Shown here piece by piece: positions 1 to 64,000 of a DNA stretch of 64,000 nt. Position 1 is the stretch's first letter; each line of letters opens with the position of its first letter. The stretch lies in contig OZ251459.1 of NCBI GenBank assembly GCA_965242525.1, positions 2,137,515 through 2,201,514 of the forward strand, written 5' to 3'. The notes beneath the pieces are model-generated. The model worked only from the letters and a program-made list of their open reading frames with translations, made no database searches and had not been told where the DNA came from. A program made the position numbers and the translations under genes. The DNA comes from an uncultured Candidatus Binatia bacterium. GTDB taxonomy: Bacteria; Desulfobacterota; Binatia; UBA9968; JAJDTQ01.

Positions 1-999
1 CCGCTCATGGAGATCGTCAGCGAGCCGGACATGCGGAGCCCCGACGAGGCCGGCGCGTACCTCAGGACCCTCCGGTCCATCCTCCAATACCTGGAGGTAT
101 GCGACGGCAACATGGAGGAGGGCAGCTTCCGCTGCGACGCCAACGTCTCGCTGCGGGCCCCGGGCGCCGACGCCCTCGGTGTCAAGGTCGAGATCAAGAA
201 CCTCAACTCCTTCAAGGCCGTGGAGAAGGCGTTGGAGTACGAGATCGGGCGGCAGGGCCGGGTGCTGTCGGAAGGGGGGGCGGTGGAGCAGGAGACGCGC
301 CTGTGGGACGCCGACCGGGAGGCCACGCGCCCCATGCGCTCCAAGGAGGACGCCCACGACTACCGCTACTTTCCCGACCCGGACCTGCTGCCCCTGGTCA
401 TCGACGACCGGTGGGTCGAGGAGATCCGCGCCACCCTGCCGGAGCTGGCCCGGAGCCGCCGGGAGCGTTTCCGGGAAGAGTACGGGCTGTCCGCGTACGA
501 CGCCGAGGTCCTCACCCAGCGGCGGGACGTGGCCGACTACTTCGAGGCCGCGGTCCGCGCCCACGCCAACCCCAAGGCCATCTGCAACTGGCTCACGGGG
601 GACCTCTTCCGGGCGCTCAAGGAGCGGAAGCTCGACGCCGCCCTGCGTATCGAAGCATGGCCGGTGCCGGCCGAAGACCTGGCCCGCATGGTGCAAATGG
701 TGGATGGCGGGACCATCAGCGGCAAGCTCGCCAAGACCGTCTTCACCGCCATGCTCGAAACCGGCAGGGACCCGGACGCCGTGGTCAGGGAGAAGGGGCT
801 GGAGCAGGTCTCCGACACCGGCGCCCTGGACGCCGCGGTGGACGAGGTGTTGTCCGCGTGCGCGGCCCAGGCCGCGGAGTTCCAGGCCGGCAAGGAGAAG
901 GTCTTCGGGTTCCTGGTGGGGCAGGTGATGAAGGCCACCCGGGGCAAGGCCAACCCGCAGATGGTCAACGAGATCCTCGGGCGGAAGCTGCGGGGCTGA
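1..999 (+). CDS. gatB: Asp-tRNA(Asn)/Glu-tRNA(Gln) amidotransferase subunit B, C-terminal ~330 aa (5' end outside window)
   Basis: The frame is open from nt 1. The translation ('RYFPDPDLLPL', C-terminal GatB/YqeY-like tail 'KATRGKANPQMVNEIL') matches the GatB family. Confidence 0.85.
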   Translation, partial: PLMEIVSEPDMRSPDEAGAYLRTLRSILQYLEVCDGNMEEGSFRCDANVSLRAPGADALGVKVEIKNLNSFKAVEKALEYEIGRQGRVLSEGGAVEQETRLWDADREATRPMRSKEDAHDYRYFPDPDLLPLVIDDRWVEEIRATLPELARSRRERFREEYGLSAYDAEVLTQRRDVADYFEAAVRAHANPKAICNWLTGDLFRALKERKLDAALRIEAWPVPAEDLARMVQMVDGGTISGKLAKTVFTAMLETGRDPDAVVREKGLEQVSDTGALDAAVDEVLSACAAQAAEFQAGKEKVFGFLVGQVMKATRGKANPQMVNEILGRKLRG

Positions 1000-1007
1000 C
1001 CCCGGGG

Positions 1008-2194
1008 TCAGGTGCGGTAGTCGGAGTTGATGCGCACGTACTCGTGGCCCAGGTCCGAGGTCCACACCGAGGCCCGGGCGTCGCCCAGGCCCAGACTGAT
1101 GCGCACCGTGAAGGACGGGCGCTGCATCACCCTGGCCGCGGCGTCCTCCCGGGCGCCCACCGCCACCCCCCGGCGCACCACCTTGACGCCCCCCAAGGCC
1201 ACGTCCACGGCCTCTTCCACCACCGGCGCGCCGGCGTTCCCCAGCGCCATCATGAAACGGCCCACGTTGGGGTCCTCGCCGAAGAAGGCTGTCTTCACGA
1301 GCTGGGAGTTGGCCACCGCGAAAGCCACCTTCCTGGCGTGGGCCCCGGTCCGGGCGCCGTCCACGCGCACCTCCACCAGCTTGGTGGCGCCCTCCCCGTC
1401 CGCCACCACCTTCAGCGCCAGATCCTTCATCACCCGGGTCAACGCGCGTTCGAGCGTCTCCTCGTCCGCGCTCCCGGGAGTGACCTCGGGGTTCCCGGCA
1501 AGGCCGTTGGCCATGCACAGCAGGGTGTCGTTGGTGCTGGTGTCCCCGTCCACGGTAATGGCGTGGAACGAGCCGTCCGCGGCCCGGCGCAGCATGGGCC
1601 GCAGGGAGGCCGCGGCAACGGCCGCGTCCGTGAGCACGTAGCACAGCATGGTGGCCATGTTGGGCGCGATCATGCCGGCGCCCTTGGCGAGGCCGGCCAC
1701 GCGCACGGCGCGGCCCCCGAGGCGGCATCGGGCCGCGGCCACCTTGGGGCCGTTGTCGGTGGTCAGGATGGCCTCGGCCGCGTCCCCGAGGCCGTCCGGG
1801 GACAACGCTGGCGCCGCGGCCGCGATGCCCGACTTGACCTTCTCCAACGGCAGCGGCGCCCCGATGATGCCGGTGGAGGACGGCAGGACCTGGCTCGCCG
1901 GGACGCCCAGGAGCCGGGCGGCCTCCTCGCAGACGGCTTCGGCGTCCCGGAAACCGCGGCGGCCCGTGCACGCGTTGGCGTTGCCGCTGTTGACCACCAC
2001 CGCCCGGATGCGCCCCCGGGCCACGCGCCGGCGGCCCGAAACGATGCTGGGGCTCCGGATCCGGTTGCGGGTGAACAACGCCGCGGCGGTGGCCGGGCGC
2101 TCGGATACGATCAGCGCCAAGTCCTTGCGGCCGCTCTCCTTGACGCCGCAGGCCACCCCGGCGAAGCGGAAGCCCGGCACCCTCGGCGGGGGCT

Positions 2195-2210
<16 letters not shown>
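1008..2210 (-). CDS. argJ: bifunctional glutamate N-acetyltransferase / amino-acid acetyltransferase
   Basis: The 400-aa C-terminal portion of the merged 1008..5681 ORF has ArgJ-like motifs ('[10 protein letters not shown]', '[11 protein letters not shown]', '[11 protein letters not shown]'). The ATG at 2210..2208 overlaps the secA stop (2195-2197). Confidence 0.85.
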
Positions 2211-5674
<3,464 letters not shown>

Positions 5675-5873
5675 GGCTCAAGGATAGCGGCTACGGAGGC
5701 CACATGCAATTTGTGAGGAAGGACGCATCGAAGGGACGGGTCGCCAATGATCGGAGCTAGCCATGGTGGAAAGCGGACCAGTCTCCATGACCTCAGTGGT
5801 CTTGCGGGACGGCTGAAGGATATCGAAACCGAACTTCGGAACGTCGAGAAGGAGGTCGAGTCCGCACGCGACC

Positions 5874-6923
<1,050 letters not shown>

Positions 6924-6989
6924 CGCGCCGCCGCGGTCCGGGACGCGGGCGCCCTCCCCCTCCGACGCCCTTTCCGCCGGGAACCTGAC

Positions 6990-8075
6990 ATGTTGCTCAT
7001 CGACAACGAGACCGTAGAGGAAATCCTCGACATGAAGGGGTGCATCGCGGCCCTGGAGACCGGCTACCGGGACCTGCTGGCGCAGCGTGCGGTGTACCGG
7101 CCCCGCATCGACCTGTACGTGCCCCAGGAAGAGCCCCACCGGATGTACCGTTGGGGCACCATGGAGGGCGCCAGCCGTTCCTTCGGGGTCTTCGCCATCC
7201 GCATGAAGTCCGACATGCTGGAGTGGCCCGAGGGCCGAACCGTGGAGAAATACTGCATGGAGCCCGGGACCTACTGCGGCCTCGTGCTGGTCTTCTCCGC
7301 GCAGAACGCCGAACCCCTGGCCATCATCAACGACGGCGTCATCCAGCACATGCGGGTGGGCGCCTGCGCCGGCCTCGCGGCCCGGTACCTGGCCCGGGAG
7401 GACGCATCGGTGGTGGGGATGCTGGGCTCCGGCGGCATGGCGGAGACCTACCTCCGGGCCTTCGCCGAAGTCCGGGAACTCCGGGAGGTCAAGGTCTATA
7501 GCCCCACCCCCGCCAACCGGGAAGCCTATGCGCGCAAGATGAACGAACTCCTCGGCATACCCGTGACCCCGCGCGAGACCGTGGAGGAAGTGGTGCGGGG
7601 CTCGGACATGGTGGCCACCTGCACCGATTCGGTCAGGGTGGTGGTAGAAGAACCCGGATGGGTGGAGGACGGCGCCTTCCTCACCTGCGTCCGCAGCAAC
7701 GAATGGAACCCGAAGGTCCTCGACCGCTGCGGCCTCACCGTCAAGCTCGGGCGCGGCACCATCCATACTCTGGACGAAGGCATGCAGCGCATCGCCGGGT
7801 ACGCCTCCTACGTGGCCGGCAGCGACCGCGAGACCGCCCGCATCGTCGCTCCCGGAGTCGATCTGTTCGCCGGCCAGTACCCCTTGCTCACCGAGGTCAT
7901 GGACGGCGCCGCCCCGGGCCGGAGCAACGATTCGCAGGTGGCCTTCTTCCTGAACGACGGCACCCAGGGACTGCAATTCGCCTCGGTGGCAGGCTACGTG
8001 GTGCACCGGGCGCGGGATCTCGGGGCGGGCCGGGAGATCCCCAGGGAATGGTTCACCCAGGACATACGCGATTAG
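6990..8075 (+). CDS. ornithine cyclodeaminase / mu-crystallin family protein
   Basis: 361 aa with OCD/mu-crystallin-like N-terminus ('MLLIDNETVEEILDMKGCIAALETGYRDL') and Rossmann region ('VGMLGSGGMAETYLRAF'). Confidence 0.75.
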   Translation: MLLIDNETVEEILDMKGCIAALETGYRDLLAQRAVYRPRIDLYVPQEEPHRMYRWGTMEGASRSFGVFAIRMKSDMLEWPEGRTVEKYCMEPGTYCGLVLVFSAQNAEPLAIINDGVIQHMRVGACAGLAARYLAREDASVVGMLGSGGMAETYLRAFAEVRELREVKVYSPTPANREAYARKMNELLGIPVTPRETVEEVVRGSDMVATCTDSVRVVVEEPGWVEDGAFLTCVRSNEWNPKVLDRCGLTVKLGRGTIHTLDEGMQRIAGYASYVAGSDRETARIVAPGVDLFAGQYPLLTEVMDGAAPGRSNDSQVAFFLNDGTQGLQFASVAGYVVHRARDLGAGREIPREWFTQDIRD

Positions 8076-8123
8076 CCGTACGGAAACTCTCGCGGGGGAA
8101 CGGCAATCCAGGGAGAGAGACTC

Positions 8124-9113
8124 ATGCTCAAGGTGATTCCGGTGGAAGAAGCGGTGGGGATGCGCCTGGCCCACGACATTACCGAGATCATACCGGGGGG
8201 CCACAAGGGTCCCCGGTTCAAGCGGGGGCACCTGATCGCCCAAGAGGACGTGCCAAGGCTGCTGGACGTGGGCAAGGCCCACATCTACATCATGGAGCTG
8301 GCCCCGGACGAACTGCACGAAGAAGACGCCGCCCTCCGGCTGGCCCGGGCCGCCGCGGGAGGCGGCCTCAGGCTCTCGGACCCGAGCGAGGGCCGGGTCA
8401 ACCTGGTGGCGGAAGGGGACGGACTGCTGGAGGTGGACCAGGATCGGCTGTTCCGCTTCAACGAGTTGGGGGACCTGATCCTGGCTACGCTGCGTTCGGG
8501 GGAGTTCGTCCGGGAAGGCACGGTGGTGGGAGGCACGCGCACCATCCCGGTGGTGGTGAAGGAAGACTTGGCGGCCCGGGCCGAAGCCCTGTGCAAGGAC
8601 GGGCCCATCGTATCAGTGGCGGCCATGCCCGCACGGAAGGTCTTCCTGCTGGTGACCGGAAGCGAGGTCTTCACCGGCCGCATCGTGGACGGCTTCGAGC
8701 CGGTGGTGCGCAAGAAGGTGGAGCGCATGGGCTCGACCCTGGAGCCCGCGGTCCTGGCCCCGGACGACCCGGACGTCATCGCCGGCCACATCCGGGAGTT
8801 CGCCGCCGGGGGCGCCGACGTCATCCTGGTGAGCGGCGGCATGTCCGTGGACCCTGACGACCTCACCCCCGAAGGCATCCGCCGAAGCGGCGCGGACGTG
8901 GTGTCCCACGGCTTCCCGGTGCTCCCCGGGTCCATGTTCCTCATGAGCTACCTGGGAGACGTGCCGGTCCTCGGCCTGTCCGGGTGCGTCCTCCACGACC
9001 CGATCACCGTCTTCGATTTCATGCTGCCCAAACTGCTGGCGGGCGCCCGTGTCACCCGCTGCGGCATCCTGCGCATGGGCCACGGCGGACTCCAGAAGAA
9101 GCACGACCACTGA
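8124..9113 (+). CDS. molybdopterin-binding (MoCF-biosynthesis / MoeA-like) domain protein
   Basis: C-terminal half resembles the MoCF_biosynth domain ('VFLLVTGSEVFTGRIVD...DVILVSGGMSVDPDDLT'). It lies downstream of moaA. Confidence 0.5.
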   Translation: MLKVIPVEEAVGMRLAHDITEIIPGGHKGPRFKRGHLIAQEDVPRLLDVGKAHIYIMELAPDELHEEDAALRLARAAAGGGLRLSDPSEGRVNLVAEGDGLLEVDQDRLFRFNELGDLILATLRSGEFVREGTVVGGTRTIPVVVKEDLAARAEALCKDGPIVSVAAMPARKVFLLVTGSEVFTGRIVDGFEPVVRKKVERMGSTLEPAVLAPDDPDVIAGHIREFAAGGADVILVSGGMSVDPDDLTPEGIRRSGADVVSHGFPVLPGSMFLMSYLGDVPVLGLSGCVLHDPITVFDFMLPKLLAGARVTRCGILRMGHGGLQKKHDH

Positions 9114-9130
9114 CACCGGACAGGCGTCAA

Positions 9131-9157
9131 CAAACGTCAATACATCGTATTGACGTT
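9131..9157. promoter_or_regulatory. perfect 11-bp inverted repeat AAACGTCAATA-N5-TATTGACGTTT, candidate operator of the downstream RHH gene
   Basis: Read directly: caAAACGTCAATAcatcgTATTGACGTTTac, about 30 nt upstream of the RHH-protein start. Confidence 0.5.
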
Positions 9158-9185
9158 TACCCGTGTTTCCTGTATCCAACTCATC

Positions 9186-9677
9186 GTGGCGAAGACTGGA
9201 CAGTTGCAGGTTCGCGTCAGTGCGGACGAGAGGGAGCGTATCAGGCAGCGCGCGGAAAACGCGGGCATGACCGTATCCGAATGGGTGCTCAGGCAGTTGC
9301 TGCCGCCCGTCGAGGATGAGTTCCAGGGGCTTTGCCTCGGTCTTGCGGAGCGGCCCGAATTCCGCACCCACGCCCTGGCCCATCTCCATGACTTCTTCCG
9401 GCGTCTGGGCGAACGGGAATTCTCCCTGGCCGTGCGGTACCCGCCGCAGGTGGAGTTGGCGCCGTTCGAGGCAAATTACGTGGCGGCGATGGTGGAGTAC
9501 GCCGCGGTCCTCAAGGGGGCGCCGATGCCGGATTGGACCCGGGACGTGCCGCCCCTGGAGACGCCCTGGTTCGCCGCCCCCGAACGGAGCTTGCGGCTGC
9601 ATCTGCTCACGCAGTCGCCGCCGCCGTTCCGCCGGCGCAACCTGTTCGTGGACGCCAGCGTCGGGAGCCGGGCATGA
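9186..9677 (+). CDS. ribbon-helix-helix (CopG/Arc-like) DNA-binding protein, putative antitoxin/regulator
   Basis: 'AKTGQLQVRVSADERERIRQRAENAGMTVSEWVL' is a typical RHH beta-strand plus helices. The listed TTG at 9150 lies inside the palindrome, so GTG 9186 is a more plausible start. The stop overlaps the next gene as ATGA. Confidence 0.55.
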   Translation: MAKTGQLQVRVSADERERIRQRAENAGMTVSEWVLRQLLPPVEDEFQGLCLGLAERPEFRTHALAHLHDFFRRLGEREFSLAVRYPPQVELAPFEANYVAAMVEYAAVLKGAPMPDWTRDVPPLETPWFAAPERSLRLHLLTQSPPPFRRRNLFVDASVGSRA

Positions 9678-10240
9678 CGCCGCTGGCCCGAGAGGACATC
9701 CTCCGTTTGCTGCAACGGCTGAACGACGAGTTGGCGCGCGATGGCGTGTGCGGGGAACTCTACCTGGTCGGGGGCGCGGTGTTGTGCCTTGCCTTCGACG
9801 CTCGCCGGACGACGGTGGACCTCGACGGGTTCTTTCGTCCATCGCGCGAGATGCGTACGGCCGCGCGACGAGTCGCCGCGGCCGAAGGGCTGAACGACGA
9901 CTGGCTGAACGACAGCGCCAAGGGGTTTCTCAGTAGCAAGGGGGACTTCCGACAACATCTGGCGCTGTCCAACCTGCGCGTGCTCACGGCCAGCCCGGAA
10001 TACCTGCTGGCGATGAAGTGTCTGGCCATGCGCCTCGGCGGAGAGTTCCACGACCGGGAGGACGTCAGGTTCCTGCTCCGTTACCTGAACGTCACGCAGC
10101 AGGACGCAGCCCTGGAGATGGTGAGCCGCTACTACCCGCCGGAAAAGATCCCGCAGAAGACGTTCTACGCGCTCGCGGAAATGGTCGAAGACCTGGCGGC
10201 AGCACAGGGTGTTGCACCCGCTTCGACCGGCAAGTGTTGA
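9676..10240 (+). CDS. nucleotidyltransferase-fold protein (possible toxin partner of the RHH gene)
   Basis: ATG 9676 overlaps the upstream stop (ATGA). 'GELYLVGGAVLCLAFDARRTTVDLDGFF' resembles the Pol-beta/MNT 'GG..x(n)..DxD' motif. Confidence 0.45.
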
Positions 10241-10368
10241 TACTCCGTCAGGTGTAGAGCGTCGTCCGACTACAAGGGTCCGAAAGGCCGAAGTAGTAGG
10301 CGGGCCCGTCCCGTTGAACGGGTCCCTGCGATGCAACCCGGGGCCGAGGTGCTATACTGTTTGTCGCC

Positions 10369-11961
10369 ATGCGCTTCTTCAACACGTCGGGCCCCGTGGT
10401 CGCCGAAGACCACTACCGCATCCCGCCGCTGCAACGGGTGGATCTGGGCGAGGTCCTGGAGTTGATCCGGAGCAAGCGCTACTTCGTGCTCCATGCCCCC
10501 CGACAGACCGGCAAGACCTCCGTCCTGCTCGCCTTGCGGGACCTGCTGAACAGCGGCGCGGAGGGGGATTTCCGTTGCGTTTACGGAAACGTCGAGGCCG
10601 GTCAGGCTGCCCGGGAGGACGTGGGAGAGGCCATGCGCGCCGTCCTGGGCGAACTGGCGTCCAGGGCACTATCCTTGCACGACGAGTTCCCGGACGGCGC
10701 TTGGCCCGACATCCTCGCAAGGTCGGGTCCCCACGGAGCTCTCGGAGAGACCTTGACCCGCTGGTGTCGGGCGGACCCTCGCCCTCTGGTGCTGCTCATG
10801 GACGAGGTCGATTCCCTGGTGGGCGACACGCTCATCTCCGTGCTCCGCCAGTTGCGCGCAGGCTACGACCGGCGTCCCGAGGAGTTTCCGCACAGCGTGG
10901 TGTTGTGCGGCGTGCGTGACGTGCGCGACTACCGCATCCGGTCGAGCTCGGAGAACGCGGTGGTGGCCGGGGGCAGCGCGTTCAACATCAAGGCCGAATC
11001 CCTGCGCCTCGGGGACTTCACGGAAGCCGAAGTGCGCGCGCTGCTCAGCCAGCACACCACGGAGACCGGGCAGGCGTTCACCCCGGCGGCGCTGGATGCG
11101 GTCTGGCGGCAGACCCGCGGGCAGCCGTGGCTGGTCAACGCGCTCTGCCACCAGGCCTGCTTCCGCAACGAGGCCGGGCGCGACCGCTCCCACGCCATCA
11201 CCCACGACGACGTCCTCGACGCCCAGGAACAACTCATCCTGCGCCGGGAGACCCACCTCGACCAACTCGCCGACAAGCTCCGGGAAGACCGCGTCCGCCG
11301 GGTGGTGGAGCCGCTGCTGACCGGCGGCGAGCCCCGGTACGGTTCGCGGGACCTGGAGTACGTGCGCGACCTGGGCTTGGTCACACGGGAGTCCCCGCCG
11401 CGCATGGCCAACCCCATCTACGCCGAGGTGGTGCCGCGGGAACTGTCCCACGTGGTCCAGGACAGCCTGGAACAGGAAGTGGCCTGGTACGTGGACGCCG
11501 AGGGCGGCCTCGACATGGACAAGCTGCTCGCCGCCTTCCAGACGTTCTTCCGGGAACACTCGGAACACTGGCTGGGGCGCTTCGACTACGCCGAAGCCGG
11601 TCCGCAACTCATCCTGCAGGCATTCCTCCAGCGGGTCGTGAACAGCGACGGCCGCGTCGAGCGGGAATACGGCCTGGGAAGGGGACGAACCGACCTGCTC
11701 ATCCTCTGGCCCCGGAAAGGCCGGGAAGCACCGGAACCCGCCGTGGACAAGTTCGTCATCGAGTGCAAGGTCCTGCACAAGAGCCTGGAGCAGAGCATCC
11801 GCGAAGGCCTGGAGCAGACCGCGGGCTACATGGACCGTTGCGCCGCCCAGGCCGGCCACTTGGTGGTCTTCGACCGAAACCCGGACAGGCAGTGGGACGA
11901 AAAGATCTTCCGCCGGGACGAGTCCGTGGACGGGCGGGCGGTTACCGTGTGGGGGATGTAG
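10369..11961 (+). CDS. predicted AAA-ATPase (PF09820-like) with C-terminal PD-(D/E)XK nuclease-like domain (DUF1703-like)
   Basis: N-terminal 'MRFFNTSGPVVAEDHYRIPPLQR...FVLHAPRQTGKTS' and C-terminal 'GRTDLLILWP...KFVIECKVL' (D..E.K). A paralogue lies at 53841..55439. Confidence 0.75.
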   Translation: MRFFNTSGPVVAEDHYRIPPLQRVDLGEVLELIRSKRYFVLHAPRQTGKTSVLLALRDLLNSGAEGDFRCVYGNVEAGQAAREDVGEAMRAVLGELASRALSLHDEFPDGAWPDILARSGPHGALGETLTRWCRADPRPLVLLMDEVDSLVGDTLISVLRQLRAGYDRRPEEFPHSVVLCGVRDVRDYRIRSSSENAVVAGGSAFNIKAESLRLGDFTEAEVRALLSQHTTETGQAFTPAALDAVWRQTRGQPWLVNALCHQACFRNEAGRDRSHAITHDDVLDAQEQLILRRETHLDQLADKLREDRVRRVVEPLLTGGEPRYGSRDLEYVRDLGLVTRESPPRMANPIYAEVVPRELSHVVQDSLEQEVAWYVDAEGGLDMDKLLAAFQTFFREHSEHWLGRFDYAEAGPQLILQAFLQRVVNSDGRVEREYGLGRGRTDLLILWPRKGREAPEPAVDKFVIECKVLHKSLEQSIREGLEQTAGYMDRCAAQAGHLVVFDRNPDRQWDEKIFRRDESVDGRAVTVWGM

Positions 11962-11994
11962 ATATCGAGAGGTCAACACAATGACCGACAGGTA

Positions 11995-12023
11995 TTGACA
12001 CTTCACGGAGTATGGAGTATAGG
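11995..12023 (+). promoter_or_regulatory. sigma70-like promoter of the low-GC operon: -35 TTGACA, 17-nt spacer, -10 TATAGG
   Basis: ggtaTTGACActtcacggagtatggagTATAGGcc sits immediately at the GC-content drop. It is followed by an AGGAG Shine-Dalgarno (12060-12064) and an in-frame GTG at 12072. Confidence 0.45.
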
Positions 12024-12071
12024 CCCCGACTAACTGATGCTTGGCCGCTTTCCCATGACAGGAGTTGTACC

Positions 12072-13106
12072 GTGACAGAACACCACAAAATGCTCGAGGT
12101 GAATCAAATTGACTTCGACACTGAAAATCCCAGGATAAAAATGGCGTTGGAGAAATACGGTAGCCGTCTGAATGCCGAGCGCATTCATTTTGCCTTGCGC
12201 TCCGCTACCGAAGGTTCCAGCGGTACTTCGTCCTACTCCAGCCTGAGAGATTCAATACGCTCTAGTCATGGGGTCATCGCGCCAATCATCGTAAGACCTA
12301 AAGGCCACAGCTACGTCTGCATCGACGGAAATACCCGCCTGGCGATCTACAAACAGTTTCAAAGAGAAGAAATAGAAGGAGATTGGAGCAAAATCAAAGC
12401 CATTGTTCTCGATCATGCCGAACAGCGCGATATCGAAACCGTCCGTGTATCGGCACACCTGGTTGGCGCCCGAGAATGGCCTGCCTACGAAAAGGCAAGG
12501 TATCTTCATTATCTCCGTAATCAGCAGTGTATGGATTACAGCGAAATGATAGCTCTCTGTGGCGGCAACAAAAACGAGATCGAACGTCAGATCGACGCAT
12601 ACCACGACATGAACTCATATTACCGAGATAAGGTGGACGACACCGCTTTTCGTATCGACCGTTATAGCGGATTCGTAGAACTTCAACGGCCGCAGGTCAA
12701 GCAAGCCATTTTTGACGCAGAATTGGACCTAGAGGATTTTGGCGAGTGGATCCGCGATGGCAAAATATACCGCTTGGAGGATGTCCGCAAGTTGCCGAAA
12801 ATCCTTCGAGACGATGAAGCCAAGCGGGTTTTCCTTGAAGGTGGACCTCGCTCAATAGAAGACGCCATGAAGGTTCTCGATCAGAGAACAGGGATCGGGG
12901 ACTCTACGGACAAGGGGCAGACCAGAGTAGAACATGCCACCATCTACGAACTCGCGGACGCGCTCAGCCGGCGAATCAATGACATGCCCTATTCGCAAGT
13001 ACGGGAATTGCGGGAGAAGACTGACGACGACACGGCAGATCAAATTACGCGATTAGAAGATCTATCCGTCAGGCTACGTAATTTGCTGAACGATGTCACA
13101 GAGTGA
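12072..13106 (+). CDS. ParB/Srx-superfamily (DGQHR/DndB-like) protein, paralogue 1
   Basis: 'IAPIIVRPKGHSYVCIDGNTRLAIYKQF' fits the ParB N-terminal domain pattern (PI.VR...Y..IdG.hR..A). The listed ORF start 12012 lies upstream of the predicted -10, so SD+GTG at 12072 is preferred. The 3' end overlaps the next gene by 14 nt. Confidence 0.6.
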   Translation: MTEHHKMLEVNQIDFDTENPRIKMALEKYGSRLNAERIHFALRSATEGSSGTSSYSSLRDSIRSSHGVIAPIIVRPKGHSYVCIDGNTRLAIYKQFQREEIEGDWSKIKAIVLDHAEQRDIETVRVSAHLVGAREWPAYEKARYLHYLRNQQCMDYSEMIALCGGNKNEIERQIDAYHDMNSYYRDKVDDTAFRIDRYSGFVELQRPQVKQAIFDAELDLEDFGEWIRDGKIYRLEDVRKLPKILRDDEAKRVFLEGGPRSIEDAMKVLDQRTGIGDSTDKGQTRVEHATIYELADALSRRINDMPYSQVRELREKTDDDTADQITRLEDLSVRLRNLLNDVTE

Positions 13107-13536
13107 AACACACAGAAACCTGGTCCTCCAGGTCGCAAGAGCAATTGAGGACCGTTATGCCCAAATATCCGTCATTACCGATTTGCAGCAGAACCCTGGA
13201 GATACAGTGCCACCAATGATCTGCGGCCACCGCCCTGATGTTTACGCCTACGAAGAAGTACAGCGCCTCTGCATCGTTGCAGAGGCCAAGACCGATTCGG
13301 ACCTCGACAATCTTCATACGCAACGCCAGTTGATGGCCTTTATCAACTATCTTAGCGACAGAGAAAAGAGCTTGTTCATCTTGTCGGTAAAGGGCACCAA
13401 GTCCGACCACGGGAAGACTCTGCTGCGGTTCACTCATCGACTTCTGGCTGTAAAGAACGTGCCTCTTGAAATTTTCGATGGTCATGATTTCTGGTCCTTC
13501 AACCTACAGGACGAAACTACGTGGCATTTACTTTGA
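13093..13536 (+). CDS. small hypothetical protein with PD-(D/E)XK-like motif
   Basis: 147 aa. 'RPDVYAYEEVQRLCIVAEAKTD' gives a D..(E)AK arrangement typical of the restriction-endonuclease fold. The gene is translationally coupled on both sides. Confidence 0.4.
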   Translation: MSQSETHRNLVLQVARAIEDRYAQISVITDLQQNPGDTVPPMICGHRPDVYAYEEVQRLCIVAEAKTDSDLDNLHTQRQLMAFINYLSDREKSLFILSVKGTKSDHGKTLLRFTHRLLAVKNVPLEIFDGHDFWSFNLQDETTWHLL

Positions 13537-15020
13537 GAAAACCACCCAGCCTGGTGGCAAGACACGAAGCCTATGCCTATCAGCTCGATGCTTTAAGAGC
13601 CGTAAAGGCGCTTCCTTATGCCGCCATATTCCACGAGCAAGGGCTCGGTAAAACAAAGATAGCTATTGACTTGATGTTGCTGTGGCTATCCAATGACTTA
13701 GTGGACACTGTATTTGTGATTACAAAAAAGAGCTTGGTTCAAAATTGGTTTGATGAACTTACCTCTCACTCATACGTAACTCCTCGAATTCTTTCCGATA
13801 ACCGTCGCGAGAACAGCCTCGCACTAAACTCACCTGTATTGATCTATATTATGAACTACGAAGCAATCTCGGCAAATCTTCATTTGATCGAGGATTTTCT
13901 CATTACCTGTAGGGTTGGCGCAATCCTTGACGAAAGTCACAAGATCAAAAACCCGCAAGCAAGGGCATCGATCTGCCTTCACTCTATCGCCGACAAATTC
14001 TCGCGTAAGGTGATAATGACGGGAACGCCAGTGGCGAACCGTCCTTATGATCTTTGGTCGCAAGTCAAGTTTTTGGACGGAGGACAGTCTCTCGGGTCTT
14101 CTTTTGCTGATTTCAAAGCAACCTTTGATCTTCCCGGTCAGCCAAGTTGCACACAGGAATACAGTGAACGACTATCCAATATCATTGACAAGATTAGACA
14201 TTTCTCGGTGCGAGAGACAAAGCGTACCGTAGAATTGAGCCTACCCGACAAGACAATACTAACTCATTTCGTGAACATGGCGCCTCGCCAAGCGGTAATA
14301 TATGACTCCTACGTGACCGAAGCGGCCTACGAGATCAACCTTGGGGACGACCTGATTCTGGACAACGCCGAAGACATCCTGAAACGCCTGTTACGCCTGG
14401 TGGAGTGCGCCTCTAATCCTTTCTTGGTTGACAAGAGATACTCTGAGGTGCCAGGGAAGTTCTCCGAACTCTTGAAGCTTCTCCAGGAAATTGACTTACG
14501 AGCACATAAAGTGGTTTTGTGGACAGGGTTTGTTGATAATGTAGAATGGATAACTGCCCAATTGAAGGAGTTTTCGCCCTTGAAGGTTCATGGTCGTATG
14601 TCCATTGAGCAACGGAACCAGTCCATAAGCAGATTCAAAACCCACCAGAAACACCGTGTCTTTGTAGCCACGCCTGGCTCTGCAAAGGAAGGCTTAACTT
14701 TGACAGTAGCCAATCATGCTGTTTTCTACGATCGAAGCTTCAGTCTTGATGATTACCTCCAGGCGCAAGACCGAATTCATAGAATCTCTCAAACTGAAGA
14801 CTGCTATGTACACAACTTGATCGCCAAACAAACCGTGGATGAGTGGGTGGATGCTTTGCTAAACGCAAAACATATCGCTGCACAGCTATCTCAAGGTGAT
14901 ATTTCTCAAGCTGAGTTTGAGTCTTCCTTTACCTTCAATTTAGCCGAAATACTGGCAGACATATTAACTTCCAGGTCGCTCGCTTCCAGGAGTCAGGAGA
15001 ACGGAAAATGGCCGAAATAA
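13521..15020 (+). CDS. compact SNF2/SWI2-family ATPase (helicase-like translocase)
   Basis: Walker A 'GLGKT', DExH-like 'ILDESHKIKN', motif III 'MTGTPVANRPYDLW', motif VI 'QAQDRIHRISQ'. A GTG start overlaps the upstream gene. Confidence 0.85.
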   Translation: MAFTLRKPPSLVARHEAYAYQLDALRAVKALPYAAIFHEQGLGKTKIAIDLMLLWLSNDLVDTVFVITKKSLVQNWFDELTSHSYVTPRILSDNRRENSLALNSPVLIYIMNYEAISANLHLIEDFLITCRVGAILDESHKIKNPQARASICLHSIADKFSRKVIMTGTPVANRPYDLWSQVKFLDGGQSLGSSFADFKATFDLPGQPSCTQEYSERLSNIIDKIRHFSVRETKRTVELSLPDKTILTHFVNMAPRQAVIYDSYVTEAAYEINLGDDLILDNAEDILKRLLRLVECASNPFLVDKRYSEVPGKFSELLKLLQEIDLRAHKVVLWTGFVDNVEWITAQLKEFSPLKVHGRMSIEQRNQSISRFKTHQKHRVFVATPGSAKEGLTLTVANHAVFYDRSFSLDDYLQAQDRIHRISQTEDCYVHNLIAKQTVDEWVDALLNAKHIAAQLSQGDISQAEFESSFTFNLAEILADILTSRSLASRSQENGKWPK

Positions 15021-16051
15021 AGATCCTCAAGGAATCGGTGCAGGTAGTCAAGGAAGACTATGTGCATATCTACGAACTGAAGTTCCTGAAAGACAACCCT
15101 CGCGTATACGCGTGTACACATGAGTACCCGAATTTCGATGACTTGATGGAAGAGCAACAGCAAGACGTCATTTTCGATAAACTAAAGGAAGAGACGAGCG
15201 TCAAAAATCTCCGTCCTGAGATAGAACGGCATGGGGGCCTTATGGAGCCGATACTGGTTCGGCTCGATACACGCCAAGTCATTGAAGGCAATTCTCGCCT
15301 CGCTGTATACCGCCTGCTGTACGAAGGGACGAGGGAGAGCGACTGGGAATATATTCCGTGCAGCATGGTAAGTGGGCTAACAGAGCGTCAACAGGCCGCT
15401 TTTCTCAACGAAGTCCATGTGAAGGGCAAGACTCAATGGTCCCCCTACGAAAAGGCCAACTTCGCCTATGTCCGCAGGGAACGAGGTTGGAGTCTCAGTG
15501 ACATCGCCGAACTTTTCGGAGAGTCAGTAAATACGATTAGAACCCGAGTAAAGGTCATTGAAACCATGAAAGGGAACTCGGATGGCACAAAATCTCATTT
15601 CAGTCATTACGATGTACTAGTTCGAATACCTGCTATAGAGAAGGAGCTTTCTCAAAATGACGAGCTGCGCAATCTTCTTTACGCGGAGATCAAGAAGATC
15701 GATCCCAGAGACGACAAGAGCGCGAATGAGGACGAAACTGGCGAAGAGGACGAAAGCGGTTTCACCGCGCAGGAACTCAGGAGGAAACTGCCCGCGATCA
15801 TCGAGAAACCTAAGGTTTTGCGAAAATATATCGAAGGTGAAATAGATTTGGACGAAGGCTACCAGCGTGCGAAGATCAGCAACGCGGAAACCCGAGTTCG
15901 GAAAGCAAAAGGACTTTTGGAGGACGTTTCTCGAGAAGAGGTGACAAGGCTCGAACAGAATCGCTTCAATGCGTTCAAACAGGATGTACGGAGGATATCC
16001 CGCGTAGTGGAGCGCCTCAATGAGATCACAAAGGACCGTGAGACACCATGA
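15008..16051 (+). CDS. ParB/Srx-superfamily (DGQHR-like) protein, paralogue 2
   Basis: 'MEPILVRLDTRQVIEGNSRLAVYRLL' parallels the motif in the 12072 gene. ATG 15008 overlaps the SNF2 stop (15020). The 3' end overlaps the next start as ATGA. Confidence 0.55.
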   Translation: MAEIKILKESVQVVKEDYVHIYELKFLKDNPRVYACTHEYPNFDDLMEEQQQDVIFDKLKEETSVKNLRPEIERHGGLMEPILVRLDTRQVIEGNSRLAVYRLLYEGTRESDWEYIPCSMVSGLTERQQAAFLNEVHVKGKTQWSPYEKANFAYVRRERGWSLSDIAELFGESVNTIRTRVKVIETMKGNSDGTKSHFSHYDVLVRIPAIEKELSQNDELRNLLYAEIKKIDPRDDKSANEDETGEEDESGFTAQELRRKLPAIIEKPKVLRKYIEGEIDLDEGYQRAKISNAETRVRKAKGLLEDVSREEVTRLEQNRFNAFKQDVRRISRVVERLNEITKDRETP

Positions 16052-17688
16052 TTCCGTACAATGTACTGCTAGTCGAGCCCGGATACTTCAACAAGTATCC
16101 GCCGCTTGGGTTAATGAAGTTGGCAGCATATCATGGCGCTCGCGGTCGTGGCGACCGGGTCCGCTTCGTCAAAGGTGAGGATCGTGAAGTGTCGCTGGAG
16201 TCGTGGGATCGAGTTTATGTAGCTACATTGTTCAGTTTTGAATGGGCGCGTACTGCCGCGGCAATTGATTTTGCCATCCGGACCGTGCGCGGCCAGACAG
16301 AACGGGTATTTGTAGGCGGCATCGCCGCATCGCTTATGCATGAGCACTTTGAGAACGAACCACGATGGTCGGGTGTCCGTTTTATTAAAGGACTATTGAC
16401 TGATCCGCCGGCAGTTGCGCTGCGTTTATCAGCAGAAGATTGTGATTTTGGCTTTGACGACCACCAGGGACCCCCTATCGAGGAGTTGATTCCAGACTAC
16501 TCCATTCTCGATCAGATCGAATATTCCTATCCTGTCCGAGACGCCTACTTTGGATACGCTTCACGTGGTTGCGTTCGGAAATGTGCGTTCTGTGGCGTTC
16601 CTAAACTGGAAGGCGCTCAGCGCGAAATGCCTTCCCTTACTTCCTTGGTCAAAGGAATCGAAGATGCATACGGACCCAAGAAGGACCTGGTGTTGATGGA
16701 TAATAACGTCACGGCATCCCTGCGATACAAGGAGATAATTGCTGAAATCCGGGATCTCGGCTTCACGCCAGGCGCTAGGCTCGAACGCAGTGGGCGACCG
16801 CCGATCAAGCGACGCGTGGATTTCAATCAAGGCGTTGACGCGAGGATTCTTGCCAAGTCCCCGCTCTTTCTTAGGGAAATGGCAAAAATCTGTATCAGTC
16901 CTCTTCGTATCGCCTTTGACCACCTTGGGGTACGAAAAGTATATGAGACTTCTGTTCGAATGGCAGCACACCACGGAATCACCTCCTTATCAAACTATAT
17001 GCTCTATAACTTTATGGACACTCCCGCAGATCTATACGACCGCATGCGTTTGAATATTACCCTCAATAACGACTTGGGCATCCGTATTTGGTCATTTCCG
17101 ATGCGTTATCAGCCAGTCTATCTCAAGGACCGTTCCCACGTAGGCAAAAATTGGACGAGATACCAACTACGCTCCTTTCAGATTATGCTGCAGGCGACTC
17201 GAGGGGTTGTTAGCGGCAACCCTTCCTTCTTCATGCGGGCTTACGGAGAAGACAAACGCGACTTCGAACAACTTTTGAGTTTGCCACATGCTTTCATTTT
17301 TCACCGTGATTACTACGAGAGAGGACCAGGACGAGGCATCCGAGATGACTATGAGACGGCACGACGGCGCCTTTCCAAGTCTCAAGAACAGGAATTGCTT
17401 GGTTTGCTGGAAGGCTCGGACAGTGTACCGGGTTTTCGAAGGGATCGGCTTCGCTCTTTGGTAGCCGACCCTGGCATTGACACATCTATTCGTAGAGTCA
17501 TTCGATTTCACTTGCTGGATACAAAAGAGAAACCGCAGAACCCCATTCTGCCGCTCTTCCCCGACCTTAATCCTGATCCAGCTTTCCCTGACGACGATGA
17601 ACTTGTCGAGGACGCCGGACTCTTTGATCACGAACACGCCTTGGAACAATCTGAAAAGGCCATCAAAGGAAACCATCATGGTCAATGA
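16048..17688 (+). CDS. radical SAM enzyme with N-terminal cobalamin(B12)-binding-like domain (class B radical SAM-like)
   Basis: CX3CX2C in 'YASRGCVRKCAFCGV'. The N-terminus 'VLLVEPGYF..YPPLGLMKLAAYHGARG..VRFV' resembles the B12-binding domain of class B radical SAM proteins. Confidence 0.75.
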   Translation: MIPYNVLLVEPGYFNKYPPLGLMKLAAYHGARGRGDRVRFVKGEDREVSLESWDRVYVATLFSFEWARTAAAIDFAIRTVRGQTERVFVGGIAASLMHEHFENEPRWSGVRFIKGLLTDPPAVALRLSAEDCDFGFDDHQGPPIEELIPDYSILDQIEYSYPVRDAYFGYASRGCVRKCAFCGVPKLEGAQREMPSLTSLVKGIEDAYGPKKDLVLMDNNVTASLRYKEIIAEIRDLGFTPGARLERSGRPPIKRRVDFNQGVDARILAKSPLFLREMAKICISPLRIAFDHLGVRKVYETSVRMAAHHGITSLSNYMLYNFMDTPADLYDRMRLNITLNNDLGIRIWSFPMRYQPVYLKDRSHVGKNWTRYQLRSFQIMLQATRGVVSGNPSFFMRAYGEDKRDFEQLLSLPHAFIFHRDYYERGPGRGIRDDYETARRRLSKSQEQELLGLLEGSDSVPGFRRDRLRSLVADPGIDTSIRRVIRFHLLDTKEKPQNPILPLFPDLNPDPAFPDDDELVEDAGLFDHEHALEQSEKAIKGNHHGQ

Positions 17689-19186
17689 AGCAAGTGCTAT
17701 GACGACGACGACACGGCAGTCACTTGACTCGATTGGCAGCGACATTCTCAACCTAATTACCCTTGGAATGTACAATAACCCTCTTGCCATCTATCGCGAG
17801 TACATCCAAAACGCTGCGGATGCGCTTGCACGTTCTGGAAGTCGCACTGACGGCCAAGTGGCAATCCATTTTGACAAGTCCGCATCGTCCATAACGATTC
17901 GAGACACCGGACCAGGCCTATCACCGAAGTCCGCAAGACGCGCACTTTTGCCCATTGCCAAGAGCGAAAAGGAATTCCAGGCTGAACGCGGTTTTCGCGG
18001 CATCGGTCGCTTGTCCGGACTGGCTTTCGGCAAATCCGTCACCTTTCTTACGCGAGCACGAGGAGACCAGCCAGCAACAAGTGTCAAATGGGACGGACTG
18101 AAACTTCGGACAAACATTGACCAGCGCAAACCGATTGAACGGGTACTCAAGGAAGCTGTTACGGTAGAACCGCTAACAAGACCAGATTTCCCGCCACACT
18201 TCTTCGAGGTCCAAGTGAACGGTATCGCGCGACACGCAGCGGGACTGATACTCAATCGAGACGCGGTCCGGACGTACATTGGCGAAGTATGTCCTGTCCC
18301 TATTTCCCGATCCTTCCCCTTTGCAACCCGGATCCTCGCTTTATTCCAAGCGGAAGCTCCTTTATTCGCGCTGAACCTTGTCTTGGATGGCACCCCCGGC
18401 CCTGTCACACGCCCCTTTGACGACGCGATTCGATTTTCGGATGACAAGCTAGACAAGTTCACGGAGTTTCAGGAAATCAGGATCCCATCGGTAGACCGAG
18501 AAGGACATGCGGCAGTTGGCTGGATTGCACATTCAAATTATTTGGGCGCTATTCCCAAGGAACACGCCATTCGAGGTGTTCGAGCACGTGCGGGCAACAT
18601 ACAGATTGGGAACGAAGCTGTCTTTGATCACCTTTTTTCTGACGATCGCTTTAATCGCTGGTGTGTTGGCGAACTCCATATCATGGACTCGCGTATCATC
18701 CCCAATGCTCGCCGTGACTACTTTGAGCCGGGTCCACACATCCGAAACCTGGAGAACCAGCTTATCGCTGTATTTCGAGAAGTAGTTGCGCGATGCAGGA
18801 AGGCATCCGCAGAACGCAACAGGGAACGAAGGTTGCAGTCCGGATTGCGGGAAATCGAGGATGCTTATCACTTGGCACAATCCGGCTATTTGTCCATGGG
18901 AGATTCTCAAGCCTTGATCGCGCGCGGTCTCAACCGTCTCCAAGACTTCCGGAACAACTGGAGCGAGATGAACGCCTGTGCAAAGACGGAATTGGAAAAC
19001 CTTGAATCGAACCTTCAAAAATTCCAGCCTTCACATAGTCATCTACCCGTGGCTAATTTGTCAAAGTTGGAAGCGGCAACGTACAGAAAGCTTTTTCACG
19101 CTTTGGTAGAGACGTCCCCTTCCCCGCGCATTGCCAAAGAAACAATCGAAGCTGTCCTTGTCCACCTACAGCGCAGGGTCGCATGA
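17678..19186 (+). CDS. MORC/MutL-like GHKL (HATPase_c) ATPase
   Basis: Bergerat-fold boxes: N-box 'REYIQNAADAL', G1 'ITIRDTGPGL', G2 'FRGIGRLSGLAFG'. ATG 17678 overlaps the radical SAM stop (17686-17688). Confidence 0.75.
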   Translation: MVNEASAMTTTTRQSLDSIGSDILNLITLGMYNNPLAIYREYIQNAADALARSGSRTDGQVAIHFDKSASSITIRDTGPGLSPKSARRALLPIAKSEKEFQAERGFRGIGRLSGLAFGKSVTFLTRARGDQPATSVKWDGLKLRTNIDQRKPIERVLKEAVTVEPLTRPDFPPHFFEVQVNGIARHAAGLILNRDAVRTYIGEVCPVPISRSFPFATRILALFQAEAPLFALNLVLDGTPGPVTRPFDDAIRFSDDKLDKFTEFQEIRIPSVDREGHAAVGWIAHSNYLGAIPKEHAIRGVRARAGNIQIGNEAVFDHLFSDDRFNRWCVGELHIMDSRIIPNARRDYFEPGPHIRNLENQLIAVFREVVARCRKASAERNRERRLQSGLREIEDAYHLAQSGYLSMGDSQALIARGLNRLQDFRNNWSEMNACAKTELENLESNLQKFQPSHSHLPVANLSKLEAATYRKLFHALVETSPSPRIAKETIEAVLVHLQRRVA

Positions 19187-19199
19187 GAGGAAACGGCGT

Positions 19200-20684
19200 T
19201 CAGAGTTTCTCTACGCGGCTTGCCCTCGAACGCAGAAAGTTGAAATCGGCGTCGTCACCGACATCCGGCATCGCGAGCAAGCGTTCGATAAAAGTCTCCG
19301 GCTGACGCTGCTTCCGCTGTGTCTTCAAGCCGCCCCGCCATTCCAGCAGGACGACTTCTTCTCGAAGCTGTTCGCCGGTCACCGTCGAAGGGCGTGTCCG
19401 AAAGAGGTCGATGCCCATGACCCGGTAGTGCAACGACCGGGCCAAGTCGGCCAGGAGTCGGCCCGTGGGGATACGGACCCGCAGATACGACGCCTGGTCG
19501 CCGACCACGTAGGCGAGCCTGGCCCCCGGCTTGAGGACGGCGCGGAGCGACGCGAGGTGTTTCGCCATGCCGCCGAAGTAGAGCCGCGTGACGCGCGGAT
19601 ACAACCGCTCGAAGCCGGAGGTCTTGCCCAACTCGATACGGCGCTTCTCGATGGCTTCGGCGATGTCCCGTATCTCGGCATGGTCGGCAACCTCACGATC
19701 GTCCGTGTCCGCCTTATAGACGCCCCGGGTGTTGGACCGGATCAGGTTCCGTTTCATGGACCGCAATTCCTGCCGGTCGCGCACCAGTCCCAGGATGACG
19801 GACTCCAACCGTGTGGTGCGCGTGTAGTCCTTTTCGTTGGGATACGGCGGGGAGGTGATCACGGTATCGACGGACCCCGGCTCCAGCGCTCGATGGATCG
19901 CGCGGGCGTCCGCCTCCACGACCCGGGACGGCGCGTCCGTCCGGCCCTTGAGGAGTTCCAGGTCGCCGACGATGGTTCGGAAGCAGTCGAGCCAGGCGTC
20001 GACGGCCGGCGCGTCGTCCTTGATCCGGCCCACGCCGACTTCGGGACCGAACTTCAGGTTCCCGATGCGCAGCACCAGCGCGTTGGCAAGCGCCAGGCGG
20101 CCATAGGGCCGCAGTTGCGGCCGGTCGTGCCGGTCCATGGCGTCCAGCAGGGTCAGCGTCTTGTGGAGGGGCAGCGGACTGATGGAGTCCTTCAGCAGCA
20201 GTTTCGACCGGTCGGGGGGAAGACCCTGCAACACGGGTGGTCCGCTCCCGTTCGCGGCGAAGAGCGGAAGCCCCGCGGCCTCCCGGATGCCCTGCCGTTC
20301 CAGCGTCCTTCGCGCCGCCGCCGCAACCCGACGGGAATAGTCCGAAAGCGCCGCCGGGTCGGCCGACCAATCGACCTTCACCGAACTCGCAAAAGACCCC
20401 ATGGGGTTCGACTCGACGCCCACGCTGGGAATGCCGAGTTTCTTGCACTCCACCAACGTCGTGCCCGTGCCGCAGAAGGGGTCCAGGACCGTATGGGAGC
20501 GGTCCACGCCGAGCCGTTCCATGTAGTCCCTTACCAAGTGGGGCGGGAACGACAGGACGAACCGATACCATTGATGGGCCGGACGGTCTTCAGGCCGCAG
20601 CCTGTTCCGGTCGCCTTGGGTTCCGCCGGTGTCGGCAACCGCGGCCCGGCCGCTGCGCGTATCGGAAATCAGATCCGCCATCGG
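19200..20684 (-). CDS. SAM-dependent amino-methyltransferase, probably a DNA N6-adenine/N4-cytosine methyltransferase
   Basis: Motif I 'LDPFCGTGTTLV' and motif IV 'ITSPPYP' are separated by ~215 aa. The likely start is 'MADLISD' at 20684. The gene is convergent on the low-GC operon (stops 13 nt apart). GC is host-like. Confidence 0.55.
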   Translation of the reverse strand, partial: PMADLISDTRSGRAAVADTGGTQGDRNRLRPEDRPAHQWYRFVLSFPPHLVRDYMERLGVDRSHTVLDPFCGTGTTLVECKKLGIPSVGVESNPMGSFASSVKVDWSADPAALSDYSRRVAAAARRTLERQGIREAAGLPLFAANGSGPPVLQGLPPDRSKLLLKDSISPLPLHKTLTLLDAMDRHDRPQLRPYGRLALANALVLRIGNLKFGPEVGVGRIKDDAPAVDAWLDCFRTIVGDLELLKGRTDAPSRVVEADARAIHRALEPGSVDTVITSPPYPNEKDYTRTTRLESVILGLVRDRQELRSMKRNLIRSNTRGVYKADTDDREVADHAEIRDIAEAIEKRRIELGKTSGFERLYPRVTRLYFGGMAKHLASLRAVLKPGARLAYVVGDQASYLRVRIPTGRLLADLARSLHYRVMGIDLFRTRPSTVTGEQLREEVVLLEWRGGLKTQRKQRQPETFIERLLAMPDVGDDADFNFLRSRASRVEKL

Positions 20685-20745
20685 AGTTCCTGGCCGAACG
20701 GGTCGAGGGAGTCCAGCCTTTCCATGGCAACACGTGCGAGAACCG

Positions 20746-21459
20746 TCAGTCCACCGGAACGCAGGTGACCTCCACCCGTCCGTCACCGTGCAGTCGAACC
20801 GCGTTGACCGTGCCGGCGTAGGTCGGAGACCCCGAGTAGTAGGCGGGCACCCCGTCTTCGCCCACGCGCACGGCGCGGTTCCAGTGGCCCAGAGCCACGT
20901 AGTCGGCGCGGCTGGCGGCCAAGTTCTCCTGCCGGATCAGCCACGAGCCCAGCAGCAGGCCCGCCCGGGGCGCGTCCTCCACGTAATGGCCGTGGGCCAC
21001 CGCCAACTGCCAGCGGGTGCGCCGCTCGGGCGGCTCGGGCAGGGGCATCATGTCCAGGTAGTCCACGTGGGGACGGCCCCATACCTCCAGGTCCAGCTCG
21101 GGGAAGCCGCTCCGGTCCTCGGTGAGGCCCAGCACGCGCACGTTACCCGCGCCGGCGAACTCGGACCGGCGATAGACCGAATCAGGAGTCAGGGGGTCGT
21201 GGTTGCCCGGCAGGACCACGATGGGGAGGCCGGAGTCGGCCATGACTCCGGCCGCGTCCTCGATGAACCGGGGACCCTGGCGGTTGTGGTCGAAGGTGTC
21301 CCCCGCCAGGATCACCAAGTCGGCGCCCTGGGCGCTCGCAATCGAGAGCACCTGTTGCAGCACCGGCAGGTTGCCGGAATCGTCTTCGTTCAGGACGCTG
21401 TCCGCGCCCAGGTGGAGGTCCGATGTGTGGACGACGAGGACTTCACGCGGTGCGTTCAT
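20746..21459 (-). CDS. calcineurin-like metallophosphoesterase (SbcD/Mre11-like fold)
   Basis: 'VLVVHTSDLHLG', 'LVILAGDTFDH', 'VVLPGNHD' metallophosphoesterase motifs. Likely start 'MNAPREV' with AGGGAG upstream. It lies directly upstream of the methyltransferase on the same strand. Confidence 0.7.
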   Translation of the reverse strand: MNAPREVLVVHTSDLHLGADSVLNEDDSGNLPVLQQVLSIASAQGADLVILAGDTFDHNRQGPRFIEDAAGVMADSGLPIVVLPGNHDPLTPDSVYRRSEFAGAGNVRVLGLTEDRSGFPELDLEVWGRPHVDYLDMMPLPEPPERRTRWQLAVAHGHYVEDAPRAGLLLGSWLIRQENLAASRADYVALGHWNRAVRVGEDGVPAYYSGSPTYAGTVNAVRLHGDGRVEVTCVPVD

Positions 21460-21661
21460 GCTGGCGGTTTCTCCCTTCCCGGTGCGCCGCGGCCTGCGGG
21501 GACGCGGCTCCGCGGGCCGCAAGCGCGTCCGTCCCGGGGGCCTGGACCCGCCGGACACCGAGGGCCTGCCGGACGGAGGCGCCCTCTTCCAACGGCATGT
21601 GGTCGGGAGCCCTGGCGCCGGCTGCGGGACGGAAACCGCTGCGGAAGGCCTGCGGCCCGGG

Positions 21662-22684
21662 CTACTTCATCAACTCGGCGTTGATCCGGTCGAGTTGGAG
21701 CTGGGACGGCTGCACCGCGTCCTGGGTCAGATACGCCAGGGGCGTGTCGCAGAGGTTCAGGTCCTCCACGAACTCCGGCCGCTCTTCATCCAGGTAGATG
21801 AGGCCGGTCAGGAACTTGCGCTCGGCCACCGCGGCGTGGAGCGCCGTCACCGCCTGCATCCGGTTGGTGGGGTCGTAGTTGCGTCCGAGCTTGTGCAGCG
21901 TCACGCGGGAACCGTCGTGGAGCGTGACCTCCTGGTCGGTCCCCTCCTCGTAGTCCACCTCGATGTTCTCGTACGGCGGAATGAAGTCGATGTCGTGGAG
22001 CGGGTCCAGGTGCTCCCGGATGTACTTGAGGCTCTTGGTGGAGCCGTGATGGTCGTTGAACGTGACGCAGGGGCTCAGCACGTCGAGGATGGCGCTCCCC
22101 TTGTGGGCCACCGCGCCCTGGATCAGGGGCGCGAGCTGCTTCCGGTCCCCGGAGAAGCTCCGGGCCACGTAGGTGGCGCCCAGGGTGATGGCCAGCTCGC
22201 ACAGGTCGATGGCGGGCATGTCGTTGATCTTGCCGCCCTTCATCACCGTGCCCTCGTCCGCGGTGGCCGAGAACTGGCCCTTGGTCAGGCCGTACACGCC
22301 GTTGTTCTCGATGACGTAGGTGATATTCACGTTGCGGCGCATCATGTGGCAGAAGTTCCCCAGCCCGATGGCCGAGGTGTCGCCGTCGCCGGAGATGCCC
22401 AGAGGGATCATCCCGTGGTTGGCCACGTTGGCCCCGGTGGCCACCGACGACATCCGCCCGTGCACCGCGTTGATGCCGAAGGCCTGGTTCATGAAGTAGT
22501 TGGGGGTCTTGGACGAGCAGCCGATGCCGCTCAGCTTGATCACGTTGCGCGGGTCCACGCTGCTGGCGAAGAACGCGCGCATGATGGACGCGGAGATGGC
22601 GTCATGGCCGCAGCCGCGGCACATGGTGGATTCCGCCCCCTTGTAGTCCTTTTCCGTCAGATCGACGCGATTTGCTTTTGCCAT
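21662..22684 (-). CDS. korB: 2-oxoacid:ferredoxin oxidoreductase beta subunit (TPP-binding)
   Basis: 'MCRGCGHDAI...GIGCSS' Cys/TPP-binding region typical of OFOR beta subunits. Confidence 0.8.
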   Translation of the reverse strand: MAKANRVDLTEKDYKGAESTMCRGCGHDAISASIMRAFFASSVDPRNVIKLSGIGCSSKTPNYFMNQAFGINAVHGRMSSVATGANVANHGMIPLGISGDGDTSAIGLGNFCHMMRRNVNITYVIENNGVYGLTKGQFSATADEGTVMKGGKINDMPAIDLCELAITLGATYVARSFSGDRKQLAPLIQGAVAHKGSAILDVLSPCVTFNDHHGSTKSLKYIREHLDPLHDIDFIPPYENIEVDYEEGTDQEVTLHDGSRVTLHKLGRNYDPTNRMQAVTALHAAVAERKFLTGLIYLDEERPEFVEDLNLCDTPLAYLTQDAVQPSQLQLDRINAELMK

Positions 22685-24507
22685 GGCTCGTCCACCTTCG
22701 TTTCGATTTCCTCTTCGGTCGTCTCCCGATGCTCCCGGATCTGCCGGACGATCTCGCCCGCGGTGGCGGGGAGGCCGTCGTAGATCAGCACGCTCACGAT
22801 CCTCGTGGCGAACTCCGGGTACTCCTCCTTGAAGATCGCCGCCATCTGCGCGTCCCGGTTCTGCTCCATGAGATAGACCACCTCATGCGACGCCAGGAAC
22901 TCCCCGACCTCTTCCGTCAGGGGCAACGCCCTGAGCAGCAGGTGGTCGGTCTCCACCCCCGCAGCCCGAAGCCGGTCCCGGGCCTCCCGCACCGCCTCGT
23001 AGCTCGACCCGAAGCAGACCACGCCGGTGTTCACGCCCGGGCGGCTCTCCACCCACGGCTTGGGCACGAAACCGCGGGCGGTCTCGTGCTTGAGCCGCAG
23101 CCGGTCCAGGGTCTCCTTGTAGTCCTTCTCGTCTTCCGAGTAGCGCGCCTGGGCGTCATGCCCCGAGCCCCGGGCGAAGTAGGCCGCCTGGGGATGGCGG
23201 TTGCCGGGGATGGTGCGCTGGGGCACGCCGTCGCCGTCCACGTCCCGGTACCGCCCGAACCCTCCCTGCTTCTCGATGTCCTCGGCGCTCACGAGCTTGC
23301 CCCGGTCGAAGGGCTCCTGCAGCAGTTCCAGCGGGTCGGAACCCCAGAGGTTCATGCCCAGGTCCAGGTCCATCATGACGAACACCGGGGTCTGGAACCG
23401 GTCCGCCAGGTCGAAGCTCCGGCGCCCCAGGTCGAAGCACGACTTCATGTCGTGGGGGATCAGGACGATGTGGCGCGTGTCGCCGTGGGAGGCCAGGTGC
23501 ATCAGGTGGATGTCGGCCTGCTGGGTGCGGGTGGGAAGCCCGGTGGAAGGGCCGCCGCGCTGGATGATGAAATAGACTCCGGGGATCTCGGCGAAGTACT
23601 GGAGGCCGATGGTCTCGTTCATCAGCGACAGGCCGGGGCCGGAGGTGGAGGTCATGGCCCTGGCGCCCATCCAGCCCGCGCCCGCCACCATGTTGGTGGC
23701 GCTGATCTCGTCCTCGGCCTGGATCACCGCATAGGTGGCCTTGCCGTCGTCGTCCTTGCGCAACCGCGGCAGGTACCGTTCCAGCGCCTCGGCCAGGGAG
23801 CTGGACGGGGTGATGGGGTACCAGGCCACGAACGTGACCCCGCCGTAGATGGCCCCGATGGCGCAGGCGGTGTTGCCCTCGGTGACGATCTTCCCCTTGT
23901 TGCCGTCCGGGATCTGCTCCAGCATGGCGATGGACTGGCTCGAACCGTTGTCGCGCATGTGGTCGTAACCGAGCTCGATGCAGAGCAGGTTGGACTCGAT
24001 GACCGCGGGCTTGTTGCCGAAGGTGTCGCTCAACACCGCGCGGATGGTCTCCATGTCGATGCCGAACAGGTAGGCCAGCGCTCCCACATAGACCATGTTG
24101 CGCTGCTTGGCCCTGAGCGGACCCGCCTCCACGTGTTTCTGCACGAGGCCGTTGGCCGGGACCCCGAGGTACTGCACGCCGCCGCGCTTCAGGGAGTCGG
24201 GCAACGGCTTGGTGTCGTCGTAGAGGATCAGGCCGCCGTCCCGGACCCGGTAGATGTCCTTGTCCGCGGTGTCGTCGTTGAACATCACCATGACGTCGAT
24301 CACGTCCTTCCGCCCGAGGTAGCCGTCGGCGTTGGCCCGGATCTGGTACCAGGTGGGCAGGCCCTGGATGTTGGACGGGAACATGTTCTTGGAGGAGCAC
24401 GGGATCCCCATCTTGAATATGGACTTGAACAGGATGTTGTTGGACGAAGCGCTTCCCGAACCGTTGGCGGTAGCGACGCAGATGCTGAGATCGTTGACCA
24501 CGGGCAT
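22657..24507 (-). CDS. korA: 2-oxoacid:ferredoxin oxidoreductase alpha subunit
   Basis: 616-aa alpha/gamma-type OFOR subunit ('GNTACAIGAIYGGVTFVAWYPITPSSS'). It overlaps korB by 28 nt. Confidence 0.8.
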   Translation of the reverse strand: MPVVNDLSICVATANGSGSASSNNILFKSIFKMGIPCSSKNMFPSNIQGLPTWYQIRANADGYLGRKDVIDVMVMFNDDTADKDIYRVRDGGLILYDDTKPLPDSLKRGGVQYLGVPANGLVQKHVEAGPLRAKQRNMVYVGALAYLFGIDMETIRAVLSDTFGNKPAVIESNLLCIELGYDHMRDNGSSQSIAMLEQIPDGNKGKIVTEGNTACAIGAIYGGVTFVAWYPITPSSSLAEALERYLPRLRKDDDGKATYAVIQAEDEISATNMVAGAGWMGARAMTSTSGPGLSLMNETIGLQYFAEIPGVYFIIQRGGPSTGLPTRTQQADIHLMHLASHGDTRHIVLIPHDMKSCFDLGRRSFDLADRFQTPVFVMMDLDLGMNLWGSDPLELLQEPFDRGKLVSAEDIEKQGGFGRYRDVDGDGVPQRTIPGNRHPQAAYFARGSGHDAQARYSEDEKDYKETLDRLRLKHETARGFVPKPWVESRPGVNTGVVCFGSSYEAVREARDRLRAAGVETDHLLLRALPLTEEVGEFLASHEVVYLMEQNRDAQMAAIFKEEYPEFATRIVSVLIYDGLPATAGEIVRQIREHRETTEEEIETKVDEPWQKQIASI

Positions 24508-24655
24508 TTCCTTCTCCAGGGTTGTTTCGGGAGACAGATTCTTGACGGGTCCCTATTGTACCAACACAACGTAGCCTTAACAAGGACTTAACCGTTGCCC
24601 CGAGGACTTTGCCGCTCCTCGGGCCGGGGGATGCGGCGACCCGACGGCCTCCTCC

Positions 24656-25516
24656 CTATCCCGGCGTGTAGTTCTGGTCGGACTCCCAGAACTCCTCGAT
24701 CTCCTTCCATGCCTTGCGCACCACGTCGTCGATGTCGAGCGCCTTGGCGTACTGGAGCACGTCGCCCATGGTCACGATGCCGGTCAGGTCGCCGCCCTCG
24801 CCGGCCACCGGCATGTGCCGGAACCCGTTGTCGCGCATCTTCGCCAGCACTTCCTGGACCGGCGACGCGGGGGCCATGACCAGCGGGTCGGGCGTCATCA
24901 CCTCGGCCACCGGCACCTGCCCCATGTCCCTGTCTTCCAGGGCGACCCGGGTGAGCACGTCCCGCTCGGTGAAGATGCCGCGGACCTTGCCCTCCGCGGA
25001 GACCATGACGCAACCCGTCCGGCCGCGCGCCAGCCTGTCGATGACCTCGGTCACCGGCGTGCCCGCGTCCACCGTGGGCACCGCGCCGGACACCACCTCC
25101 CCCACCGTCCGGGTGTCGCGCAGGTCGGCGCCCAACTCCACCACCAGGTTGAGTATCCGCCGCATGGAGACCAGGCCCGCGGTGCGGCGATCGTCGTCAT
25201 AGACCAGCAGGTGCCGGGACCGGCCCTTGTACATCATGCCCAGCACATCGACGATGGGCGTCCGCTCCGGCACCCCGGGAAGCGGCGTGGTCATGACCCG
25301 GCGCACGGGGGTCTTGTGGACGTCGAGGGTCCGGTTCATCACCCGCCGCAGGACGTCCTGCTCGGTGAAGATGCCGGACGGCTCGTCGCCCTCGGTGACG
25401 ACCACGCGCCCCACCCGGCGATCCACCATGAGCCGGGTCGCTTCCCGTACGGTGCTCGACGGCTCGGCCGTGATGATCGAGCGCGTCATGATCTCGCTTA
25501 CCCTGTTGGTCAGCAT
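24656..25516 (-). CDS. CBS-domain tandem (four CBS motifs) protein
   Basis: Repeated CBS pairs ('VREATRLMVDRRVGRVVV', 'VIDRLARGRTGCVMV', 'EVLAKMRDNGFRHMPV'). Confidence 0.75.
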   Translation of the reverse strand: MLTNRVSEIMTRSIITAEPSSTVREATRLMVDRRVGRVVVTEGDEPSGIFTEQDVLRRVMNRTLDVHKTPVRRVMTTPLPGVPERTPIVDVLGMMYKGRSRHLLVYDDDRRTAGLVSMRRILNLVVELGADLRDTRTVGEVVSGAVPTVDAGTPVTEVIDRLARGRTGCVMVSAEGKVRGIFTERDVLTRVALEDRDMGQVPVAEVMTPDPLVMAPASPVQEVLAKMRDNGFRHMPVAGEGGDLTGIVTMGDVLQYAKALDIDDVVRKAWKEIEEFWESDQNYTPG

Positions 25517-25595
25517 GGAAAACCTCCTTGGCGCCCTGCGCGGCCCCGCGGTCGCCGGGGACCGAAGCGTTGCCTCCGGCCGCGTATCATACTAA

Positions 25596-25793
25596 GGAAC
25601 CTCTGGACAATCGGTACAGGCGACATGAGCGCGTCCTTCGACTCCGCTTCGCTACGCTCAGGACGAACGGGGATAGCTCCGCTTCGCTCAGGACGAACAG
25701 GGAGAGATCCTCTACGCTCAGGACGAACGGGGATAGGAGTGTCAGGGTGAGGGAATCCATCCTGGATGTCTCGATTCTTCACAGGCTCCCTGA
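25596..25793 (+). repeat. MITE-like dispersed element (family A) with three internal ~30-bp tandem units 'cgcttcgct(acg)ctcaggacgaacggggatag'
   Basis: Termini 'ggaacctctggacaatcggtacagg' ... 'cctggatgtctcgattcttcacaggctcc' are imperfectly inverted. The same core is found at six other sites in the window. Confidence 0.7.
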
Positions 25794-25856
25794 TTGTAGT
25801 GCCCATCGCGCGCGACGCCAAGCATAAACACGGCAAGCCGTCTTCCGCAATTTCCC

Positions 25857-27011
25857 ATGGAACCCTTCTCGCTCTACGTCCACATCCCCTACTGCGTCAG
25901 CAAGTGCCCCTACTGTGACTTCAACTCCCACGTGGCCGCCCGCATCCCCGAGGGGGAGTACACCGGCGCCGTGGCCCGGGAGCTGCGCCATCATGCCGGT
26001 TCGGAGCGGTGGGCCAACCGGTCCGTCAGGACGGTCTTCTTCGGCGGCGGCACGCCTTCGACCTTCCACGGGGACAGCATCGCCGCGCTGCTCGACCAGG
26101 CCGCCGGGCTGTTCCGCTTCGAGGAGCGGATGGAGGTCACGCTGGAAGCGAACCCCGGGGCCGCGGACGCCGGCCGGTTCCGGGACTACCGGGGCTGCGG
26201 CGTCAACCGCATCAGCGTCGGCGCCCAGACCTTCGACCCCGGGCTGCTGCGGTTCCTCGGCCGCAGCCACGGGGCCGCGGAGACGCGCCGCGCGCTGGAG
26301 GGCGTCCGGGACGCAGGCTTCGACAACTTCAGCCTCGACCTGATCTACGCGGTCCCGGGGCAGACCGTGGACGGCGTGGACCGGGACCTCAAGCTGGCCC
26401 TGGAAAGCCGGCCGCCCCACCTGTCCGCCTACAACCTCACCATCGAGGAAGGGACGCCCTTCCACGCCCGCTACCGCCAGGGCCGGCTGCGCCCGCTGGA
26501 CGAAGAGACCGAGGTCGAGATGGCCCGGCGCATCGACCTCACCCTCGCCCGGGCCGGGCTGCGGCGGTACGAGATCTCCAACTACGCGCGCCCGGGCTTC
26601 GAATCGCGCCACAACGTCAACTACTGGGAGGGCGGCGACTACCTCGGCGTGGGCGCCGGCGCCCACAGCCATTACCGAAGGCCCGGAGACCCCCTGGGCG
26701 AGCGCTGGCAGAACGAGCGGTCCCCCGCGGCCTACATGCAGCGCACGCGCGAAGACGGCCACGCGGTCACCCAACGCGAGCGTCCGGGACCGCGCCAGGC
26801 CATGGCGGAACACCTGTTCACCGGGCTGCGGATGATCGAAGGGGTCCCGGTCCCCGCCTTCCGGCGCCGTTTCGGGACCACGCCCCGGGACGCTTTCCCC
26901 GCGGTCGGGGAGTGGCTCGGCGACGGCCTCCTGGCCGAAGAAGGCCAACGCCTCCGCTTCGCGCCCGAAGGGCTGCTGCTGGCGGACGAACTCTTCCTTC
27001 GACTCGTGTGA
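25857..27011 (+). CDS. hemW: radical SAM heme chaperone HemW / oxygen-independent coproporphyrinogen-III oxidase family
   Basis: 'LYVHIPYCVSKCPYCDFNS' CX3CX2C near the N-terminus and HemN/HemW C-terminal domain. Confidence 0.85.
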   Translation: MEPFSLYVHIPYCVSKCPYCDFNSHVAARIPEGEYTGAVARELRHHAGSERWANRSVRTVFFGGGTPSTFHGDSIAALLDQAAGLFRFEERMEVTLEANPGAADAGRFRDYRGCGVNRISVGAQTFDPGLLRFLGRSHGAAETRRALEGVRDAGFDNFSLDLIYAVPGQTVDGVDRDLKLALESRPPHLSAYNLTIEEGTPFHARYRQGRLRPLDEETEVEMARRIDLTLARAGLRRYEISNYARPGFESRHNVNYWEGGDYLGVGAGAHSHYRRPGDPLGERWQNERSPAAYMQRTREDGHAVTQRERPGPRQAMAEHLFTGLRMIEGVPVPAFRRRFGTTPRDAFPAVGEWLGDGLLAEEGQRLRFAPEGLLLADELFLRLV

Positions 27012-27094
27012 ACGGAGGCTCGCCGGTCATCCGGCCGGGCGGCAACGCGCGTCCGGGCGGAAGCCGCTGCCGGGGGCCGTCAGGCGCCCACCCG

Positions 27095-28369
27095 TCACGT
27101 GCCCATCTCCCAGGAGGACAGGTAACGCTTCTGTTCCCGGGTGAGCTTGTCGATCCGGGCGCCCATGGCGGCGAGCTTGAGGCTCGCCACCCACTCCACC
27201 AGGGACGAGGGGACGTCATGGACCCGGGCCGACAGCTCGTCCCCCTGCTCGACCGCCCATTCGGAGGCCAGGGCCTGGGTTGCGAAGCTCATGTCCATGA
27301 CCGAGGCCGGATGGCCTTCGGCCGCGGCCAGGTTCACCAGTCGGCCTTCGCCGAGCAGGAACAGGCGCTTCCCCCCGGGCAGGGTGTAGCAGTCCACGTG
27401 GTTCCTCACGTTGCGCTCGCGCTTCACCGCCATCTCGGTGAGGCCCTCGATGTCGATCTCGATGTCGAAGTGGCCGGAGTTGCAGATGACGGCGCCGTCC
27501 TTCATGGCCCGCAGGTGCTCCTTGCGGATCACGTGCATGTCCCCGGTCAGGGTGATGAAGAGGTCGCCGGTCCGGGCGGCATCCTTCATGGGCATCACGT
27601 CGAAGCCGTCCATGGACGCCTCCAGGGCGCGCACCGGATCCACTTCGGTGACCGCCACCCTGGCCCCCATGCCCCGGGCCCGGGACGCCACGCCCCGGCC
27701 GCACCAGCCGTAGCCGGCCACCACCACCCGTTTGCCGGCCAGCAGCACGTCCGTGGCCCGGATGACGCCGTCGATGGTGGACTGGCCGGTGCCGTAGCGG
27801 TTGTCGAACAGGTGCTTGGTGGCGGCGTCGTTGACCGCGATGATGGGGATCCTGAGGGCCCCGTTGGCCTCCAGGGCGCGCAGCCGGATGACCCCGGTGG
27901 TGGTCTCCTCCATGGACGCCACCATGCCGGAGGCCAGGTGGGCGTACTCCTGGTGCAGCATGGACACCAGGTCGGCGCCGTCGTCCATGGTGATGACGGG
28001 CCGGTGGTCCAGCGCCGCCCGCAGGTGCCGGTAGTAGGTGTCGTGGTCCTCGCCGCGCACCGCGAACACCGGCACGCGCTCCTTCTTCACAAGGGCCGCG
28101 GCCACGTCGTCCTGGGTCGAAAGCGGGTTGGACGCGCACAGCGCCACGTCCGCGCCCCCGGCCTTCAACGTGCGCACGAGGTTGGCGGTCTCCGCGGTGA
28201 CGTGGAGGCAGGCCGAGAAGCGCAGGCCCTTCAGGGGCTTCTCCTGCTCGAACCGGGCGCGCACGCTCCGCAGCACCGGCATCTCCTGGTCCGCCCACAG
28301 CACCCGCTTCCAACCGTCCGCGGCAAGGCCCGGGTCCGCCACGTCGAACTGCAACTTCGATCTCGCCAT
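27095..28369 (-). CDS. ahcY: adenosylhomocysteinase
   Basis: 424 aa with NAD-binding region 'VVVAGYGWCGRGVA' and a full-length match to AhcY. Confidence 0.95.
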   Translation of the reverse strand: MARSKLQFDVADPGLAADGWKRVLWADQEMPVLRSVRARFEQEKPLKGLRFSACLHVTAETANLVRTLKAGGADVALCASNPLSTQDDVAAALVKKERVPVFAVRGEDHDTYYRHLRAALDHRPVITMDDGADLVSMLHQEYAHLASGMVASMEETTTGVIRLRALEANGALRIPIIAVNDAATKHLFDNRYGTGQSTIDGVIRATDVLLAGKRVVVAGYGWCGRGVASRARGMGARVAVTEVDPVRALEASMDGFDVMPMKDAARTGDLFITLTGDMHVIRKEHLRAMKDGAVICNSGHFDIEIDIEGLTEMAVKRERNVRNHVDCYTLPGGKRLFLLGEGRLVNLAAAEGHPASVMDMSFATQALASEWAVEQGDELSARVHDVPSSLVEWVASLKLAAMGARIDKLTREQKRYLSSWEMGT

Positions 28370-28451
28370 GTTCCTCTCCCTCTCCGGCGGCCCGCGCGCA
28401 CCGGGGCCGCCCGACGGTCACCGCCGGAAGGGCGCCGGGTGGGTCTCCAGC

Positions 28452-29627
28452 CTATTCTTCGAGTCCGCTCTTCAGGCCCGCCGCCCGGTCGGTCCGTTCC
28501 CACGTGAACAGGCCGTCCTCCGGGTTGCGGCCGAAATGGCCGTAGGCCGCGGACTTCTGGTAGATGGGCGCTCGCAGCTTCAGGGCTTCGATGATCCCCT
28601 TGGGGGTGAGCTCGAAATGCTCCCGCACCAGCCTCGCGATCTCGCGGTCCGGGGCCACGCCGGTGCCGAAGGTGTCGATGGCGATGGACACCGGCTCCGC
28701 CACGCCGATGACGTAGGCGAGCTGGATCTCGCAACGCCGGGCGAGGCCCGCGGCCACCACGTTCTTGGCCACGTAGCGGGCCACGTAGGCCGCGCTCCGA
28801 TCGACCTTGGAAGGGTCCTTGCCCGAGAACGCGCCGCCGCCGTGGCGCCCCATGCCGCCGTAGGTGTCCACGATGATCTTGCGTCCCGTAAGGCCGCAGT
28901 CGGCCTGGGGGCCTCCGATCTCGAAGCTGCCGGTGGGGTTCACCAGGAACTGCGTGCGGTCGTCCAGGTATCCGGCCGGCACCACCGCCCGGACGACGCT
29001 GTCGATGATGGTCTCCCGGAGCTTGTCGTAGGGGACCTCCGGGACGTGCTGGGTGGAAACCACCACGTTGCTGACCCGGTGCGGCCTGCCGTCCCGGTAC
29101 TCGACGCTGACCTGGGACTTGGAATCGGGCCGAAGGAAAGGCGCCTCCCCCGACTTCCTGACCTTGGCCAGGTAGCTCACCAGGTTGTGGGCGAGCTGGA
29201 TCGGCAGGGGCATCAACTCATCGGTGTCGTCGCAGGCGTAGCCGAACATCATTCCCTGGTCGCCCGCGCCCTGCTCCTTGAACAGCCCCTGGCCTTCCGT
29301 GACCCCCTGGGAGATGTTGGGGGACTGGCGCTCCAAGTGCACGAGGACCTTGCACGTGTTGCCGTCGAAGCCCTTGGCCGGGTCGTCGTAGCCGATGTCC
29401 AGCGCCACCCGGCGCGCCACGCTCTCGTAATCCACCTTGCCCTTGCTGGTGATCTCCCCGGCGATGACCACCAGGTCGTTCTTGACCAGGGTCTCGCATG
29501 CGACCCGGCTGTCGGGGTCCTCCGCCAGGTGGGCGTCGAGGACCGCGTCCGATATCTGGTCGCACATCTTGTCGGGGTGCCCCTCCGAGACCGATTCCGA
29601 GGTAAAGACAAAATCTTTGTTCGTCAT
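28452..29627 (-). CDS. metK: S-adenosylmethionine synthase
   Basis: '[20 protein letters not shown]' and '[19 protein letters not shown]' MetK signatures. Confidence 0.95.
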
Positions 29628-29666
29628 GGATGTTCCCTGTCCGGCCCTTCCTTCCCGGAAGGGCCG

Positions 29667-29942
29667 CTAGTCACTCTCGCGAAACTTGTCGTCGATGAGC
29701 TGCTCGATGGCGAGCATCGCTTCCCGGGCGTCGTCCCCCCTGGTCTCGACGCGGATCTTGCTCCCCTTGGCGGCTCCCAGAGTCAGCACGCCCATGATGC
29801 TGCGCGCGTCCACCACGTTGTCGTCCTTGGAGATCTTCACCTCCGAGGAGAACCGGTTCACGGTCTGCACCAGCAACGCGGACGCCCGGGCGTGCATCCC
29901 GAGGCGGTTCTTTATCTCGATCCTCTTCTTGACGCGGTGCAT
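29667..29942 (-). CDS. ptsH: phosphocarrier protein HPr
   Basis: 'IKNRLGMHARASALLV' contains the His-15 region of HPr. Start is taken at 'MHRVKK'. Confidence 0.8.
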   Translation of the reverse strand: MHRVKKRIEIKNRLGMHARASALLVQTVNRFSSEVKISKDDNVVDARSIMGVLTLGAAKGSKIRVETRGDDAREAMLAIEQLIDDKFRESD

Positions 29943-30030
29943 GGGCATGGGCCAGCGTCCCGGCTCCCCGGCCGGGCGCGCCGCGGCCTCCAACCCACTA
30001 GCAAAAAACCGGGCGGGAAGAAACCGCGGG

Positions 30031-30492
30031 TCACAGGTCCCGTTCCTTCTCCTCGATCAGGCTCACCACTTCCTCCGGGGTCTCCACGCGCATGAGGCGT
30101 TCCCGCAGCCCGGCGTCCTTCACCAGCCGCGACACCCGCGCCAGGGCGTTGAGGTGCTCGGAAGTCGATCCTTCGGGCGCAACCAGCAGGAAGAAGATGT
30201 GGGTCGGGGCGCCGTCCTGGGCGTCGAAATCGACCCCTTCCGCACTGCGGGCGAAGGCGACGAACAAGCGCTCCAGCCCCGGGAGCTTGCCGTGGGGTAT
30301 GGCGACTCCTTCCCCGATGGCGGTGCTGCATATCCTCTCCCGGGCACGGATCACCTCGAGCAGCCGCTGCGAGTCCTCGAACCCGTAGTGCCTCGACACC
30401 CGGGTCACCATCTCTTCCAGGACAGCGCCCTTGTCCCGCGCCCGGAGGCTCGGAATCACCGCTTCCGGGTCCAGAACGTCCGTGATTCGCAA
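30031..30492 (-). CDS. ptsN: PTS IIA-like nitrogen regulatory protein (EIIA-Ntr)
   Basis: 'AIPHGKL...THIFFLLVAPEGSTSEHLNALARVSRL' is the EIIA(Fru/Ntr) fold. A TTG start is proposed because AAGGAGG sits 6 nt upstream. No ATG is available. Confidence 0.7.
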   Translation of the reverse strand: MRITDVLDPEAVIPSLRARDKGAVLEEMVTRVSRHYGFEDSQRLLEVIRARERICSTAIGEGVAIPHGKLPGLERLFVAFARSAEGVDFDAQDGAPTHIFFLLVAPEGSTSEHLNALARVSRLVKDAGLRERLMRVETPEEVVSLIEEKERDL

Positions 30493-30536
30493 CCGCCACC
30501 CTCCTTTCCGGGGCTGCCGCGCCCGGCCCGCCGGCG

Positions 30537-31979
30537 TCAGCCGGAGCGGACCCGACGGCTCGCCAACGGCTCCCGTCTCCGGGACGAAGGCAGAATCCCC
30601 AGTTGGTCCCGATATTTTGCCACCGTACGGCGCGCAATGTCGATGCCGAGGTCCGCGAGCGCGCCCGCGATCTCCTGGTCGCTCAGGGGCTTCCCGGGGT
30701 CCTCGGACTCCACCATCGTCTTGATCCGGTCCCGGACCGACTCCGAGGAGACCACACCGGAGCCCCCGTTGTGGGGTATCCCGCTCTGGAAGAAGAACTT
30801 CAACTCGAAGACGCCCTGGGGGGTGAACGCGTACTTGTTGGAGGTGGCGCGGCTGACCGTGGACTGGTGCATGCCGATCTCCGCGGCCACGTCGCGCAGC
30901 ACCAGCGGCCTGAGACGGGCGACGCCGTGGTCCAGGAACTCGCGCTGGAAGCCGAAGATGCTCTCGCTCACGCGGTAGAGGGTCTGCTGGCGCCAGTGGA
31001 CGCTCTTGATCAACCACATGGCCGCCCGGACCTTCGCCTCCAGGTATTCCCTGGCCTTGCGCGCCTCTTCCCCCTTCTCCCGGGCCAGGCGCCGCACCAG
31101 CGGACTCACCCGCAAGGGCGGGACGCCGTCGTCGTTCAGGGAAACCGCGTACTCGCCTCCCACCTTCTGGACCACCACGTCGGGGACGATGGCGCGGACC
31201 TCGCCGTCGTCGAACCCGCGAGCCGGCTTGGGCTCCAGGCAGGCGATGAGGCGGGCCGCCTCCACCACCTGGTCCAGGCTCGCCCCGAGGCCGTCGGCGA
31301 TCCTCTCGTACTGCCGGTACTCCAACTCGTGCAGGTGGTTCGCCACCATGCGGGCGGCCAGGCCGTCCTTCATTCCGGCGTTGCGGAGCTGCGCCAGCAG
31401 GCACTCGCGCAGGTCCCGGGCGGCGATGCCCACCGGGTCGAAGGACTGGACACGGGCCAGGACGTCCTCCACCGCGCCGGGGTCCGCCCGAGCCAACTCG
31501 CCGACCTCCTCCACGGACGCCTCCAGGTAGCCCCGTTCGTCCAGGTTGCCGATGATGAACATCCCGATGCTCTCGCCCGCGTGGTCCAGCCCGGCCATGC
31601 GGAGTTGCCACAACAGGTGCTCCTGCAGCGTCTCCTTGCGGGTGACGGTGTCCTCCAGCGACGGGAAGTCCTCGTCCTCCCGGGCCGCCTCGGGACTCCC
31701 CATGTCGTGGCGCGAGTTGGCGTTCAGGTAGTCCTGCCACTCCAGGATGCGGTCGGTGACCGTGGCGTCGGGGGTCGATTCGGGCTCCCGGACCATTTCC
31801 GGGGCGCCGTCGTCCTCGCCGGGGGCTTCCTCCAGGGCGGGGTTCTCCTGCAACTCCTGGGAGACCCGCTGCTGGAGGTCGAGATGGGACAACTGGAGCA
31901 GCTTGATGGCCTGCTGCAACTGGGGCGTCATCACCAGTTGCGGCGCGAGCTTCTGGGAGAGCTTGATCTCGAGCGCCAT
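30537..31979 (-). CDS. rpoN: RNA polymerase sigma-54 factor
   Basis: N-terminal 'LSQKLAPQLVMTPQLQQAIKLLQL' and C-terminal RpoN box 'ARRTVAKYR'. Confidence 0.9.
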   Translation of the reverse strand: MALEIKLSQKLAPQLVMTPQLQQAIKLLQLSHLDLQQRVSQELQENPALEEAPGEDDGAPEMVREPESTPDATVTDRILEWQDYLNANSRHDMGSPEAAREDEDFPSLEDTVTRKETLQEHLLWQLRMAGLDHAGESIGMFIIGNLDERGYLEASVEEVGELARADPGAVEDVLARVQSFDPVGIAARDLRECLLAQLRNAGMKDGLAARMVANHLHELEYRQYERIADGLGASLDQVVEAARLIACLEPKPARGFDDGEVRAIVPDVVVQKVGGEYAVSLNDDGVPPLRVSPLVRRLAREKGEEARKAREYLEAKVRAAMWLIKSVHWRQQTLYRVSESIFGFQREFLDHGVARLRPLVLRDVAAEIGMHQSTVSRATSNKYAFTPQGVFELKFFFQSGIPHNGGSGVVSSESVRDRIKTMVESEDPGKPLSDQEIAGALADLGIDIARRTVAKYRDQLGILPSSRRREPLASRRVRSG

Positions 31980-31997
31980 CCCGGTGTCCCGCCTCCG

Positions 31998-32720
31998 CTA
32001 CAGGCTGAACCCCTCGCCCAGATAGACCTTGCGGGCCTCGTCGCTGGAAGCGATGTGGCCCGGGGTCCCCTCGGCGAGCACCACCCCCCGGCTCAGGATG
32101 TAGGCCCGGGTGCAGAGCCGGAGGGTCTCCCTGACGTTATGGTCCGTGATGAGTATGCCGATGCCGGACTCGGTGAGCCGCCGGATGACCGACTCGATGT
32201 CCGCCAGGGCGATGGGGTCCACCCCGGTGAAGGGCTCGTCCAGGAGCACGAAGAAAGGCGACAGCACCAGCGCCCGGGCGATTTCCACGCGCCGCCGCTC
32301 GCCGCCGGACAGGGTGTCGGCCCTCCGGTCGGCCAAGTGGACGAGGCCGAACGTCCCCAGGAGCCGGCGGCTCCGTTCCTCCTCCTCTTCCTTGCCGAGC
32401 CGCAGGGTCTCCAGTATGGCCAACAGGTTCTGCCTGACCGTCAGGCCCCGGAACACCGAAGACTCCTGGGGCAGGTAGCTGATGCCGGCCCTGGCCCGAC
32501 GGTAGATGGGCGCCGCGGTCAGGTCGGTCCCGTTGAGGGCGACCTTCCCTTCGTCGGCCCGGACCAGGCCGATCACGATGTGGAACAGGGTGGTCTTGCC
32601 CGCCCCGTTGGGACCCAGGAGCCCCACGACCTCGCCACCGTGGACCTCCAGCGTGACCCGGTCCACCACACGCCGCCCCTGATATGCCTTGACGATTCCT
32701 TCCGCGTTGAGAACGCTCAT
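31998..32720 (-). CDS. lptB: lipopolysaccharide export ABC ATPase LptB
   Basis: Walker A 'GPNGAGKTT', signature 'LSGGERRRVEIARAL', and position in the lptCAB-rpoN arrangement. Confidence 0.9.
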   Translation of the reverse strand: MSVLNAEGIVKAYQGRRVVDRVTLEVHGGEVVGLLGPNGAGKTTLFHIVIGLVRADEGKVALNGTDLTAAPIYRRARAGISYLPQESSVFRGLTVRQNLLAILETLRLGKEEEEERSRRLLGTFGLVHLADRRADTLSGGERRRVEIARALVLSPFFVLLDEPFTGVDPIALADIESVIRRLTESGIGILITDHNVRETLRLCTRAYILSRGVVLAEGTPGHIASSDEARKVYLGEGFSL

Positions 32721-32741
32721 GGGGGAGCTACCCGGCGGGCC

Positions 32742-33326
32742 TCAACGGTTCCACTGGCCGGGAAAGATGACCGCCTTGACCCGTCCGCCGCGGTTCTCGA
32801 CGACGCTGCGGTCCTCTTTCAGGTAGATGGTGACGCGGCCGCCCGAGACGCTGTTGTCGCCGTCGCGCATGACCGTGTTCCCGGACACGGTGATGGTCTC
32901 GTTCGAGTCGTCGAAAACCGCCTTGTCGCCGGTCATCTCGCGGGCGCCCTGGCTCACCCGCACCTTCCCTTCGGCCACCACGGTCTTCAACGATCCGTCC
33001 CCGGGGTCGTAGCGCGCCGACAGGACGTCGCTGCGGATCTTCACGTCGCCCCGCTCCGCCAGCACGTTCCCCCTATAGACGATGAGGTTCTCCTTGCGGC
33101 GGAGCTCCATGCGGTCCGCGGTGATCACCAGGGGCGACTCCCGGTCCGGGGCGGCGCGGCCCGGGGCCGGCTTCGGGGCGTCCGGGCCGTCGTCCGCGGC
33201 CCAGCCCGCGGGACCCGCGGCGTGGAGCGCAACCAGCACCGCAAGACACGCCAACCGCCATCGCCGTCCCGGGCCGGACGGCTTCCCGTGAGGGACCTCC
33301 GTTCCGTGAGTCGTGGGGCGCTTCAT
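32742..33326 (-). CDS. lptA: LPS transport periplasmic protein LptA (OstA-like)
   Basis: Signal peptide plus OstA-like beta-jellyroll. Synteny between lptC and lptB. Confidence 0.7.
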   Translation of the reverse strand: MKRPTTHGTEVPHGKPSGPGRRWRLACLAVLVALHAAGPAGWAADDGPDAPKPAPGRAAPDRESPLVITADRMELRRKENLIVYRGNVLAERGDVKIRSDVLSARYDPGDGSLKTVVAEGKVRVSQGAREMTGDKAVFDDSNETITVSGNTVMRDGDNSVSGGRVTIYLKEDRSVVENRGGRVKAVIFPGQWNR

Positions 33327-33348
33327 GGAGCCGTACCCGGTCCTCCGG

Positions 33349-33942
33349 TCAACTCCCGGCCACGTTCGCCAGGACCGGGCGCCGCGGCGGAAGGGTGGTC
33401 CTGACCGCGCCCCGGACCTCCAGGACCTCGTCCCGGAGCGAATAGCTCATGTCCCGGCCCTCGAACTCCACCCCGTCCACCCTGGCCCGGAACTTGCCGG
33501 GGCAGACCACCCGCTCCTCGGCGTGGAGGTAGATGAGCCGGTCGGCCCGGAACCGCGCGTTGTCGTAGGTCACGTCCACCGGACCTTCCAGCACCGCCCG
33601 TCCCAGTCGGCCGCGGGGAAGGAACACTTTCCCCTCCGGGCTCGCGGCTTCCAGGGTCTTGCCGTCCGGATGGTGGAACACCAGTTCCGGGCGCACGATC
33701 ACCGCCCTTTCCTCGGACTCGTACCAGGCGCCTTCGGCGCCCTTGACCTCCCAGGTCTTCCGTCCGTCCTCGATCATGCTCCGATGGAAGTCCTTGACGT
33801 GCAGGGCCGCTCCCGGGGTGAGTTGCAACAGGGCCCGGGGATCCGGAAGCGCCTGCCCCCGCATGTGCCGCGCGACCTCGACGACCACGAAGGCCACGCC
33901 CAGAGCCGTGGCCAGCAAGAGTCCTGTCCTTACGGACCGCAT
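33349..33942 (-). CDS. lptC: LPS export system protein LptC
   Basis: 197 aa from 'MRSVRTGLLLATALG' (N-terminal TM anchor). Synteny upstream of lptA. Confidence 0.6.
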   Translation of the reverse strand: MRSVRTGLLLATALGVAFVVVEVARHMRGQALPDPRALLQLTPGAALHVKDFHRSMIEDGRKTWEVKGAEGAWYESEERAVIVRPELVFHHPDGKTLEAASPEGKVFLPRGRLGRAVLEGPVDVTYDNARFRADRLIYLHAEERVVCPGKFRARVDGVEFEGRDMSYSLRDEVLEVRGAVRTTLPPRRPVLANVAGS

Positions 33943-34085
33943 ACGTTCGACCTGCGGGCATTCCCCCGCACGACGCCCTGCCGGTTTCGGGATAACAGTT
34001 CCGCGGTGGAGTGTAAAGCAACGGGCATGGGAACGGGCATGGAATTTGCTTGAACGCCCCGGGTCCGCGGGCGGCGCCCGGGGGG

Positions 34086-35072
34086 TCAGACCACGCCGGC
34101 CTTGAGGAGGTCGTGGAGGTGGATGATCCCCTGGGGCCGGTCCGAGTCGGGAGCCTTGACGAAGAGGGAGGTGATGGAGAACCTTTCCATCAACGCCACC
34201 GCTTCCGCGGCCAGCGCCTCGCCGCCGATGGTCTTGGGGTCCCGGGTCATGATCTCCCCGGCCGTGCAGTCGAGGACGTCCGCCTTGCCGCCGCTCCGAG
34301 CGAGGCAGCGTCTCAGGTCCCCGTCGGTGATGATCCCCGCCAGCGCGCGGTTTCGGGTCACGACCCCGGTGACCCCCAGGCGCTTGGACGTGATCTCCAG
34401 CAGCACGTCCCTGAGCGGCGTGTCTTCGCCGACCAGGGGTATTTCCTCGCCCCGATGCATCAGGTCCCCGGTGCGAAGGAGCAGCTTCCGGCCCAACGCG
34501 CCGCCGGGGTGCCGGAGCAGGAAGTCCTCCTTCCCGAACCCCCGGCGCTCCAGCAGCACCACCGCAAGGGCGTCCCCCATGGCCAGGGCCGCGGTAGTGC
34601 TCGCGGTGGGCGACAGCCCCAGGGGGCAGGCTTCCTCGGGGACCCCCACGTCCAGGACCACGTCCGCGGCCAAGGCCAGGGCCGAACGTCCGTTGCCGGT
34701 CATGGCGATGAGCTTGAGTCCCCAACGCTTGACGAAGGGCAGGACCTTCAGCACCTCTTCGGACTCGCCGCTGTTGGACACCGCCAGGACCACGTCGTCC
34801 CGCATGATCATGCCCAGGTCCCCGTGGCTGGCTTCCCCGGCGTGGAGGAAGAAGGCGGGGGCGCCGGTGCTCGCCAGCGTGGCGGCGATCTTGCGGCAGA
34901 CGAGGCCCGACTTGCCCACGCCCGTCACGATGACCTTGCCGGGACAGCCGCGGAGGATCTCCACCGCCCGGGCGAACTCTTCGCCCATGCGGTCCCTGGC
35001 CGCGGCGATCCCGCGGATCTCCATGTCCAGCACGTCACGGGCCTTGCGGACCGCGTCCGGCGCCCCGCCCAT
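34086..35072 (-). CDS. kdsD: arabinose-5-phosphate isomerase (KpsF/GutQ family; SIS + tandem CBS)
   Basis: 'VIVTGVGKSGLVCRKIAATLASTGAPAFFLHAGEASHGDLGMI' SIS domain and C-terminal CBS pair. Confidence 0.85.
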   Translation of the reverse strand: MGGAPDAVRKARDVLDMEIRGIAAARDRMGEEFARAVEILRGCPGKVIVTGVGKSGLVCRKIAATLASTGAPAFFLHAGEASHGDLGMIMRDDVVLAVSNSGESEEVLKVLPFVKRWGLKLIAMTGNGRSALALAADVVLDVGVPEEACPLGLSPTASTTAALAMGDALAVVLLERRGFGKEDFLLRHPGGALGRKLLLRTGDLMHRGEEIPLVGEDTPLRDVLLEITSKRLGVTGVVTRNRALAGIITDGDLRRCLARSGGKADVLDCTAGEIMTRDPKTIGGEALAAEAVALMERFSITSLFVKAPDSDRPQGIIHLHDLLKAGVV

Positions 35073-35073
35073 G

Positions 35074-35906
35074 TCATCCGCTCCCGTGTTGCTTGACCCG
35101 GCGGTCGATGTCCTTGACGGTCCGCAGCAACTCGTCCAGGCCGGACAGGGGGAAGGAGGTGGGGCCGTCGCTCAGCGCCCGATCCGGGTCTTCGTGCACT
35201 TCCATGAAGAGGCCGTCCACCCCCACCGCCACCCCCGCCCGGGCGAGGGGCGCGATGAACCGCCGGTCGCCGCCCGACGCCCGGCCCAGGCCGCCGGGAA
35301 GCTGCAAGCTGTGGGTTGCGTCGAAGACCACCGGGAAACCCGTGTCCCGCATGATGACCAGCGAGCGCATGTCCGACACCAGGTTGTTGTAGCCGAAGGA
35401 GGCCCCGCGCTCGGTCAGCAGCACGTTGGCGTTGCCCGCGGCCACGATCTTGGCCGCCACGTTCTCCACGTCCCAGGGAGCGAGGAACTGGCCCTTCTTC
35501 ACGTTGACGACCTTGGCGGCCCGGGCCACTCCCGCGACGAAGTCGGTCTGCCGGCAGAGGAACGCGGGGATCTGGACCACGTCCGCCACTTCCGCGGCCG
35601 GCCCCACCTGGTCGGGCTCGTGCACGTCCGTGAGCACCGGGACCCCCAACTCCCGCTTCACCTCCTGCAGTATGCGCAACCCTTCGTCGAGGCCCGGACC
35701 CCGGAACGATTCCAGCGAAGTGCGGTTGGCCTTGTCGTAGGACGACTTGTAGATGAACGGGATGTCCAGGCGCCGGGTCAGCTCGCGCAGGTACGACGCG
35801 TGCCGGAACGCCGAGTCCCGGTCCTCGATGACGCACGAACCGGCGATCAGGGCCAGCGGCCGGCCGCCGCCCACCCGGACCTCGCCGATGCGGACCTCGC
35901 CGGCGC

Positions 35907-35910
<4 letters not shown>
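35074..35910 (-). CDS. kdsA: 3-deoxy-8-phosphooctulonate (KDO8P) synthase
   Basis: 'LIAGSCVIE', '[14 protein letters not shown]', '[11 protein letters not shown]' KdsA motifs. Start 'MSAGEVRIG' overlaps the pyrG stop (ATGA). Confidence 0.9.
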
Positions 35911-37557
<1,647 letters not shown>

Positions 37558-37574
<17 letters not shown>

Positions 37575-38313
37575 TCGCCCGGACTCGGCTCCAGTAGGCC
37601 TCCGCCCGTTCCAGGTCCTCCGGCGTATCGACTTCCACCCCCGTCTCCGCGGCGTCCACGACCCGGATGCGGAAACCGTAGTGCAGGACGCGCAACTGCT
37701 CCAACCCCTCGGCCAGCTCCGCCGCCGCCGCGGGCATGGAGGCGATGCGCAGCAGGAACTCCCGCCGATAGACGTAGATGCCCAGGTGGCGATGGCCCCA
37801 GCATACGGGCTCCGCGGGCGGCGTCCGGGGCCAGGGGATCGGCGCCCGGGAGAAATAGCACGCGAAGCCGTCCCGGTCGGTCACCACCTTGACCACGTTC
37901 ACGTCGCGGAACTCGCGCTCCGAGGCGATGGGGGTGCGCGCGGTCGCCATGGGCGCGGCCGGGTCCCGCACCAGGCAATCGACGCTCTCGCGGATGGTCT
38001 CCGTCCGAATGAACGGAAGGTCCCCCTGGACGTTGACGATCCACTCCGCCCGGAGGTCTCCGGCGACCTCGGCCAGGCGGTCGGTGCCGCTCGCGTGGTC
38101 CCCGGATGTCATTACCGCCTCTCCGCCAAAGCCCCGCACCGCGTCCAGGATGCGCGGGTCGTCGGTGGCCACCAGGGTGCGGCGGACCAGGGGCGCGTTG
38201 GCCGTGCTCTCGTACACGTGCTGGATCATCGGCTTGGCGCCGATCCTGGCCAGGGGTTTTCCGGGGAACCGCGTCGATCCGTAACGCGCCGGTATGATCG
38301 CTACGACGGACAT
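37558..38313 (-). CDS. kdsB: 3-deoxy-manno-octulosonate cytidylyltransferase
   Basis: '[18 protein letters not shown]' KdsB N-terminus. Start is taken at 'MSVVAII'. Confidence 0.85.
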
Positions 38314-38415
38314 GGGGTTCGACGCGACGGCAGGCAGCGAGGGGACGCCCCGACGCCGGATACGCCGATGGTCCGCGGCATCATATCCCCGGCCCGTGGA
38401 AACTGTCAAACCGAA

Positions 38416-38580
38416 GGAGCCGGTAACGACCGAGACATCCGGGATGGATCCCCTCCCCCTGGCCTTCCTGTCCCCGTTCGTCCTGACACTCCTATTCCCG
38501 TTCGTCCTGAGCGTAGCGAAGCGAAGTCGAAGGACGCGCTCATGCCCCCTGTCCCGATTGTCAAGAGGTTTCCGAAGTCC
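38416..38580 (-). repeat. MITE-like element family A copy (inverted orientation, two internal units)
   Basis: 'ccccgttcgtcctgacactcctattcccgttcgtcctgagcgtagcgaagcgaagtcgaaggacgcgctcatg' is the reverse complement of the 25.6-kb copy core. It lies between the kdsB start and the zinc-ribbon gene. Confidence 0.65.
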
Positions 38581-38733
38581 GCCCGGAGGTCCGGGCGCGG
38601 GGAATCAACTTGATTTCGACGCGGATTTTCTATATCGTGCCGCCATCCGTCAACTTGCCGGGTGGCGCGGGGGCGGGGCGGTTTGCAAAGACTCCCGTGC
38701 ATGGTCGGCGCGCGCTGCCAAGGAGGAGTGGAG

Positions 38734-38916
38734 ATGGAATTGCCGAAATGTCAGAAATGCGGCAATGGCACGTTGATCCCCCTGTCGGACTATGGCCAGG
38801 ACGGCGCTTCCGTGATGTACAAGGCCTGGGTCTGCACCATGCCTGATTGCGGGTTCTCCCTCAGGATAGACAAGGGCGAGGTCAGCTTCGGGCGCAAGAT
38901 CGACCTGAAGCGCTAG
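38734..38916 (+). CDS. small zinc-ribbon protein (two CxxC pairs)
   Basis: 'MELPKCQKCGNGT...VCTMPDCGF'. AGGAGG sits 7 nt upstream of ATG 38734. Confidence 0.4.
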   Translation: MELPKCQKCGNGTLIPLSDYGQDGASVMYKAWVCTMPDCGFSLRIDKGEVSFGRKIDLKR

Positions 38917-38976
38917 TGCGGGACGGCGCGCCGGACGGGGGCGCCCCGCGGCGCCGAACCGTCAGCACCCGGATCG

Positions 38977-39699
38977 TCAGCCCTTGTCCCGGCTCGCGAA
39001 GAAGTTCGCCAACCGCGTAACCCCGTACTGCGCCGCGGCGCCGGTGGACCACTCCGCGGTGTCCCGGAAGAACGCCTTGGCGGCCCGGAGGCCCTGTAGG
39101 TCGCGGCTCGCCAGGGTCTCCATCCAGCGCCGCTTCTCCTCCGCCAGCCGCTCCGGCGGCGCCACCCGGTTCACCAGGCCTTGCCGCTCGGCCTCCTGTG
39201 CGCTGACCTCGCCTCCGGTCAGGACCAGTTCCAGGGCCTTCTTCCGGTGCATCCATCGGCTCAGGTAGGACATGACCACGGTGGGCGGGAACCCGGCGCG
39301 GATCTCCGGGAACGCGAACCTCGCGTCGTCCGCGGCAAGTGTCACGTCGCTCTGCACCGCCAGTCCGCAGCCGAACCCGAAGGCCTTGCCCCGGACCACC
39401 GCCAGGCTGACGCCCGGGAACGATTGCAGCAACTCGTTGACGCGGACGATCCGACCGAGGGCTTCCGCCCACTGGGCGGCGTTTTCGGGCCTGGGCGCGT
39501 CCGGCTCGCGCCCGGAGCAGAAGTGGTCTCCCCTCCCCTCGATGACCAGGAGCCGGAGCCCCTTGTCCGCGGCCGCCTCGGCCAGGCTCTCCGTCAGCAG
39601 GGCCATGGTCTCGGAGTCCACCGCGTTGCCCTCGTCCGGACGGTTCAGAGTGAGGCTCGCCGCGTCGCCCGTCTTCTCCAGGATCACCTTGTCGGACAT
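38977..39699 (-). CDS. enoyl-CoA hydratase/isomerase (crotonase) family protein
   Basis: 240 aa with 'LLVIEGRGDHFCSGRE' and 'AVVRGKAFGFGCGLA' oxyanion-hole regions. Confidence 0.8.
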   Translation of the reverse strand: MSDKVILEKTGDAASLTLNRPDEGNAVDSETMALLTESLAEAAADKGLRLLVIEGRGDHFCSGREPDAPRPENAAQWAEALGRIVRVNELLQSFPGVSLAVVRGKAFGFGCGLAVQSDVTLAADDARFAFPEIRAGFPPTVVMSYLSRWMHRKKALELVLTGGEVSAQEAERQGLVNRVAPPERLAEEKRRWMETLASRDLQGLRAAKAFFRDTAEWSTGAAAQYGVTRLANFFASRDKG

Positions 39700-39710
39700 G
39701 GGGGGTCTCC

Positions 39711-42143
39711 CTATCCGGCCGCGCCGCGGCTCGCGCCCCGGGCCTCCCGGATGAGCGACCAGAGGTACTGCGGCGTGAGCGGGAGGCGGCGGACGGCGAC
39801 GCCCAGGGGCTTGAGCGCGTCCTCCACCGCGTTGGCCAGCACCGCGGGCGGCCCCACCGTGCCGGTCTCGCCGGCGCCCTTGAAGCCTCCGGGCGTGAAG
39901 GGGTTGGGGGTCTCGATGTGCTCCAGCACCAGCTCGGGGATCTCCATGGCCGTGGGCAGGAAATAGTCCTTGAAGCTCGCCGCCATGGGCTGGCCCTCTT
40001 CCGTGTAGGGCAACTCCTCGTAGAGCGCCCCGCCGAAACCGTGGGCCAGGGCGCCCACGTGCTGGCCCCTCACGATGAGCGGGTTCAGCATGTTGCCGCA
40101 GTCGTGGACGGAGACGAACTTCAATATCTTCAACAGGCCGGTGTCCGGCTCCACTTCCACCGCCGCGGCTTCGGCGTCGTAGGGGAAGCTGCTGAACATG
40201 GCCACGCGGCCGCGCTCGTCCGCCTCGAACTCGATGTTGGGGTCGCGGAAGTGGTACAGCACCTCCAGCCCCGGGTCCATGCCCTCGGGCAACTGGAACG
40301 GGTAGAAATAGGCGGTGCGGGCGACCTCCGACAGGGACACGGCCCGGTCCGGGCGGCCTTCGACGCACACCCCGCCGGCGGAGAACTCCAGGCCGCCCGG
40401 AGGATGCCGCAGCATGACCGAAGCGATCCCGGTGATCTTCTCCCGCAGCGCCCGCGCGGCCAGGGTCACCGCGGTGGTCCCCACCACGGAGAAGCGGCTG
40501 GAGTACGAGCCGGAGCCGTAGGGACAGGCGAGGCTGTCCCCCTCCACCACCATGACGTCGTGGAAGGAGACCCGGAGCTCGTCCCCCACGAGCTGGGAGA
40601 TGGAGGTGGCGTGGCCCTGGCCGTCGTCGCTGCCGCTCGGGAACACGTAAACCCTGCCGTTGGGGTCCATGCGCATGCGGACGCTGTAGTAGCCCGCGTT
40701 GTAGGAACCCATGCGGGTGGAGCTCGACGGCTCGATGACCAGGCAGGTCCCGACGCCCACGTAGCGCCCCCGGGCCGCGAGCTCCGCCCGGACCTTGCGC
40801 CAGTGGTCGTAGTCCAGCAGCTCCAGCGCCTTGTCCAACGCTTCCCGGTAGCGGCCGCTGTCGTAGCGCGGGCCGGTGACGGAGCGGTAGGGGAAGGCGT
40901 CCGGGGGGATGAAGTTGCGCCGCCGCACCTCCACCGGATCCATGTCCAGGCGCGCGGCGATGCGGTCCACCAGCCGTTCGATGACGAAGCAGGCTTCCGA
41001 CTTCCCGAAGCCCCGGTGCGCGCCGTAGGGGGTCTTGTTGGTGACCACCCCCAGCACCTCCCCCTGGTAGTTCTCGATGCGGTAGGCGCCGGGCACGAAC
41101 ATGCCGGTGGTGACGATGGAGGCCAGGCCGCCGGTGGGATAGGCGGCGCCGATGTTGGCCACGATCCGGTCCTTCACCCCGAGTATGGCGCCGTCCCGGC
41201 GCACCGCGGCCTCGATGTGGTGGGTCTGCTCCCGGGCGTGGATGGTGCCGGTCATGTGCTCGCTCCGGGTCTCCACCCACTTGACCGGACGGTGGGTGAG
41301 GATGGACAGCAGCGGCAGCAGGATCTCCTCCGGGTAGAACGCCCACTTCTGCCCGTAACCGCCGCCGATGCGCCGGAACATCACGTGGACCTTCAGGTCC
41401 GGGAGCGCGATGGTGTTCTCGATCAGCGTTCCGATGACGTGCCCGATCTGGGTGGTGCTCCACACCCTCAGCGTCTTGCCGCCGGCGTCGTAGCTGGCCG
41501 CCACCGCCCGGGTCTCGATGGGCGTGCCGGTGAAGCGGCCGCTGTGGATCTCTTCCCGGACGATGACGTCCGCCTCCCGGAACGCGGCCTCCACGTCCCC
41601 GCCGGACACGCGGAACGTCAGCATGACGTTGTCGTCCCAGTCCTCGTACAGGCGCTCGGCTTGGGGCTCCAGGGCCGCGGCGGAATCCACCACCGGCGGC
41701 AGGGGCTCCAGGTCCACCTCCACCAGGTCCAGGGCGTCCTCCGCCACGTAACGGTCCACCGCGGCCACCGCGGCCACGGGCTCGCCCACGAACCGCACCT
41801 TGTCCCAGGCGAGGCAGTAGTGGTCGAAGAACTTGATGGTGGGGTTGCCCCGGCGGAACGGGTCTCGGCTCTGGAACGGGAAGGGCGACAGCGGGTTGAC
41901 GTAACCGAGCCGCCGCACCTGCTCGCCGGTCAGGCCCGCCACCACGCCGGGCAACTCCAGCGCCCGGGAGAGGTCCACTCGCCGTATCCTCGCGTGGGCG
42001 GCCGGACTCCGATAGACGGCCACGTGGAGCATGTCCGGCAGGTCCACGTCGAAGGTGTAACGGGCCTCGCCCCGGAGGATGTCCGGGTCTTCCTTGCGCA
42101 CCAGGGGTTGGCCCACGAGGGGCGGGCGCTCTGCGGAGCTCAT
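39711..42143 (-). CDS. xanthine dehydrogenase/aldehyde oxidase-family molybdopterin-binding large subunit
   Basis: 810 aa from 'MSSAERPPLVGQPLVRKEDP', with 'RIGGGYGQK'. The CODH form I/II active-site loop was not seen, so it is not called coxL. Confidence 0.8.
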   Translation of the reverse strand: MSSAERPPLVGQPLVRKEDPDILRGEARYTFDVDLPDMLHVAVYRSPAAHARIRRVDLSRALELPGVVAGLTGEQVRRLGYVNPLSPFPFQSRDPFRRGNPTIKFFDHYCLAWDKVRFVGEPVAAVAAVDRYVAEDALDLVEVDLEPLPPVVDSAAALEPQAERLYEDWDDNVMLTFRVSGGDVEAAFREADVIVREEIHSGRFTGTPIETRAVAASYDAGGKTLRVWSTTQIGHVIGTLIENTIALPDLKVHVMFRRIGGGYGQKWAFYPEEILLPLLSILTHRPVKWVETRSEHMTGTIHAREQTHHIEAAVRRDGAILGVKDRIVANIGAAYPTGGLASIVTTGMFVPGAYRIENYQGEVLGVVTNKTPYGAHRGFGKSEACFVIERLVDRIAARLDMDPVEVRRRNFIPPDAFPYRSVTGPRYDSGRYREALDKALELLDYDHWRKVRAELAARGRYVGVGTCLVIEPSSSTRMGSYNAGYYSVRMRMDPNGRVYVFPSGSDDGQGHATSISQLVGDELRVSFHDVMVVEGDSLACPYGSGSYSSRFSVVGTTAVTLAARALREKITGIASVMLRHPPGGLEFSAGGVCVEGRPDRAVSLSEVARTAYFYPFQLPEGMDPGLEVLYHFRDPNIEFEADERGRVAMFSSFPYDAEAAAVEVEPDTGLLKILKFVSVHDCGNMLNPLIVRGQHVGALAHGFGGALYEELPYTEEGQPMAASFKDYFLPTAMEIPELVLEHIETPNPFTPGGFKGAGETGTVGPPAVLANAVEDALKPLGVAVRRLPLTPQYLWSLIREARGASRGAAG

Positions 42144-42637
42144 GGAGTCCCTCCCTCGCCGCCGGCCTTCCGCCCCCGGGCCGCGGCCTCCACCGCTTCC
42201 ACCACCGGCAGGTATCCGGTGCAGCGGCACAGGTTGCCGATGATCCCCCGGCGTATCTCGTCCCGGGAGGGGTTCGGGTTCCGGGCGAGCAGCGCATGGG
42301 CGGACATGACCATGCCGGAAGTGCAGAAGCCGCACTGGAGCGCGTGGGCCTCCTGGAACGCGGCCTGCAGGGGATGGAGCCCGCCTTCCGCGGCAAGGCC
42401 CTCGATGGTGGTGAGCTCGCGCCCGTCCGCCTGCACCGCCAGGAAGGTGCAGGACTTGGCGCTCCTGCCGTCCATCACCACCGTGCACGAGCCGCAGTTG
42501 CTGGTGTCGCACCCGTAGCGCGTGCCCTTGAGGCCGATGACGTCCCGGACGTAGTCCACCAGCAGCATGCGCGGCTCGGCCTCGCCCTGGTGGAGCCTTC
42601 CGTTGACCGTGACCGAGATCTTCCGCCTAGCGGACAT
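42140..42637 (-). CDS. (2Fe-2S)-binding small subunit of XDH-family oxidoreductase
   Basis: 'CDTSNCGSCTV' and 'CGFCTSGMVM...CRCTGY' cysteine clusters. Confidence 0.9.
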   Translation of the reverse strand: MSARRKISVTVNGRLHQGEAEPRMLLVDYVRDVIGLKGTRYGCDTSNCGSCTVVMDGRSAKSCTFLAVQADGRELTTIEGLAAEGGLHPLQAAFQEAHALQCGFCTSGMVMSAHALLARNPNPSRDEIRRGIIGNLCRCTGYLPVVEAVEAAARGRKAGGEGGTP

Positions 42638-43529
42638 GCCCTCCCTCCACCGTTTCGCCTCGATGGCGCCGCAGGGCCACGTCCACCGCCTTCCGGAACA
42701 ACGCGCCGCATACGGCCCGCTTGTAGTCGCTCGAACCGCGGACGTCGGCCAGGGGGCTCGCGGCGTCGCGGACCTGTTGGGCCGCGGCCTCCACCACGTC
42801 CGGGTCCATGCCCTGGCCCCGGAGGGTCTCCTCGGCCGCGGTCGCCCGGATGGGCGTGAGTCCGGCCGCGCCCAGGGCCACGCCGGCGTCCCGGCAGCGC
42901 CCGGACTCGTCCAGGCCGAGCTGGACCGCCACGCTGGCCACCGCGAAATCCCCGGCCCGACGCTCCAGCTTGAGGTAGGCGCCCGCGCTGCCGGCCGGCG
43001 GCAAAGGCGCCCGGACTTCCGTAATCAACTCGTCGTCGGCCAGGACCGTGGTGTAGGCATCCACGAAGAACTCCCCGGCGTCCACCACCCGGCTCCCGCG
43101 CGGTCCGACGCACACCACCTGCCCCCGCAGGGCCTGCACCACCGGACCCCAGTCCCCCGCGGGGTCTGCTTCGGCCAACGCCCCGCCCAGGGTCCCCCAA
43201 CCCCTCACCTGGGCGTCGCCGATGACTCCCGCGGCCTCGGCCATCAACCCCAGCTTCTCGCGGACCACGGGGGACGCGCCCACCTGCGCGTGCGTGGCCA
43301 GGGCGCCCACCAGCAGGAGGCCCGCGGCCTCGTCTTCCCGCACGTGCGCCAGCCCGGGAACCCGTCCGATGTCGATGACCCGGGTCGGCCGGACCAGCCG
43401 CAGCTTCATGAGCGGCACCAGGCTCTGCCCGCCGGACAGCAGCTTGGCCCCTTCTCCCGAACCCTGGAGCAGGTCGATGGCGTGTTCCACAGAATCGGCG
43501 ACGGCGTAGTCGAAGGAGGCGGGGTACAT
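42627..43529 (-). CDS. FAD-binding (CO dehydrogenase flavoprotein-like) medium subunit
   Basis: 'FDYAVADSVEHAIDLLQGSGEGAKLLSGGQSLVPLMKLRL' FAD-binding PCMH fold. Confidence 0.85.
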   Translation of the reverse strand: MYPASFDYAVADSVEHAIDLLQGSGEGAKLLSGGQSLVPLMKLRLVRPTRVIDIGRVPGLAHVREDEAAGLLLVGALATHAQVGASPVVREKLGLMAEAAGVIGDAQVRGWGTLGGALAEADPAGDWGPVVQALRGQVVCVGPRGSRVVDAGEFFVDAYTTVLADDELITEVRAPLPPAGSAGAYLKLERRAGDFAVASVAVQLGLDESGRCRDAGVALGAAGLTPIRATAAEETLRGQGMDPDVVEAAAQQVRDAASPLADVRGSSDYKRAVCGALFRKAVDVALRRHRGETVEGGHVR

Positions 43530-43752
43530 GGTGCGAGGACCTGACGTGAGAGACGCGACGTTGATAGCCCAACGCTACCCGTGAGTCAAACCAGGCAGGC
43601 GCAGGCCACGGAGAAAGACGCCTTCCATTGCGAACATGGTGACCGGCATCCTCCGTCCACCGGCTCGACCGGGACAGGAAGACGTGCTAAGCAGGAACCT
43701 GCGGTGGCGGGATGGACCGGGCGGGCCGTCATCGTGAGGAGGCCGAACATTC

Positions 43753-44022
43753 ATGGAAAACATGGAAGACAGAGAGCTATTGAAACGCATCGAATTGAAT
43801 CCAGGGGTGATGGGAGGGAAGGCCGTCATCAAGGGCACACGTTTGACGGTGGAACACATCCTCAACCTGCTCGCCCACGGCGAGACCGTTGAAAAGATCA
43901 CGGCGGAGTACGACGGAATCGCCCAAGAAGACGTTTTGGCCTGCGTCCTGTTTGCCGCGAAAGCCCTGGGGGACACCACCTTCGCACCGTTGGCTGCAGA
44001 GACGCCTGGATGCGGTTCCTGA
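43753..44022 (+). CDS. DUF433-family antitoxin-like protein
   Basis: 'NPGVMGGKAVIKGTRLTVEHILNLLAHGETVEKITAEYDGIAQEDVLA' is the DUF433 signature. Confidence 0.6.
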   Translation: MENMEDRELLKRIELNPGVMGGKAVIKGTRLTVEHILNLLAHGETVEKITAEYDGIAQEDVLACVLFAAKALGDTTFAPLAAETPGCGS

Positions 44023-44363
44023 TAGACGAATGCGTTGGCCCCACGGTAGCGCAGTGGTTGCGACAAGAAGGGCACGACGTATTCTCCGTCTTCGAGGAGG
44101 CGCGCGGCGCAACCGACGAAGAACTCGTTCGCAAAGCGCACCGGGAGAACCGAATTCTCCTGACGACCGACAAGGATTTTGGCGAGAAAGCATTCCGAGA
44201 ACGCAGGTCGCACAGGGGGATTGTCTTGCTGAGGCTGCAAGACGAACGCCCAATGAACCAAGTGAGGGTCATTCGGCGCCTCCTACAGCTTTACGAAAAT
44301 CAACTGCCGGATCGATTCTCGGTAGTCACGGAGGCTGGCGTTCGGTTCGCCATGAACATGTAG
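44010..44363 (+). CDS. DUF5615 (PIN-like) toxin-like protein, partner of DUF433
   Basis: 'MRFLIDECVGPTVAQWLRQEGHDV...LLTTDKDF'. It overlaps the upstream gene. Confidence 0.6.
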   Translation: MRFLIDECVGPTVAQWLRQEGHDVFSVFEEARGATDEELVRKAHRENRILLTTDKDFGEKAFRERRSHRGIVLLRLQDERPMNQVRVIRRLLQLYENQLPDRFSVVTEAGVRFAMNM

Positions 44364-44403
44364 CGAGGCGCGTCCGATCGGATTTGCCTGAGCCGTTGAC
44401 GGC

Positions 44404-45186
44404 GTGCCGGGGCCGAGCCGTCCCGCGCAACGCGGCGCCATCTCTTCGTACCCGCCCGGCGAGGCAGGGGTAGCCGCCGCTCACCGGCCGGCGGTCTCGC
44501 CGCCGGCCGGTGAAAACCTCATGATCGACGTCCGGTCACTTTCCGTCACGGGGATGCAGTGGCGGGCGGGCCGACTGTGGCTTGCGTCCGCGGACGAGTC
44601 CCTGGTGGCAGCCTACGACCCCGCAAGCGGGTCGTGCGACGAGGTCCTTTCGTTTCCGGGGGTCCGGCACGCCTGCCCGTCCAACGAAGGCCTCTGGCTC
44701 ATCACCGCCGGCGGACGGCTGGGGCAACAGTTGCTCCTGTGGTCCCTCGAAACCAACCGGGTGACCCGGCGTTTCGACTGCCCTGACGGCGCCGCGTCCG
44801 GCGTCACCGTGCTGAACGACAAGCTGTGGCTGAGCCACCGGCGCAACCGCAAGCTGTTCTGCATGGACCCGCAGAGCGGCCGCCCACTGTGGACCATCCG
44901 CACCGAGAACCAGATCCTCAACCCCACTTCGCACCAGGGCGAGCTCTGGTTCGTCGAATGCGACCCCGGACCCTTGGGAGACTGGAGCGACGAGAGCCAG
45001 GCGGGGTACTCGTTCCTCCGTTACGACCCCGTGCGCGAACTGGCGGCGGAGCGTCTCCCCGTGCCCTTTCGCCCGACGTGCCTGGCTCTGGACGGGGAGC
45101 GTTTCTGGTACGCCGTGCAGGACGAGCCCGGCCTCCGTGTTCGGAGCCGGAGGGCGCTGCTTCCCCGCAGACGGATGCTCGACTGA
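44404..45186 (+). CDS. hypothetical protein with PQQ-like beta-propeller 'LW' repeats
   Basis: Recurrent 'LWL/LWT/LWF/FWY' blade-like repeats. The start is uncertain; it may be 'MIDVRS' at 44521. Confidence 0.3.
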   Translation: MPGPSRPAQRGAISSYPPGEAGVAAAHRPAVSPPAGENLMIDVRSLSVTGMQWRAGRLWLASADESLVAAYDPASGSCDEVLSFPGVRHACPSNEGLWLITAGGRLGQQLLLWSLETNRVTRRFDCPDGAASGVTVLNDKLWLSHRRNRKLFCMDPQSGRPLWTIRTENQILNPTSHQGELWFVECDPGPLGDWSDESQAGYSFLRYDPVRELAAERLPVPFRPTCLALDGERFWYAVQDEPGLRVRSRRALLPRRRMLD

Positions 45187-45395
45187 CCGTCCGGGGCTCC
45201 CGCCCAGTCAGGCACGACTGCGTGGGATGCTGTTGCTCAGCCGGCCTCCCTTGATGAGCCTCTTCCCCGCCAAGCACGGCTACATCCTTACCCTGGCCGC
45301 CACGTGGGCGGGAAGCATCGGAGGGCAGGGGATAGCTGCCAACGGACCGTCTCCTTGACACGACTCGAAATGTAAAGCAGGATTTCACAACCGAA

Positions 45396-45465
45396 AGGAA
45401 CCACTGAACAACGATCCTCGTTCATCCTGAGCGAAGGCGAAGGTCGCGCCTTTCCATAGGGAGAA
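45396..45465 (-). repeat. truncated family A MITE fragment
   Basis: 'ggaaccactgaacaacgatcctcgttcatcctgagcgaaggcgaaggtcgcgcc' matches the TIR plus the reverse-complement core. Confidence 0.5.
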
Positions 45466-45677
45466 GGAACTCAAGCCGAGTTGGATCAGACGGTCCAAAA
45501 GGCAACCAGAGATCTTGCCATGGTCACATCCACGATTACCCTAAGGGCAGACCACGCTGCCCGGCTTCGATCCGTTGCGACAGCTATCCATGGCCGACGG
45601 ACCTTACAGCTACCAGACCGACGCGGATTCCTGTGCACGGACCACCAGCAGACTGAACGCGCGAAGGAGGTCTTGTC

Positions 45678-47024
45678 GTGGACGCGAGAGAACTGATCTT
45701 GCAGGACGTACGCTGCTTCCAGGACGAACAGCGTGGCCGCTTGCGGCCCGTCACGCTGCTCGTGGGCGAGAACAGTACCGGCAAGACGACCTTCCTGGGC
45801 TGTTACAGGGTGTTGCATGGGATGTTTTCCAATCCAGGGATCGGCGAATTCCTGGATTTCAACGGAGAGCCTTTCGTCATGGGTTCGTTCCGCGACATCG
45901 TCCGGTCACGACGCGGCCCGAGCGGCCGTATCGACGAGTTCAAGATCGGGGTCCGAGTCGATCGATCGCCAGACGACGTCATGTCACCGTGTGAGCTGTC
46001 GGTTGCTTTTCGCGAGAAAGGCTCGGAACCGGTGGTCTCGTCCTTGCGTTTCCAGTTCGATTCCGATGCGTTCCTAGAGATGAGTTCAGATGAGGAAGGA
46101 ACCATCGTGCAGATTCCAGGCCTTACCGAGCACGCCAAGGGTGTTCCGCTTGTTCGCACGATGGCCATGTTGGACTTCGTGATCCGCGATCCCGATTTTT
46201 GGGGAATGCCCCCCGGATGGTCAAACTTGGAAACCAGCTTCGAGTATCTCCATGGCCTGTTCTTCCGCCGAGGAGCCGCAAAGAGAAAACACACCGAACT
46301 TCAATGGCCTTTCGACGACGAGCTCCCGCGTTTGCCCGACCTGATTCCGGTCGCACCGCTTCGTTCCAAGCCCAAACGTACCTACGATCCGATACGCGAG
46401 ACCGCTTCCCCGGAAGGGGAACATGTCCCGATGCTGATGATGAGGCTGGATCGCACGGACACGCCGCACTGGAAATCGCTGCACAACGACCTCGTGAAGT
46501 TCGGCCAGGGTTCCGGGCTATTCGCCGACATCAAGGTGAAACGCCACGGCAAGCAGATGAGCGACCCTTTTCAGTTGCAGGTCAAGGTACGATCCGGACC
46601 TCATTCGAACCTCATGGACGTCGGTTACGGCGTCAGCCAGAGCCTGCCGATTCTCGTGGATGTGCTGAAAGGGTCCAGCAGCGGACGCAAGTGCGAGTTC
46701 CTGCTCCAGCAGCCGGAGGTTCACCTGCACCCTCGAGGCCAGGCGGAACTCGCCAGTCTGTTCGTCCAAGCGTTCAAGCAGAGTGGAAACCGGTTCCTGA
46801 TCGAGACCCACAGCGACTACATCATCGACCGCGTGCGCATTTCGGTCCGAAAAGGGCTGCTGAAGCCCGACGACGTGTCCCTTCTCTACTTCGAACCCAA
46901 GAGCAACGCCGTCGAGATCCACAACATGACCCTGGACGAGCATGGAAACCTCCTTGGCGCGCCGAGGGGATACCGTGACTTCTTCCTGAAGGAAACCGAC
47001 AGACTGCTGGGGTTCACGGACTGA
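45678..47024 (+). CDS. ABC/SMC-type AAA ATPase (AAA_15/AAA_21-like; OLD/PtuA/AriA-like ATPase)
   Basis: Walker A 'LLVGENSTGKTT', Walker B/D-loop 'FLLQQPEVHLHP', H-loop 'IETHSDYI'. Confidence 0.7.
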   Translation: MDARELILQDVRCFQDEQRGRLRPVTLLVGENSTGKTTFLGCYRVLHGMFSNPGIGEFLDFNGEPFVMGSFRDIVRSRRGPSGRIDEFKIGVRVDRSPDDVMSPCELSVAFREKGSEPVVSSLRFQFDSDAFLEMSSDEEGTIVQIPGLTEHAKGVPLVRTMAMLDFVIRDPDFWGMPPGWSNLETSFEYLHGLFFRRGAAKRKHTELQWPFDDELPRLPDLIPVAPLRSKPKRTYDPIRETASPEGEHVPMLMMRLDRTDTPHWKSLHNDLVKFGQGSGLFADIKVKRHGKQMSDPFQLQVKVRSGPHSNLMDVGYGVSQSLPILVDVLKGSSSGRKCEFLLQQPEVHLHPRGQAELASLFVQAFKQSGNRFLIETHSDYIIDRVRISVRKGLLKPDDVSLLYFEPKSNAVEIHNMTLDEHGNLLGAPRGYRDFFLKETDRLLGFTD

Positions 47025-47036
47025 GGGCCACCGAAG

Positions 47037-47516
47037 ATGTGCATCATCGTGGACGCCAACAAGCTCGATGTCTTTCTCGCCGACCCGGCCGACGAGAATT
47101 CCAGGCCGATACGCAGGTGGCTAAGTCAGGGCGCGGGGAGCATCGTGTATTCGACGGAAGGCAAGTTTGCGCAGGAGATCCGAGGTCGAGCCAAGGCCAA
47201 GCTGGCCGATTACGTTCGAGCCGGCAGAGCGAAGCACGTCCCCGCGAGCCTGTTCGCCGACGAAGAACGCAAGCTGGAAACTCACGCAGACCTCCGCTCC
47301 GATGATCCGCACGTGCTCGCGTTGGCGAGAGCGACCGGTGTACGTCTCCTGTACACCGCAGACGGGAAACTCACGTCGGACTTCAAGAACAAGAACATCA
47401 TCGACCGGCCGAGGGGCAAGGTTTATTCCGGCGCAGGCAATGCCAATCTGCTGACCCCCTCGGCATGTGCGTCGTCATGGCCAAGGTCTGCTTCGAAATC
47501 ATGGCCGACTTCATAG
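47037..47516 (+). CDS. PIN-like nuclease-domain protein (partner of the upstream ATPase)
   Basis: 'MCIIVDANKL' and 'DDPHVLALARATGVRLLYTADGKL' resemble PIN acidic motifs. It starts 13 nt after the ATPase stop. Confidence 0.4.
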   Translation: MCIIVDANKLDVFLADPADENSRPIRRWLSQGAGSIVYSTEGKFAQEIRGRAKAKLADYVRAGRAKHVPASLFADEERKLETHADLRSDDPHVLALARATGVRLLYTADGKLTSDFKNKNIIDRPRGKVYSGAGNANLLTPSACASSWPRSASKSWPTS

Positions 47517-47586
47517 ACACCGGCATCGCCGGGAACCTGAAGCGTCCGGGATCCAGCAATTGAGGACAGGATCGAGAAATCCGGCA

Positions 47587-49347
47587 ATGCGGTTCAGCGA
47601 CGCGGACATCGAGCACCGGTTGCGCTTGGGCGAGGACAGCGCCTGGGAGTTCAAGCAGGTCGAGTTCGCCGGGAACCGTCCGAGCCGCCCGAGCCGGGAC
47701 GACTGGGCGGACGAGATCGCGGCGTTCGCCAATGCGCGCGGCGGCGTGTTGCTCTGCGGCGTCAGCGACGATGGACAGGCGCAGGACATGTCGCGGGAGC
47801 AGATGGCCGCACTGGATGCCTTGCTCGTGGAAGTCAGCACCGATTCCATCAAACCGCCGGTACGCGTCCAGACATGGCACAGGATGCTGCCGGAGGGCAG
47901 GCGGGTGCTGCTGCTCGAAGTCCCGGAGAGCGACTCGCAGCACGACAGCCCTGGCGGAAGCTACCTTCGAGTAGGCGCCTCGAAGCGCAGGATGACGAAC
48001 GACGAGCGATTGCGTCTGGCGCAGCGGCGGGGACAGGCGCGGTTCCGCTGGTTCGACGAACAGACCGTCCCGAATACGGGCTTCCGAACGCTGGACGAGT
48101 CCCTGTGGCGGCATCTGCTCAGCGCCGAGGGCGCGGCGAATCCCGAGGCGGCGCTTGAAAAACTGGCGCTCCTGGCGCCCGACGAGGCCGGGGTCATGCG
48201 GGCAACCGTGACCGGCGTGTTGCTGTGCACCCGGAACCCGGAGGAGCGGCTGCCCAACGTCGGCATTACGGCGACGCACTATCGGGGAAGGGACCGCGCC
48301 TCCGGCCAGATCGACGCACGCGAGATCGGCGGCCCGCTGGACCAGCAGGTTGCGGACGCGATGGTCTTCGTGGCGCGGAACATGCGGGTGGCGGCGCGCA
48401 AGGAGCCGGCCCGCGTGGACGTGCCGGAATACAGCGACCGTGCGCTGTTCGAAGCCCTGGTCAACGCAGTGGCGCATCGCGACTATTCCATGCGCGGCAG
48501 CCGCATCCGGCTTTCCATGTTCGAAGACCGCCTGGAGATCCAGTCGCCCGGCTCGCTGCCGAACAACCTGACGGTGGACAGCATGGCGACGCGGCAAGCC
48601 GCCCGCAACCAGACGTTGACCTCCGTGCTCGGGCGCATGCCGGTGGGAGGAATCCGGGGTTCCGAGGAAAGACGGTATTTCATGGAACGGCGCGGGGACG
48701 GCGTTCCGATCATCCTGCGCGAAACCCGGGGGCTTTGCGGGAGACCGCCCGAATACCGGGTGATCGACGACGCGGAAGTCTGCCTCGTCATTCCCGCGGC
48801 GCCGCAGGAGCCGAGCCCCGTCCGCGCCGTCGTCAGCGTGCAGTGCGCCGGGAAGCCGCTGGCGGATGTGGACGTGCTGGCGCTGTTTCCCAACGACACA
48901 TGGAAACGCGCCGCCACCGACGAACACGGAGAGGCGCGCCTGGAACTGCACTCCGGCCGTCTGCCGATGACGGTGTTCGCCGCGGCAACGGGTTTCTCCG
49001 CCCATGTCCGTCTCGACTGGCTGCCCGCGGAGGAGGGCCGTCTCCGTCTCGAACTGGATGCCTTGCCCGGCGGCGGCGCAGTCATCCTCACCGAGGACAC
49101 CGGCGCGCTCCCGGGGCTCAAGGGAACGTTGAATCCCGTCCGCGACGCCCTCGACCGCACCTGGCTGTACGCCTCCAACATCGCCGTCAACCAGGGCCAG
49201 CCCCAGCCCGTGCACTTCATTCCCGGCGAAGACCTGCGCCTCACGGACGCCGACGGAAACGAGGCGTGGGCGCGTATCGTCGCCGTCACCGGCAGGTCGT
49301 CGCTGGTGGAGTACCGCCCGGCGGCGAAGCAGGGTCAAGTGAAGTAG
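47587..49347 (+). CDS. AlbA_2 (Schlafen-like) DNA-binding domain + HATPase_c_4 protein ('putative transcriptional regulator / RecG C-terminal-like ATPase')
   Basis: 'EDSAWEFKQVEF...EIAAFANARGGVLLCGVSDDGQ' AlbA_2 signature. Central 'LFEALVNAVAHRDYS' matches the HATPase_c_4 region. Confidence 0.7.
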   Translation: MRFSDADIEHRLRLGEDSAWEFKQVEFAGNRPSRPSRDDWADEIAAFANARGGVLLCGVSDDGQAQDMSREQMAALDALLVEVSTDSIKPPVRVQTWHRMLPEGRRVLLLEVPESDSQHDSPGGSYLRVGASKRRMTNDERLRLAQRRGQARFRWFDEQTVPNTGFRTLDESLWRHLLSAEGAANPEAALEKLALLAPDEAGVMRATVTGVLLCTRNPEERLPNVGITATHYRGRDRASGQIDAREIGGPLDQQVADAMVFVARNMRVAARKEPARVDVPEYSDRALFEALVNAVAHRDYSMRGSRIRLSMFEDRLEIQSPGSLPNNLTVDSMATRQAARNQTLTSVLGRMPVGGIRGSEERRYFMERRGDGVPIILRETRGLCGRPPEYRVIDDAEVCLVIPAAPQEPSPVRAVVSVQCAGKPLADVDVLALFPNDTWKRAATDEHGEARLELHSGRLPMTVFAAATGFSAHVRLDWLPAEEGRLRLELDALPGGGAVILTEDTGALPGLKGTLNPVRDALDRTWLYASNIAVNQGQPQPVHFIPGEDLRLTDADGNEAWARIVAVTGRSSLVEYRPAAKQGQVK

Positions 49348-49364
49348 AGGGGAGAGATTTCGCC

Positions 49365-49598
49365 ATGCTCACGTCCGCGATTACCTCGAAGGGCCGGACG
49401 ACGCTGCCCAAACCGGTTCGGGAGGCCCTTGGAGTGGGGGCCGGAAACCGTGTGCGCTACGTCATCCTCGACAACGAGGTTCGGGTTCTGCCCATGCGGC
49501 CCATCGGGCGGTTGTTCGGCGCACTGAAGCACGACGGCCCGCGGGTTACGGTGGAGGACATGGAACGCGCCATCACGGAAGGGGCGTGCGAGGAATGA
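49365..49598 (+). CDS. AbrB/MazE-family (SpoVT-AbrB fold) antitoxin-like protein
   Basis: 'SKGRTTLPKPVREALGVGAGNRVRYVI' is a swapped-hairpin barrel motif. Its stop overlaps the hsdS ATG. Confidence 0.65.
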   Translation: MLTSAITSKGRTTLPKPVREALGVGAGNRVRYVILDNEVRVLPMRPIGRLFGALKHDGPRVTVEDMERAITEGACEE

Positions 49599-50926
49599 GC
49601 GCGTTGGACACCAACTCCGCAGCCAGTAGAAAACCGCCGGCTAGCTGGCTCTATCGTCCACTGTTTCCGGCTCATTGGGAGCGCAGGCCACTTTACTCCA
49701 TGGCGCAATGGGTCAACGGACTGGCCTATCGGAATATCGAGTTCAGTGCGGCGGGACGCCCGATTATCAAGATCGCAGAGATCAAGGGCGGCATCTCGGA
49801 TCAAACCAGGTTTACATATCAAAACTTCGACGAATCGGTACGCGTGCGTGCAGGCGACCTATTGTTTTCCTGGTCTGGACAGCCGGAAACTTCCATTGAT
49901 GCGTTCCGGTGGCGTGGTCCGGAAGGCTGGTTGAACCAACATATCTTTCGTGTCACTCCCGCCGCCGGAATCGATGCCACCTTCTTTTTCTATCTCTTGC
50001 GATACCTGAATGCTCATTTCGTTGCCATTGCACGGAACAAGCAGACGATAGGTCTCGGACACGTCACAAAGCACGACCTGGAAAATATCGAGGCGGCTCT
50101 ACCCGACCGCCAGGAGCAACGCGCCATCGCTCACATCCTGGGCACGCTGGACGACAAGATCGAGTTGAACCGGCGCATGAACGAGACGCTGGAGGCCATG
50201 GCGCGGGCGCTGTTCCAGTCATGGTTCGTCGATTTCGATCCCGTGCACGCCAAGATGGAAGGCCGTGATACCGGCCTCCCCAAGCCAATCTCCGACCTCT
50301 TCCCCGATCACCTCGTGGATTCCGAGCGTGGCGAGATCCCCGAGGGATGGAAAATCAAGTCCCTGAGAGAATGTTTCCGTCTTACGATGGGGCAATCACC
50401 CCCGGGCAACACCTACAATGACCGTAGCGACGGGTTGCCTTTCTTTCAGGGACGAACTGACTTCGGGTTTCGATTTCCCGAGAATCGGAAATTCTGCACT
50501 GCTCCAACGCGGGTCGCTCAACCTGGGGATACGCTTGTCAGTGTCAGAGCGCCCGTGGGAGACATCAACATGGCATGGGAAGAATGCTGCATTGGACGCG
50601 GCGTTGCCGCACTCCGGCACCAGTCGGGTTCAAGCTCGTTCACCTATTACTCGGCTTGGGCAGTACAGAACAAAATCAGAGAGTATGAGGACACGGGTAC
50701 GGTGTTCGGAGCCATCAATCGAAAACAATTTGAAGCACTCCAGACGCTGGAACCCTCACCGGATATTGTCAATGCGTTCGACGCCCAAGCTGGACCGGTA
50801 GATGTCCGCATCAGGAACAACGTAACCGAGTCCCGAATCCTTACGACCCTGAGAGAAATCTTGCTGCCCAAGTTGATCTCCGGCGAAACCCGCCTCCGAG
50901 ACGCCGCGGAGCAGGCGGATTTGTAG
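49595..50926 (+). CDS. hsdS: type I restriction-modification specificity subunit HsdS (orphan; no hsdM/hsdR in window)
   Basis: Two target-recognition domains and conserved central/C-terminal repeats ('QRAIAHILGTLDDKIELNRRMNETLEAMARALFQSWFVDFDPV', 'LREILLPKLISGE'). Confidence 0.85.
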   Translation: MSALDTNSAASRKPPASWLYRPLFPAHWERRPLYSMAQWVNGLAYRNIEFSAAGRPIIKIAEIKGGISDQTRFTYQNFDESVRVRAGDLLFSWSGQPETSIDAFRWRGPEGWLNQHIFRVTPAAGIDATFFFYLLRYLNAHFVAIARNKQTIGLGHVTKHDLENIEAALPDRQEQRAIAHILGTLDDKIELNRRMNETLEAMARALFQSWFVDFDPVHAKMEGRDTGLPKPISDLFPDHLVDSERGEIPEGWKIKSLRECFRLTMGQSPPGNTYNDRSDGLPFFQGRTDFGFRFPENRKFCTAPTRVAQPGDTLVSVRAPVGDINMAWEECCIGRGVAALRHQSGSSSFTYYSAWAVQNKIREYEDTGTVFGAINRKQFEALQTLEPSPDIVNAFDAQAGPVDVRIRNNVTESRILTTLREILLPKLISGETRLRDAAEQADL

Positions 50927-51127
50927 GCCATCCCATGAAAAACCAATCGAAGTATTCCAGTTCCGAGACCATCGCCGAGACTTTTCGATATCTGGGACTT
51001 GACGATCCAAAACTGCGCAGTCGATTACGAGGGTTCTCCAAACCGGGGATATCGCCTCCTCGAGTCGAGAGACGCAGCAGCAAACTTGTCACTCGGAACA
51101 ACACCGCGCCAGATCAAGGAGACGATC

Positions 51128-51854
51128 ATGCCCAACTGGAATCAACTACTTGACGAGATTCGCGCCGCTGGCAGCATGTATGATGTGGTTCGCCGTCGGT
51201 ATCTGTCCAGGATCCATGAACTGACCGGTCGAAATGTGATAGTCTATTCCTCAGGTTGGCTTCAAAGAGGCAACTTGCCGGGCGTAGAGATCAACGATGA
51301 TGACAAGAACGGATTCATGACCGTCATTCATCAGATGAAGCGCGATATCGGCCTCGATCTTGTCTTGCACACCCCTGGCGGCGATGCGGCTGCCATCGAA
51401 TCCATCGTCGATTACCTGCGCTCCATGTTTCAAACAGACATACGGGCGCTCGTGCCACAGCTCGCCATGTCCGGCGGTACGATGATTGCATGCGCATGCA
51501 AGGAAATATTCATGGGAAAGCAGTCGAGTCTCGGTCCGATTGATCCTCAATTGGGAGGTATTCCAGCCCATGGCTTGGTGGAAGAGTTCAACCGCGCCAA
51601 ACTTGTCCATCGAACGATGCCGGGAGATGGGCCTGAAGGTCACCGAACTCGAAAAGAGTCAAGAGCTACAGGACGCGGTACTTTCATTGCACCATGCTTG
51701 CATGCTCACATTTACAGCTACTTCGGCCTTCAAGATCATCGAAAATCATAGGGGAATTGCATTCATCAAGATGGCACAGCCGGTCCTGGTCTCCGGGGCG
51801 CCGACCGGCAACCCGGAGCCAAGCAGGGCGCCACTGGAGCAACCGGAGAAGTGA
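51128..51854 (+). CDS. S49/SDH-family (ClpP-fold) serine peptidase, apparently frameshifted near 51.6 kb
   Basis: 'VLHTPGGDAAAIESIVDYLR...LAMSGGTMIACACKEIFMGKQSSLGPIDPQ' in one frame. A plausible C-terminal continuation ('SIERCREMGLKVTELEKSQELQDAVLSLHHACMLTF...') is in the +1 frame (ORF 51486..51854). Confidence 0.45.
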
Positions 51855-51905
51855 TCGCCTTGGGGAATCGCAAAGCGGCGCTTCGGCAATCCCGGAGATG
51901 GTACA

Positions 51906-53147
51906 ATGATCCCGATGATCCCACAGCCCCATGAACCACCGCGCGTCCAGCGCTTGAAAGTCCGTAACTTCCGCGCCTTGCGGGAGGTCGAGATCAGGAA
52001 CCTGACGCCGATGACGGTGCTGCTCGGTCCCAATGGCAGCGGCAAGTCCACCGTGTTCGACGTGTTTGCGTTCCTCTCGGAGTGCTTCGCATCCGGACTT
52101 CGGCGCGCATGGGACCGTCGCGGCCGGGCCAGGGAGATCAGGACCCGCGACGCCGAAGGGCCGATGACGATCGAGCTTCAATACCGCGAGCAGCCGAAAC
52201 CGCCGCTCATCACCTACCACTTGGAAGTGGACGAGCACCGGGGCGCGCCGGTGGTCGTCCACGAATGGCTGCAATGGACGCGGGGCAGAGCAGGGAAGCC
52301 GTTCCGTTTCCTCGAATACCGGAACGGCTTGGGCAAAGCGACCAGCGGCGAGGCGCCCGATGCGGAAGACGAGAGGCGGGAGATCCCGCTCAAATCGCCT
52401 GATCTGCTGGCGGTCAACGCGCTTGGGCAGTTCCAGGAACACCCGCGCGTGGCGGCGCTTCGCGACTTCATCATGGGCTGGCACGTTTCGTACCTCTCCG
52501 CAGACAGTGCGCGCGGCCAACCCGAAGCGGGGCCGCAGGAACGGTTGACCACCACCGGCGACAACCTCGCCAACGTGGTCCAGTACCTGAGCGAGCAGCA
52601 TCCGGCGCGGCTCGACGCCGTCTTCGAGACGCTGCGCAGGCGCGTGCCTCGTATCGATCGCATGTGGACCGAGCTCATGCCGGACGGCCGGCTGTTGCTG
52701 CAAATCAAGGACGCCCCGTTCAGCCACCCGGTTCTGTCGCGCTTCGCCTCCGACGGCACACTGAAGATGCTGGCCTACCTGGTGCTGCTGCACGACCCGG
52801 AACCGCCGCCGTTCATCGGTATCGAGGAGCCGGAAAACTTCCTGCACCCGCGGTTGCTTCCCGAGTTGGCGGAGGAGTGCCGCGCGGCCTGCGAGCGCAC
52901 GCAGTTGATGGTCACTACCCACTCGCCGTTCTTCCTGAACGCGCTGAGACCCGAGGAAGTCCGCGTCCTGTGGCGCGACGAAGCGGGCCATACGCGGGTG
53001 CAGCGGGTCGCCGACCTGGACCGTGTCCGTGCTTTCGTGGATGAAGGCGCACTGCTCGGCGATCTGTGGATGGAAGGCCAGTTCGGCGTGGGCGATCCGT
53101 TGACCCGGCATGGAGCTCCGGCGCGCGGCAGCGGAGATCGTCGATGA
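51906..53147 (+). CDS. ABC-type AAA ATPase (AAA_21-like), partner of DUF4276 protein
   Basis: Walker A '[11 protein letters not shown]', Walker B '[13 protein letters not shown]', H-loop 'VTTHSPFF'. Confidence 0.7.
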
Positions 53148-53761
53148 CGGCCGCGCGGCACCTGGAGTTCCTGGTCGAAGAACAGTCGATGGAGGCTTTT
53201 CTGCGAGGACTGCTACCGCGCCTGCTTCCCGAAGGCTGCACGTTCGAAATTCGTGTATTCCAAGGCAAACGCGATCTGATGCGACGACTCGATAGTCGTC
53301 TGCGCGGCTACAGACACTGGCTGTCCGATGAATACCGGCTCGTGGTGATGGTCGATTGCGACCGTGACGATTGCCGAACGCTCAAGGCGCGGCTCGAAGA
53401 TGCGGCAGCCGGTTCGGGACTGCACACTCGTTCGCGAGCCGAAGATGACCGCTGGCAGGTGCTCAACCGCATCGTGATCGAAGAACTGGAGGCGTGGTAT
53501 TTCGGCGATTGGGAAGCTGTGCGCAACGCCTTTCCCCGAGTGTCTTCCACAATCCCGAATAAACCGCGTTACGGGAAACCCGACGCGATCCCGGACACAT
53601 GGGAGGAATTCGGGCGCATACTGAAAAAGCACGGATACCACAGGGCCGGGCTGCGCAAGATCGAAGCCGCACGGCTCATCGCGCCGAAGATCAATCCGGC
53701 GCGCAACCGTTCGCCGAGCTTTGCGGCCTTTCGCGATGTCCTCGCCGAGGCGACCGCATGA
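53144..53761 (+). CDS. DUF4276-family protein (Toprim-like), coupled to upstream ATPase
   Basis: '[37 protein letters not shown]...[12 protein letters not shown]' matches DUF4276. ATGA start/stop overlap with the ATPase. Confidence 0.6.
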
Positions 53762-53840
53762 GGCGCCTGCCGACCGGGAGCGGCGGCGCATAACGGGACG
53801 ACGGGCGGCGCGGCACAGGGACGGCGCAAGGACAGAATCG

Positions 53841-55439
53841 ATGACACAATCGGAAACGGGTTCGGACCCGCGCGCAGCGCGGCGGAAACTCCCCATCGGT
53901 ATCCAGACCTTCCGCGAGATCCGCGAAGACGGCTGCTACTACGTGGACAAGACCGCCTACGTCCAGCGGCTGGTGGACGAAGGCAAGCACTACTTCCTGT
54001 CGCGTCCGCGACGCTTCGGCAAGAGCCTCCTGGTGGACACCATCAAAGAGCTGTTCGAAGGCAACGAGCCGCTGTTTCGGGGTCTCGCCATCCACGACAG
54101 GTGGGACTGGTCCGCTCCTCGTCCCGTGCTGCGCTTCGACTTCGGGGACGGCGGCTATGACGAACCCGGCCTCGTGCACAAGGAGGCCGCGGCGCGCCTG
54201 GGCGCCCTGGAGCGGGGGTTCGCGGTCGCCCCCCACGACGACATCGCCCCGGCCCGTTTCCGGCACCTGTTGCAGACGCTGCACGAACGCACCGGCCGGC
54301 GGGCCGCGGTGCTGATCGACGAATACGACAAGCCGATCCTGGACGCGCTGAGGTCGCCGGAGACAGCCCGCGCCAACCGCGACTTTCTGCACGGGTTGTA
54401 CTCCGTCATCAAGTCCGCGGACGCACACGTCGAATTCACCCTGCTCACCGGGGTGAGCAAGTTCTCCAAGGTCAGCCTGTTCTCGGGCTTGAACAACCTC
54501 AAGGACATCACCCTGGACCCGCGCTACTCCGCCATCTGCGGCTACACCGAGGCGGACCTCGACACGGTGTTCGCCCCGGAGTTGCTGGGACTGGACCGGG
54601 GCGAGATCCGCCGCTGGTACAACGGCTACGGCTGGCTCGGCGACGAGAAGGTCTATAACCCCTTCGACATCCTCCTGCTCTTCGACACCCGACGGTTCAA
54701 GGCATGGTGGTTCGAGACCGGCACGCCGACGTTCCTCATCGACACGCTGCTGGAGCGGGGGGTCGGCTCGCTGGCCCTCGAGGACATGCTCGGCGACGAT
54801 GCCTTGCTGTCCGCCTTCGACGTGGGCGCCATCGCCACCGAGGCGCTGCTGTTCCAGACCGGCTACCTCACCATCCATGACGAACGGGACGTGGGCGGAG
54901 AGGCCGCTTACCGGCTGGGCTATCCCAACCGGGAGGTGCGCCAGAGCCTGAACCGGAGCCTGTTGAGCCGCCTCGCGGACGATCCATCCGGCCCGACAGG
55001 GCACCGCGTCCGGCTGTACGACCTGTTGCGGGACAACGATTTCGACGGCATGGAGGCGCTGCTCAGGGCATTCTTCGCCGGGATTCCGTACCAGTGGCAT
55101 ACGAAGAACGACATCGCCGACTACGAAGGCTACTACGCGAGCGTGTTCTACGCCCTGTTCGCGTCCGCGGGGCTGGACATGACGGTGGAAGACAGCAGCA
55201 GCCGCGGGCGGGTGGAACTCACGGTGCGCCTCGACGGCAGCGTGTACCTGTTCGAGTTCAAGGTGGTGGACCCGGCCCCCCCGGGGTCGTCGGCGCAGCA
55301 AAGCGCCGCGATGACCCAGTTGCGCGAGCGGGGCTATGCGGACAAGCACCGGAGTTCCGGCCGGCCGATCCACCTGATCGCAGTGGAGTTCAGCAAGGAG
55401 ACCCGCAACCTGGCCGTGTTCGAGGCAGCGCCGGCCTGA
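53841..55439 (+). CDS. predicted AAA-ATPase (PF09820-like) with C-terminal PD-(D/E)XK-like domain, paralogue of the 10369 gene
   Basis: 'KLPIGIQTFREIREDGCYYVDKTAYVQRLVDEGKHYFLSRPRRFGKSL' and C-terminal 'GRVELTVRLDGSVYLFEFKVV'. Confidence 0.75.
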   Translation: MTQSETGSDPRAARRKLPIGIQTFREIREDGCYYVDKTAYVQRLVDEGKHYFLSRPRRFGKSLLVDTIKELFEGNEPLFRGLAIHDRWDWSAPRPVLRFDFGDGGYDEPGLVHKEAAARLGALERGFAVAPHDDIAPARFRHLLQTLHERTGRRAAVLIDEYDKPILDALRSPETARANRDFLHGLYSVIKSADAHVEFTLLTGVSKFSKVSLFSGLNNLKDITLDPRYSAICGYTEADLDTVFAPELLGLDRGEIRRWYNGYGWLGDEKVYNPFDILLLFDTRRFKAWWFETGTPTFLIDTLLERGVGSLALEDMLGDDALLSAFDVGAIATEALLFQTGYLTIHDERDVGGEAAYRLGYPNREVRQSLNRSLLSRLADDPSGPTGHRVRLYDLLRDNDFDGMEALLRAFFAGIPYQWHTKNDIADYEGYYASVFYALFASAGLDMTVEDSSSRGRVELTVRLDGSVYLFEFKVVDPAPPGSSAQQSAAMTQLRERGYADKHRSSGRPIHLIAVEFSKETRNLAVFEAAPA

Positions 55440-55465
55440 AGCGCCCGGCCGTACGGCACGCAACG

Positions 55466-56431
55466 TCACCGCCGCCGCACGTGCGGGTCCAGGGCGTCGC
55501 GCAGGCCGTCGCCCATGTAGTTCACGCTCAGGACCGTGAGCGAGATGGCGAGACCCGGCCAGAGGACCCGGGCGGGGGTGATGCCGAGGAAGGGCACGCC
55601 ATCGTAGAGCAACCGGCCCCAGGTGGGGAAATCGGACGGGAAACCGAGGCCCAGGAAGCTCAGGGCGCTCTCGGTGATGATGGCATGGGCGATGCCGAGG
55701 GTGGCCGCCACCGTGATGGGGTTCAGGGCGTTGGGGAGGACGTGCTTCACGATGACGTGGTGCGGCCCCGCGCCCATGCCGCGGGCGGCGAGTACGAACT
55801 CCCGCTGCTTGACCGAGAGCACCTCCCCGCGAACGATGCGCGCGGTCTGCATCCAGCTCGTCATGCCGATGACCGCGACCACCAGGACGAATATCCCGAG
55901 CTCCGGTCCCAGGGCGGCGCGCAGCGGGTCCCGGAACAGCATGATGGCCACCAGCAGCAGCGGCAGCACCGGCAGGGCCAGGAACAGGTCGGTGAGCCGC
56001 ATGAGCGGACCGTCGAGCCTCCGGAAGAAGCCTGCGGTGACGCCGGCGAACGTCCCCAGTGTCAGTGACAGCACCATTGCGCCGACTCCCACCGCGAGCG
56101 AGACCCGCCCGCCCGCCAGCACCCGGGCCAACATGTCGCGGCCCAGGTTGTCCGTGCCCATGGGGTGGGCCAGCGACATGCCCCGGTTCCGGGCCGCGTA
56201 GTCGAGGTATTGCGGATCCACGCCGTGGACCGCGGACCCGAGCAGCACCGCCAACGCGACCACCGAGAACACCGCGGCGCCGGCCAGGGCGCCCTTGTGT
56301 CGCAGGAACTGGCGCCACACGTCCCGGGCCGGCGAGGGGCGCGCCGGCGCCGCGGCCGGTCTCCGGTCGAGCGAGGGGCCTCCCGATCCCGCGGCCGGTT
56401 CCCGGGCGGACTCCGGAACCCCGTCAGTCAT
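55466..56431 (-). CDS. ABC transporter permease (OppC/DppC-like)
   Basis: Six-TM BPD_transp_1 with EAA-like loop. It is adjacent to an oppB-like gene and a family-5 binding-protein gene. Confidence 0.85.
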   Translation of the reverse strand: MTDGVPESAREPAAGSGGPSLDRRPAAAPARPSPARDVWRQFLRHKGALAGAAVFSVVALAVLLGSAVHGVDPQYLDYAARNRGMSLAHPMGTDNLGRDMLARVLAGGRVSLAVGVGAMVLSLTLGTFAGVTAGFFRRLDGPLMRLTDLFLALPVLPLLLVAIMLFRDPLRAALGPELGIFVLVVAVIGMTSWMQTARIVRGEVLSVKQREFVLAARGMGAGPHHVIVKHVLPNALNPITVAATLGIAHAIITESALSFLGLGFPSDFPTWGRLLYDGVPFLGITPARVLWPGLAISLTVLSVNYMGDGLRDALDPHVRRR

Positions 56432-56535
56432 GCCGGTCCCTCGAGTCCGGCGCGCCGCGGCGGCATCCGCCTCCGGATGGAACGCCGTGACCGGCGCCGC
56501 GAAGAGGAACCCCGGGAACGCCGCCGTCCAAGACG

Positions 56536-57549
56536 TCAGTCATACCGGATCCTCGGGTCCAGCACGCCGTAGAGGACGTCCGCTGCCAGGTTGAACGCCA
56601 CGATCAGCACCGCGAAGAGGAAGGTCACGGTCTGTACGGTGGGGATGTCCGCGCTCTCGATGGCGCCGATGAGCAACTGGCCCACGCCGTTGATGCGGAA
56701 TATCTGCTCGGTGATGATGGCCCCTGCGAAGGTGGACGGCAGCCCCAGGGCCGCCACCGTGACCACTGGGATCATGCTGTTGCGCAGCACGTGGACCAGG
56801 ACCACCACCGGCTCGGCCAGCCCCTTGGCCCGGGCCGTGCGCACGTAGTCCCGGTTGAGGTTCTCCAGGACCGCGGAGCGCGTGAACCGGCTGAGTTGCG
56901 CCGCGTTGAACAGGCCCAGCACCGTCACCGGCATGATCATCTGCTTGACCTGGTAGCCGAAGCTCTCCAGGTCCGTCACTCTATGGGTGGTGTCGTAGAT
57001 GGACGGCAGCCAGTCGAGGCCGACGCTGAAGACCACGATGAGCACCGTTCCGGTGAAGAACGTAGGGATGGAGAAACCCACCATGGTGACGAAGGCGCCC
57101 ACCTGGTCGAAGACCGAATACTGCCGGTAGGCGGAGAAGACGCCCACCGGCACAGCCAGGACCAACGCCGCCAGGTAGGAGAGGCCCACCACGGTCAGGG
57201 TCTGCGGCAGCCGCTCCGCGATCAGGTCCACCACCGGCGCCCGGGTGGACCAGGAGCGCACGCGCAGGCGCTCCGCGGAGTCGCCGACCTCGATCCCCCA
57301 CAGTCGCTCGACGAGGTTGAGGGGCTCGTTGACCATGAACTGGCCGAGCCACCTGAAATAGCGCACGTGGAACGGTTGCCCGAGCCCCAGGCTCTCCCGG
57401 ATGGCTTCCCGGGTCTCCGGAGGGATCGTCAGCGGGAGCCGGGCCGTGGGGTCGTTGGGGGCGAGGTCGAGCAGGGCGAAGACGATGAAGCTGATGGCCA
57501 GCAGCGTCGGGACCGAGAACAGCAAGCGTCTGGCCGCGTACCTGGACAT
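56536..57549 (-). CDS. ABC transporter permease (OppB/DppB-like)
   Basis: 'MSRYAARRLLFSVPTLLAISFIVFALLDLAP' typical OppB N-terminus. Confidence 0.85.
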   Translation of the reverse strand: MSRYAARRLLFSVPTLLAISFIVFALLDLAPNDPTARLPLTIPPETREAIRESLGLGQPFHVRYFRWLGQFMVNEPLNLVERLWGIEVGDSAERLRVRSWSTRAPVVDLIAERLPQTLTVVGLSYLAALVLAVPVGVFSAYRQYSVFDQVGAFVTMVGFSIPTFFTGTVLIVVFSVGLDWLPSIYDTTHRVTDLESFGYQVKQMIMPVTVLGLFNAAQLSRFTRSAVLENLNRDYVRTARAKGLAEPVVVLVHVLRNSMIPVVTVAALGLPSTFAGAIITEQIFRINGVGQLLIGAIESADIPTVQTVTFLFAVLIVAFNLAADVLYGVLDPRIRYD

Positions 57550-57614
57550 GGACGGGACCCGTGCGCCCTACCGGCCGGGGAGGGCGCGGGAGGAGTTGCC
57601 GTGCGGGTCCCGGA

Positions 57615-59342
57615 TCAGCGCGGCGGCCGGCGATGCCACTCCTGGACGTTCCACAGGGTTGCGTCCCAGGCGTTGTGGCGCACCCCTCCGAGGGACAGCG
57701 CCCGGGCCGCCACCTCGCCCCGGTGGACCAGCGGGATCACCGCCCCGTCGCCCACCAGCATGTCGTTCATGCGCTTGGCGATTTCGGCGCGCCTCCCGAT
57801 CCCCGGAGTCTTGGCAAGCAACGCCGCGAGTTCGTCGTACTCCGGGTTGCAGTAGCGTGAGATGTTGCGGCCGATCCACTGGTTCCCGGGCGCCGGGATC
57901 TCCTCGCACAGCCAACCCTGCAGGTATGCCTGGGGATCGGTGCCGTCGAAGTTGTTGGTGTACATCTGGATGTCCGCGTAGAACTTCTGGTAGGTGTCCG
58001 GGCTCGCCGGATCGCTGCCGAAGAACACCGACCCGCTGATGTTCTTCAACTCGGTCTCGACGCCGATCTCCCGCCACATCTGCTTGACCAGGGCCTGGGT
58101 GCCCTGGCGGACCGAATTGGTGGAGGTCTGGTAGAGGATCGAAAGCCGCACCCCGTCCCTGGCGCGGACCCCGTCCGGGCCGCGCGCCCAGCCGGCTTCG
58201 TCCAGCAGCCGGTTGGCCCCGGCCACGTCCCGGGTCCTGCACCAGTCGTTGGCCGCGGAGGCATAGACCGGCGGGGCCGGGAGCACGTTGCAGGTGACCC
58301 GACCCGCGGGGCCGTAACCCGCGTCCACCAGGACCTCCCGGTCGATGGCCATGGACAGGGCGCGCCGCACCGCGGGGTCCGAGAGGAAGGGGTGGGGGTT
58401 CCTGCCGTCCTGATAGGTGGAACGCTTGGCGCCCAGGGCCGGATCGGGGTTGGTGAGCTGCACCACCAGGCGCTCCACCAGGGTGCCGAAAGCGGACAAC
58501 ACTTCGCCCTTGCCCGCCTTGGCCATGACGGCGAGGATCTCCGGCTCCACCTGCAGGTTCCAGCCATAGTCGAACTCGCCGGTCTCCAGCACCGCCCGAG
58601 CCGACGAGACCGCGTCTCCACCGCCCTTCAGCAGGACCGAGGAGAAGGCCGGGCGGTCAGGGTCTCGGTAGCGGTCGTTGAGTACGTAGCGGACCACGTC
58701 GTTGGCCCGGAACTCCTGCACCTCGAAGGGGCCGGTGCCCACGGGACCGAAGTTCTCCTCCGTGCACTCCGGCGCCCTGGCGCCCATGCACTTCTCGAAC
58801 TGCTTCTTCTGGAGGACCGGACAGACCGAGCCGGCGAACGGGGCATAGGGGAACGGCATGGGGACGGCGAAGGAGATCCGCACCGTGTGGTCGTCCACCG
58901 CCTCCACGGACGCCACGTTCTGGAACCGGCTGGCCGCGTTGCAGCCGCCCTCGGGATGCATGCAGTAAGCCGCGGTGAAGGCCACGTCCGCGGCGGTGAA
59001 CGGCGTGCCGTCCGACCACACCACGTCCTTTCGGAGCTTCCAGGTGATGGACTTGAGATCCGCGGCGACTCCGCGGTTGGCCACGGTGGGGATCTCCGAC
59101 GCCAGGGCCGGCGACATGACGCCGTTCTCGTCGTAGCGCACCAGCGGCTCCAGGACCAGGGCGGCCGCGTGGATGTCCTTGGTCCCCCCCGACAGGAGCG
59201 GGTTCAGGATCGACGGCGCCTGCCAGTAGAGCAGCTTCAACTCGCCGTCCGCGCCGCGCCCGGCTTGCGCCGGGGACGCCAACGCCGCCAGAGCCGCCGC
59301 GGCCGCGATGAACAGTCCGAGCAATCGCATCTTCGCCCTCAT
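57615..59342 (-). CDS. ABC transporter substrate-binding protein, family 5 (oligopeptide/dipeptide/nickel type)
   Basis: Signal peptide 'MRAKMRLLGLFIAAAAALAALASPAQA' and SBP_bac_5-like body. GGAGGG lies upstream of the ATG at 59342. Confidence 0.8.
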   Translation of the reverse strand: MRAKMRLLGLFIAAAAALAALASPAQAGRGADGELKLLYWQAPSILNPLLSGGTKDIHAAALVLEPLVRYDENGVMSPALASEIPTVANRGVAADLKSITWKLRKDVVWSDGTPFTAADVAFTAAYCMHPEGGCNAASRFQNVASVEAVDDHTVRISFAVPMPFPYAPFAGSVCPVLQKKQFEKCMGARAPECTEENFGPVGTGPFEVQEFRANDVVRYVLNDRYRDPDRPAFSSVLLKGGGDAVSSARAVLETGEFDYGWNLQVEPEILAVMAKAGKGEVLSAFGTLVERLVVQLTNPDPALGAKRSTYQDGRNPHPFLSDPAVRRALSMAIDREVLVDAGYGPAGRVTCNVLPAPPVYASAANDWCRTRDVAGANRLLDEAGWARGPDGVRARDGVRLSILYQTSTNSVRQGTQALVKQMWREIGVETELKNISGSVFFGSDPASPDTYQKFYADIQMYTNNFDGTDPQAYLQGWLCEEIPAPGNQWIGRNISRYCNPEYDELAALLAKTPGIGRRAEIAKRMNDMLVGDGAVIPLVHRGEVAARALSLGGVRHNAWDATLWNVQEWHRRPPR

Positions 59343-59367
59343 GCCCCCGCCCTCCGGGTCTCTTCCG

Positions 59368-59475
59368 GAACCTCCGGTCAATTCCGGCTCGACGTGTTTC
59401 TCCCTGTGAAAAAGCGCGTCCTTCGACTTCGCTACGCTACGCTCAGGACGAACGGGGCAATCGTTCGGGGTTTCC
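59368..59475 (+). repeat. MITE-like family A copy (minimal, one internal unit)
   Basis: 'ggaacctccggtcaattccgg...gcgcgtccttcgacttcgctacgctacgctcaggacgaacggggcaatcgttcggggtttcc'. It ends 25 nt upstream of the SBP start. Confidence 0.65.
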
Positions 59476-59497
59476 TTCGGCAAGGCCCGGTCCGCGG

Positions 59498-60349
59498 TCA
59501 ACTGAACAGGACCTTGGCCATCTCCGACCGGTACCGGTCCGCCAACTCGCTTCCCGGCCCCAGGACCTCGAAGATCCGGACCATCGCCTTGCGGGCGCCG
59601 TCGTCCTCGAAGGCGCGGTCTTTGCGCAGCACCGCCAGGAACTCTTCCAACGCGGCCTCGTAGAGCTCTTCCGCGGCAAGGGCCTGGGCCAGCCGGAAAC
59701 GCAACTCCACGCTGTCCGGGGCCGACGACAACCGCTGCCTGAGGGAATCCACGTCCGCGCCGTCCCCCTGGCTCAACTGCTGCCGGGCGATCAGCCGGTC
59801 GGCCTCCCTGCGCTCGGGCGAGCCCGGGGGCACCCGCTCGAGCAGCGCCAAGCCGCGCTCCGCATCCGTACCGAGCAGGATGCGTCCCATGCCGAGCAGC
59901 GCCCCCGCGTGGGGCGGCGACTCGTCCAGCACCTGTTGGTAGATTTTCGATGCCCCTTCCGCGTCGCCCCGGGACCACAACCCGTCCGCCTCGGCCGCCA
60001 TCTCGTCCTGACGCGAGGGCGCCACCGAACCCAGGACCTCGCGGACTCCGGCTTCGGGAAGCGCCCCGGTGAACTCCGCGGCAACGGCGCCGTCCTTGAA
60101 GACCTTGACCGCGGGGATCCCCTGTATGCCGAAGCCGGACGCAAGCCCGGGGTTCTCGTCCACGTTGACCTTGGCCAGGAGGAGCTTGCCCTCGTATTCC
60201 TCCACCACCCGCTCCAGCACCGGACCCAGGACCCTGCACGGGCCGCACCACGGCGCCCAGAAGTCCACCGCCACCGGCGTTTCTTCGGAACGCTTCAGCA
60301 CTTCCGCTTCGAACTCGGCGTCGCCAACGTCGAAAACCAGCGATTCCAT
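59498..60349 (-). CDS. thioredoxin-domain protein with C-terminal TPR-like domain (YbbN/CnoX-like)
   Basis: 'VDFWAPWCGPCRVLGP' thioredoxin CGPC motif followed by a helical repeat region. Confidence 0.8.
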   Translation of the reverse strand: MESLVFDVGDAEFEAEVLKRSEETPVAVDFWAPWCGPCRVLGPVLERVVEEYEGKLLLAKVNVDENPGLASGFGIQGIPAVKVFKDGAVAAEFTGALPEAGVREVLGSVAPSRQDEMAAEADGLWSRGDAEGASKIYQQVLDESPPHAGALLGMGRILLGTDAERGLALLERVPPGSPERREADRLIARQQLSQGDGADVDSLRQRLSSAPDSVELRFRLAQALAAEELYEAALEEFLAVLRKDRAFEDDGARKAMVRIFEVLGPGSELADRYRSEMAKVLFS

Positions 60350-60405
60350 GATGTTCCGGGACCTTTCCGCAGGGCCGGACCGGGTACGGGCGAGAGCCCG
60401 GCCCG

Positions 60406-60891
60406 CTATTCCCCGAGCGGGTCGAAGTCCGACCCGTTGAGGGTGAACCGACGCTCCACCGGGGTGGGCTTCAGGATCGTCTGCATGACGTAGCACCCGT
60501 TCTCGGCGTTGCGGACCACTGCGGCCACCCGCTCCGCGGGCTCGTCGGACTCCAGGTCCAGCCTGGTCTCGAACCCGACCCCCTGGGCCTCCACGGTCTC
60601 CCGCAGCACCGACCCCTGGCTCTTGAAACGCCCGGTCACGTGGACCCGGGCCTTGCCGATCTTCACCTTCATCATTTCCCCGTACCGGGAAACCTGGGTC
60701 AGCAGTCAGAACCCCAGGGAAAGCGCGAAGTACGCCAACGGCGGCGGCGCGCTGTTGTCGCCGCCGGTCCGCTCGGCCTCGTCGCACAGGACGGTGAACC
60801 CCCGGGCCTCGCCGCTCTTCTTCTGCCGTTCCAGGGCCGCGGCGTCGGCCTCGATCACGATCTCCCGCTTGACGGTCACGTCTTCGGCCAT
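60406..60891 (-). CDS. OsmC/Ohr-family peroxiredoxin-like protein with in-frame TGA (candidate selenocysteine) at 60706-60708
   Basis: ORFs 60706..60891 ('...PPPLAYFALSLGF*') and 60406..60675 ('...VRNAENGCYVMQ...') are in the same frame. They are separated only by TGA at the position where OsmC/Ohr proteins carry the peroxidatic Cys. The second Cys motif 'NAENGC' is conserved. Confidence 0.5.
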
Positions 60892-60923
60892 ATATCAACC
60901 TCCAGGGTTTGGTTTGCGAAACA

Positions 60924-61163
60924 GGAACCTCCGAACGATCGGGACAGGGGGCAAGGCTTCCTTCGACTTCGCCTCGCGTCCTTCGACTCCGCTTCGCTAC
61001 GCTCAGGACGAACGGAGATGGGAGTCCACGCTCAAGGCGAACGGGGATGGGAGCGCAACCCTTCCCAACCGACTCGTGCTGGTCACCCATGTTCAAGGCG
61101 AACGGGGATGGAGTGTCAGGGCGAGGGAGTCCATCCCGGATGCCTCGATCGTTCAGCGGTTCC
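60924..61163 (+). repeat. MITE-like family A copy with TIRs GGAACCTCCGAACGATCG / CGATCGTTCAGCGGTTCC and several internal units
   Basis: Read directly. The internal units are 'acgctcaggacgaacgg', 'acgctcaaggcgaacgggg' and 'gttcaaggcgaacgggg'. Confidence 0.7.
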
Positions 61164-61229
61164 AAAGGTAACCCATCAGCCGGAGACCGTCAATCGACCC
61201 GGCTGCACGAAGCACCGTCAAGCACCGTC

Positions 61230-61730
61230 ATGGCCCGGCGACACGCAGCCCTGATCCCGCTTTCACGCGACCATCACCAGGGGTTGACCCTGGCCTTGCG
61301 CTGCCGCAAGCACGCCCTCGGGCAGCTCAACCCCGGCGACGCCGCATCCCTGGAGGCATGCGCCGCGGAAGCCTCCCGTTTCTTCGGCGAGAGCCTGACG
61401 CCCCACTTCGAGGCCGAAGAGAAGGTCCTGTTCCCGCTGATGGCGGAATACCGGGAGAGCCGGGAGCTCGTGGCCGAGCTCCGGGGCGAGCACCGGGAGT
61501 TCCACCGTCTGCTGGCGCGGGCCGGGGATCCCCGCGGGCTGCGGAAGTTCCTGTTCGACTTCGGCGACCTGCTGGAGCGGCACATACGGAGCGAAGAGCG
61601 CGGCCTCTTCCCCGCCTTCGAGAGGCTCGTGCCGCAGGAGGAAGCCGACCGGGCCGGCCGGGAGTTGCGGCAAACCCTGGAAGGGAGCCGTGGGGCGTCC
61701 CGAGACCCCGAACTGCCGGAGTCGTCATGA
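61230..61730 (+). CDS. hemerythrin-like (HHE cation-binding) domain protein
   Basis: Spaced His/Glu pattern ('SRDHHQG', 'HFEAEEKVLFP', 'EHREFHRLL', 'ERHIRSEE'). Confidence 0.55.
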   Translation: MARRHAALIPLSRDHHQGLTLALRCRKHALGQLNPGDAASLEACAAEASRFFGESLTPHFEAEEKVLFPLMAEYRESRELVAELRGEHREFHRLLARAGDPRGLRKFLFDFGDLLERHIRSEERGLFPAFERLVPQEEADRAGRELRQTLEGSRGASRDPELPESS

Positions 61731-61748
61731 CGAAACCCCGAACGGCCC

Positions 61749-62215
61749 TCCCCGTTCGTCCTGAGCGCAGCCGAAGCCGAGTCGAAGGACGCGTAGCGTA
61801 GTATCCTGTAACAGTGTCCAAGTCACTGGCATGGAGTATCTTGTCATGCACGGAAAACATGTCTTGCGCCGCATCCCCGCTGACAGAGCGAATGTTACAG
61901 GGTAGAAACCTCTGAACAATCGGGACAGAGAGCATGGGCGCGTCCTTCGACTTCGCTTCGCTACGCTCAGGACGAACGGGAATAGGGGCGTCAGGGTGAG
62001 GGAATCGGGAATCCATCCTGGATGTCTCGATTGTTCAGAGGTTTCGGTAGTAGTTCCCTGTAACAGCGACCGAGTCACTGGCGTGGAACATTCCATCATG
62101 CACCGCGAACATGGCTCGCGCTGTATCCCTGATGATAGAGTAACTGTTACAGGGTAGTAGTTTCCCGTTCGTCCTGAGCGAAGCGAAGCGAAGTCGAAGG
62201 ACGCGCTTTCCCAAG
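61749..62215. repeat. nested repeat locus: partial family A MITE(-), 107-bp family B element, full family A MITE(+) (61906-62045), second family B element, partial family A MITE(-)
   Basis: Family B units at 61806-61905 and 62058-62157 share about 75% identity and carry 11-bp TIRs CCCTGTAACAG / CTGTTACAGGG. Confidence 0.6.
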
Positions 62216-62242
62216 GGAGAGCCGGCATTGAACGGACGTTCC

Positions 62243-62452
62243 ATGAACACCAAGACCGCGATCCTGTCCATCGACGGCCTGACCCCCGACACCGCAGCCG
62301 AGCTGTCGAAGACGCTCCGGGATGTCACGGGCGTCACCGAAGTCGATTTCTCGCTGGAACGAAAGGTAGTCGTGGTGGAGTTCGACCCGGAGGCCGCAAG
62401 CGTGGACGGGCTCACGCGCGTGGTCCTGTCCAACGGCTACAAGGTCCTCTGA
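62243..62452 (+). CDS. small ferredoxin-fold/HMA-like protein lacking the CxxC metal site
   Basis: 'AILSIDGLTPDTAAELSKTLRDVTGVTEVDFSLERKVVVVEFD' has betaalphabetabetaalphabeta HMA-like topology but no cysteines. Confidence 0.3.
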   Translation: MNTKTAILSIDGLTPDTAAELSKTLRDVTGVTEVDFSLERKVVVVEFDPEAASVDGLTRVVLSNGYKVL

Positions 62453-62515
62453 CCCGCGGGGGTGAAACTCCCGTCCACGAGATGCGGACGGGGCCTTCGC
62501 CGTCTCGTTGGCCGG

Positions 62516-64000
62516 CTACTTGGTCACGTTGCGGTAATAGACCTGGTCGAAGTTCGAGCCGGCCACGAACCCCCGGACGTTGCGGCGGCGCGCGAACTGC
62601 TCGCTCTGCTGGAACATGACCACGTAGGGTCCCTCGGTCTGGAGACGCTCCTGTAGTTGCAGGTAGAGCTGCCTGCGCTTGGCCGGATCCATCTCGTCGC
62701 GGGCCTGCACCACCATGGCGTTCAGGTCGTCCTGCGCCCATGCGTTGCGCCATGCGAGCACGCCGGTGAGCCCGGCCTCGGGGCGGTTGTCCGGGTTGTG
62801 CGCGAAGGAGTCCGCGTTGGAGTGCGGGTCCACGTAGTCCGGCGACCAGTGGGCCAGGATCAACTCGTGCTTGCGCCCCCGGTACCTGGGCCACAGGACC
62901 TTGCCTTCCCGGGCCACGACCCGGGCCTTGACGCCGACCCGCGCGAGGGTCGCCTGGACCGACCGCGCGATCAGTGGGAACGGCGGCGTGGTGAGGGTAT
63001 CGATGCGCACTTCGAACCCGTCGCCGTGGCCTGCCTCGGCCAGCAGCGACTTGGCTTTCTCCACGTCGAGCCGGTACGGCGTCCCGGTATAGGCCGCCCA
63101 CAGCCCCCTGGGCCAGAACGCCTGGTGCACCATGAACTGGCCCGCCAGGAAGGACTCCGCCATGCCCCGGTAGTCCACCGCGTGCCGCAGGGCCTGCACC
63201 ACCTTGGCCTTGCCGAGGATCGGGTGCGATGCGTTGGCCGCCATATAGACCACCGTGCCGGTGGGAGAGCCGTCGATGGCCACGTCCGGGCGGCCCTCCA
63301 CGGCCTTGATCTGGTCGGAGGTGAGGTTGCGCGCCAAGTCGATGTCGCCCTGCTCCAGCATCCGCCTCTGGGCGGAGGACTCGGGCACGTGGCGCAGGAC
63401 CACGCGCCGGGTCCCCGGAGGTCCCCGGCGGTAGTCGGGGTTGGCTTCGAGCGCCACCGACTCGTTGGCGGTCCAGCTATCGAGCCGGAACGGACCGGAG
63501 CCCGCGCTGTGGGACTTCAGCCACTCGTGGCCCAGGTCCCCGTCCTTCTCGTGGGCGAGCGCGAGTCGTTTGTCCACCACCGAGCCGACGCCGGCCGAGA
63601 GCACGTTCAACACGAGACCCGGGGAGAAGTCCTCCACGATGGTGACGCGCACGCGGCGTTGGTCCACCACCTGGACCAGGTCCTCTACGTTGTCCGCGTT
63701 CCAGCCCAACTGGGTGAGGATGAAGGCCGGGGTCTTGTCGAGTTTCACCACCCGCTCCAGGGAGAACTCCACGTCCTCGGGACGCACCGGGTTGCCGGAG
63801 TGGAACCTGAGACCCTGCCGGATCCGGAAGGTGACGGTCTTGCCGTCGGCGCTCACCGTGTGGCTCTCGGCGACGCCGCCCACGAGCCTGTCCGGGGCCT
63901 CGGGCTCGAACGTCATGATGCGGTCGTAGATGTTGGCCAGGAGCTCGCCGGCGGTGAACTCGAAGGCTTCGGCCGGGTCCAGGGTAACCATGTCGGCCAT
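62516..64000 (-). CDS. ABC transporter substrate-binding protein, family 5 (N-terminus beyond window end)
   Basis: 494-aa partial SBP_bac_5-like sequence. The frame is open to nt 64000. Confidence 0.8.
   Translation of the reverse strand: MADMVTLDPAEAFEFTAGELLANIYDRIMTFEPEAPDRLVGGVAESHTVSADGKTVTFRIRQGLRFHSGNPVRPEDVEFSLERVVKLDKTPAFILTQLGWNADNVEDLVQVVDQRRVRVTIVEDFSPGLVLNVLSAGVGSVVDKRLALAHEKDGDLGHEWLKSHSAGSGPFRLDSWTANESVALEANPDYRRGPPGTRRVVLRHVPESSAQRRMLEQGDIDLARNLTSDQIKAVEGRPDVAIDGSPTGTVVYMAANASHPILGKAKVVQALRHAVDYRGMAESFLAGQFMVHQAFWPRGLWAAYTGTPYRLDVEKAKSLLAEAGHGDGFEVRIDTLTTPPFPLIARSVQATLARVGVKARVVAREGKVLWPRYRGRKHELILAHWSPDYVDPHSNADSFAHNPDNRPEAGLTGVLAWRNAWAQDDLNAMVVQARDEMDPAKRRQLYLQLQERLQTEGPYVVMFQQSEQFARRRNVRGFVAGSNFDQVYYRNVTK

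Follow-up and report, generated by a model that had tools for sequence, protein, structure and literature searches.

Two ParB-like paralogues frame a conserved four-gene module

A fixed, widespread four-gene module begins with the gene for one ParB-like protein, here called ParB-A, and ends with the gene for another, ParB-B; in both proteins the nucleotide pocket of canonical ParB has been rebuilt along the same lines. The best full explanation, to which we assign a probability of about 45%, is a restriction-modification-like defence cassette with hydrolysis-poor ParB-type DNA loaders. The features lie in the window, that is, the whole 64,000-nt stretch of DNA that was analysed, where each of the six cassette ORFs overlaps its neighbour or neighbours (Table 1).

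Table 1. Positions of the cassette genes and of selected sites in the window
Feature	Position	Strand	Description
Candidate sigma-70-type operon promoter	11995..12023	+	TTGACA, 17 nt, TATAGG; read by eye, weak
ParB-A	12072..13106	+	ParB/Noc/KorB-like, 344 aa
ParB-A, NPR	12126-12134
ParB-A, GNTRLA	12327-12344
ParB-A, His129	12456-12458
ParB-A, YEKA	12486-12497
ParB-A, HTH	~aa 156-184		C-terminal to the pocket; followed by long C-terminal helix
PD-(D/E)xK nuclease-like protein	13093..13536	+	Minimal, 147 aa; start overlaps ParB-A end by 14 nt
SNF2-family ATPase	13521..15020	+	499 aa, helicase core only (Pfam, PADLOC)
ParB-B	15008..16051	+	ParB-A paralogue, 347 aa
ParB-B, NPR	15095-15103
ParB-B, GNSRLA	15287-15304
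ParB-B, His137	15416-15418
ParB-B, YEKA	15446-15457
ParB-B, HTH	~aa 157-181		C-terminal to the pocket; followed by long C-terminal helix
Radical-SAM enzyme	16048..17688	+	546 aa, N-terminal B12-binding-like or MTTase-like domain
GHKL ATPase	17678..19186	+	HATPase_c_3, Hsp90/MORC-like, ~502 aa; likely start ATG 17678

The original prediction described two genes with a common core that are otherwise diverged, and our analysis agrees. Both are ORFs on the plus strand, and the quoted core strings are present (APIIVRPKGHSYVCIDGNTRLAIY in ParB-A and EPILVRLDTRQVIEGNSRLAVY in ParB-B). The predicted length of ParB-B was correct, but the 364 aa given for ParB-A belong to a longer ORF that begins at ATG 12012. 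The start at 12072 is a GTG with AGGAG upstream, the 344-aa product is 100% identical to a database protein of that length, and nearly all ParB-A orthologs among the matches listed are equally long.

In BLASTP, ParB-A and ParB-B align with E 6e-14 (28% identity over 128 aa), and their ortholog profiles match in hhalign with a probability of 98.4% and E 5.7e-15 over 235 columns, so the alignment is not confined to the quoted core but also takes in the HTH and the helical domain behind it. The similarity is far above chance, and the two proteins are true, ancient, diverged paralogues that make up a subfamily of their own within the ParB/Srx superfamily. A trace of the relationship is visible in the DNA, where AATGGCCTGCCTACGAAAAGGC at 12475 corresponds to AATGGTCCCCCTACGAAAAGGC at 15435, both encoding W-P/S-x-Y-E-K-A.

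Both proteins have a ParB-like fold and architecture

AlphaFold models (AF2) of ParB-A (pLDDT 74) and ParB-B (pLDDT 84) were searched against the PDB with Foldseek. The ParB-A model matched 6sdk, 7bnk, and 7nfu (E 3e-5 to 5e-4, probability 1.0), and the ParB-B model matched 7bnk, 7nfu, 1vz0, and 8qa9 (E 6e-6 to 7e-5, probability 1.0). The best matches of the two models are thus structures of ParB (6sdk, 7bnk), Noc (7nfu), Spo0J (1vz0), and KorB (8qa9), aligned over 220-280 columns that take in both the NTD and the HTH. An hhalign comparison of ParB-A with Bsu, Mxa, and Tth ParB likewise gave a probability of 94.4% and E 8.7e-8 over ParB-A residues 7-175. Alignment, Foldseek, and hhalign against ParB therefore bear out the proposed membership of both proteins in the ParB/Srx superfamily. 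Coiled-coil-like C-terminal helices are predicted in both proteins, and the models indicate the same plan as in CTP-gated clamps, namely a nucleotide-pocket NTD, an HTH, a helical C-terminal part, and a long terminal helix.

In the viral library, the named matches of ParB-B are almost all ParB-type proteins, and PHROG ParB-like families match ParB-A with E 1e-8 and ParB-B with E 4e-10. The Pfam ParB_N model (PF02195) scored ParB-A at 18.9-19.1 bits (E 1.4e-3 to 1.6e-3), which does not reach its gathering cutoff of 26.3, and at E<=0.1 it was found in 3/23 ParB-A members and 3/22 ParB-B members.

Other identities within the superfamily were rejected. A DndB/DGQHR assignment is contradicted by the (D/E)GN(T/S)R motif, with no PF14072 match at E<=0.1 in 45 members and no NCBIfam match. 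For DpdB, neither NCBIfam nor PADLOC returned a match with ParB-A or ParB-B, and genes for TGT and DpdC are missing from the cassette. Sulfiredoxin is a single domain of ~100-140 aa, whereas ParB-A and ParB-B have ~345 aa and an HTH, and their motif lacks the catalytic Cys (GNTR/GNSR, not GCHR). Sulfiredoxin structures were weak Foldseek matches (E 0.06-0.4), placed with SbnI and free serine kinase lower in the list. The earlier suggestion of split roles, with a (C)NTPase loader in one case and a DndB/DGQHR-like regulator in the other, was not supported, as both share the same derived motifs and the same NTD and HTH plan, and ParB/Noc/KorB are the best matches for both.

The nucleotide pocket is rebuilt in both lineages

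ParB-A and ParB-B have one set of derived motifs in common, namely NPR, GN[TS]RLA, and H.xG...W..YEKA. In both proteins, the canonical QPR is replaced by NPR, GERRxRA by GN(T/S)RLA, and ENLQR by H-x-x-G. Mapped by hhalign onto M. xanthus ParB (MxParB), these swaps correspond to Q52->N, E93->N, R94->T/S, R97->A, N127->H, and R130->G, with the equivalents of R54, G92, and R95 retained. Box I is conserved as NPR, in which the Arg is kept and the catalytic Gln is now Asn. Box II keeps just the Gly and the second Arg (R95) of GERRxRA, its Glu having become Asn. Box III, ENLQR (E126, N127, and R130 in MxParB), reads (A/V/I)-H-(L/V)-x-G, where both the His and the Gly are invariant.

The new motifs are near-universal among the representative clusters, with NPR in 117/120, [DE]GN[ST]R in 112/120, and H.xG...W in 112/120. 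They are also the best-conserved positions in both lineages; the HTH and the C-terminus are variable.

In MxParB, Q52 and E93 are catalytic, R95 and R130 are required for nucleotide binding, and R54, R94, E126, and N127 are required for ring closure (bioRxiv 10.1101/2021.05.05.442810). Read against these roles, the alignments indicate that ParB-A and ParB-B have lost both catalytic residues and one nucleotide-binding Arg (R130) of canonical ParB. The heterodimeric clamp suggested earlier would fit the strict co-occurrence of ParB-A and ParB-B (58/60 loci) and their coiled-coil-like C-terminal helices. Since the canonical CTPase residues are absent from both proteins, however, a canonical CTP-hydrolysing ParB clamp is unlikely. 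With R130 and two of the three GERR arginines replaced, nucleotide binding may even be fully lost, which would weaken a nucleotide-gated model.

The module and its partner genes are conserved together

The order ParB-A, nuclease, SNF2, ParB-B was found in 58/60 informative metagenome and viral loci, ~30/34 genome loci likewise preserve the gene order, and the best 150 representative clusters comprise 83 A-like and 67 B-like clusters. The four-gene module is always accompanied by a B12-type radical-SAM enzyme (21/21 loci with sufficient flank), usually by a GHKL ATPase (16/21), and in many relatives by a DGQHR/DndB-like protein. The latter is encoded by a separate gene, which in at least 18 loci immediately precedes the radical-SAM gene on its upstream side; the window has no such gene. 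Other partner genes are also found with the radical-SAM and GHKL pair, and at one exceptional locus (L017) gene B is grouped with this pair and not with SNF2. Orphan phage homologues adjoin DNA methyltransferase genes. We count this association, the upstream DGQHR gene, the other partner genes, and the part that a ParB-like ATPase plays in Dpd modification toward a modification role for the radical-SAM module.

The two genes between the paralogues had been called nuclease-like and SNF2, and both calls stand. The nuclease-like protein has an rPD...iaEAKT motif that is invariant in 32 orthologs; it had no match in any profile library searched. The SNF2 protein matches Pfam SNF2-rel_dom (E 5e-30) and Helicase_C (E 5e-16) and carries the conserved motifs GLGKT, LDES.K, TGTP, and QAQDRIHRISQ. 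In PADLOC it matches ZorD (E 2e-47), DpdE (E 5e-37), DrmD (E 5e-20), and HmaA (E 2e-16).

The radical-SAM enzyme has its CxxxCxxC motif inside SRGCVRKCAFCGVP and matches phrog_9298 (E 7e-38). Among its members, Pfam Radical_SAM was found in 15/16, at sub-threshold level, and B12-binding in 2/16. Its closest PDB sequences are RimO and MiaB, with the match confined to the cluster motif region, and we know of no DNA-modification chemistry for this radical-SAM family. The GHKL protein matches Pfam HATPase_c_3 (E 1e-11) and, in NCBIfam, an HSP90-family model (E 5e-10) and the BbrUII/HgiDII restriction enzyme (E 2e-6). Its Bergerat motifs are conserved (YREY.QNaaD, D.G.G, and RGfRG.GR). The likely GHKL start codon overlaps the radical-SAM stop codon; ortholog matches to the ORF mostly start near residues 68-86.

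No ParA-type gene is present in the window cassette or in the loci checked for the six components, and the cassette contains no replication or integration gene. Upstream of gene A, we found no conserved palindrome or parS-like or operator-like site. The candidate promoter was not reported by a consensus promoter scan, the rule of which needs T as the last base of the second hexamer.

The cassette occupies low-GC islands

In the window, the cassette forms an island of ~49-50% GC in a genome of 67-68% GC, and its GC content was below that of the flanks in 31/31 loci examined. Relatives occur in many phyla, in chromosomal islands, on rhizobial plasmids, and at a prophage end. Genes found nearby encode an AbiEii toxin-antitoxin pair, a methyltransferase, and Fic and DndB-domain proteins, with a DndB-domain gene directly downstream of the cassette at two loci (L004 and L005). 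VapBC pairs, an integrase, and a PIN-domain gene are neighbours on the rhizobial plasmid, and a reverse transcriptase at the prophage end. Compositional and distributional signals of this kind indicate that the cassette has spread horizontally.

Proposed mechanism and alternatives

In the restriction-modification-like reading, the cassette would be a horizontally mobile system directed against foreign DNA. Host DNA would be marked by the radical-SAM module together with GHKL, and with the DGQHR protein where it is present. ParB-A and ParB-B would bind DNA jointly, probably as a heteromer, and could act as a nucleotide-gated loader or sensor, poor in hydrolysis, that permits the SNF2 motor and the nuclease to work on DNA lacking the mark. 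A bolder version, which we regard as rather doubtful, would make the four-gene module and the radical-SAM module, with or without DGQHR and GHKL, a new class of modification-dependent immunity. The radical-SAM enzyme would set an undescribed DNA mark, and naturally hydrolysis-dead heteromeric ParB clamps would load without parS, scan for the mark, and direct the translocase and the nuclease.

The concentration of conservation in the pocket, with an invariant His in place of the ParB Asn, would also suit proteins that are enzymes rather than clamps, in which a His/Asn pocket cuts DNA or consumes or transfers nucleotides, comparable to ParB/Srx proteins with NTPase, nicking, or phosphotransfer activity; ParB-A and ParB-B would then serve as effectors or regulators of the nuclease. 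SbnI, free serine kinase, and sulfiredoxin are among the weaker structural matches, and ParB/Srx relatives with NTPase and nicking activity have been discussed (PMC10853773, PMC12839542). However, the structures that match best over both the NTD and the HTH belong to the DNA clamps ParB, Noc, and KorB, and the cassette already has a dedicated PD-(D/E)xK nuclease; we consider this reading unlikely. The same conservation pattern, which centres on the pocket while the HTH varies, speaks against one or both proteins being mainly KorB-like or DndB-like transcription regulators of the operon that stand outside the effector machinery. Both do have an HTH, KorB is among the best structural matches of ParB-B, and DndB, for which a role in regulating dnd genes has been described (PMC10853773), offers a precedent. 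Yet two regulators flanking enzymes, co-conserved in 58/60 loci with overlapping ORFs, would be unusual, and the upstream regions share no conserved operator-like palindrome, which leaves a mainly regulatory role improbable.

A heterodimeric ParB clamp of the canonical, CTP-hydrolysing kind, serving to partition or maintain a mobile element, would fit the ParB-type architecture and the C-terminal helices, which are suited to dimerisation. Against it stand the near-universal replacement of the catalytic residues and of one nucleotide-binding Arg (112-117/120 clusters), the lack of ParA, replication, and integration genes in the cassette, and its occurrence as a chromosomal island in many phyla, and we give it very little credence. 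Radical-SAM enzymes include a DNA repair enzyme, spore photoproduct lyase, and the viperins, which make antiviral nucleotides. With these precedents, the cassette might have no defence role: the radical-SAM enzyme, a MutL/MORC-like GHKL protein, the translocase, and the nuclease could act in DNA repair or epigenetic marking, or the ParB pockets could sense a nucleotide-like molecule made by the radical-SAM enzyme, a non-canonical ligand that could fit the rebuilt pocket. But in none of the searches run did the radical-SAM enzyme resemble viperin or photoproduct lyase significantly, and the patchy, horizontal distribution in low-GC islands, on plasmids, and at a prophage end, beside neighbours of the defence-island type, makes a role other than defence improbable as well.

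Comparison with known systems

The ParB/Spo0J, Noc, and KorB clamps share the NTD and HTH plan of ParB-A and ParB-B and are their best structural matches. They differ in having GERRxRA and ENLQR intact, whereas ParB-A and ParB-B have Asn in place of each catalytic residue (Q and E) and a different C-terminal helical region; in addition, the cassette has neither ParA nor a recognisable parS.

The Dpd (7-deazaguanine) modification-restriction system is likewise built from several genes, with a ParB-superfamily protein alongside SNF2-like helicases and nucleases, and its ParB-like ATPase DpdB serves DNA modification (PMC12839542). In contrast to Dpd, our cassette lacks DpdA (TGT) and DpdC, its candidate modifier is the radical-SAM enzyme, and it has two clamp-type ParB paralogues. 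The Dnd/Ssp phosphorothioate systems (DndB; SspE) also place ParB/Srx-superfamily proteins beside DNA modification and restriction, and in many related cassettes a true DGQHR protein adjoins the radical-SAM gene. The cassette differs from them in lacking DndACDE, SspABCD, and DndFGH, and ParB-A and ParB-B are not DGQHR proteins.

In the type IV restriction enzymes GmrSD and BrxU, which carry a DGQQR motif, the HNH or DUF1524 nuclease is part of a single fused protein. As in the cassette, a ParB-superfamily nucleotide-binding domain (DUF262, a ParB-like NTPase) is coupled to a nuclease in restriction (PMC12839542). The cassette proteins, however, are separate, and ParB-A and ParB-B have an HTH and are partnered by a PD-(D/E)xK nuclease and an SNF2 motor. 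The best 50 PDB matches listed for either model include no GmrSD or BrxU chain. The likeness to Zorya type II ZorD, DISARM DrmD, and Hma is confined to the SNF2 helicase core, and searches of Pfam, PADLOC, and NCBIfam found no other signature genes of these systems in the cassette.

We found no published description of the cassette, and PADLOC-DB 2.0 has no match for the nuclease or the radical-SAM protein. The weak matches of ParB-A and ParB-B in PADLOC-DB 2.0 are PDC-M38A (E 2e-6) and PD-Lambda-5_A (E 5e-5 to 7e-3), and the GHKL protein has a marginal, unrelated PADLOC match to REase_II (E 0.0097). The defence label therefore draws its support entirely from context.

Organization of the cassette

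The six-gene run, hereafter the cassette, occupies window positions 12072-19186 and consists of compact, co-directional ORFs, each of which overlaps the next. The two ParB-like genes, ParB-A and ParB-B, were proposed in the original prediction to bracket the nuclease-like and SNF2 genes, and the ORF order in the window bears this out; the motif strings quoted for the pair are likewise found in both proteins. The length of 364 aa given for ParB-A belongs to an ORF that begins at ATG 12012. Translation from 12072 yields 344 aa, as in the identical database protein and in nearly all ParB-A orthologs listed. The GC content of the run is 0.50 versus 0.67-0.68 in its flanks, which defines a low-GC island. 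A consensus scan of the window for promoters and terminators gave background-level signals only.

Genes of the cassette in the window
Gene product	Coordinates	Strand	Features
ParB-A	12072-13106	+	344 aa; GTG start preceded by AGGAG
147-aa protein	13093-13536	+	PD...E-A-K motif in orthologs
SNF2 ATPase	13521-15020	+	bare helicase core, motifs intact
ParB-B	15008-16051	+	paralogue of ParB-A
Radical-SAM protein	16048-17688	+	546 aa; CxxxCxxC
GHKL ATPase	17678-19186	+	Bergerat motifs intact

One copy of an exact 16-nt direct repeat, GACGACGACACGGCAG, lies in the 3' part of ParB-A (13023-13038) and the other in the 5' part of GHKL (17704-17719), each read in a different frame. The repeat contains a (GAC)3 run and may be a low-complexity coincidence.

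Paralogy and fold of ParB-A and ParB-B

ParB-A and ParB-B are ancient paralogues with the architecture of ParB clamps. Their earlier description as diverged paralogues is supported by comparison of the two sequences (BLASTP E 6e-14, 28% identity over 128 aa) and of their ortholog profiles (hhalign probability 98.4%, E 5.7e-15). Since the profile match spans 235 columns, the paralogy takes in the HTH and continues into the helical domain that follows it. The C-termini of both proteins form long, coiled-coil-like helices.

Searches of Pfam, NCBIfam and PADLOC returned only sub-threshold matches for the two proteins. Pfam ParB_N scored E 1.4e-3 to 1.6e-3 on ParB-A, under threshold, and matched just 3 of 22 ParB-B members at E≤0.1. 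PHROG ParB-like families matched both (E 1e-8 for ParB-A, 4e-10 for ParB-B). Neither single-sequence nor profile searches of PDB sequences gave a significant match, the best ParB matches having E values of 0.2-0.7 and the others being coiled coils, and a fold comparison was therefore needed.

AlphaFold2 models were built from ortholog alignments (pLDDT 74 for ParB-A and 84 for ParB-B) and compared with the PDB using Foldseek. The best matches for both models were CTP-dependent clamps, namely B. subtilis and M. xanthus ParB, T. thermophilus Spo0J, Noc, and KorB, with probability 1.0 and E 6e-6 to 5e-4 over 220-280 columns that take in the HTH as well as the N-terminal domain. Weaker matches, to sulfiredoxin, SbnI, and a serine kinase, were confined to the N-terminal domain. 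In a viral structure library, the named matches were almost all of the ParB/Spo0J type.

The combined profile of the two proteins also matched a ParB alignment, whose sequences had been checked against PDB chains (hhalign 94.4%, E 8.7e-8), so the profile comparison called for in the original prediction points to ParB. Its suggestion that one of the pair might be DndB/DGQHR-like is not supported; neither protein matches DndB/DGQHR, DpdB or sulfiredoxin models or belongs to these families. Unrelated folds are contradicted by the models, both of which match ParB/Noc/KorB structures with probability 1.0; at the fold level, both proteins are members of the ParB/Srx superfamily.

A non-canonical nucleotide pocket

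To compare the pockets, we mapped both proteins onto M. xanthus ParB (MxParB) with hhalign and used the residue roles published for that protein.

Nucleotide-pocket residues of MxParB, with roles from bioRxiv 10.1101/2021.05.05.442810, and their counterparts in ParB-A and ParB-B
MxParB residue	Role in MxParB	ParB-A and ParB-B
Q52	catalytic	N
R54	needed for ring closure	kept
G92		kept
E93	catalytic	N
R94	needed for ring closure	T or S
R95	needed for nucleotide binding	kept
R97		A (Ala)
E126	needed for ring closure	A, V or I
N127	needed for ring closure	H
R130	needed for nucleotide binding	G

The substitutions are identical between ParB-A and ParB-B and invariant among orthologs. In full-length representatives of the wider family, the rebuilt motifs are NPR (117/120), (D/E)GN(T/S)R (112/120), and H.xG...W (112/120). 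These are the best-conserved positions of both lineages, and the HTH helices and C-terminus vary. Conservation concentrated in the pocket argues for a site that is functional but not canonical.

ParB-A and ParB-B are not expected to go through a normal CTP-hydrolysis cycle. MxParB variants carrying Q52A or E93A still close their rings and reside longer on DNA (bioRxiv 10.1101/2021.05.05.442810), and a hydrolysis-poor, long-lived clamp is, by analogy, a reasonable but unproven reading of ParB-A and ParB-B. Alternatively, given the loss of R130, the pocket could hold another ligand, or no ligand.

Conservation of the modules and cassette subtypes

The order of all six genes is kept in about 30 of 34 loci from species-representative genomes. 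We examined 83 more metagenome and viral loci, many just 34-41% identical, and the order ParB-A, nuclease, SNF2, ParB-B was retained in 58 of the 60 with enough downstream sequence. Where at least 3 kb was available on each side, the radical-SAM gene was always present (21/21) and the GHKL gene usually so (16/21). The radical-SAM unit does not keep to one place: with the same strand as the other genes it is found either upstream or downstream of them, and in the other orientation it is either convergent or lies divergently upstream. The constant order of the four genes and the shifting position of this unit indicate a fixed four-gene module and a mobile radical-SAM module. ParB-A and ParB-B are inherited together, one at each end of a module of nuclease and SNF2 genes that always comes with a radical-SAM module. 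A different division, ParB-A with nuclease and SNF2 versus ParB-B with radical-SAM and GHKL, was prompted by a single locus (L017) and rejected, because ParB-B stays with SNF2 in 58 of 60 other loci and the radical-SAM module roams.

Three subtypes were distinguished. Subtype 1, that of the window, has the 546-aa radical-SAM protein and GHKL. Subtype 2 begins with a short radical-SAM gene (452 aa) 5' of ParB-A, followed by the nuclease, SNF2, and ParB-B; a conserved 228-aa-domain protein is encoded 3' of ParB-B, in some loci as a fusion with an S24/LexA-like peptidase, and most loci with enough sequence have a further gene for a protein of about 514 aa. The short radical-SAM and 228-aa-domain proteins occur together in at least 13 loci. 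Loci of this subtype are L045 (IMG/VR UViG_2878915049_000003, 4210-14558) and L097-L120; in L045, the cassette lies at a prophage end, after tail genes and a reverse transcriptase. In subtype 3, found in at least 18 loci, DGQHR, radical-SAM, and GHKL form a unit. It is present on plasmids of Rhizobium leguminosarum WSM1325 (pR132505, NC_012854.1, cassette at about 13.3-21.6 kb; L129, 8983-17235) and Roseomonas mucosa (p2-AD3, L130), where a separate DGQHR (DndB-like) gene sits directly 5' of the radical-SAM gene; in Roseomonas, the three-gene unit is on the opposite strand. The window contains no DGQHR gene.

Family size, distribution and mobility

We retrieved 821 homologues for ParB-A and 622 for ParB-B, the best 120 listed of each being 54-100% identical to the query, and orthologs of the two share contigs. 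When 1.84 billion representative proteins were searched with a profile, 1847 clusters scored E≤1e-3, and at least 311 of these, clustered at 50% identity, reached E≤1e-30. The best 150 representative clusters split cleanly into 83 ParB-A-like and 67 ParB-B-like, indicating that the duplication is old and that both copies persist.

The 34 loci from species-representative genomes come from Nitrospirales, several Gammaproteobacteria, Poriferihabitaceae, Spongiihabitans, Binatia, Vicinamibacterales, Bryobacterales, Alphaproteobacteria, Chloroflexi, and Rhodothermales, and the ParB-A homolog look-up added two contigs from Candidatus Dadabacteria. The cassette is thus spread over many phyla and many genomes of uncultured marine symbionts; judging by record names, many hosts appear to be sponge or coral symbiont MAGs. 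Plasmid-borne relatives occur in cultured Rhizobium and Mesorhizobium strains, including a ParB-A relative on a plasmid of Mesorhizobium sp. NZP2077, which makes the system directly testable. At E≤1e-8, the phage genome collection contained no ParB-A relatives.

The GC content of the cassette is below that of its flanks in all 31 loci examined. We found no integrase gene within the cassette and no flanking repeats (target-site duplications or inverted ends). Decayed or interrupted cassettes, comprising lone ParB-A genes, internal deletions, and multi-kb insertions between genes, are seen in L021, L023, L027, L028, L036, L039, and L053, which suggests that the cassette is often lost after acquisition. 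Two further stretches of the window, 44-48 kb (GC 0.61-0.64) and 50-52 kb (GC 0.56), fall below the value of about 0.68 seen elsewhere and may mark other acquired islands within 44001-52000.

Partner proteins

The SNF2 protein is a helicase core alone and the sole part of the cassette recognised by PADLOC models. The 147-aa protein, the nuclease of the module, had no match in the libraries searched; its PD...E-A-K motif, of the PD-(D/E)xK nuclease type, is invariant in 32 orthologs. The radical-SAM protein combines an invariant cysteine motif with an N-terminal B12-binding-like domain and is matched by the phage family phrog_9298 (E 7e-38). Orphan phage homologues sit in DNA-metabolism regions; the one in Oscillospiraceae phage NatCom_21982 is the immediate neighbour of a DNA methyltransferase gene, and the one in LoVEphage is two genes away from a Dam methylase gene. 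The GHKL protein bears a weak likeness to Hsp90 and to the BbrUII/HgiDII restriction-enzyme family.

In a human faecal scaffold (L042, MT836743.1, 454-8314), GHKL and radical-SAM genes are adjacent, in that order, with other partner genes: unknown proteins of 383 and 575 aa upstream and a Schlafen/AlbA_2 protein downstream. This scaffold has no ParB-like or SNF2 genes, so radical-SAM and GHKL seem to be a portable module that can also serve other partners.

Proposed function and alternatives

We favor, with a probability of about 0.45, a restriction-modification-like system that targets foreign DNA. Marking of the host DNA would fall to the radical-SAM module, made up of radical-SAM, GHKL and, in the loci that have it, DGQHR. 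ParB-A and ParB-B would bind DNA jointly and serve as a hydrolysis-poor, nucleotide-gated loader or sensor, thereby licensing the SNF2 motor and the PD-(D/E)xK nuclease. The orphan radical-SAM copies of phages would be the counterpart of orphan methyltransferases. For the marking role, an analogy is offered by DndB of Dnd systems and the ParB-like ATPase DpdB of Dpd systems (PMC10853773, PMC12839542).

Other readings take the same proteins in different directions. The ParB-like domains may themselves be enzymes (NTPase, nickase or phosphotransferase), a rather unlikely reading; the best structural matches, which extend through the HTH, are DNA clamps. KorB is among those clamps, and a role as KorB-like or DndB-like regulators is improbable; no operator- or parS-like palindrome was seen 5' of ParB-A across 26 loci. 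Similarly doubtful is a non-defence pathway of repair or marking, or small-molecule sensing; the neighbours of the cassette are typical of defence islands. That the pair is a canonical partition clamp is scarcely credible; the architecture is shared, but the proteins differ from the canonical CTPase clamp family in box II, box III, and ParA/parS.

ParB-type CTP switches are now a model for DNA-sliding clamps. A large natural family of this type with both catalytic residues replaced, always paired around a nuclease and a motor, would reveal what the ParB fold does outside chromosome segregation. Text searches of the literature brought up no paper on the cassette, and we regard the pair as a new ParB subfamily within an undescribed multi-gene cassette of the restriction-modification-like type. 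The cassette is invariably tied to an uncharacterised radical-SAM enzyme, and often to a DndB-like protein as well, which raises the possibility of new DNA modification chemistry, and there is a credible chance of something more novel if this enzyme modifies DNA.

Genes flanking the cassette

In the window, the cassette has an AAA ATPase, a DNA methyltransferase, and an AbiEii/NikA-like toxin-antitoxin pair as neighbours. The pair lies a short way upstream of the island and consists of a NikA-like/ribbon-helix-helix antitoxin-like gene at 9150-9677 and, overlapping it, an AbiEii-family nucleotidyltransferase gene at 9533-10240; both have the high GC of the host and probably make up a type IV toxin-antitoxin or abortive-infection system. 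An AAA_22/AAA_35-type ATPase of 530 aa (10369-11961) abuts the island, and a PD-(D/E)xK-like motif (D...ECK) was read by eye at its C-terminus. Elsewhere, neighbours include DUF433/DUF4926, Fic, and methyltransferase genes (L001), a 770-aa DndB-domain protein (L004 and L005), the reverse transcriptase at the L045 prophage end, and, on the rhizobial plasmid, an integrase and a PIN-domain protein as well as VapBC pairs.

The methyltransferase and the AAA ATPase were considered as parts of the system and rejected, because both have host-like high GC and are not conserved beside the cassette elsewhere. The N6/N4 DNA methyltransferase gene (19200-20786, minus strand) overlaps an ORF at 20746-21558 (minus strand) that resembles a calcineurin-type metallophosphoesterase when read by eye. 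Both ORFs are of high GC, converge on the cassette, are not conserved with it, and may form a separate system.

Follow-up and report, generated by a model that had tools for sequence, protein, structure and literature searches.

The Dnd and Dpd systems, which introduce phosphorothioate and 7-deazaguanine modifications, respectively, are multi-gene systems with a ParB-family protein, DndB or DpdB, and relatives of the cassette examined here encode a protein of the DndB/DpdB type next to the radical SAM gene. Both combine a DNA-modifying enzyme with SNF2-type helicase/nuclease restriction parts. Radical SAM enzymes are essential to other anti-phage systems, namely the viperins and Ophion, and the cassette would share this trait if its predicted role in defence is correct. 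Viperin, a defence radical SAM enzyme, makes ddh-nucleotides. Ophion, which pairs the radical SAM enzyme OpnA with PHP and PRTase proteins, is an experimentally validated anti-phage system (bioRxiv 10.1101/2025.09.30.679545), so the original prediction, which took viperins to be the only radical SAM enzymes in prokaryotic defence, is outdated on this point. A 2008 study by Iyer, Abhiman and Aravind, which does not mention radical SAM enzymes, describes GHKL ATPases of the MORC/paraMORC type with a HATPase_c_3 domain in restriction–modification contexts and conflict loci, where, as in the present case, helicases and nucleases are encoded alongside them (PMC2292703). We found no description of the cassette in open-access text.

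Six overlapping genes in a low-GC insertion

The window, the whole 64,000-nucleotide stretch of DNA that was analysed, contains an insertion of about 7 kb with six overlapping genes, of which the radical SAM gene is the fifth:

11960..19200, no strand: low-GC insertion, 45–55% GC against ~69% in the host (composition profiles)
12012..13106, + strand: ParB-like protein 1, 364 aa, with a ParB N-terminal-type domain and NPR and GNTR motifs
13093..13536, + strand: small protein of 147 aa with a PD-(D/E)xK nuclease-type motif, P48-D49 ... E64-x-K66
13521..15020, + strand: SNF2-family DNA translocase, 499 aa, ATPase motifs intact
15008..16051, + strand: ParB-like protein 2, 347 aa, with a ParB N-domain and HTH (phrog_1033, 4e-10)
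16048..17688, + strand: radical SAM enzyme of 546 aa, highly divergent, with two domains
17675..19186, + strand: GHKL (Bergerat-fold) ATPase, 503 aa (HATPase_c_3, 9.6e-12)

Two host-like genes converge on the insertion and flank it with their 3′ ends. The adjacent AAA ATPase (10369–11961) and methyltransferase (19200–20786) have host-like GC and GC3 and occur in none of the 81 related loci; both were rejected as cassette members. Neither a tRNA gene, flanking repeats nor an integrase was found at the island boundaries, and promoter and terminator scans stayed at chance level. The window cassette contains no replicon genes; it is chromosomal here and in most genomes. Catalytic motifs are conserved across the cassette genes.

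The DNA-acting components

The two ParB-like proteins are full-length paralogs (hhalign E 1e-38), and both fall within the ParB/Srx superfamily by their NPR motif, a GN(S/T)R motif of the GxxR nucleotide-binding type and an HTH, with Pfam ParB_N below threshold. The first matches ParB_N at E 0.0016 and phrog_3264 (‘ParB-like partition protein’) at 1.3e-8, and conserves N39-P40-R41 in 94% and G106-N107-T108-R109 in ~96% of sequences. In the second, N30-P31-R32 reaches 98% and E93-G-N-S-R-L-A99 ~100%, and weak HTH matches cover residues 148–183 (Pfam). Its phrog_1033 match carries the same ‘ParB-like partition protein’ label, its Rhizobium ortholog is annotated as ‘ParB N-terminal domain-containing protein’, and its stop codon overlaps the start of the radical SAM gene (ATGA). 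No solved structure lies close to the ParB-like proteins. Assignment of the window pair to the DndB family was rejected, as neither protein matches Pfam DndB and hhalign gives E 0.02–0.13. A DndB/DpdB-type ParB-family protein is nevertheless encoded directly upstream of the radical SAM gene in many relatives; those of pNL1 and rhizobial plasmids score 42.1 and 33.4 bits with Pfam DndB (cutoff 29.1) and 1e-17 and 7e-11 with PADLOC DpdB.

The 147-aa protein matches no profile in any library tried. Its P48, D49 and E64 are 100% and its K66 97% conserved among 43 orthologs, and this motif, together with a position overlapping the SNF2 start, marks it as a putative nuclease. The SNF2 protein is recognized by Pfam SNF2-rel_dom (5e-30) and Helicase_C (5e-16), its GKT, DE and QxxDRxHR motifs are 98–100% conserved, and it matches the PADLOC models ZorD (2e-47) and DpdE (5e-37), the latter in keeping with the restriction parts of Dpd. 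DndA/C/D/E, DpdA and DpdC, the modification enzymes of Dnd and Dpd, have no matches among the six window genes (PADLOC, NCBIfam). Across PADLOC-DB v2 (2023), the radical SAM protein has no match, the GHKL protein reaches only E 0.008–0.02, the ParB-like proteins weakly match PDC-M38A and PD-Lambda-5_A, and the SNF2 matches (ZorD, DpdE) reflect the generic domain only.

Architecture of the radical SAM protein

The product of the fifth gene is a radical SAM enzyme whose N-terminal domain is of the Rossmann type and B12-binding-like; it is divided as follows:

16048..16410, + strand: N-terminal Rossmann-like, B12-binding-like domain (~residues 1–120), T60-L61 and G90-G91 conserved
16525..17307, + strand: radical SAM barrel core (~residues 160–420)
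16570..16593, + strand: codons of the [4Fe-4S]/SAM cluster motif, C175-VRK-C179-AF-C182
17308..17685, + strand: variable helical C-terminal region

The three cysteines C175, C179 and C182 are invariant (alignments A2 and A3; 76 sequences, down to 31% identity), and the core shows the partial TIM-barrel fold of AdoMet radical enzymes. Family-specific invariant residues of the core are D218, N220, D258, N260, G262, D291, N321, P351, M352 and W369, and the family has invariant motifs of its own, DNN, DFNQGxD and R..FDH. Within the C-terminal region, residues 501–525 form a disordered linker. An acidic VEDAGLFD motif (residues 520–527) is a candidate docking peptide; among close homologs, V520, E521, D522, G524 and L525 show no variation, and conservation is at least 90% for A523 and D527.

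As an outlier, the family escapes standard annotation in most cases. The protein scores 19.1 bits with Pfam PF04055 against a cutoff of 29.5, its relatives scored singly reach 19–28 bits, and Pfam, NCBIfam and PADLOC give sub-threshold matches at most, with no named family. Searches of the PDB with phmmer and profile hmmsearch matched the region of the cysteine motif alone. Public sources hold no name for proteins of this family, and no fused extra domain was recognized in relatives of 650–820 aa. It has neither the single-domain core of prokaryotic viperins (pVip) nor a match to their PADLOC or NCBIfam models, and it is not accompanied by the PHP phosphatase and PRTase genes of Ophion, as no PHP or PRTase domain occurs among the window cassette genes (Pfam).

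Relationship to cobalamin-dependent enzymes

The original prediction described a cobalamin-binding radical SAM enzyme. The invariant CxxxCxxC motif bears out the second part of this description, whereas cobalamin binding had been assumed. The N-domain has the right fold and position for a class B Rossmann domain, although CheY-like domains score similarly; PF02310 picks up 8 of 38 relatives, with no match to the window protein itself. We take T60-L61...G90-G91, 28 residues apart, to resemble the SxL...GG cobalamin fingerprint, a likeness that is only suggestive. Class B radical SAM enzymes share no universal sequence motif (PMC12931638). The best structural match is AprD4, at 14% identity, which does not bind cobalamin (PMC12931638). 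AprD4, a 1,2-diol dehydratase with a B12-like domain, belongs to a biosynthetic cluster and has an aminoglycoside as its substrate; there is no contextual similarity to the present enzyme. To the class B enzymes of structural class I (TsrM, MgmA/QCMT, CysS, TokK and OxsB) the protein is only 10–17% identical, and these serve natural-product, cofactor or methanogenesis pathways, whereas this protein, with its putative cobalamin site, is part of a putative DNA-conflict cassette.

Two observations cast doubt on cobalamin use: AprD4 as top match, and the truncation of the N-domain in short phage relatives. These relatives are represented by phrog_9298 (‘radical SAM domain protein’, ~305 aa), which is homologous over residues 5–370 (E 7e-38) and has the same invariant motifs, but differs in an N-domain cut to ~80 residues and in lacking the C-terminal region and the GHKL partner. 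Genes of this type stand alone in early or replication regions of phages, among DNA methyltransferase and replication genes, with no consistent neighbour above 8 of 67 loci.

If the enzyme were cobalamin-independent and AprD4-like, it could itself be the effector: after recognition of the target by the ParB, GHKL and motor proteins, it would abstract H atoms and so damage the DNA of the invader or some essential molecule through strand scission, cross-linking or dehydration. We regard this as quite unlikely: the cassettes already contain dedicated PD-(D/E)xK, NurA and PIN nucleases, so a slow radical effector would be redundant, radical SAM–GHKL pairs exist without motor or nuclease genes, and the T60-L61...G90-G91 arrangement resembles a cobalamin fingerprint.

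Two identities were rejected. The methylthiotransferases MiaB and RimO are excluded by the missing TRAM match (Pfam) and by residues 1–131, which contain no cysteine, so that the N-domain cannot hold the auxiliary [4Fe-4S] cluster, for which these enzymes have three N-terminal cysteines; NCBIfam methylthiotransferase models give 13.7–18.6 bits against cutoffs of 251–357. A housekeeping class B clade is likewise ruled out, the NCBIfam models BchE, HpnJ, PhpK, MJ_0865/MgmA and ladderane radical SAM giving 12–16 bits against cutoffs of 360–600. A housekeeping placement combined with an unrelated conserved context had been named in the original prediction as the outcome that would speak against it. 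Instead, all of these models, RimO included, lie at 12–19 bits against 251–600, and the context is conserved and cassette-specific. The nearest structures include small-molecule enzymes (AprD4, TsrM, CysS, TokK), protein-modifying enzymes (RimO, MgmA) and the RNA-modifying MiaB, and because of this range the fold does not reveal the substrate.

The GHKL partner

The GHKL gene adjoins the radical SAM gene in 80 of 81 loci, and the adjacency persists in relatives at ~35% identity. Its ExxxNxxD and DxGxG motifs are 97–98% conserved. While the locus type recalls MORC/paraMORC, the N-domain of the cassette ATPase is closest to HtpG/Hsp90 (profile against PDB, HtpG 7.6e-13), an assignment that leaves the C-terminal ~350 residues outside. 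Divergence of the radical SAM protein correlates strongly with that of the GHKL protein (rho 0.84) and weakly with that of SNF2 (rho 0.33); the two co-evolve as a core pair. The radical SAM protein is the slowest-evolving part of the cassette (0.69 against 0.48 and 0.56), as is usual for modification enzymes.

Such tight coupling might mean that the substrate is a protein, most likely the GHKL partner or else some other protein of the cassette or of the invader, with the radical SAM enzyme acting as a maturase or switch and the modified GHKL protein then controlling the nuclease and motor modules. There is precedent: methyl-coenzyme M reductase receives methyl groups from the B12-dependent enzymes MgmA and Mmp10, and the target of RimO is ribosomal protein S12. 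However, a complex bound to DNA would explain the co-divergence just as well, the phage relatives stand alone without a GHKL protein, and the DndB/DpdB-type protein encoded immediately upstream in many cassettes speaks for DNA. A protein target is a doubtful candidate.

Exchangeable modules around the core pair

The radical SAM–GHKL pair is joined to exchangeable DNA translocase/nuclease modules. Among 82 loci, a ParB–SNF2 module lies upstream in 38 and downstream in 18, a NurA–HerA–GHKL module occurs in 11, and 8 have DGQHR only; other partners are PIN–GHKL (PIN_8, 5e-25), NERD-helicase and DndB/DpdB-type proteins. The identity of HerA and NurA was confirmed (hhalign 5e-53 and 1e-23), and this variant has no ParB-type protein. 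The ParB family is closely tied to the radical SAM gene: on plasmids it occurs only with it (7 of 7), and on long ParB-anchored metagenome contigs the radical SAM gene lies alongside in 35 of 37. Two ParB–SNF2 modules are without the pair (L215 and L246); in L246 a 276-aa protein, for which a search detected no relatives, takes its place. Conversely, the pair also occurs without the ParB–SNF2 module. A ParB family bound to the radical SAM gene and a pair free of the module form the asymmetry of dependence expected for modification–restriction.

The ParB-like proteins, the plasmid locations and the missing PADLOC match for the radical SAM protein could also be read as signs that the cassette is no defence system but serves its carrier element, in partition, replication control or the processing of DNA for conjugation, or else the repair of host DNA. 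This is very unlikely in view of the chromosomal setting without replicon genes in the window and most genomes, and of an SNF2 protein whose nearest matches are the defence helicases ZorD and DpdE. Furthermore, the swapping of SNF2–nuclease, HerA–NurA, PIN and NERD-helicase modules is a hallmark of conflict systems, as are the toxin–antitoxin, integrase and defence neighbours.

A possible DNA-marking conflict system

The cassette looks like an undescribed anti-invader DNA system. The placement of the radical SAM gene in a defence-like operon, as first proposed, was confirmed, and the other operon members are all DNA-acting. We tentatively favour, at somewhat less than even odds, a role of the radical SAM protein as catalytic subunit in a horizontally mobile system of several genes, as yet undescribed, that acts on DNA in conflict with phages or plasmids. 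Judged by analogy with Dnd and Dpd, the enzyme most likely writes a mark on DNA, although the presumed chemistry module here differs, being the radical SAM–GHKL pair. The GHKL dimer and ParB-type NTP-dependent DNA clamps would hold the enzyme on DNA, where a SAM-derived 5′-deoxyadenosyl radical, possibly with methylcobalamin, would mark host DNA covalently, with a C-methyl group as the simplest guess. The SNF2 motor and the small nuclease, or HerA–NurA, would then track and degrade unmarked DNA, following Dnd/Dpd modification–restriction logic with a different chemistry module. The slow evolution of the radical SAM protein is in line with such a role, as is the setting of the short phage relatives among DNA methyltransferase and replication genes.

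Several findings count against this reading. The targets of the structural neighbours are small molecules, proteins and RNA, the window ParB-like proteins are not demonstrably DndB/DpdB, and the NurA–HerA variant is ParB-free. A sequence-specific modifier would be expected to have a variable target-recognition part, whereas the radical SAM core is uniformly conserved. The silence of PADLOC on the radical SAM protein and the modules without the pair in L215 and L246 weigh against the conflict system as a whole.

High conservation across phyla would also fit a universal small-molecule substrate, and the enzyme might convert a nucleotide into an antiviral analogue or signal, with the other genes sensing infection or acting in parallel. 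Besides viperin and Ophion, this reading can draw on OxsB, a class B enzyme that acts on deoxyadenosine phosphates and contracts the sugar on the route to the antiviral oxetanocin A. ParB-family proteins moreover bind NTPs (PMC10853773). We consider a nucleotide substrate improbable. Nucleotide chemistry had been put forward as new for this enzyme class, a claim that does not hold, OxsB being a B12-dependent radical SAM enzyme (PMC12931638); DNA itself as the target of such an enzyme would still be new chemistry.

A bolder version of DNA marking, which we hold to be unlikely in its full form, is that a cobalamin-dependent enzyme clamped by GHKL and ParB/DndB-type proteins writes a hitherto undescribed carbon-centred mark on bacterial DNA as the self label of a new, widespread modification–restriction system. 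The mark could be a C-methyl group at a base or sugar position unreachable for ordinary methyltransferases, and the system would spread above all in sponge symbionts, on rhizobial plasmids and in proviruses. Action on DNA would represent a new epigenetic or defensive DNA chemistry, the first DNA-directed role of this enzyme architecture and a possible source of tools for site-directed C–H functionalization of DNA. If the cassette is a defence system, a large family invisible to current tools would be added to the catalogue.

Spread across phyla, plasmids and proviruses

The family comprises more than 7,000 sequence clusters and is present in ~390 species-level genomes of more than 10 phyla, many of them sponge symbionts, with members at 64–75% identity in more than 10 phyla. 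Cassettes occur on 12 plasmids and, in full, on 13 viral contigs, and related loci neighbour toxin–antitoxin, integrase and reverse-transcriptase genes; these features, together with the low-GC island, show a cassette that moves between phyla, plasmids and proviruses. Near-identity across phyla in sponge symbionts clearly illustrates how genes that would serve immunity have recently spread horizontally within a host-associated community. Plasmids with complete cassettes include pR132505 of Rhizobium leguminosarum WSM1325 and pNL1 of Novosphingobium aromaticivorans, whose hosts are in culture and open to genetic manipulation, so that the system is directly testable.

A low-GC operon around an atypical radical SAM enzyme

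The gene under study (16048–17688, + strand) is exactly one intact open reading frame of 546 codons with an ATG start, and its product is a radical SAM enzyme (rSAM). It lies in a low-GC stretch (~11,960–19,200; 45–55% against ~69% for the genome) with sharp edges in the composition profile. This stretch holds six same-direction genes whose ends overlap by 4–16 nt, and they therefore form one translationally coupled operon, referred to as the cassette:

12012–13106, + strand, ParB-like 1 (cassette gene 1)
13093–13536, + strand, 147-aa protein (cassette gene 2)
13521–15020, + strand, SNF2 (cassette gene 3)
15008–16051, + strand, ParB-like 2 (cassette gene 4)
16048–17688, + strand, rSAM (cassette gene 5)
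17675–19186, + strand, GHKL ATPase (cassette gene 6)

Gene, neighbours and defence-like setting are as originally predicted. The genes flanking the island are those of an ordinary host chromosome (SecA, MoaA, molybdopterin genes, 2-oxoacid:ferredoxin oxidoreductase and HemN), and two further genes abut it:

10369–11961, + strand, AAA ATPase with a C-terminal D...ECK nuclease-like motif, ending 50 bp before the cassette
19200–20786, − strand, N6/N4 DNA methyltransferase (type II MTase models, 4e-35), convergent and ending 13 bp from the GHKL stop

Both have host-like codon GC, and neither has a counterpart in any of 81 related loci. This rules them out as cassette members and indicates that the 3' ends of these two genes apparently mark the insertion site of the cassette. 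The island has neither a tRNA gene nor flanking repeats, and no integrase. Just upstream of the AAA ATPase, a slight GC dip accompanies a NikA-like ribbon-helix-helix mobilisation-type protein (9150–9677; 7e-10), which may be what is left of a mobile element that occupied this site earlier.

The MoaA and HemN-like genes of the window (5874–6923 and 25857–27011), both ordinary radical SAM genes, clear Pfam easily with 124 and 87 bits, compared with 19 bits for the target, which marks the latter as highly atypical. More than 7,000 relatives exist at 90% clustering, typically 68–75% identical; almost none carries a Pfam label and none a protein name. Searched with a profile, 1.8 billion representative sequences yielded 2,021 clusters at 50% identity.

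The rSAM–GHKL core pair

The enzyme has an obligate, co-evolving GHKL partner. The GHKL gene lies directly 3' of rSAM in 80 of 81 loci, an order kept in ~35%-identity relatives with other partners. Pairwise divergence of rSAM correlates tightly with that of GHKL (Spearman 0.84) but not with that of SNF2 (0.33). rSAM evolves the most slowly: its mean pairwise identity is 0.69, compared with 0.48 (GHKL) and 0.56 (SNF2). The GHKL motifs ExxxNxxD and DxGxG are 97–98% conserved. The enzyme clearly falls outside any housekeeping clade with unrelated genomic context.

The rSAM C-terminus (~501–546; window 17548–17685) comprises a disordered linker (501–525) and an acidic VEDAGLFD motif (520–527), with five positions invariant and two at least 90% conserved in close homologs; the motif has the look of a peptide by which a partner protein might dock. 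Together with the strict pairing and the structural closeness of rSAM to MgmA and RimO, this would suit an enzyme that modifies GHKL or another protein. We consider such a role unlikely; the fold cannot discriminate between possible substrates, since its closest structural neighbours include enzymes for small molecules, for proteins and for RNA.

SxL...GG is the classical cobalamin-binding fingerprint. In the family alignment, T60-L61 and G90-G91 of rSAM are near-invariant and 28 residues apart, a pattern whose likeness to it is only suggestive. The enzyme, originally called cobalamin-binding, is better described as having a B12-binding-like domain with an unproven cofactor; the chances that rSAM uses cobalamin are roughly even. 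According to a review (PMC12931638), cobalamin in the B12-dependent radical SAM enzymes is bound base-off and takes no ligand from the protein; the review gives no sequence motif common to them. A cobalamin-independent radical effector seems improbable to us.

Exchangeable partner modules

The DNA translocase and nuclease modules around the core pair are interchangeable.

Partners of the rSAM–GHKL pair in 82 loci
ParB / small protein / SNF2 / ParB upstream (window type): 38
ParB / small protein / SNF2 / ParB downstream: 18
NurA-HerA-GHKL upstream: 11
DGQHR protein only: 8
Extra GHKL + 332-aa pair only: 3
Little or nothing besides rSAM–GHKL: 4

NurA and HerA were identified by hhalign against annotated Marinitoga camini virus 1 proteins (E 1e-23 and 5e-53). 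Further partners include PIN_8 + GHKL and NERD/AAA_19 and DEAD helicases. The fullest cassette, on Rhizobium leguminosarum WSM1325 plasmid pR132505, reads ParB1, small protein, helicase, ParB2, DGQHR, rSAM, GHKL, with a convergent PIN + GHKL pair, and adjoins a VapBC toxin–antitoxin pair and an integrase. In the other proteins too, every catalytic motif is conserved: PD...ExK of the small protein (97–100%), Walker A, DE and motif VI of SNF2 (98–100%), and NPR and GN(S/T)R of both ParB proteins (94–100%), which are full-length paralogs (E 1e-38) and both match phage ParB families.

Beside many cassettes, in either orientation, lies a roaming two-gene module (loci L017, L029, L031, L034–L036, L041, L044 and L053; for example L031:17241–18239). 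It pairs another GHKL ATPase with a ~332-aa protein that neither Pfam nor PADLOC matches, and may be either a system in its own right or an accessory to the cassette.

Short rSAM relatives (~300–360 aa; phrog_9298) occur in phages (L084, L085, L090, L091). In temperate Marinitoga camini virus 1 (L084:6995–10821) one has HerA and NurA as neighbours, an arrangement that parallels the NurA-HerA variant of cells; in Bacteroides phage LoVEphage (L085) another lies among C5 and Dam methyltransferases and a PAPS-reductase-like gene.

Links to DNA modification–restriction systems

The two known complex systems of DNA modification and restriction have DndB and DpdB as their ParB-family components. In plasmid cassettes, the DGQHR protein encoded immediately 5' of rSAM exceeds the Pfam DndB threshold (42.1 and 33.4 bits; threshold 29.1) and matches PADLOC DpdB (1e-17 and 7e-11). 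The window SNF2 matches the defence helicases DpdE and ZorD. The window ParB-like proteins match the DGQHR clade marginally and in the core motif only (hhalign E 0.02–0.13), so DndB-family membership does not follow for them.

With the ParB family in place of rSAM as the anchor, we found rSAM nearby in 7 of 7 plasmids with a ParB2 homolog, and rSAM–GHKL in 35 of 37 metagenome contigs of at least 12 kb with the ParB-SNF2 module; rSAM–GHKL without that module does occur. Such asymmetry is what modification–restriction predicts, in which restriction cannot stand alone and modification can; with two exceptions (L215, L246) and a small sample, the fit is not decisive. These exceptions are rare ParB-nuclease-SNF2-ParB modules without rSAM–GHKL. 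Downstream of the one at L246:7143–12958 come a true DGQHR protein (VVDGQHRLW) and then 276 aa of a protein without detectable relatives; an HNH + transmembrane protein lies upstream.

As the best reading, held at somewhat less than an even chance, we hypothesize that rSAM–GHKL supplies the chemistry in a system like Dnd or Dpd. GHKL and the ParB-type clamps would hold rSAM on DNA, rSAM would write a covalent self mark there, and the motor and nuclease modules would destroy DNA lacking it. The route from this cassette to new DNA chemistry is plausible but unproven. Nucleotide chemistry, originally thought new for class B enzymes, has a precedent in OxsB. An antiviral or signalling nucleotide as the rSAM product is improbable. 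Viperins, originally taken as the known defence radical SAM enzymes, are no longer alone in that role.

Hosts and mobility

Real, widespread and uncatalogued, this conflict cassette has an unusual enzymatic core and is apparently undescribed in the literature. We class it with the multi-gene DNA-targeting defence or modification–restriction systems; a non-defensive role is very unlikely.

It is also mobile. Among 390 rSAM loci in species-representative genomes, the best 80 share 64–75% rSAM identity across phyla; this and the anomalous GC content point to horizontal transfer in the recent past. Their hosts include Terriglobia, Binatia, Latescibacterota, Nitrospirales, Dehalococcoidia, Alpha- and Gammaproteobacteria, Poribacteria, Gemmatimonadota and Acidimicrobiia. 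By record title, many are sponge-symbiont MAGs (among L002–L081: Poribacteria, Candidatus Spongiihabitans, Poriferihabitaceae, Binatia, Dehalococcoidia, Nitrospirales and Latescibacterota), and the cross-phylum identity suggests that the cassette spread through sponge microbiomes recently. At least 495 rSAM relatives are present in IMG/VR, with the full cassette in 13 of the best 80. Twelve plasmids carry orthologs at 55–66% identity, among them pNL1 of Novosphingobium aromaticivorans, which is conjugative, and several from rhizobia; such plasmid-borne cassettes in cultured bacteria make the system directly testable.

A second defence island in the window

A second lower-GC patch (45678–53761) is a genuine defence island:

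45678–47024, NsnB-like/PDC-M55A ATPase
47467–49347, Schlafen AlbA_2 + HATPase_c_4 protein
49586–50926, type I R-M specificity subunit
50999–51751, SDH-type ClpP-like protease
51906–53147, HEC-01 candidate system A (E 7e-160)
53066–53761, HEC-01 candidate system B/DUF4276 (E 7.5e-83)

An SDH-type ClpP-like serine protease also lies next to the cassette in one genome (L003:13779–14627), which may be coincidence or reflect a recurrent defence-island passenger.

Follow-up and report, generated by a model that had tools for sequence, protein, structure and literature searches.

In the window, the whole stretch of 64,000 nucleotides analysed here, a DNA methyltransferase gene (M) most likely represents the orphaned half of a restriction-modification (R-M) pair, of which the restriction gene (R) was replaced by a foreign cassette. 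According to this reading, to which we assign a probability of about 0.8, the 13-nt spacing between M and the cassette is the scar of the replacement, and the metallophosphoesterase gene (MPE) beside M is a host gene. As a feature, M is ordinary, being a solitary methylase at a chromosomal site with cargo turnover. The value of the locus lies in being a clean natural example: empty, R-M and cassette alleles are found in close strains with base-exact breakpoints, and in these alleles, one defence module can be seen to have displaced another, with the methylase surviving under selection. The features concerned are listed in Table 1.

Table 1. Features around the replaced segment, in window coordinates.
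Feature	Position	Strand	Remarks
AAA_22 ATPase gene	10369..11961	+	Pfam AAA_22; stop codon is the left breakpoint; 96.2% DNA identity to sibling contig L083 up to exactly 11961
Replacement cassette, 7366 bp, ~50% GC	11962..19327	+	Without counterpart in L083
GHKL (HATPase_c_3) ATPase gene, last of the cassette, convergent with M	17678..19186 (start approximate)	+	PF13589, E 1e-11
Spacer between the convergent GHKL and M stops	19187-19199	none	13 nt, gaggaaacggcgt, direct reading
M read-through tail, 42 codons (LKTQRKQ...RVEKL) and stop 19200-19202	19200..19328	-	Cassette 3' trailer, antisense
M core, 451 codons	19329..20681	-	M half of a Type II M->R module; Pfam and PADLOC matches
MPE, 237 aa	20746..21459	-	PF00149; conserved host gene downstream of korAB
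korB and korA (2-oxoacid:ferredoxin oxidoreductase)	21662..24507	-	Anchor conserved upstream of MPE; proteins 100% and 99.7% identical to those of L083

The methyltransferase and its restriction partner

The protein encoded by M matched Pfam N6_N4_Mtase (PF01555; E 3e-11, above the gathering score) and, in two stretches, the PADLOC model MTase_II PDLC03224 (E 4e-35). Motif I (DPFCGTG, with the FxGxG pattern; residues 102-108 of the 528-aa ORF) and motif IV (SPPY; residues 312-315) are both invariant across the homologue alignments. Residues 77-127 align to positions 163-212 of the PF01555 profile, and residues 289-324 to the motif IV region at the N-terminus of PDB 2zie, the SPPY motifs of the two proteins being aligned with each other. 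Motif I is separated from motif IV by ~200 residues. This order, I...IV, is a circular permutation by which M differs from the usual PF01555 proteins. An earlier reading made from the letters of the DNA alone (the sequence-only reading) had already recognised an amino-methyltransferase of alpha-like motif order, which the motif positions bear out, and had proposed profile classification, by which the protein is now placed among the Type II DNA amino-methyltransferases. Its SPPY motif may point to N4-cytosine specificity. We set the start of M at the ATG at 20681, as judged by the lengths of its homologues (>8000 matches, 441-451 aa). An AlphaFold model with 25 homologues in the input was of poor quality (pLDDT of 54.7).

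M is a member of a widely transferred family of Type II M->R modules. Clustering placed a ~265-aa R gene 3' of M, in the same orientation, in 58 of the 82 genome loci; of the 78 loci that leave room for one past M, 61 have a full-length R by HMM search. The family R protein gave a full-length match to PADLOC REase_II PDLC03404 (E 1e-116), and the R encoded in L083 matched the same model (E 3e-103). A search for a name for R returned nothing from PDB, no match in NCBIfam or Pfam and no cluster name. The same REase family also occurs on small mobilizable plasmids, enterobacterial and Paracoccus, beside cytosine methylases; the plasmid matches are generically named, the one exception being a neighbouring C5 methylase on Klebsiella plasmids labelled 'M.AplI'.

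The window M resembles the Type II R-M module (PDLC03224 plus PDLC03404) in its motifs I and IV and its MTase_II matches, but differs in that R is gone and a foreign tail of 42 residues has been added. By tblastn, the window as a whole contains no R homologue (best E 0.04). A cognate REase adjoins M in the family and in L083, but not in the window, and we therefore file the window M as an orphaned member of the Type II R-M amino-methyltransferases. Decay of the R gene in an R-M system gives rise to solitary (orphan) DNA methyltransferases; the loss of R with M kept is probably the tolerated route, because the loss of M first would be lethal. The window fits this pattern, as R was lost while M was kept and constrained, and the same outcome was reached in 17 of the 78 other family loci (four with a partial R and 13 with none). 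In locus L001, R carries an internal deletion. The window differs from solitary methyltransferases produced by decay, however, in that a single step excised R and put the cassette in its place, with the breakpoint taking the M stop.

Allele comparison at a variable cargo site

The sibling contig L083, which is 98% identical to the window, carries the gene order korA-korB-MPE-M-R|AAA-ATPase, and its 451-aa M bears 97% protein identity to that of the window. In blastn comparisons, positions 1-13344 of L083 correspond to window 32519-19328 (98.2% identity), and positions 14397-16049 to window 11961-10309 (96.2% identity). Base-by-base reading of the junctions showed L083 13345-14396 (1052 bp, including the whole R) to be swapped for window 11962-19327. 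The homology of both L083 and L084 to the window stops at 19328, where the TGA stop of their M begins. The cassette occupies the exact place of R, the limits of the exchange being the M stop codon and the AAA-ATPase stop codon.

Loci free of the cassette, a comparison also proposed in the sequence-only reading, hold M-R instead of the cassette (L083) or MPE without M (L136-L138). MPE lies directly against MoCF in L138, which lacks the AAA_22 ATPase gene; this gene is present in L136, where it follows MPE, and in L137, where a YadA adhesin gene stands between the two. In this lineage, cargo varies at the site between MPE, which lies downstream of korAB, and the MoCF/AAA-ATPase genes: among related genomes the site is empty or holds an AAA ATPase, a YadA adhesin, the R-M module or the six-gene cassette. 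An AbiEii-like nucleotidyltransferase pair was also seen near the site. Interchangeable cargo between conserved flanking genes is reminiscent of defence islands and integration hotspots. Nevertheless, the site differs from these in the placing of its breakpoints exactly on two stop codons and in its lack of mobility marks: the window has no tRNA genes, no integrase was found, and neither terminal direct or inverted repeats nor a target-site duplication was detected at 11962 or 19327. The end sequences of the cassette had no match in the other cassette loci.

The sequence-only reading had placed a calcineurin-like phosphoesterase immediately upstream of the methyltransferase on the same strand, and this was confirmed by the PF00149 match of MPE (E 1e-13; 52.4 bits, with a Pfam gathering score of 21.5; positions 3-188 of the 191 in the profile). 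Its start, judged by homologue lengths, is the ATG at 21459, and the gap between M and MPE is 64 nt. The two genes had also been taken for a pair, which they are in position only: MPE follows korB in L136, L137 and L138, all of which lack M, and none of the 82 M-family loci elsewhere has MPE within 10 kb. The synteny of korAB is kept in L136-L138 and in a second cassette-bearing contig (L143), and the homologues of MPE form a graded identity series from 97 to 60%. MPE is a vertically inherited, syntenic host gene outside the R-M module, and it probably has no functional tie to M or the cassette. Among the options offered by the sequence-only reading, an R-M-like remnant pair with an inserted island thus came closest, as M is indeed an R-M remnant. 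It went astray in counting the phosphoesterase as part of the remnant and in having the island inserted beside the pair, where the cognate R was in fact exchanged for it.

Some sources call homologues of MPE 'SbcCD nuclease subunit', and the N-terminal metallophosphoesterase motifs of MPE do align with SbcD/Mre11. Nevertheless, (i) its matches to the SbcD and Mre11 models cover the N-terminal part only and stay below every curated cut-off (for TIGR00619, 52.7 bits against 77.65, positions 3-87 of 252), (ii) its 237 aa stand against 380-390 aa in the NCBIfam SbcD equivalog models, and (iii) its neighbours are korB and M, with no SbcC-like partner adjacent.

In base composition, MPE (GC 0.70, GC3 0.89) and the M core (GC 0.67, GC3 0.84) are flank-like, and the six cassette genes have GC of 0.46-0.52 and GC3 of 0.50-0.58. 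The contrast drawn in the sequence-only reading between a flank-like methyltransferase and phosphoesterase and a deviating operon therefore holds for all these genes; it does not hold for the end of the M ORF (126 nt, 19203-19328), which has a GC of 0.56 and is not flank-like. The GC step is abrupt, ~18 points, at both cassette ends, as would be expected if the junction were an assembly chimera of two organisms differing in GC. Such an artefact has a negligible probability, as both cassette flanks are syntenic with one continuous contig, L083, and the same joint, tail and 13-nt spacer recur at 93.7% identity in L143, which was assembled independently from another sample and diverges by 6% across the joint. 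The recurrence of the joint in L143 excludes a chimera.

The flanks of the window are closer to the R-bearing L083 (98.2%) than to the cassette-bearing L143 (~97%), and the history of the alleles must therefore involve recombination among strains. We considered a recombination breakpoint inside M and rejected it, as a three-way comparison of the sites in the window, L083 and L143 gave a mosaic pattern with no clean break. If the alleles were exchanged, part of the M-core divergence behind the pN/pS values described below could predate the loss of R.

The convergent joint as a scar of the replacement

The orphaned M and the cassette can be connected by the following scenario. An ancestor of the window strain would have carried a horizontally spread Type II module, M and then R on the same strand, at the cargo site. 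A single recombination event then probably replaced everything from the M stop to the stop of the convergent AAA-ATPase gene, the whole of R being contained in the 1052-bp segment, and the incoming 7.4-kb, low-GC, six-gene cassette would have been set in the opposite orientation. Deprived of its TGA, the frame of M now continues for 42 codons into the 3' trailer of the cassette, until it meets its first stop codon at a distance of 13 nt from that of the GHKL gene.

Direct reading of positions 19170-19230 showed that the GHKL ORF ends in ...GTC GCA TGA, with its stop codon at 19184-19186, and that the minus-strand M ORF stops at 19200-19202 (TCA on the plus strand, that is, TGA). The 13-nt stop-to-stop spacing between the GHKL and methyltransferase genes had been read correctly from the letters, and so had the lack of room for a terminator: there are 13 nt only, and a scan of 18900-19600 found no terminator-like hairpin on either strand. 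RNA folding around the joint was no better than that of shuffled sequence (z 0.3-0.4), and an Rfam search of 9000-26000 gave no match. As M lost its native stop, the frame reads through the cassette 3' trailer, and both the tight spacing and the seeming lack of terminator room follow from this. The 13-nt spacing and the absent terminator space are thus a junction scar of the swap, not a designed feature.

The same geometry would also be produced by a selected regulatory device, through which M and the cassette interfere with each other's transcription or exert antisense control; mutual repression by convergent transcription had been one of the options in the sequence-only reading. The absence of hairpins agrees with this idea, and L143 keeps both stops and a spacer of equal length with one substitution. 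We nevertheless regard it as very unlikely. The geometry is set by the first in-frame stop in foreign DNA, and the chance that an ORF runs 42 codons or more into unrelated DNA without a stop, (61/64)^42 or ~0.13, makes such a run unremarkable. In addition, shared descent accounts for the conservation in L143, the tail in the overlap is evolving neutrally, and the fold of the joint does not stand out from shuffled sequence.

The tail itself is not methyltransferase sequence. Homologues of M end in ...VVLLEWPGx*, and all 11 homologues aligned for the comparison of C-termini, out of the >8000 matches, end 2-9 (mostly 2-3) residues past the invariant ...LLEW; in this comparison, the extension of 42 residues is found in the window ORF only. 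No relic of R was detected in the tail by HMM search. A resemblance between FIERLL in the tail and IIERIF at the N-terminus of R was considered as such a relic and rejected, being unsupported by HMM search or tblastn. Annotators should be aware that the last 42 codons of this annotated 'methyltransferase' are foreign non-coding DNA.

A non-native C-terminus, a neutrally evolving tail (pN/pS of 1.48 between the window and L143) and the loss of R, after which M is no longer needed for protection, would suit a dying pseudogene that was inactivated by the stop loss and the 42-residue extension and now awaits deletion. This fate appears unlikely, as (i) the catalytic motifs and the invariant family columns of M are all intact, (ii) no frameshifts or stops were found in two alleles differing by ~5-6%, and (iii) the pN/pS of the M core was 0.20 (Fisher p 0.004 against the tail), similar to that of the flanking GHKL gene (0.23). 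The orphaned M is predicted to encode a still active, now solitary, DNA methyltransferase.

The six-gene cassette and its relation to the methyltransferase

The cassette encodes, in order, a ParB-like protein, a small protein, an SNF2 helicase, a ParB-like/HTH protein, a radical-SAM-like protein and the GHKL ATPase. A TTGACA-N17-TATAGG element at 11996-12024 looks sigma-70-like by eye and failed the promoter-scan criteria. The SNF2 protein matched the DpdE, ZorD, DrmD and HmaA helicase models of PADLOC, those of DrmD and HmaA in part; no PADLOC model matched the GHKL or radical-SAM proteins, and the set of radical-SAM and GHKL genes (with SNF2 and two ParB-like genes) as a whole matched no PADLOC or NCBIfam system. 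A full-text literature search found no description of a radical-SAM/GHKL/SNF2/ParB system, and an exact-protein database look-up of the window M and radical-SAM proteins returned no record.

The window methylase adjoins an SNF2 helicase and a GHKL ATPase, and in this respect, as well as in the partial HmaA and DrmD matches, the locus resembles Hma, DISARM and BREX. M could accordingly be, or have become, the self-marking modification partner of the cassette, as in these systems, and the purifying selection still acting on its core after the loss of R would be in keeping with such a role. Furthermore, a methylase accessory is not unthinkable, as a related cassette locus (L086) carries an N6_N4 methyltransferase fused to the operon and overlapping its first gene. 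Nevertheless, M and its own R were at the locus before the cassette arrived, and M is convergent with the operon rather than co-transcribed with it. The window M is also not co-conserved with the cassette, and M of the family has its own canonical R elsewhere: an M homologue was found in none of the 51 cassette-type loci, of which only one, by motif scan, has an adjoining amino-methylase, and cassette genes or MPE were found within 10 kb of none of the 82 M loci. The co-occurrence that characterises Hma, DISARM and BREX is thus missing on both sides. The methylase of L086 belongs to a different family, as tblastn with the window M gave no match there at E <= 1e-6. The comparative data lend no support to M serving the cassette, or to the suggestion in the sequence-only reading that the methyltransferase is the protective partner of the operon, and we consider a partnership of this kind improbable. 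As for the orphaned M, the cassette probably works independently of it.

It is attractive to speculate that M has been kept since the cassette, a putative defence system, uses the methylation mark or the convergent transcript for self/non-self discrimination or for tuning of expression. This is a long shot; if it were true, the cassette would be an undescribed, widespread defence system that displaced another system and hijacked its modification half. In either case, the radical-SAM and GHKL cassette, with SNF2 and two ParB-like proteins, is a more interesting object than the orphaned M. The same gene set recurs in other loci, the GHKL gene always adjoins the radical-SAM-like gene in related loci, and the radical-SAM protein has thousands of homologues.

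Methyltransferase M and its Type II family

The minus-strand amino-methyltransferase ORF (M) matches both PF01555 and the PADLOC MTase_II model. As the sequence-only reading had recognised, its motifs follow the alpha-like order I...IV, with motif I (DPFCGTG) ~200 residues N-terminal to motif IV (SPPY), an order circularly permuted relative to that usual for PF01555. Homologues number more than 8000, are typically 441 to 451 aa long and ~70% identical, and occur in many phyla including Binatia, Chloroflexota, Cyanobacteria, Acidobacteriota, Verrucomicrobiota and Planctomycetota. The sole conserved neighbour of M in 82 genome loci was a gene of ~265 aa immediately downstream on the same strand, an end-to-end match to PADLOC REase_II PDLC03404 (E 1e-116), which we call R. 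When the state of R was scored by an HMM of this protein in the 78 loci whose sequence extends 1 kb or more past the end of M, R was full-length in 61, frameshifted or truncated in 4 and not found in 13. M and its homologues make up the methyltransferase half of a Type II M-R module. No homologues of korAB, the metallophosphoesterase (MPE) or the cassette genes were found within 10 kb of M in the 82 loci.

Of two near-identical metagenome contigs, L001 carries an M 90% identical to that of the window and an R with an internal deletion, R being intact in L002; this is an independent instance of R loss with M kept. The deletion (L001 11183-11320 vs L002 3214-4033) takes out nearly all of R. We infer that R is lost and M kept because restriction-modification (R-M) addiction is asymmetric. 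The setting of the module in these two loci (STAS-GPP34 ... PPK2) is very unlike that in the window, showing that the module is mobile. The REase family is also found on small mobilizable plasmids of Klebsiella and Salmonella and on one Paracoccus plasmid, beside C5-cytosine methylases. Because of these neighbours and the SPPY motif, cytosine is a plausible target of M.

Replacement of R by the cassette

All 11 aligned homologues of M end 2-9 (mostly 2-3) residues past an invariant ...VVLLEW, and the window M extends 42 residues further (LKTQRKQ...RVEKL). The 126 nt encoding this tail have a GC content of 0.56 vs 0.67 in the remainder of the gene, and are foreign DNA of cassette origin. Comparison with island-free orthologous loci had been proposed. 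Two sibling contigs (L083 and L084) were retrieved by exact-sequence match to the window korB protein, and the gene order in L083 is korA-korB-MPE-M (451 aa)-R (REase_II, E 3e-103), followed by an AAA_22 ATPase (530 aa) on the opposite strand. Between closely similar flanks, a segment of 1052 bp containing R in L083 is replaced in the window by the 7366-bp cassette (see table). Read base by base, the left breakpoint lies directly past the TAG that ends the AAA gene (L083, GGATGTAG|CTGGCC; window, GGATGTAG|ATATCG), and the right breakpoint is the stop codon of M (L083, GGGCGGC TGA CGG; window, GGGCGGC TTG AAG ACA). The swap removed the TGA or shifted it out of frame, and translation of M runs on through the tail until it meets the first in-frame stop of the foreign DNA. 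Searches for repeats, an integrase or a tRNA that might mark the mechanism of the swap found none.

The window M therefore belongs to a known Type II R-M family and has been orphaned, at a site in the chromosome whose content varies. The earlier proposal of an R-M-like remnant into which the island inserted holds for M itself; it fails for MPE, a host gene, and for the insertion, as the cassette replaced R.

The 13 nt between the stops of M and of the convergent GHKL gene, the last of the cassette, had been described accurately, as had the phosphoesterase upstream of M on the same strand. No terminator-like hairpin was found around the joint, and none was recognisable in the 141 nt from the GHKL stop to the breakpoint, which are the cassette's own 3' trailer and the expected site of a terminator. 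A stop-free run of 42 codons would arise by chance with a probability of roughly 0.13, so the spacing needs no special explanation; the new stop of M happens to fall there, and the odd geometry is a junction scar.

The joint is no artefact, as it recurs in L143, a third contig, which comes from a different sample and has korA-korB-MPE-M (M of 490 aa with its 42-residue tail), the 13-nt spacer and the convergent GHKL gene; it is 93.7% identical to the window across MPE-M-GHKL. Between these two contigs, pN/pS (Nei-Gojobori) was 0.20 in the M core (34 synonymous and 19 non-synonymous differences) and 1.48 in the tail (2 and 10; Fisher's exact test on the counts, p = 0.004), compared with 0.23 for GHKL and 0.13 for MPE. 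M proper is still under purifying selection, and the tail behaves like non-coding DNA. M is predicted to be an active, now solitary methyltransferase. Over window 18127-32519, the flanking genes resemble those of the R-bearing L083 (98.2%) more closely than those of the cassette-bearing L143 (~97%), and the histories of allele and strain thus disagree. Allele exchange or recombination among co-existing strains is implied; no clean breakpoint was found in the site patterns of the window, L083 and L143.

In the siblings' R, 39 conserved N-terminal codons are in frame without any ATG, GTG or TTG (L083 13345-13480; also L002 ~3215-3347). An ATT at L083 13363, 7 nt past GGAAAGGAGG, aligns with the initiator Met of the R family. 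The sibling R may be translated from this rare start, and hence be attenuated, or may be truncated N-terminally.

Coordinates of features in the window and in related contigs
Feature	Window	Other contig	Strand	Remark
MoaA	5874-6923			far side of site
OCD	6990-8075			far side of site
MoCF	8124-9113			far side of site
NikA-like RHH protein	9150-9677			between MoCF and AAA ATPase
AbiEii-like/DUF6036 nucleotidyltransferase	9674-10240			between MoCF and AAA ATPase
AAA_22 ATPase, 530 aa	10369-11961			borders cassette
ParB-like gene	12012/12090-13106		+	cassette
147-aa protein	13093-13536		+	cassette
SNF2 helicase	13521-15020		+	cassette
Second ParB-like/HTH protein	15008-16051		+	cassette
Radical-SAM-like protein, CxxxCxxC	16048-17688		+	cassette
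GHKL/HATPase_c_3 ATPase	ends 19186		+	cassette
M stop	19200-19202		-	
M tail	19203-19328		-	
Flank on M side	32519-19328	L083 1-13344		98.2% DNA identity
R segment / cassette	11962-19327	L083 13345-14396		no homology
AAA flank	11961-10309	L083 14397-16049		96.2% DNA identity
Dispersed repeats	about 25630-25790, 38416-38570, 59367-59475, 60923-61163, 61904-62221	L083 7982-8093		

The variable site bordered by MPE

MPE, directly upstream of M and itself preceded by korB and korA, is a 237-aa calcineurin-like phosphoesterase (PF00149) that resembles SbcD/Mre11 only partially, with scores under the cut-offs. Its homologues form a graded series from 97% to 60% identity, typical of vertical descent; MPE is a host gene. 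The synteny around MPE is conserved, and what follows it varies. Where MPE is 78% identical to that of the window (L138), korA-korB-MPE is followed directly by the convergent MoCF-OCD-MoaA; at 83%, MPE and MoCF are separated by an AAA_22 ATPase (L136), or a YadA-type adhesin and the AAA gene are present (L137); at 96-99% (L083 and L084), the R-M module is found along with the AAA gene; and in the window and L143 (100% and 97%), M plus the cassette. The MPE-bordered site is a hotspot for variable cargo. Given these differing arrangements, the noted pair of M and MPE consists of a core gene, MPE, which happens to border the site, and one cargo item, M. The NikA-like and AbiEii-like genes, possibly a type IV toxin-antitoxin pair, are further cargo, the equivalent gap in L136 being only 134 nt. 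The AAA_22 ATPase, which had no PADLOC match, is itself variable, being present in L136, L137 and L083 and missing in L138.

The cassette and its relation to M

The cassette comprises six plus-strand ORFs in a sharply bounded block of ~50% GC (about 12.0-19.3 kb) within a window of ~68% GC. It matched no PADLOC v2 or NCBIfam system, and appears to be a defence or DNA-modification system not yet described; related loci include L085-L128. Its nearest relatives were found on contigs of 3-4 kb. Searches with the radical-SAM-like protein gave more than 7000 homologues, ~70% identical, and in 51 cassette-type loci the GHKL gene nearly always follows directly, forming a near-invariant adjacent pair. 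The ParB-small-SNF2-ParB block accompanies this pair in ~24 of the 51, in varying order and orientation. In 9 loci (L091, L093-L095, L102, L103, L107, L108 and L114), some of which lack the block, a 767-aa DndB-like + HEPN protein is conserved next to the pair.

M had also been suggested as the protective partner of the acquired operon. This reading is without support, because none of the 51 cassette-type loci carries a homologue of M, and M was at the locus earlier with its own R. A motif scan of these loci detected an adjacent amino-methylase only in L086, a 324-aa PF01555 enzyme of canonical order overlapping the first cassette gene; the D12-class methylase 1 kb off in L085 appears to belong to a separate module. 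We infer that the cassette acts independently of M, and the radical-SAM/GHKL cassette merits a separate analysis.

In 2 of the 51 loci (L088 9761-10405 and L090 11843-12487), an ORF that resembles a metallophosphoesterase and shares 29% identity with the window MPE lies just past the cassette ParB-like gene. These are near-identical metagenome loci, and the adjacency is probably a coincidence.

A family of short dispersed repeats (~45-110 nt) occurs in the window and L083. As a 113-bp copy in L083 is missing from the matching point in the window (24591), the element looks mobile, MITE- or REP-like.

Follow-up and report, generated by a model that had tools for sequence, protein, structure and literature searches.

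The analysed window, a 64,000-nt stretch of DNA from an uncultured Candidatus Binatia bacterium, contains a region bounded by a xanthine-dehydrogenase-family operon on one side and an oligopeptide ABC transporter on the other. All genes listed in the region (Table 1; g1–g12, numbered 5' to 3') lie on the plus strand and have strong profile support, apart from the β-propeller gene, with a weak match, and the PIN gene, whose product had no direct match in any profile library. An earlier note on this DNA, made from the sequence alone, had listed genes of the region, and every gene that it listed was recovered at its coordinates.

Table 1. Features of the variable region (positions in the window) and the evidence for their assignment.
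Feature	Coordinates	Strand	Evidence
g1, DUF433 protein, antitoxin-like partner of type II TA pair (spot A)	43753..44022	+	Pfam DUF433 5e-21
g2, DUF5615/PIN_10/Mut7-C PIN-like toxin candidate	44010..44363	+	Pfam DUF5615 4e-25, PIN_10 1e-10, Mut7-C 2e-9
g3, β-propeller (PQQ_2-like) protein	44521..45186	+	weak Pfam PQQ_2 match 1e-6
g4, ABC ATPase, NsnB/HEC-03A clade, DUF3696 tail; proposed sensor/regulator	45678..47024	+	PADLOC and Pfam
g5, stand-alone PIN-fold protein, 159 aa; proposed RNase effector	47037..47516	+	12 nt 3' of the ATPase gene
g6, SLFN_AlbA_2 + HATPase_c_4 protein, uncharacterised C-terminal ~150 aa	47587..49347	+	Pfam 5e-17, 2.5e-18
g7, AbrB/MazE-type antitoxin-like DNA-binding protein	49365..49598	+	Pfam MazE_antitoxin 2e-7; NCBIfam AbrB domain
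g8, orphan Type I specificity subunit HsdS	49595..50926	+	PADLOC Specificity_I 5e-76
Block swapped relative to nearest relative L001: HsdS C-terminal half, protease pseudogene, HEC-01 pair	50255..53821		blastn
g9, SDH-type ClpP-like serine protease pseudogene	51128..51773	+	Pfam SDH_protease 7e-21, profile positions 75–173 of 286 only
g10, HEC-01A ABC ATPase (MAD3-like)	51906..53147	+	PADLOC HEC-01A PDLC04182 7e-160, residues 12–397
g11, HEC-01B, DUF4276 TOPRIM-type nuclease candidate (MAD4-like)	53144..53761	+	PADLOC HEC-01B PDLC04202 7.5e-83; Pfam DUF4276 3e-31
g12, AAA-ATPase_like + PDDEXK_9 protein	53838..55439	+	Pfam 1e-60, 8e-19

Mean GC content was 62.6% in the region versus 68.5% in the background, and ranged from 52 to 69% per gene and from 0.55 to 0.69 across 1-kb bins; values of 52–59% were observed only in g1, g2, g4, g8, and g9. 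The drop in GC is thus real but milder than the 50–58% that had been judged by eye. GC3 was reduced in g1 (0.70 versus 0.90 in core genes), g2, g4, g5, g8, g9, and g11.

The view of the region as a single island did not survive comparison with relatives. The β-propeller protein showed 73–78% identity and a syntenic position between the OppC and XDH genes in four of them (L087, L088, L089, and L096), and its gene had a GC3 of 0.86. Judged by these comparisons, it is a core gene that lies outside the island and separates two variable spots. Both spots would be recombination-prone. Spot A (43.5–44.5 kb) carries the DUF433/DUF5615 (PIN-like) toxin–antitoxin pair. Its genes overlap by 13 nt in the arrangement of a type II system, the toxin being a candidate, and the DUF433 gene was absent at the same spot in L088 and L096. 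Spot B (45187–55465) is most probably a mosaic defence island.

Relatives at approximately 80% identity have only about 2 kb where the window has the 10.3 kb of spot B. The nearest relative (L001, 93% DNA identity) retains g4–g6 (the ATPase, PIN, and AlbA_2 genes) and g12 (AAA/PDDEXK_9) at 86–94% protein identity and carries a different 3' block: between flanks of 90–93% identity in blastn, 3.57 kb of the window stand for 2.25 kb comprising the second HsdS target-recognition domain (TRD2) and a TPR gene. The recombination breakpoint within hsdS lies at about 50254/50255, and the swapped block coincides with the lowest-GC bins (0.55–0.56). Gene order conserved in relatives would have spoken against a defence-like island, and it was not found. 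The obtained results make it highly probable that the region is a genuine hotspot of anti-phage and toxin genes in a variable stretch of about 10 kb of a high-GC chromosome. The hotspot is real but largely ordinary, with one moderately new variant inside.

The HEC-01 pair and accompanying genes

Both ATPase–nuclease pairs share the logic of PARIS (AriA/AriB), Septu (PtuA/PtuB), and Gabija (GajA), in which an OLD-type ABC ATPase controls a small nuclease, and profile searches supported the earlier proposal of a defence-like island built on this logic. The window ATPases gave partial HMM matches to AriA (6e-15 and 1.9e-29), PtuA, and GajA, which were confined to the ATPase motifs. The effectors are a PIN and a DUF4276 protein, as opposed to DUF4435-TOPRIM in PARIS, HNH in Septu, and fused TOPRIM in Gabija; the AriB (DUF4435 TOPRIM) model matched neither nuclease partner, so that neither pair qualifies as PARIS. 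The partner families do differ, as had been claimed; however, pairs of both types are known from earlier work, and the difference is therefore less new than implied. PADLOC profiles, the check that had been suggested, identified the DUF4276 pair as HEC-01. The ATPase of the PIN pair is a homolog of HEC-03A, the ATPase of a system with the same architecture. Weak N-terminal matches to RecF, SMC, and Rad50 models might indicate that the pairs are housekeeping DNA-repair modules of an ATPase and a nuclease. Nevertheless, these matches span only the P-loop region with scores far below the cut-offs, the full-length matches go to defence-system models, and the genes are missing at the locus in the 80%-identity relatives and are patchy across phyla, which leaves a repair role with hardly any probability.

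The genes of the HEC-01 pair are joined by an ATGA overlap. Using comparison sequences for HEC-01 and HEC-03 from Table S2 of bioRxiv 10.1101/2024.01.29.577857, we found that the ATPase was 42% identical to the tested HEC-01A of Pseudomonas agarici (E 3e-107) and the DUF4276 protein 34% identical to its HEC-01B; the nearest solved relative of the ATPase was PtuA (2e-13). HEC-01B is regarded as TOPRIM-like (bioRxiv 10.1101/2024.01.29.577857) and DUF4276 as a Toprim domain with E and DxD motifs (PMC12065111). In the alignment, the E and D-Q-D of the tested HEC-01B fall on an N-terminal Glu and on D70-C-D72, the DxD motif, of the window protein. With a HEC-01A profile match next to a DUF4276/TOPRIM protein that carries the predicted catalytic Glu and DxD, the pair is, by sequence, a clear member of HEC-01, a catalogued candidate system. 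Profiles, ATGA overlap, and Toprim residues are also common to the MAD3–MAD4 module of MADS (Hma); unlike in Hma/MADS, the pair stands alone, with no MAD6–8 or methylase gene nearby. Deletion of mad3 or mad4 weakens MADS defence (bioRxiv 10.1101/2023.03.30.534895). Since the only HEC-01 homolog that has been tried gave no protection in E. coli, stand-alone defence by HEC-01 is putative.

Of the accompanying genes, the one encoding the AlbA_2/HATPase_c_4 protein also comes after the PIN gene in relatives L001 and L007–L009, with truncated copies in L007 and L008; in PADLOC, its product showed only partial matches, to fusion proteins. The stop codon of the AbrB gene overlaps the start codon of hsdS (ATGA at 49595), which indicates translational coupling. 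No HsdM or HsdR (N6_Mtase/HsdR domains) was detected among the scanned genes of this island and of the first island, or at the locus in L001, L008, and L009, and thus no Type I restriction–modification system was recognized. The SDH protease gene, earlier described as frameshifted, proved to be a pseudogene: in tblastn, residues 1–163 of a 301-aa homolog aligned at 51128–51598 and residues 241–298 in the next frame at 51600–51773, so that about 77 codons have been deleted and the frame has changed. The AAA/PDDEXK_9 gene was present as described, but the window contains no paralog of it. It has a host-like GC3 of 0.90 and no PADLOC match of its product, which is 92% identical at the same position in L001 and absent from L088 and L096; the gene is more likely a resident than a recent acquisition.

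The protease pseudogene, the HsdS without HsdM or HsdR, the truncated AlbA_2 genes of L007 and L008, and a lack of detectable mobility genes or att repeats are what one would expect if the region were mostly inert debris of past horizontal transfers, with gene content of no current function. However, the ORFs of both ATPase–nuclease pairs, of the toxin–antitoxin pair, and of the AlbA_2 protein are complete and undamaged and their motifs are conserved, and g4–g6 and g12 have been kept in the nearest relative. We therefore consider the debris explanation quite improbable.

A self-contained ATPase–PIN cassette

The ATPase of the second pair (448 aa) matched the PADLOC models of NsnB (2e-43; exactly 2.3e-43, residues 5–444) and PDC-M55A (4e-38) better than the HEC-03 ATPase model PDLC04148 (7.5e-23, residues 260–430). 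In Pfam, AAA_15 (3e-12), AAA_21, and, just under the cut-off, DUF3696 (5e-4) were matched. Walker A is retained, the Walker B motif 'QQPEVHLHP' is invariant across 74 homologs, and the Insert region is poorly conserved. The natural replacement of the Walker B Asp-Glu by Gln-Gln is suggestive of switch-like rather than motor-like action, and the protein may not hydrolyse ATP at all.

The PIN-like nature of the downstream protein is indicated by its family and by its predicted structure. Pfam PIN was matched by 39 of 50 family members; the AF2 model (pLDDT 87.8) had VapC/FitB PIN toxins as its top Foldseek matches in the PDB (E 7e-4, probability 1.0). Residues D6, E47, D90, D109, and D115 are conserved at 97–100% in the family, and the nuclease is thus apparently catalytically competent. 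The family includes at least 418 close homologs and forms 1,775 clusters at 50% identity, the best 150 representatives of which are 89–221 aa long (most 140–170 aa) and carry no additional domain; partners of the window type are single-domain proteins of 144–166 aa. When the 50 members were compared with PADLOC at E<=1, none matched HEC-03, Nsn (Menshen), or PDC models, and the matches comprised just two single-member strays, mad2 and DrmC.

Of 78 species genomes that could be assessed, from at least eight phyla, 74 have a full-length ATPase gene immediately 5' of the PIN gene and in the same orientation, with a gap of 4–26 nt in most of them (12 nt in the window). The identities of both proteins to the window pair correlate (r=0.93). 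No third conserved neighbor was detected, the best real cluster occurring in 9 of 82 loci. The distribution crosses phyla and is patchy, with variable contexts: other defence genes are close by in L002, L009, and L015, an anecdotal association at three loci, and metabolic genes and a transposase surround the cassette in L005. Thus, the pair is a self-contained two-gene cassette.

Relation to HEC-03, Menshen, and toxin–antitoxin systems

HEC-03 (Payne et al., 2024 preprint), represented by WP_025259138 and WP_025259137 of Pseudomonas cichorii, consists of a DUF3696 ABC ATPase and a PIN protein, protects E. coli, and requires both genes (bioRxiv 10.1101/2024.01.29.577857). As in the cassette, an ATPase of about 450 aa with a DUF3696 tail is directly followed by a PIN protein of about 157 aa, with neither a small antitoxin-like partner nor a third gene. 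Both ATPases have a Walker B variant 'xQPE[VI]HLHP' and the signature 'DVG[YF]GVSQ', although HEC-03A has EQ where the window protein has QQ, and they are 24% identical over 393 aa (BLASTP, E 4e-15). The window thus holds a homologous DUF3696-type ATPase and an adjacent downstream small PIN protein, but the latter does not belong to the HEC-03B sequence family: hhalign gave a probability of 11–51% over only 32–35 columns. It is therefore the ATPase and the architecture that argue for orthology to the validated system. The cassette resembles HEC-03 with a PIN family that is absent from the 2023 PADLOC models and hence currently invisible to them.

Menshen (NsnABC; Millman, 2022; Li et al., 2025, PMC12065111) shares with the cassette an NsnB-type ABC ATPase with DUF3696, a degenerate Walker B, and a GxG signature, and a partner that starts with a PIN fold. 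The best PADLOC match of the ATPase is NsnB, and NsnC opens with a PIN-like domain (PMC12065111), as would be expected if the pair were a decayed, non-functional Menshen in which NsnA is gone and NsnC no longer has its C-terminal effector domain. However, NsnA (ParB-DUF262 + ParBDB) was absent at the window locus, where the core β-propeller gene lies 5' of the ATPase, and at 82 related loci. In addition, the partner is a PIN domain only, without the C-terminal BECR, Toprim, or PLD effector of NsnC, and it retains a D-E-D-D acidic set, unlike the Menshen inPINs, which have no acidic catalytic residues (PMC12065111). Such an inactive PIN joined to a C-terminal nuclease was not found here. Because the two-gene form is conserved across the phyla sampled and the best 150 representatives add no domain, decay from Menshen is largely refuted and retains a very small probability.

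The predicted fold and acidic residues of the PIN protein are VapC-like, and the pair could primarily be an addiction module, in which the ATPase serves as the protein antitoxin of a VapC-like toxin and stabilizes the variable region or mobile DNA instead of sensing phage. The tight gene coupling with the small toxin downstream, the toxin–antitoxin-rich surroundings (DUF433/DUF5615 and AbrB here, HEPN/MNT pairs in the neighbourhoods of relatives), and the toxicity of HEC-03 on induction are in line with this. However, no VapB-type antitoxin is present, and in contrast to VapBC/FitAB, the 5' partner is a large ABC ATPase of a clade with validated defence systems (Menshen and HEC-03). Moreover, not one copy of the PIN family was detected in 2.9 million viral contigs. 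Toxin–antitoxin and abortive-infection roles are compatible with each other. We regard a primarily addictive role as rather unlikely.

In the mechanism that we favor, the ATPase would oligomerise and hold the PIN protein by its C-terminal DUF3696 tails, by analogy with Menshen, where NsnB, according to predictions, uses these tails to clamp NsnC at its PIN-like domain (PMC12065111). The Insert region would sense a phage cue, ATP binding would then release or activate the PIN RNase, and the enzyme would cleave host or phage RNA, leading to abortive infection. The HEC-01 pair would act analogously, with its TOPRIM nuclease as the effector. For the cassette, we give this mechanism about even odds; for the explanation as a whole, in which annotation, hotspot, and mechanism are blended, we estimate a probability of roughly 0.6.

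A broader reading, which we put forward tentatively and with some doubt, is that the cassette constitutes a distinct, widespread two-gene defence family, in which an NsnB-type ATPase with a hydrolysis-crippled Gln-Gln Walker B directly licenses an active stand-alone PIN RNase, and that it is a 'minimal', possibly ancestral form of Menshen. If so, the inactive-PIN adaptor and the swapped effector domains of Menshen evolved from such a minimal cassette. Members of the family are abundant in MAGs from lineages to which sponge and coral symbionts typically belong, across at least eight phyla.

Composition and boundaries of the variable region

The GC content of the region 43753–55439 (genes g1–g12) averaged 62.6% versus a background of 68.5% for the window, calculated with its two low-GC regions left out. 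In 1-kb bins, the values spanned 0.55–0.69 and dipped at 46–47 kb (0.58) and 50–52 kb (0.55–0.56), and GC3 was 0.55–0.74 in g1, g2, g4, g5, g8, g9, and g11 versus 0.90–0.92 in the flanking core genes. Thus, the AT shift described in the earlier note was real; however, it was patchy and milder than the 50–58% GC estimated there by eye. Profile scans recovered all the genes listed there, on the plus strand and with profile support. The ATGA overlap proposed to couple g10 and g11 was seen in the sequence, as was an ATGA overlap between g7 and g8. The suggested PADLOC search identified g10/g11 as HEC-01 and matched g4 to the NsnB, PDC-M55A, and HEC-03 models. The region is a defence and TA hotspot with mostly ordinary content.

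Features of the window discussed in the text (window positions)
Feature	Position	Strand	Assignment
First island	12000–19200		about 7 co-directional genes
	13521–15020		SNF2 helicase
	17477–19186		MORC-like HATPase_c_3 protein
Spot A	43531–44520		variable spot
g1	43753–44022	+	DUF433
g2	44010–44363	+	DUF5615 / PIN_10 / Mut7-C
	44521–45186		β-propeller
Spot B	45187–55465		variable spot
g4	45678–47024	+	AAA_15 / AAA_21 / DUF3696 ATPase
g5	47037–47516	+	159-aa protein, no direct profile match
g6	47587–49347	+	SLFN_AlbA_2 + HATPase_c_4
g7	49365–49598	+	AbrB/MazE
g8	49595–50926	+	HsdS
Exchanged block	50255–53821		differs in nearest relative
g9	from 51128	+	partial SDH protease
g10	51906–53147	+	ABC ATPase
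g11	53144–53761	+	DUF4276
g12	53838–55439	+	AAA-ATPase_like + PDDEXK_9

The boundaries were examined in three metagenomic relatives (loci L088, L096, and L087) with XDH and Opp proteins about 80% identical to those of the window. Their gene order was OppB, OppC, a stretch of 1.9–2.1 kb with one TPR-like gene of about 550 aa, the β-propeller gene, a variable stretch of 1.1–3.3 kb, XDH-FAD, and XDH-large. The β-propeller gene (GC3 0.86) was 73–78% identical in these relatives, and this synteny identified it as a core gene. The region is therefore variable, as had been proposed, but it is not a single island, since the core gene divides it into two spots. Spot A contains the DUF433/DUF5615 pair in the window. 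Gene order, whose conservation in distant core genomes would have spoken for housekeeping functions, differed: spot B, 10.3 kb in the window, measured about 2 kb in the relatives. By sequence reading, spot A of the relatives held MqsA-like or KGGVGR-ATPase genes; in L088 (8857–10000) and L096 (6732–10000, the same β-propeller/XDH spot), taken jointly, the DUF433/DUF5615 pair was replaced by an MqsA-like HTH antitoxin or by a 619-aa KGGVGR-motif ATPase together with an MqsA-like gene.

The nearest relative, L001, had 93% DNA identity to the window and shared g4 through the first part of g8, and g12 through Opp. The block between them, comprising the C-terminal half of HsdS, the protease pseudogene, and the HEC-01 pair, was replaced in L001 by a different HsdS half and a TPR gene. 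The breakpoint lay at 50254/50255, in the middle of hsdS, so that one target-recognition half was swapped together with the downstream genes, in one block. A search around the region found no flanking tRNA gene, integrase, or convincing att-like repeats, and promoter and terminator scans remained at chance level. The locus appears to be a recombination hotspot and not an integrative element, and it illustrates cleanly how cassettes are exchanged at a hotspot of the chromosome, here with the breakpoint inside hsdS.

The ATPase–PIN cassette

The ATPase g4 matched the PADLOC NsnB model over its full length (2e-43) and PDC-M55A (4e-38), while its C-terminal half matched the HEC-03 ATPase model (7.5e-23); identity to HEC-03A itself was 24% over 393 aa (E 4e-15). 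No close relative was found among solved structures. Walker A, the "DVGYGVSQ" signature, and the H-loop were kept across 74 g4 homologues, and residues of about 80–230 were poorly conserved. In all 74, the Walker B Asp-Glu was replaced by Gln-Gln ("QQPEVHLHP"; g4 residues 344–354, window 46707–46739), whereas the residues are EQ in HEC-03A and, reportedly, EN in NsnB. In ABC ATPases, a glutamate-to-glutamine change in Walker B stops hydrolysis and traps the ATP-bound dimer. By analogy, the natural Gln-Gln suggests that in g4 ATP may serve as a switch and not as fuel.

Scanned directly against Pfam, NCBIfam, and PADLOC, the 159-aa g5 protein gave no match, and its identity was resolved only by family-wide scans and structure prediction. 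The family had at least 418 close homologues and formed 1,775 clusters at 50% identity; the best 150 of the 1,775 representatives were 89–221 aa long (most 140–170 aa) and carried no additional domain. Pfam PIN was matched by 39 of 50 family members (best 2.5e-6). The AF2 model of g5 (pLDDT 87.8, pTM 0.84) had a β-α-β topology, and its best PDB matches were the VapC and FitB PIN toxins (E 7e-4 to 1e-2, probability 0.9–1.0, TM 0.46–0.60). A profile of the family searched against PDB sequences gave spurious RuvB-like matches only, and g5 had no close relative among solved structures. D6 lies where β1 ends, E47 is part of a helix, D90 precedes helix 91–100, and D109, in a "T-x-D" context, follows β4; together with D115, these residues were 97–100% conserved in 257 sequences. 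This set corresponds to the canonical PIN acidic constellation, which the inPIN domains of Menshen lack (PMC12065111). Among the 257 members, C2 and C144 were also conserved (97 and 99%, respectively) and could form a disulfide or a metal site; HEC-03B likewise ends in two cysteines, and C144 of g5 is near the C-terminus.

Pairing was assessed in 78 of 79 species-representative genomes with a g5 homologue. A full-length g4 homologue was located directly upstream on the same strand in 74 of the 78, in most cases with a gap of 4–26 nt; three had g4 fragments, and one had no g4 homologue. The identities of g4 and g5 to the window pair correlated across genomes (r = 0.93), and the pairing is obligate. 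A third conserved partner was rejected: when neighbouring ORFs were clustered, the best real cluster occurred at 9 of the 82 loci, and any larger ones were shadow ORFs within g4 or g5. All hosts were MAGs, affiliated with Gamma- and Alphaproteobacteria, Vicinamibacterales, Spirochaetia, Latescibacterota, Poribacteria, Entotheonella, Poriferihabitans, Chloroflexi, Calditrichaceae, Kuenenia, and Rhodothermales. A number of these lineages and bin names are characteristic of microbiomes from sponges and corals. The PIN family was found in 0 of 2.9 million viral contigs scanned.

The neighbours of the cassette varied. In a Chromatiales MAG (L002 6758–8766, and L003), it was followed by a second pair, a 510-aa AAA_15 ATPase with a 159-aa protein, and flanked by DUF433/RHH genes and a 1229-aa SIR2_2 protein; the 159-aa protein has a D…EFK motif, is possibly PD-(D/E)xK or HEC-02-like, and proved unrelated to the PIN family. 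In another genome, the cassette adjoined a transposase and metabolic genes. In L006 (3289–5988), gene calling joined the ATPase to an upstream Fic/DUF8091 protein as a single 899-aa product, whereas the near-identical L005 (3471–5988) carries two separate genes; either the fusion is genuine, or the two differ by assembly or by a frameshift.

Relation to known systems and proposed mechanism

The HEC-03 system of P. cichorii consists of a 461-aa "DUF3696 domain-containing protein" and a 157-aa PIN protein, both needed for defence (bioRxiv 10.1101/2024.01.29.577857), and has the same architecture as the g4/g5 cassette. However, what HEC-03B and g5 share is limited to a motif of about 35 residues (hhalign probability 11% for 50 sequences, 51% for 257). 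Menshen was rejected, since no NsnA is present at the cassette and the partner is a single PIN domain that appears active. Therefore, the cassette is classified as a HEC-03-kind variant within the NsnB-type ATPase clade, moderately new and of a kind recently described. It connects HEC-03, which is validated, with Menshen, the mechanism of which is only predicted, and offers a simpler two-protein model for the control of PIN-fold partners by DUF3696-type ABC ATPases.

In the predicted NsnB4–NsnC2 complex, DUF3696 tails clamp the PIN-like domain (PMC12065111). By analogy with this complex, PARIS, and Septu, g4 and g5 may interact in defence, with an oligomer of g4 sequestering the PIN nuclease. 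The variable insert region of g4 would sense a phage cue, and ATP binding would release or activate the PIN domain as an RNase, leading to abortive infection.

None of the HEC-03, Nsn, or PDC models of PADLOC (2023 set) detected the PIN family, and defence surveys may consequently count too few such cassettes, especially in uncultured symbiont lineages.

The HEC-01 pair and other genes

With g10/g11, the catalogued candidate system HEC-01 simply gains one more member (7e-160 to HEC-01A and 7.5e-83 to HEC-01B in PADLOC). The proteins were 42% (g10) and 34% (g11) identical to the P. agarici HEC-01 proteins assayed by Payne et al. (bioRxiv 10.1101/2024.01.29.577857), where stand-alone HEC-01 did not protect E. 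coli. The Toprim Glu and DxD of g11 aligned with those of the tested protein, consistent with the assignment of DUF4276 to Toprim (PMC12065111). The nearest solved structure for g10 was PtuA; g11 had no close relative among solved structures. HEC-01 is equivalent to the MAD3–MAD4 accessory module of MADS, in which either deletion lowers defence (bioRxiv 10.1101/2023.03.30.534895). A hidden MADS system was rejected: the match of HsdS to mad5 was weak, and no methylase or MAD6–8 was present nearby.

The orphan HsdS occurred in the window and in relatives, and a hidden Type I RM system was likewise rejected, with neither methylase nor HsdR present among the scanned genes of this region and of the first island. 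In related MAGs (L008 12600–18940; L009 13000–17450), HEPN/MNT (NTase_sub_bind/Polbeta) pairs precede an orphan HsdS, which is followed by a 989-aa TPR or a SIR2_2 protein with overlapping stop and start codons; HsdM and HsdR were never within 10 kb of this HsdS. Comparison with a full-length plasmid homologue showed that g9 is a pseudogene that has lost about 77 codons and changed frame, and a conceptual repair did not lengthen its Pfam match. Four related MAGs had the AlbA_2/HATPase_c_4 gene downstream of the PIN gene; elsewhere it was only sporadic.

The composition of g12 was host-like, and it had no PADLOC match; the paralogue implied in the earlier note was not found in the window. Homologues of g12 lay less than 4 kb from the cassette in two unrelated MAGs (L029 11500–12441; L062 14111–14366), which hints at a loose association of this family with defence islands.

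The first island had a much lower GC content (47–53%). Pfam and PADLOC revealed no recognised system in it, and four of its genes had no match; the others included a MORC-like protein and an SNF2 helicase whose PADLOC match covered the helicase portion of ZorD/DpdE only.
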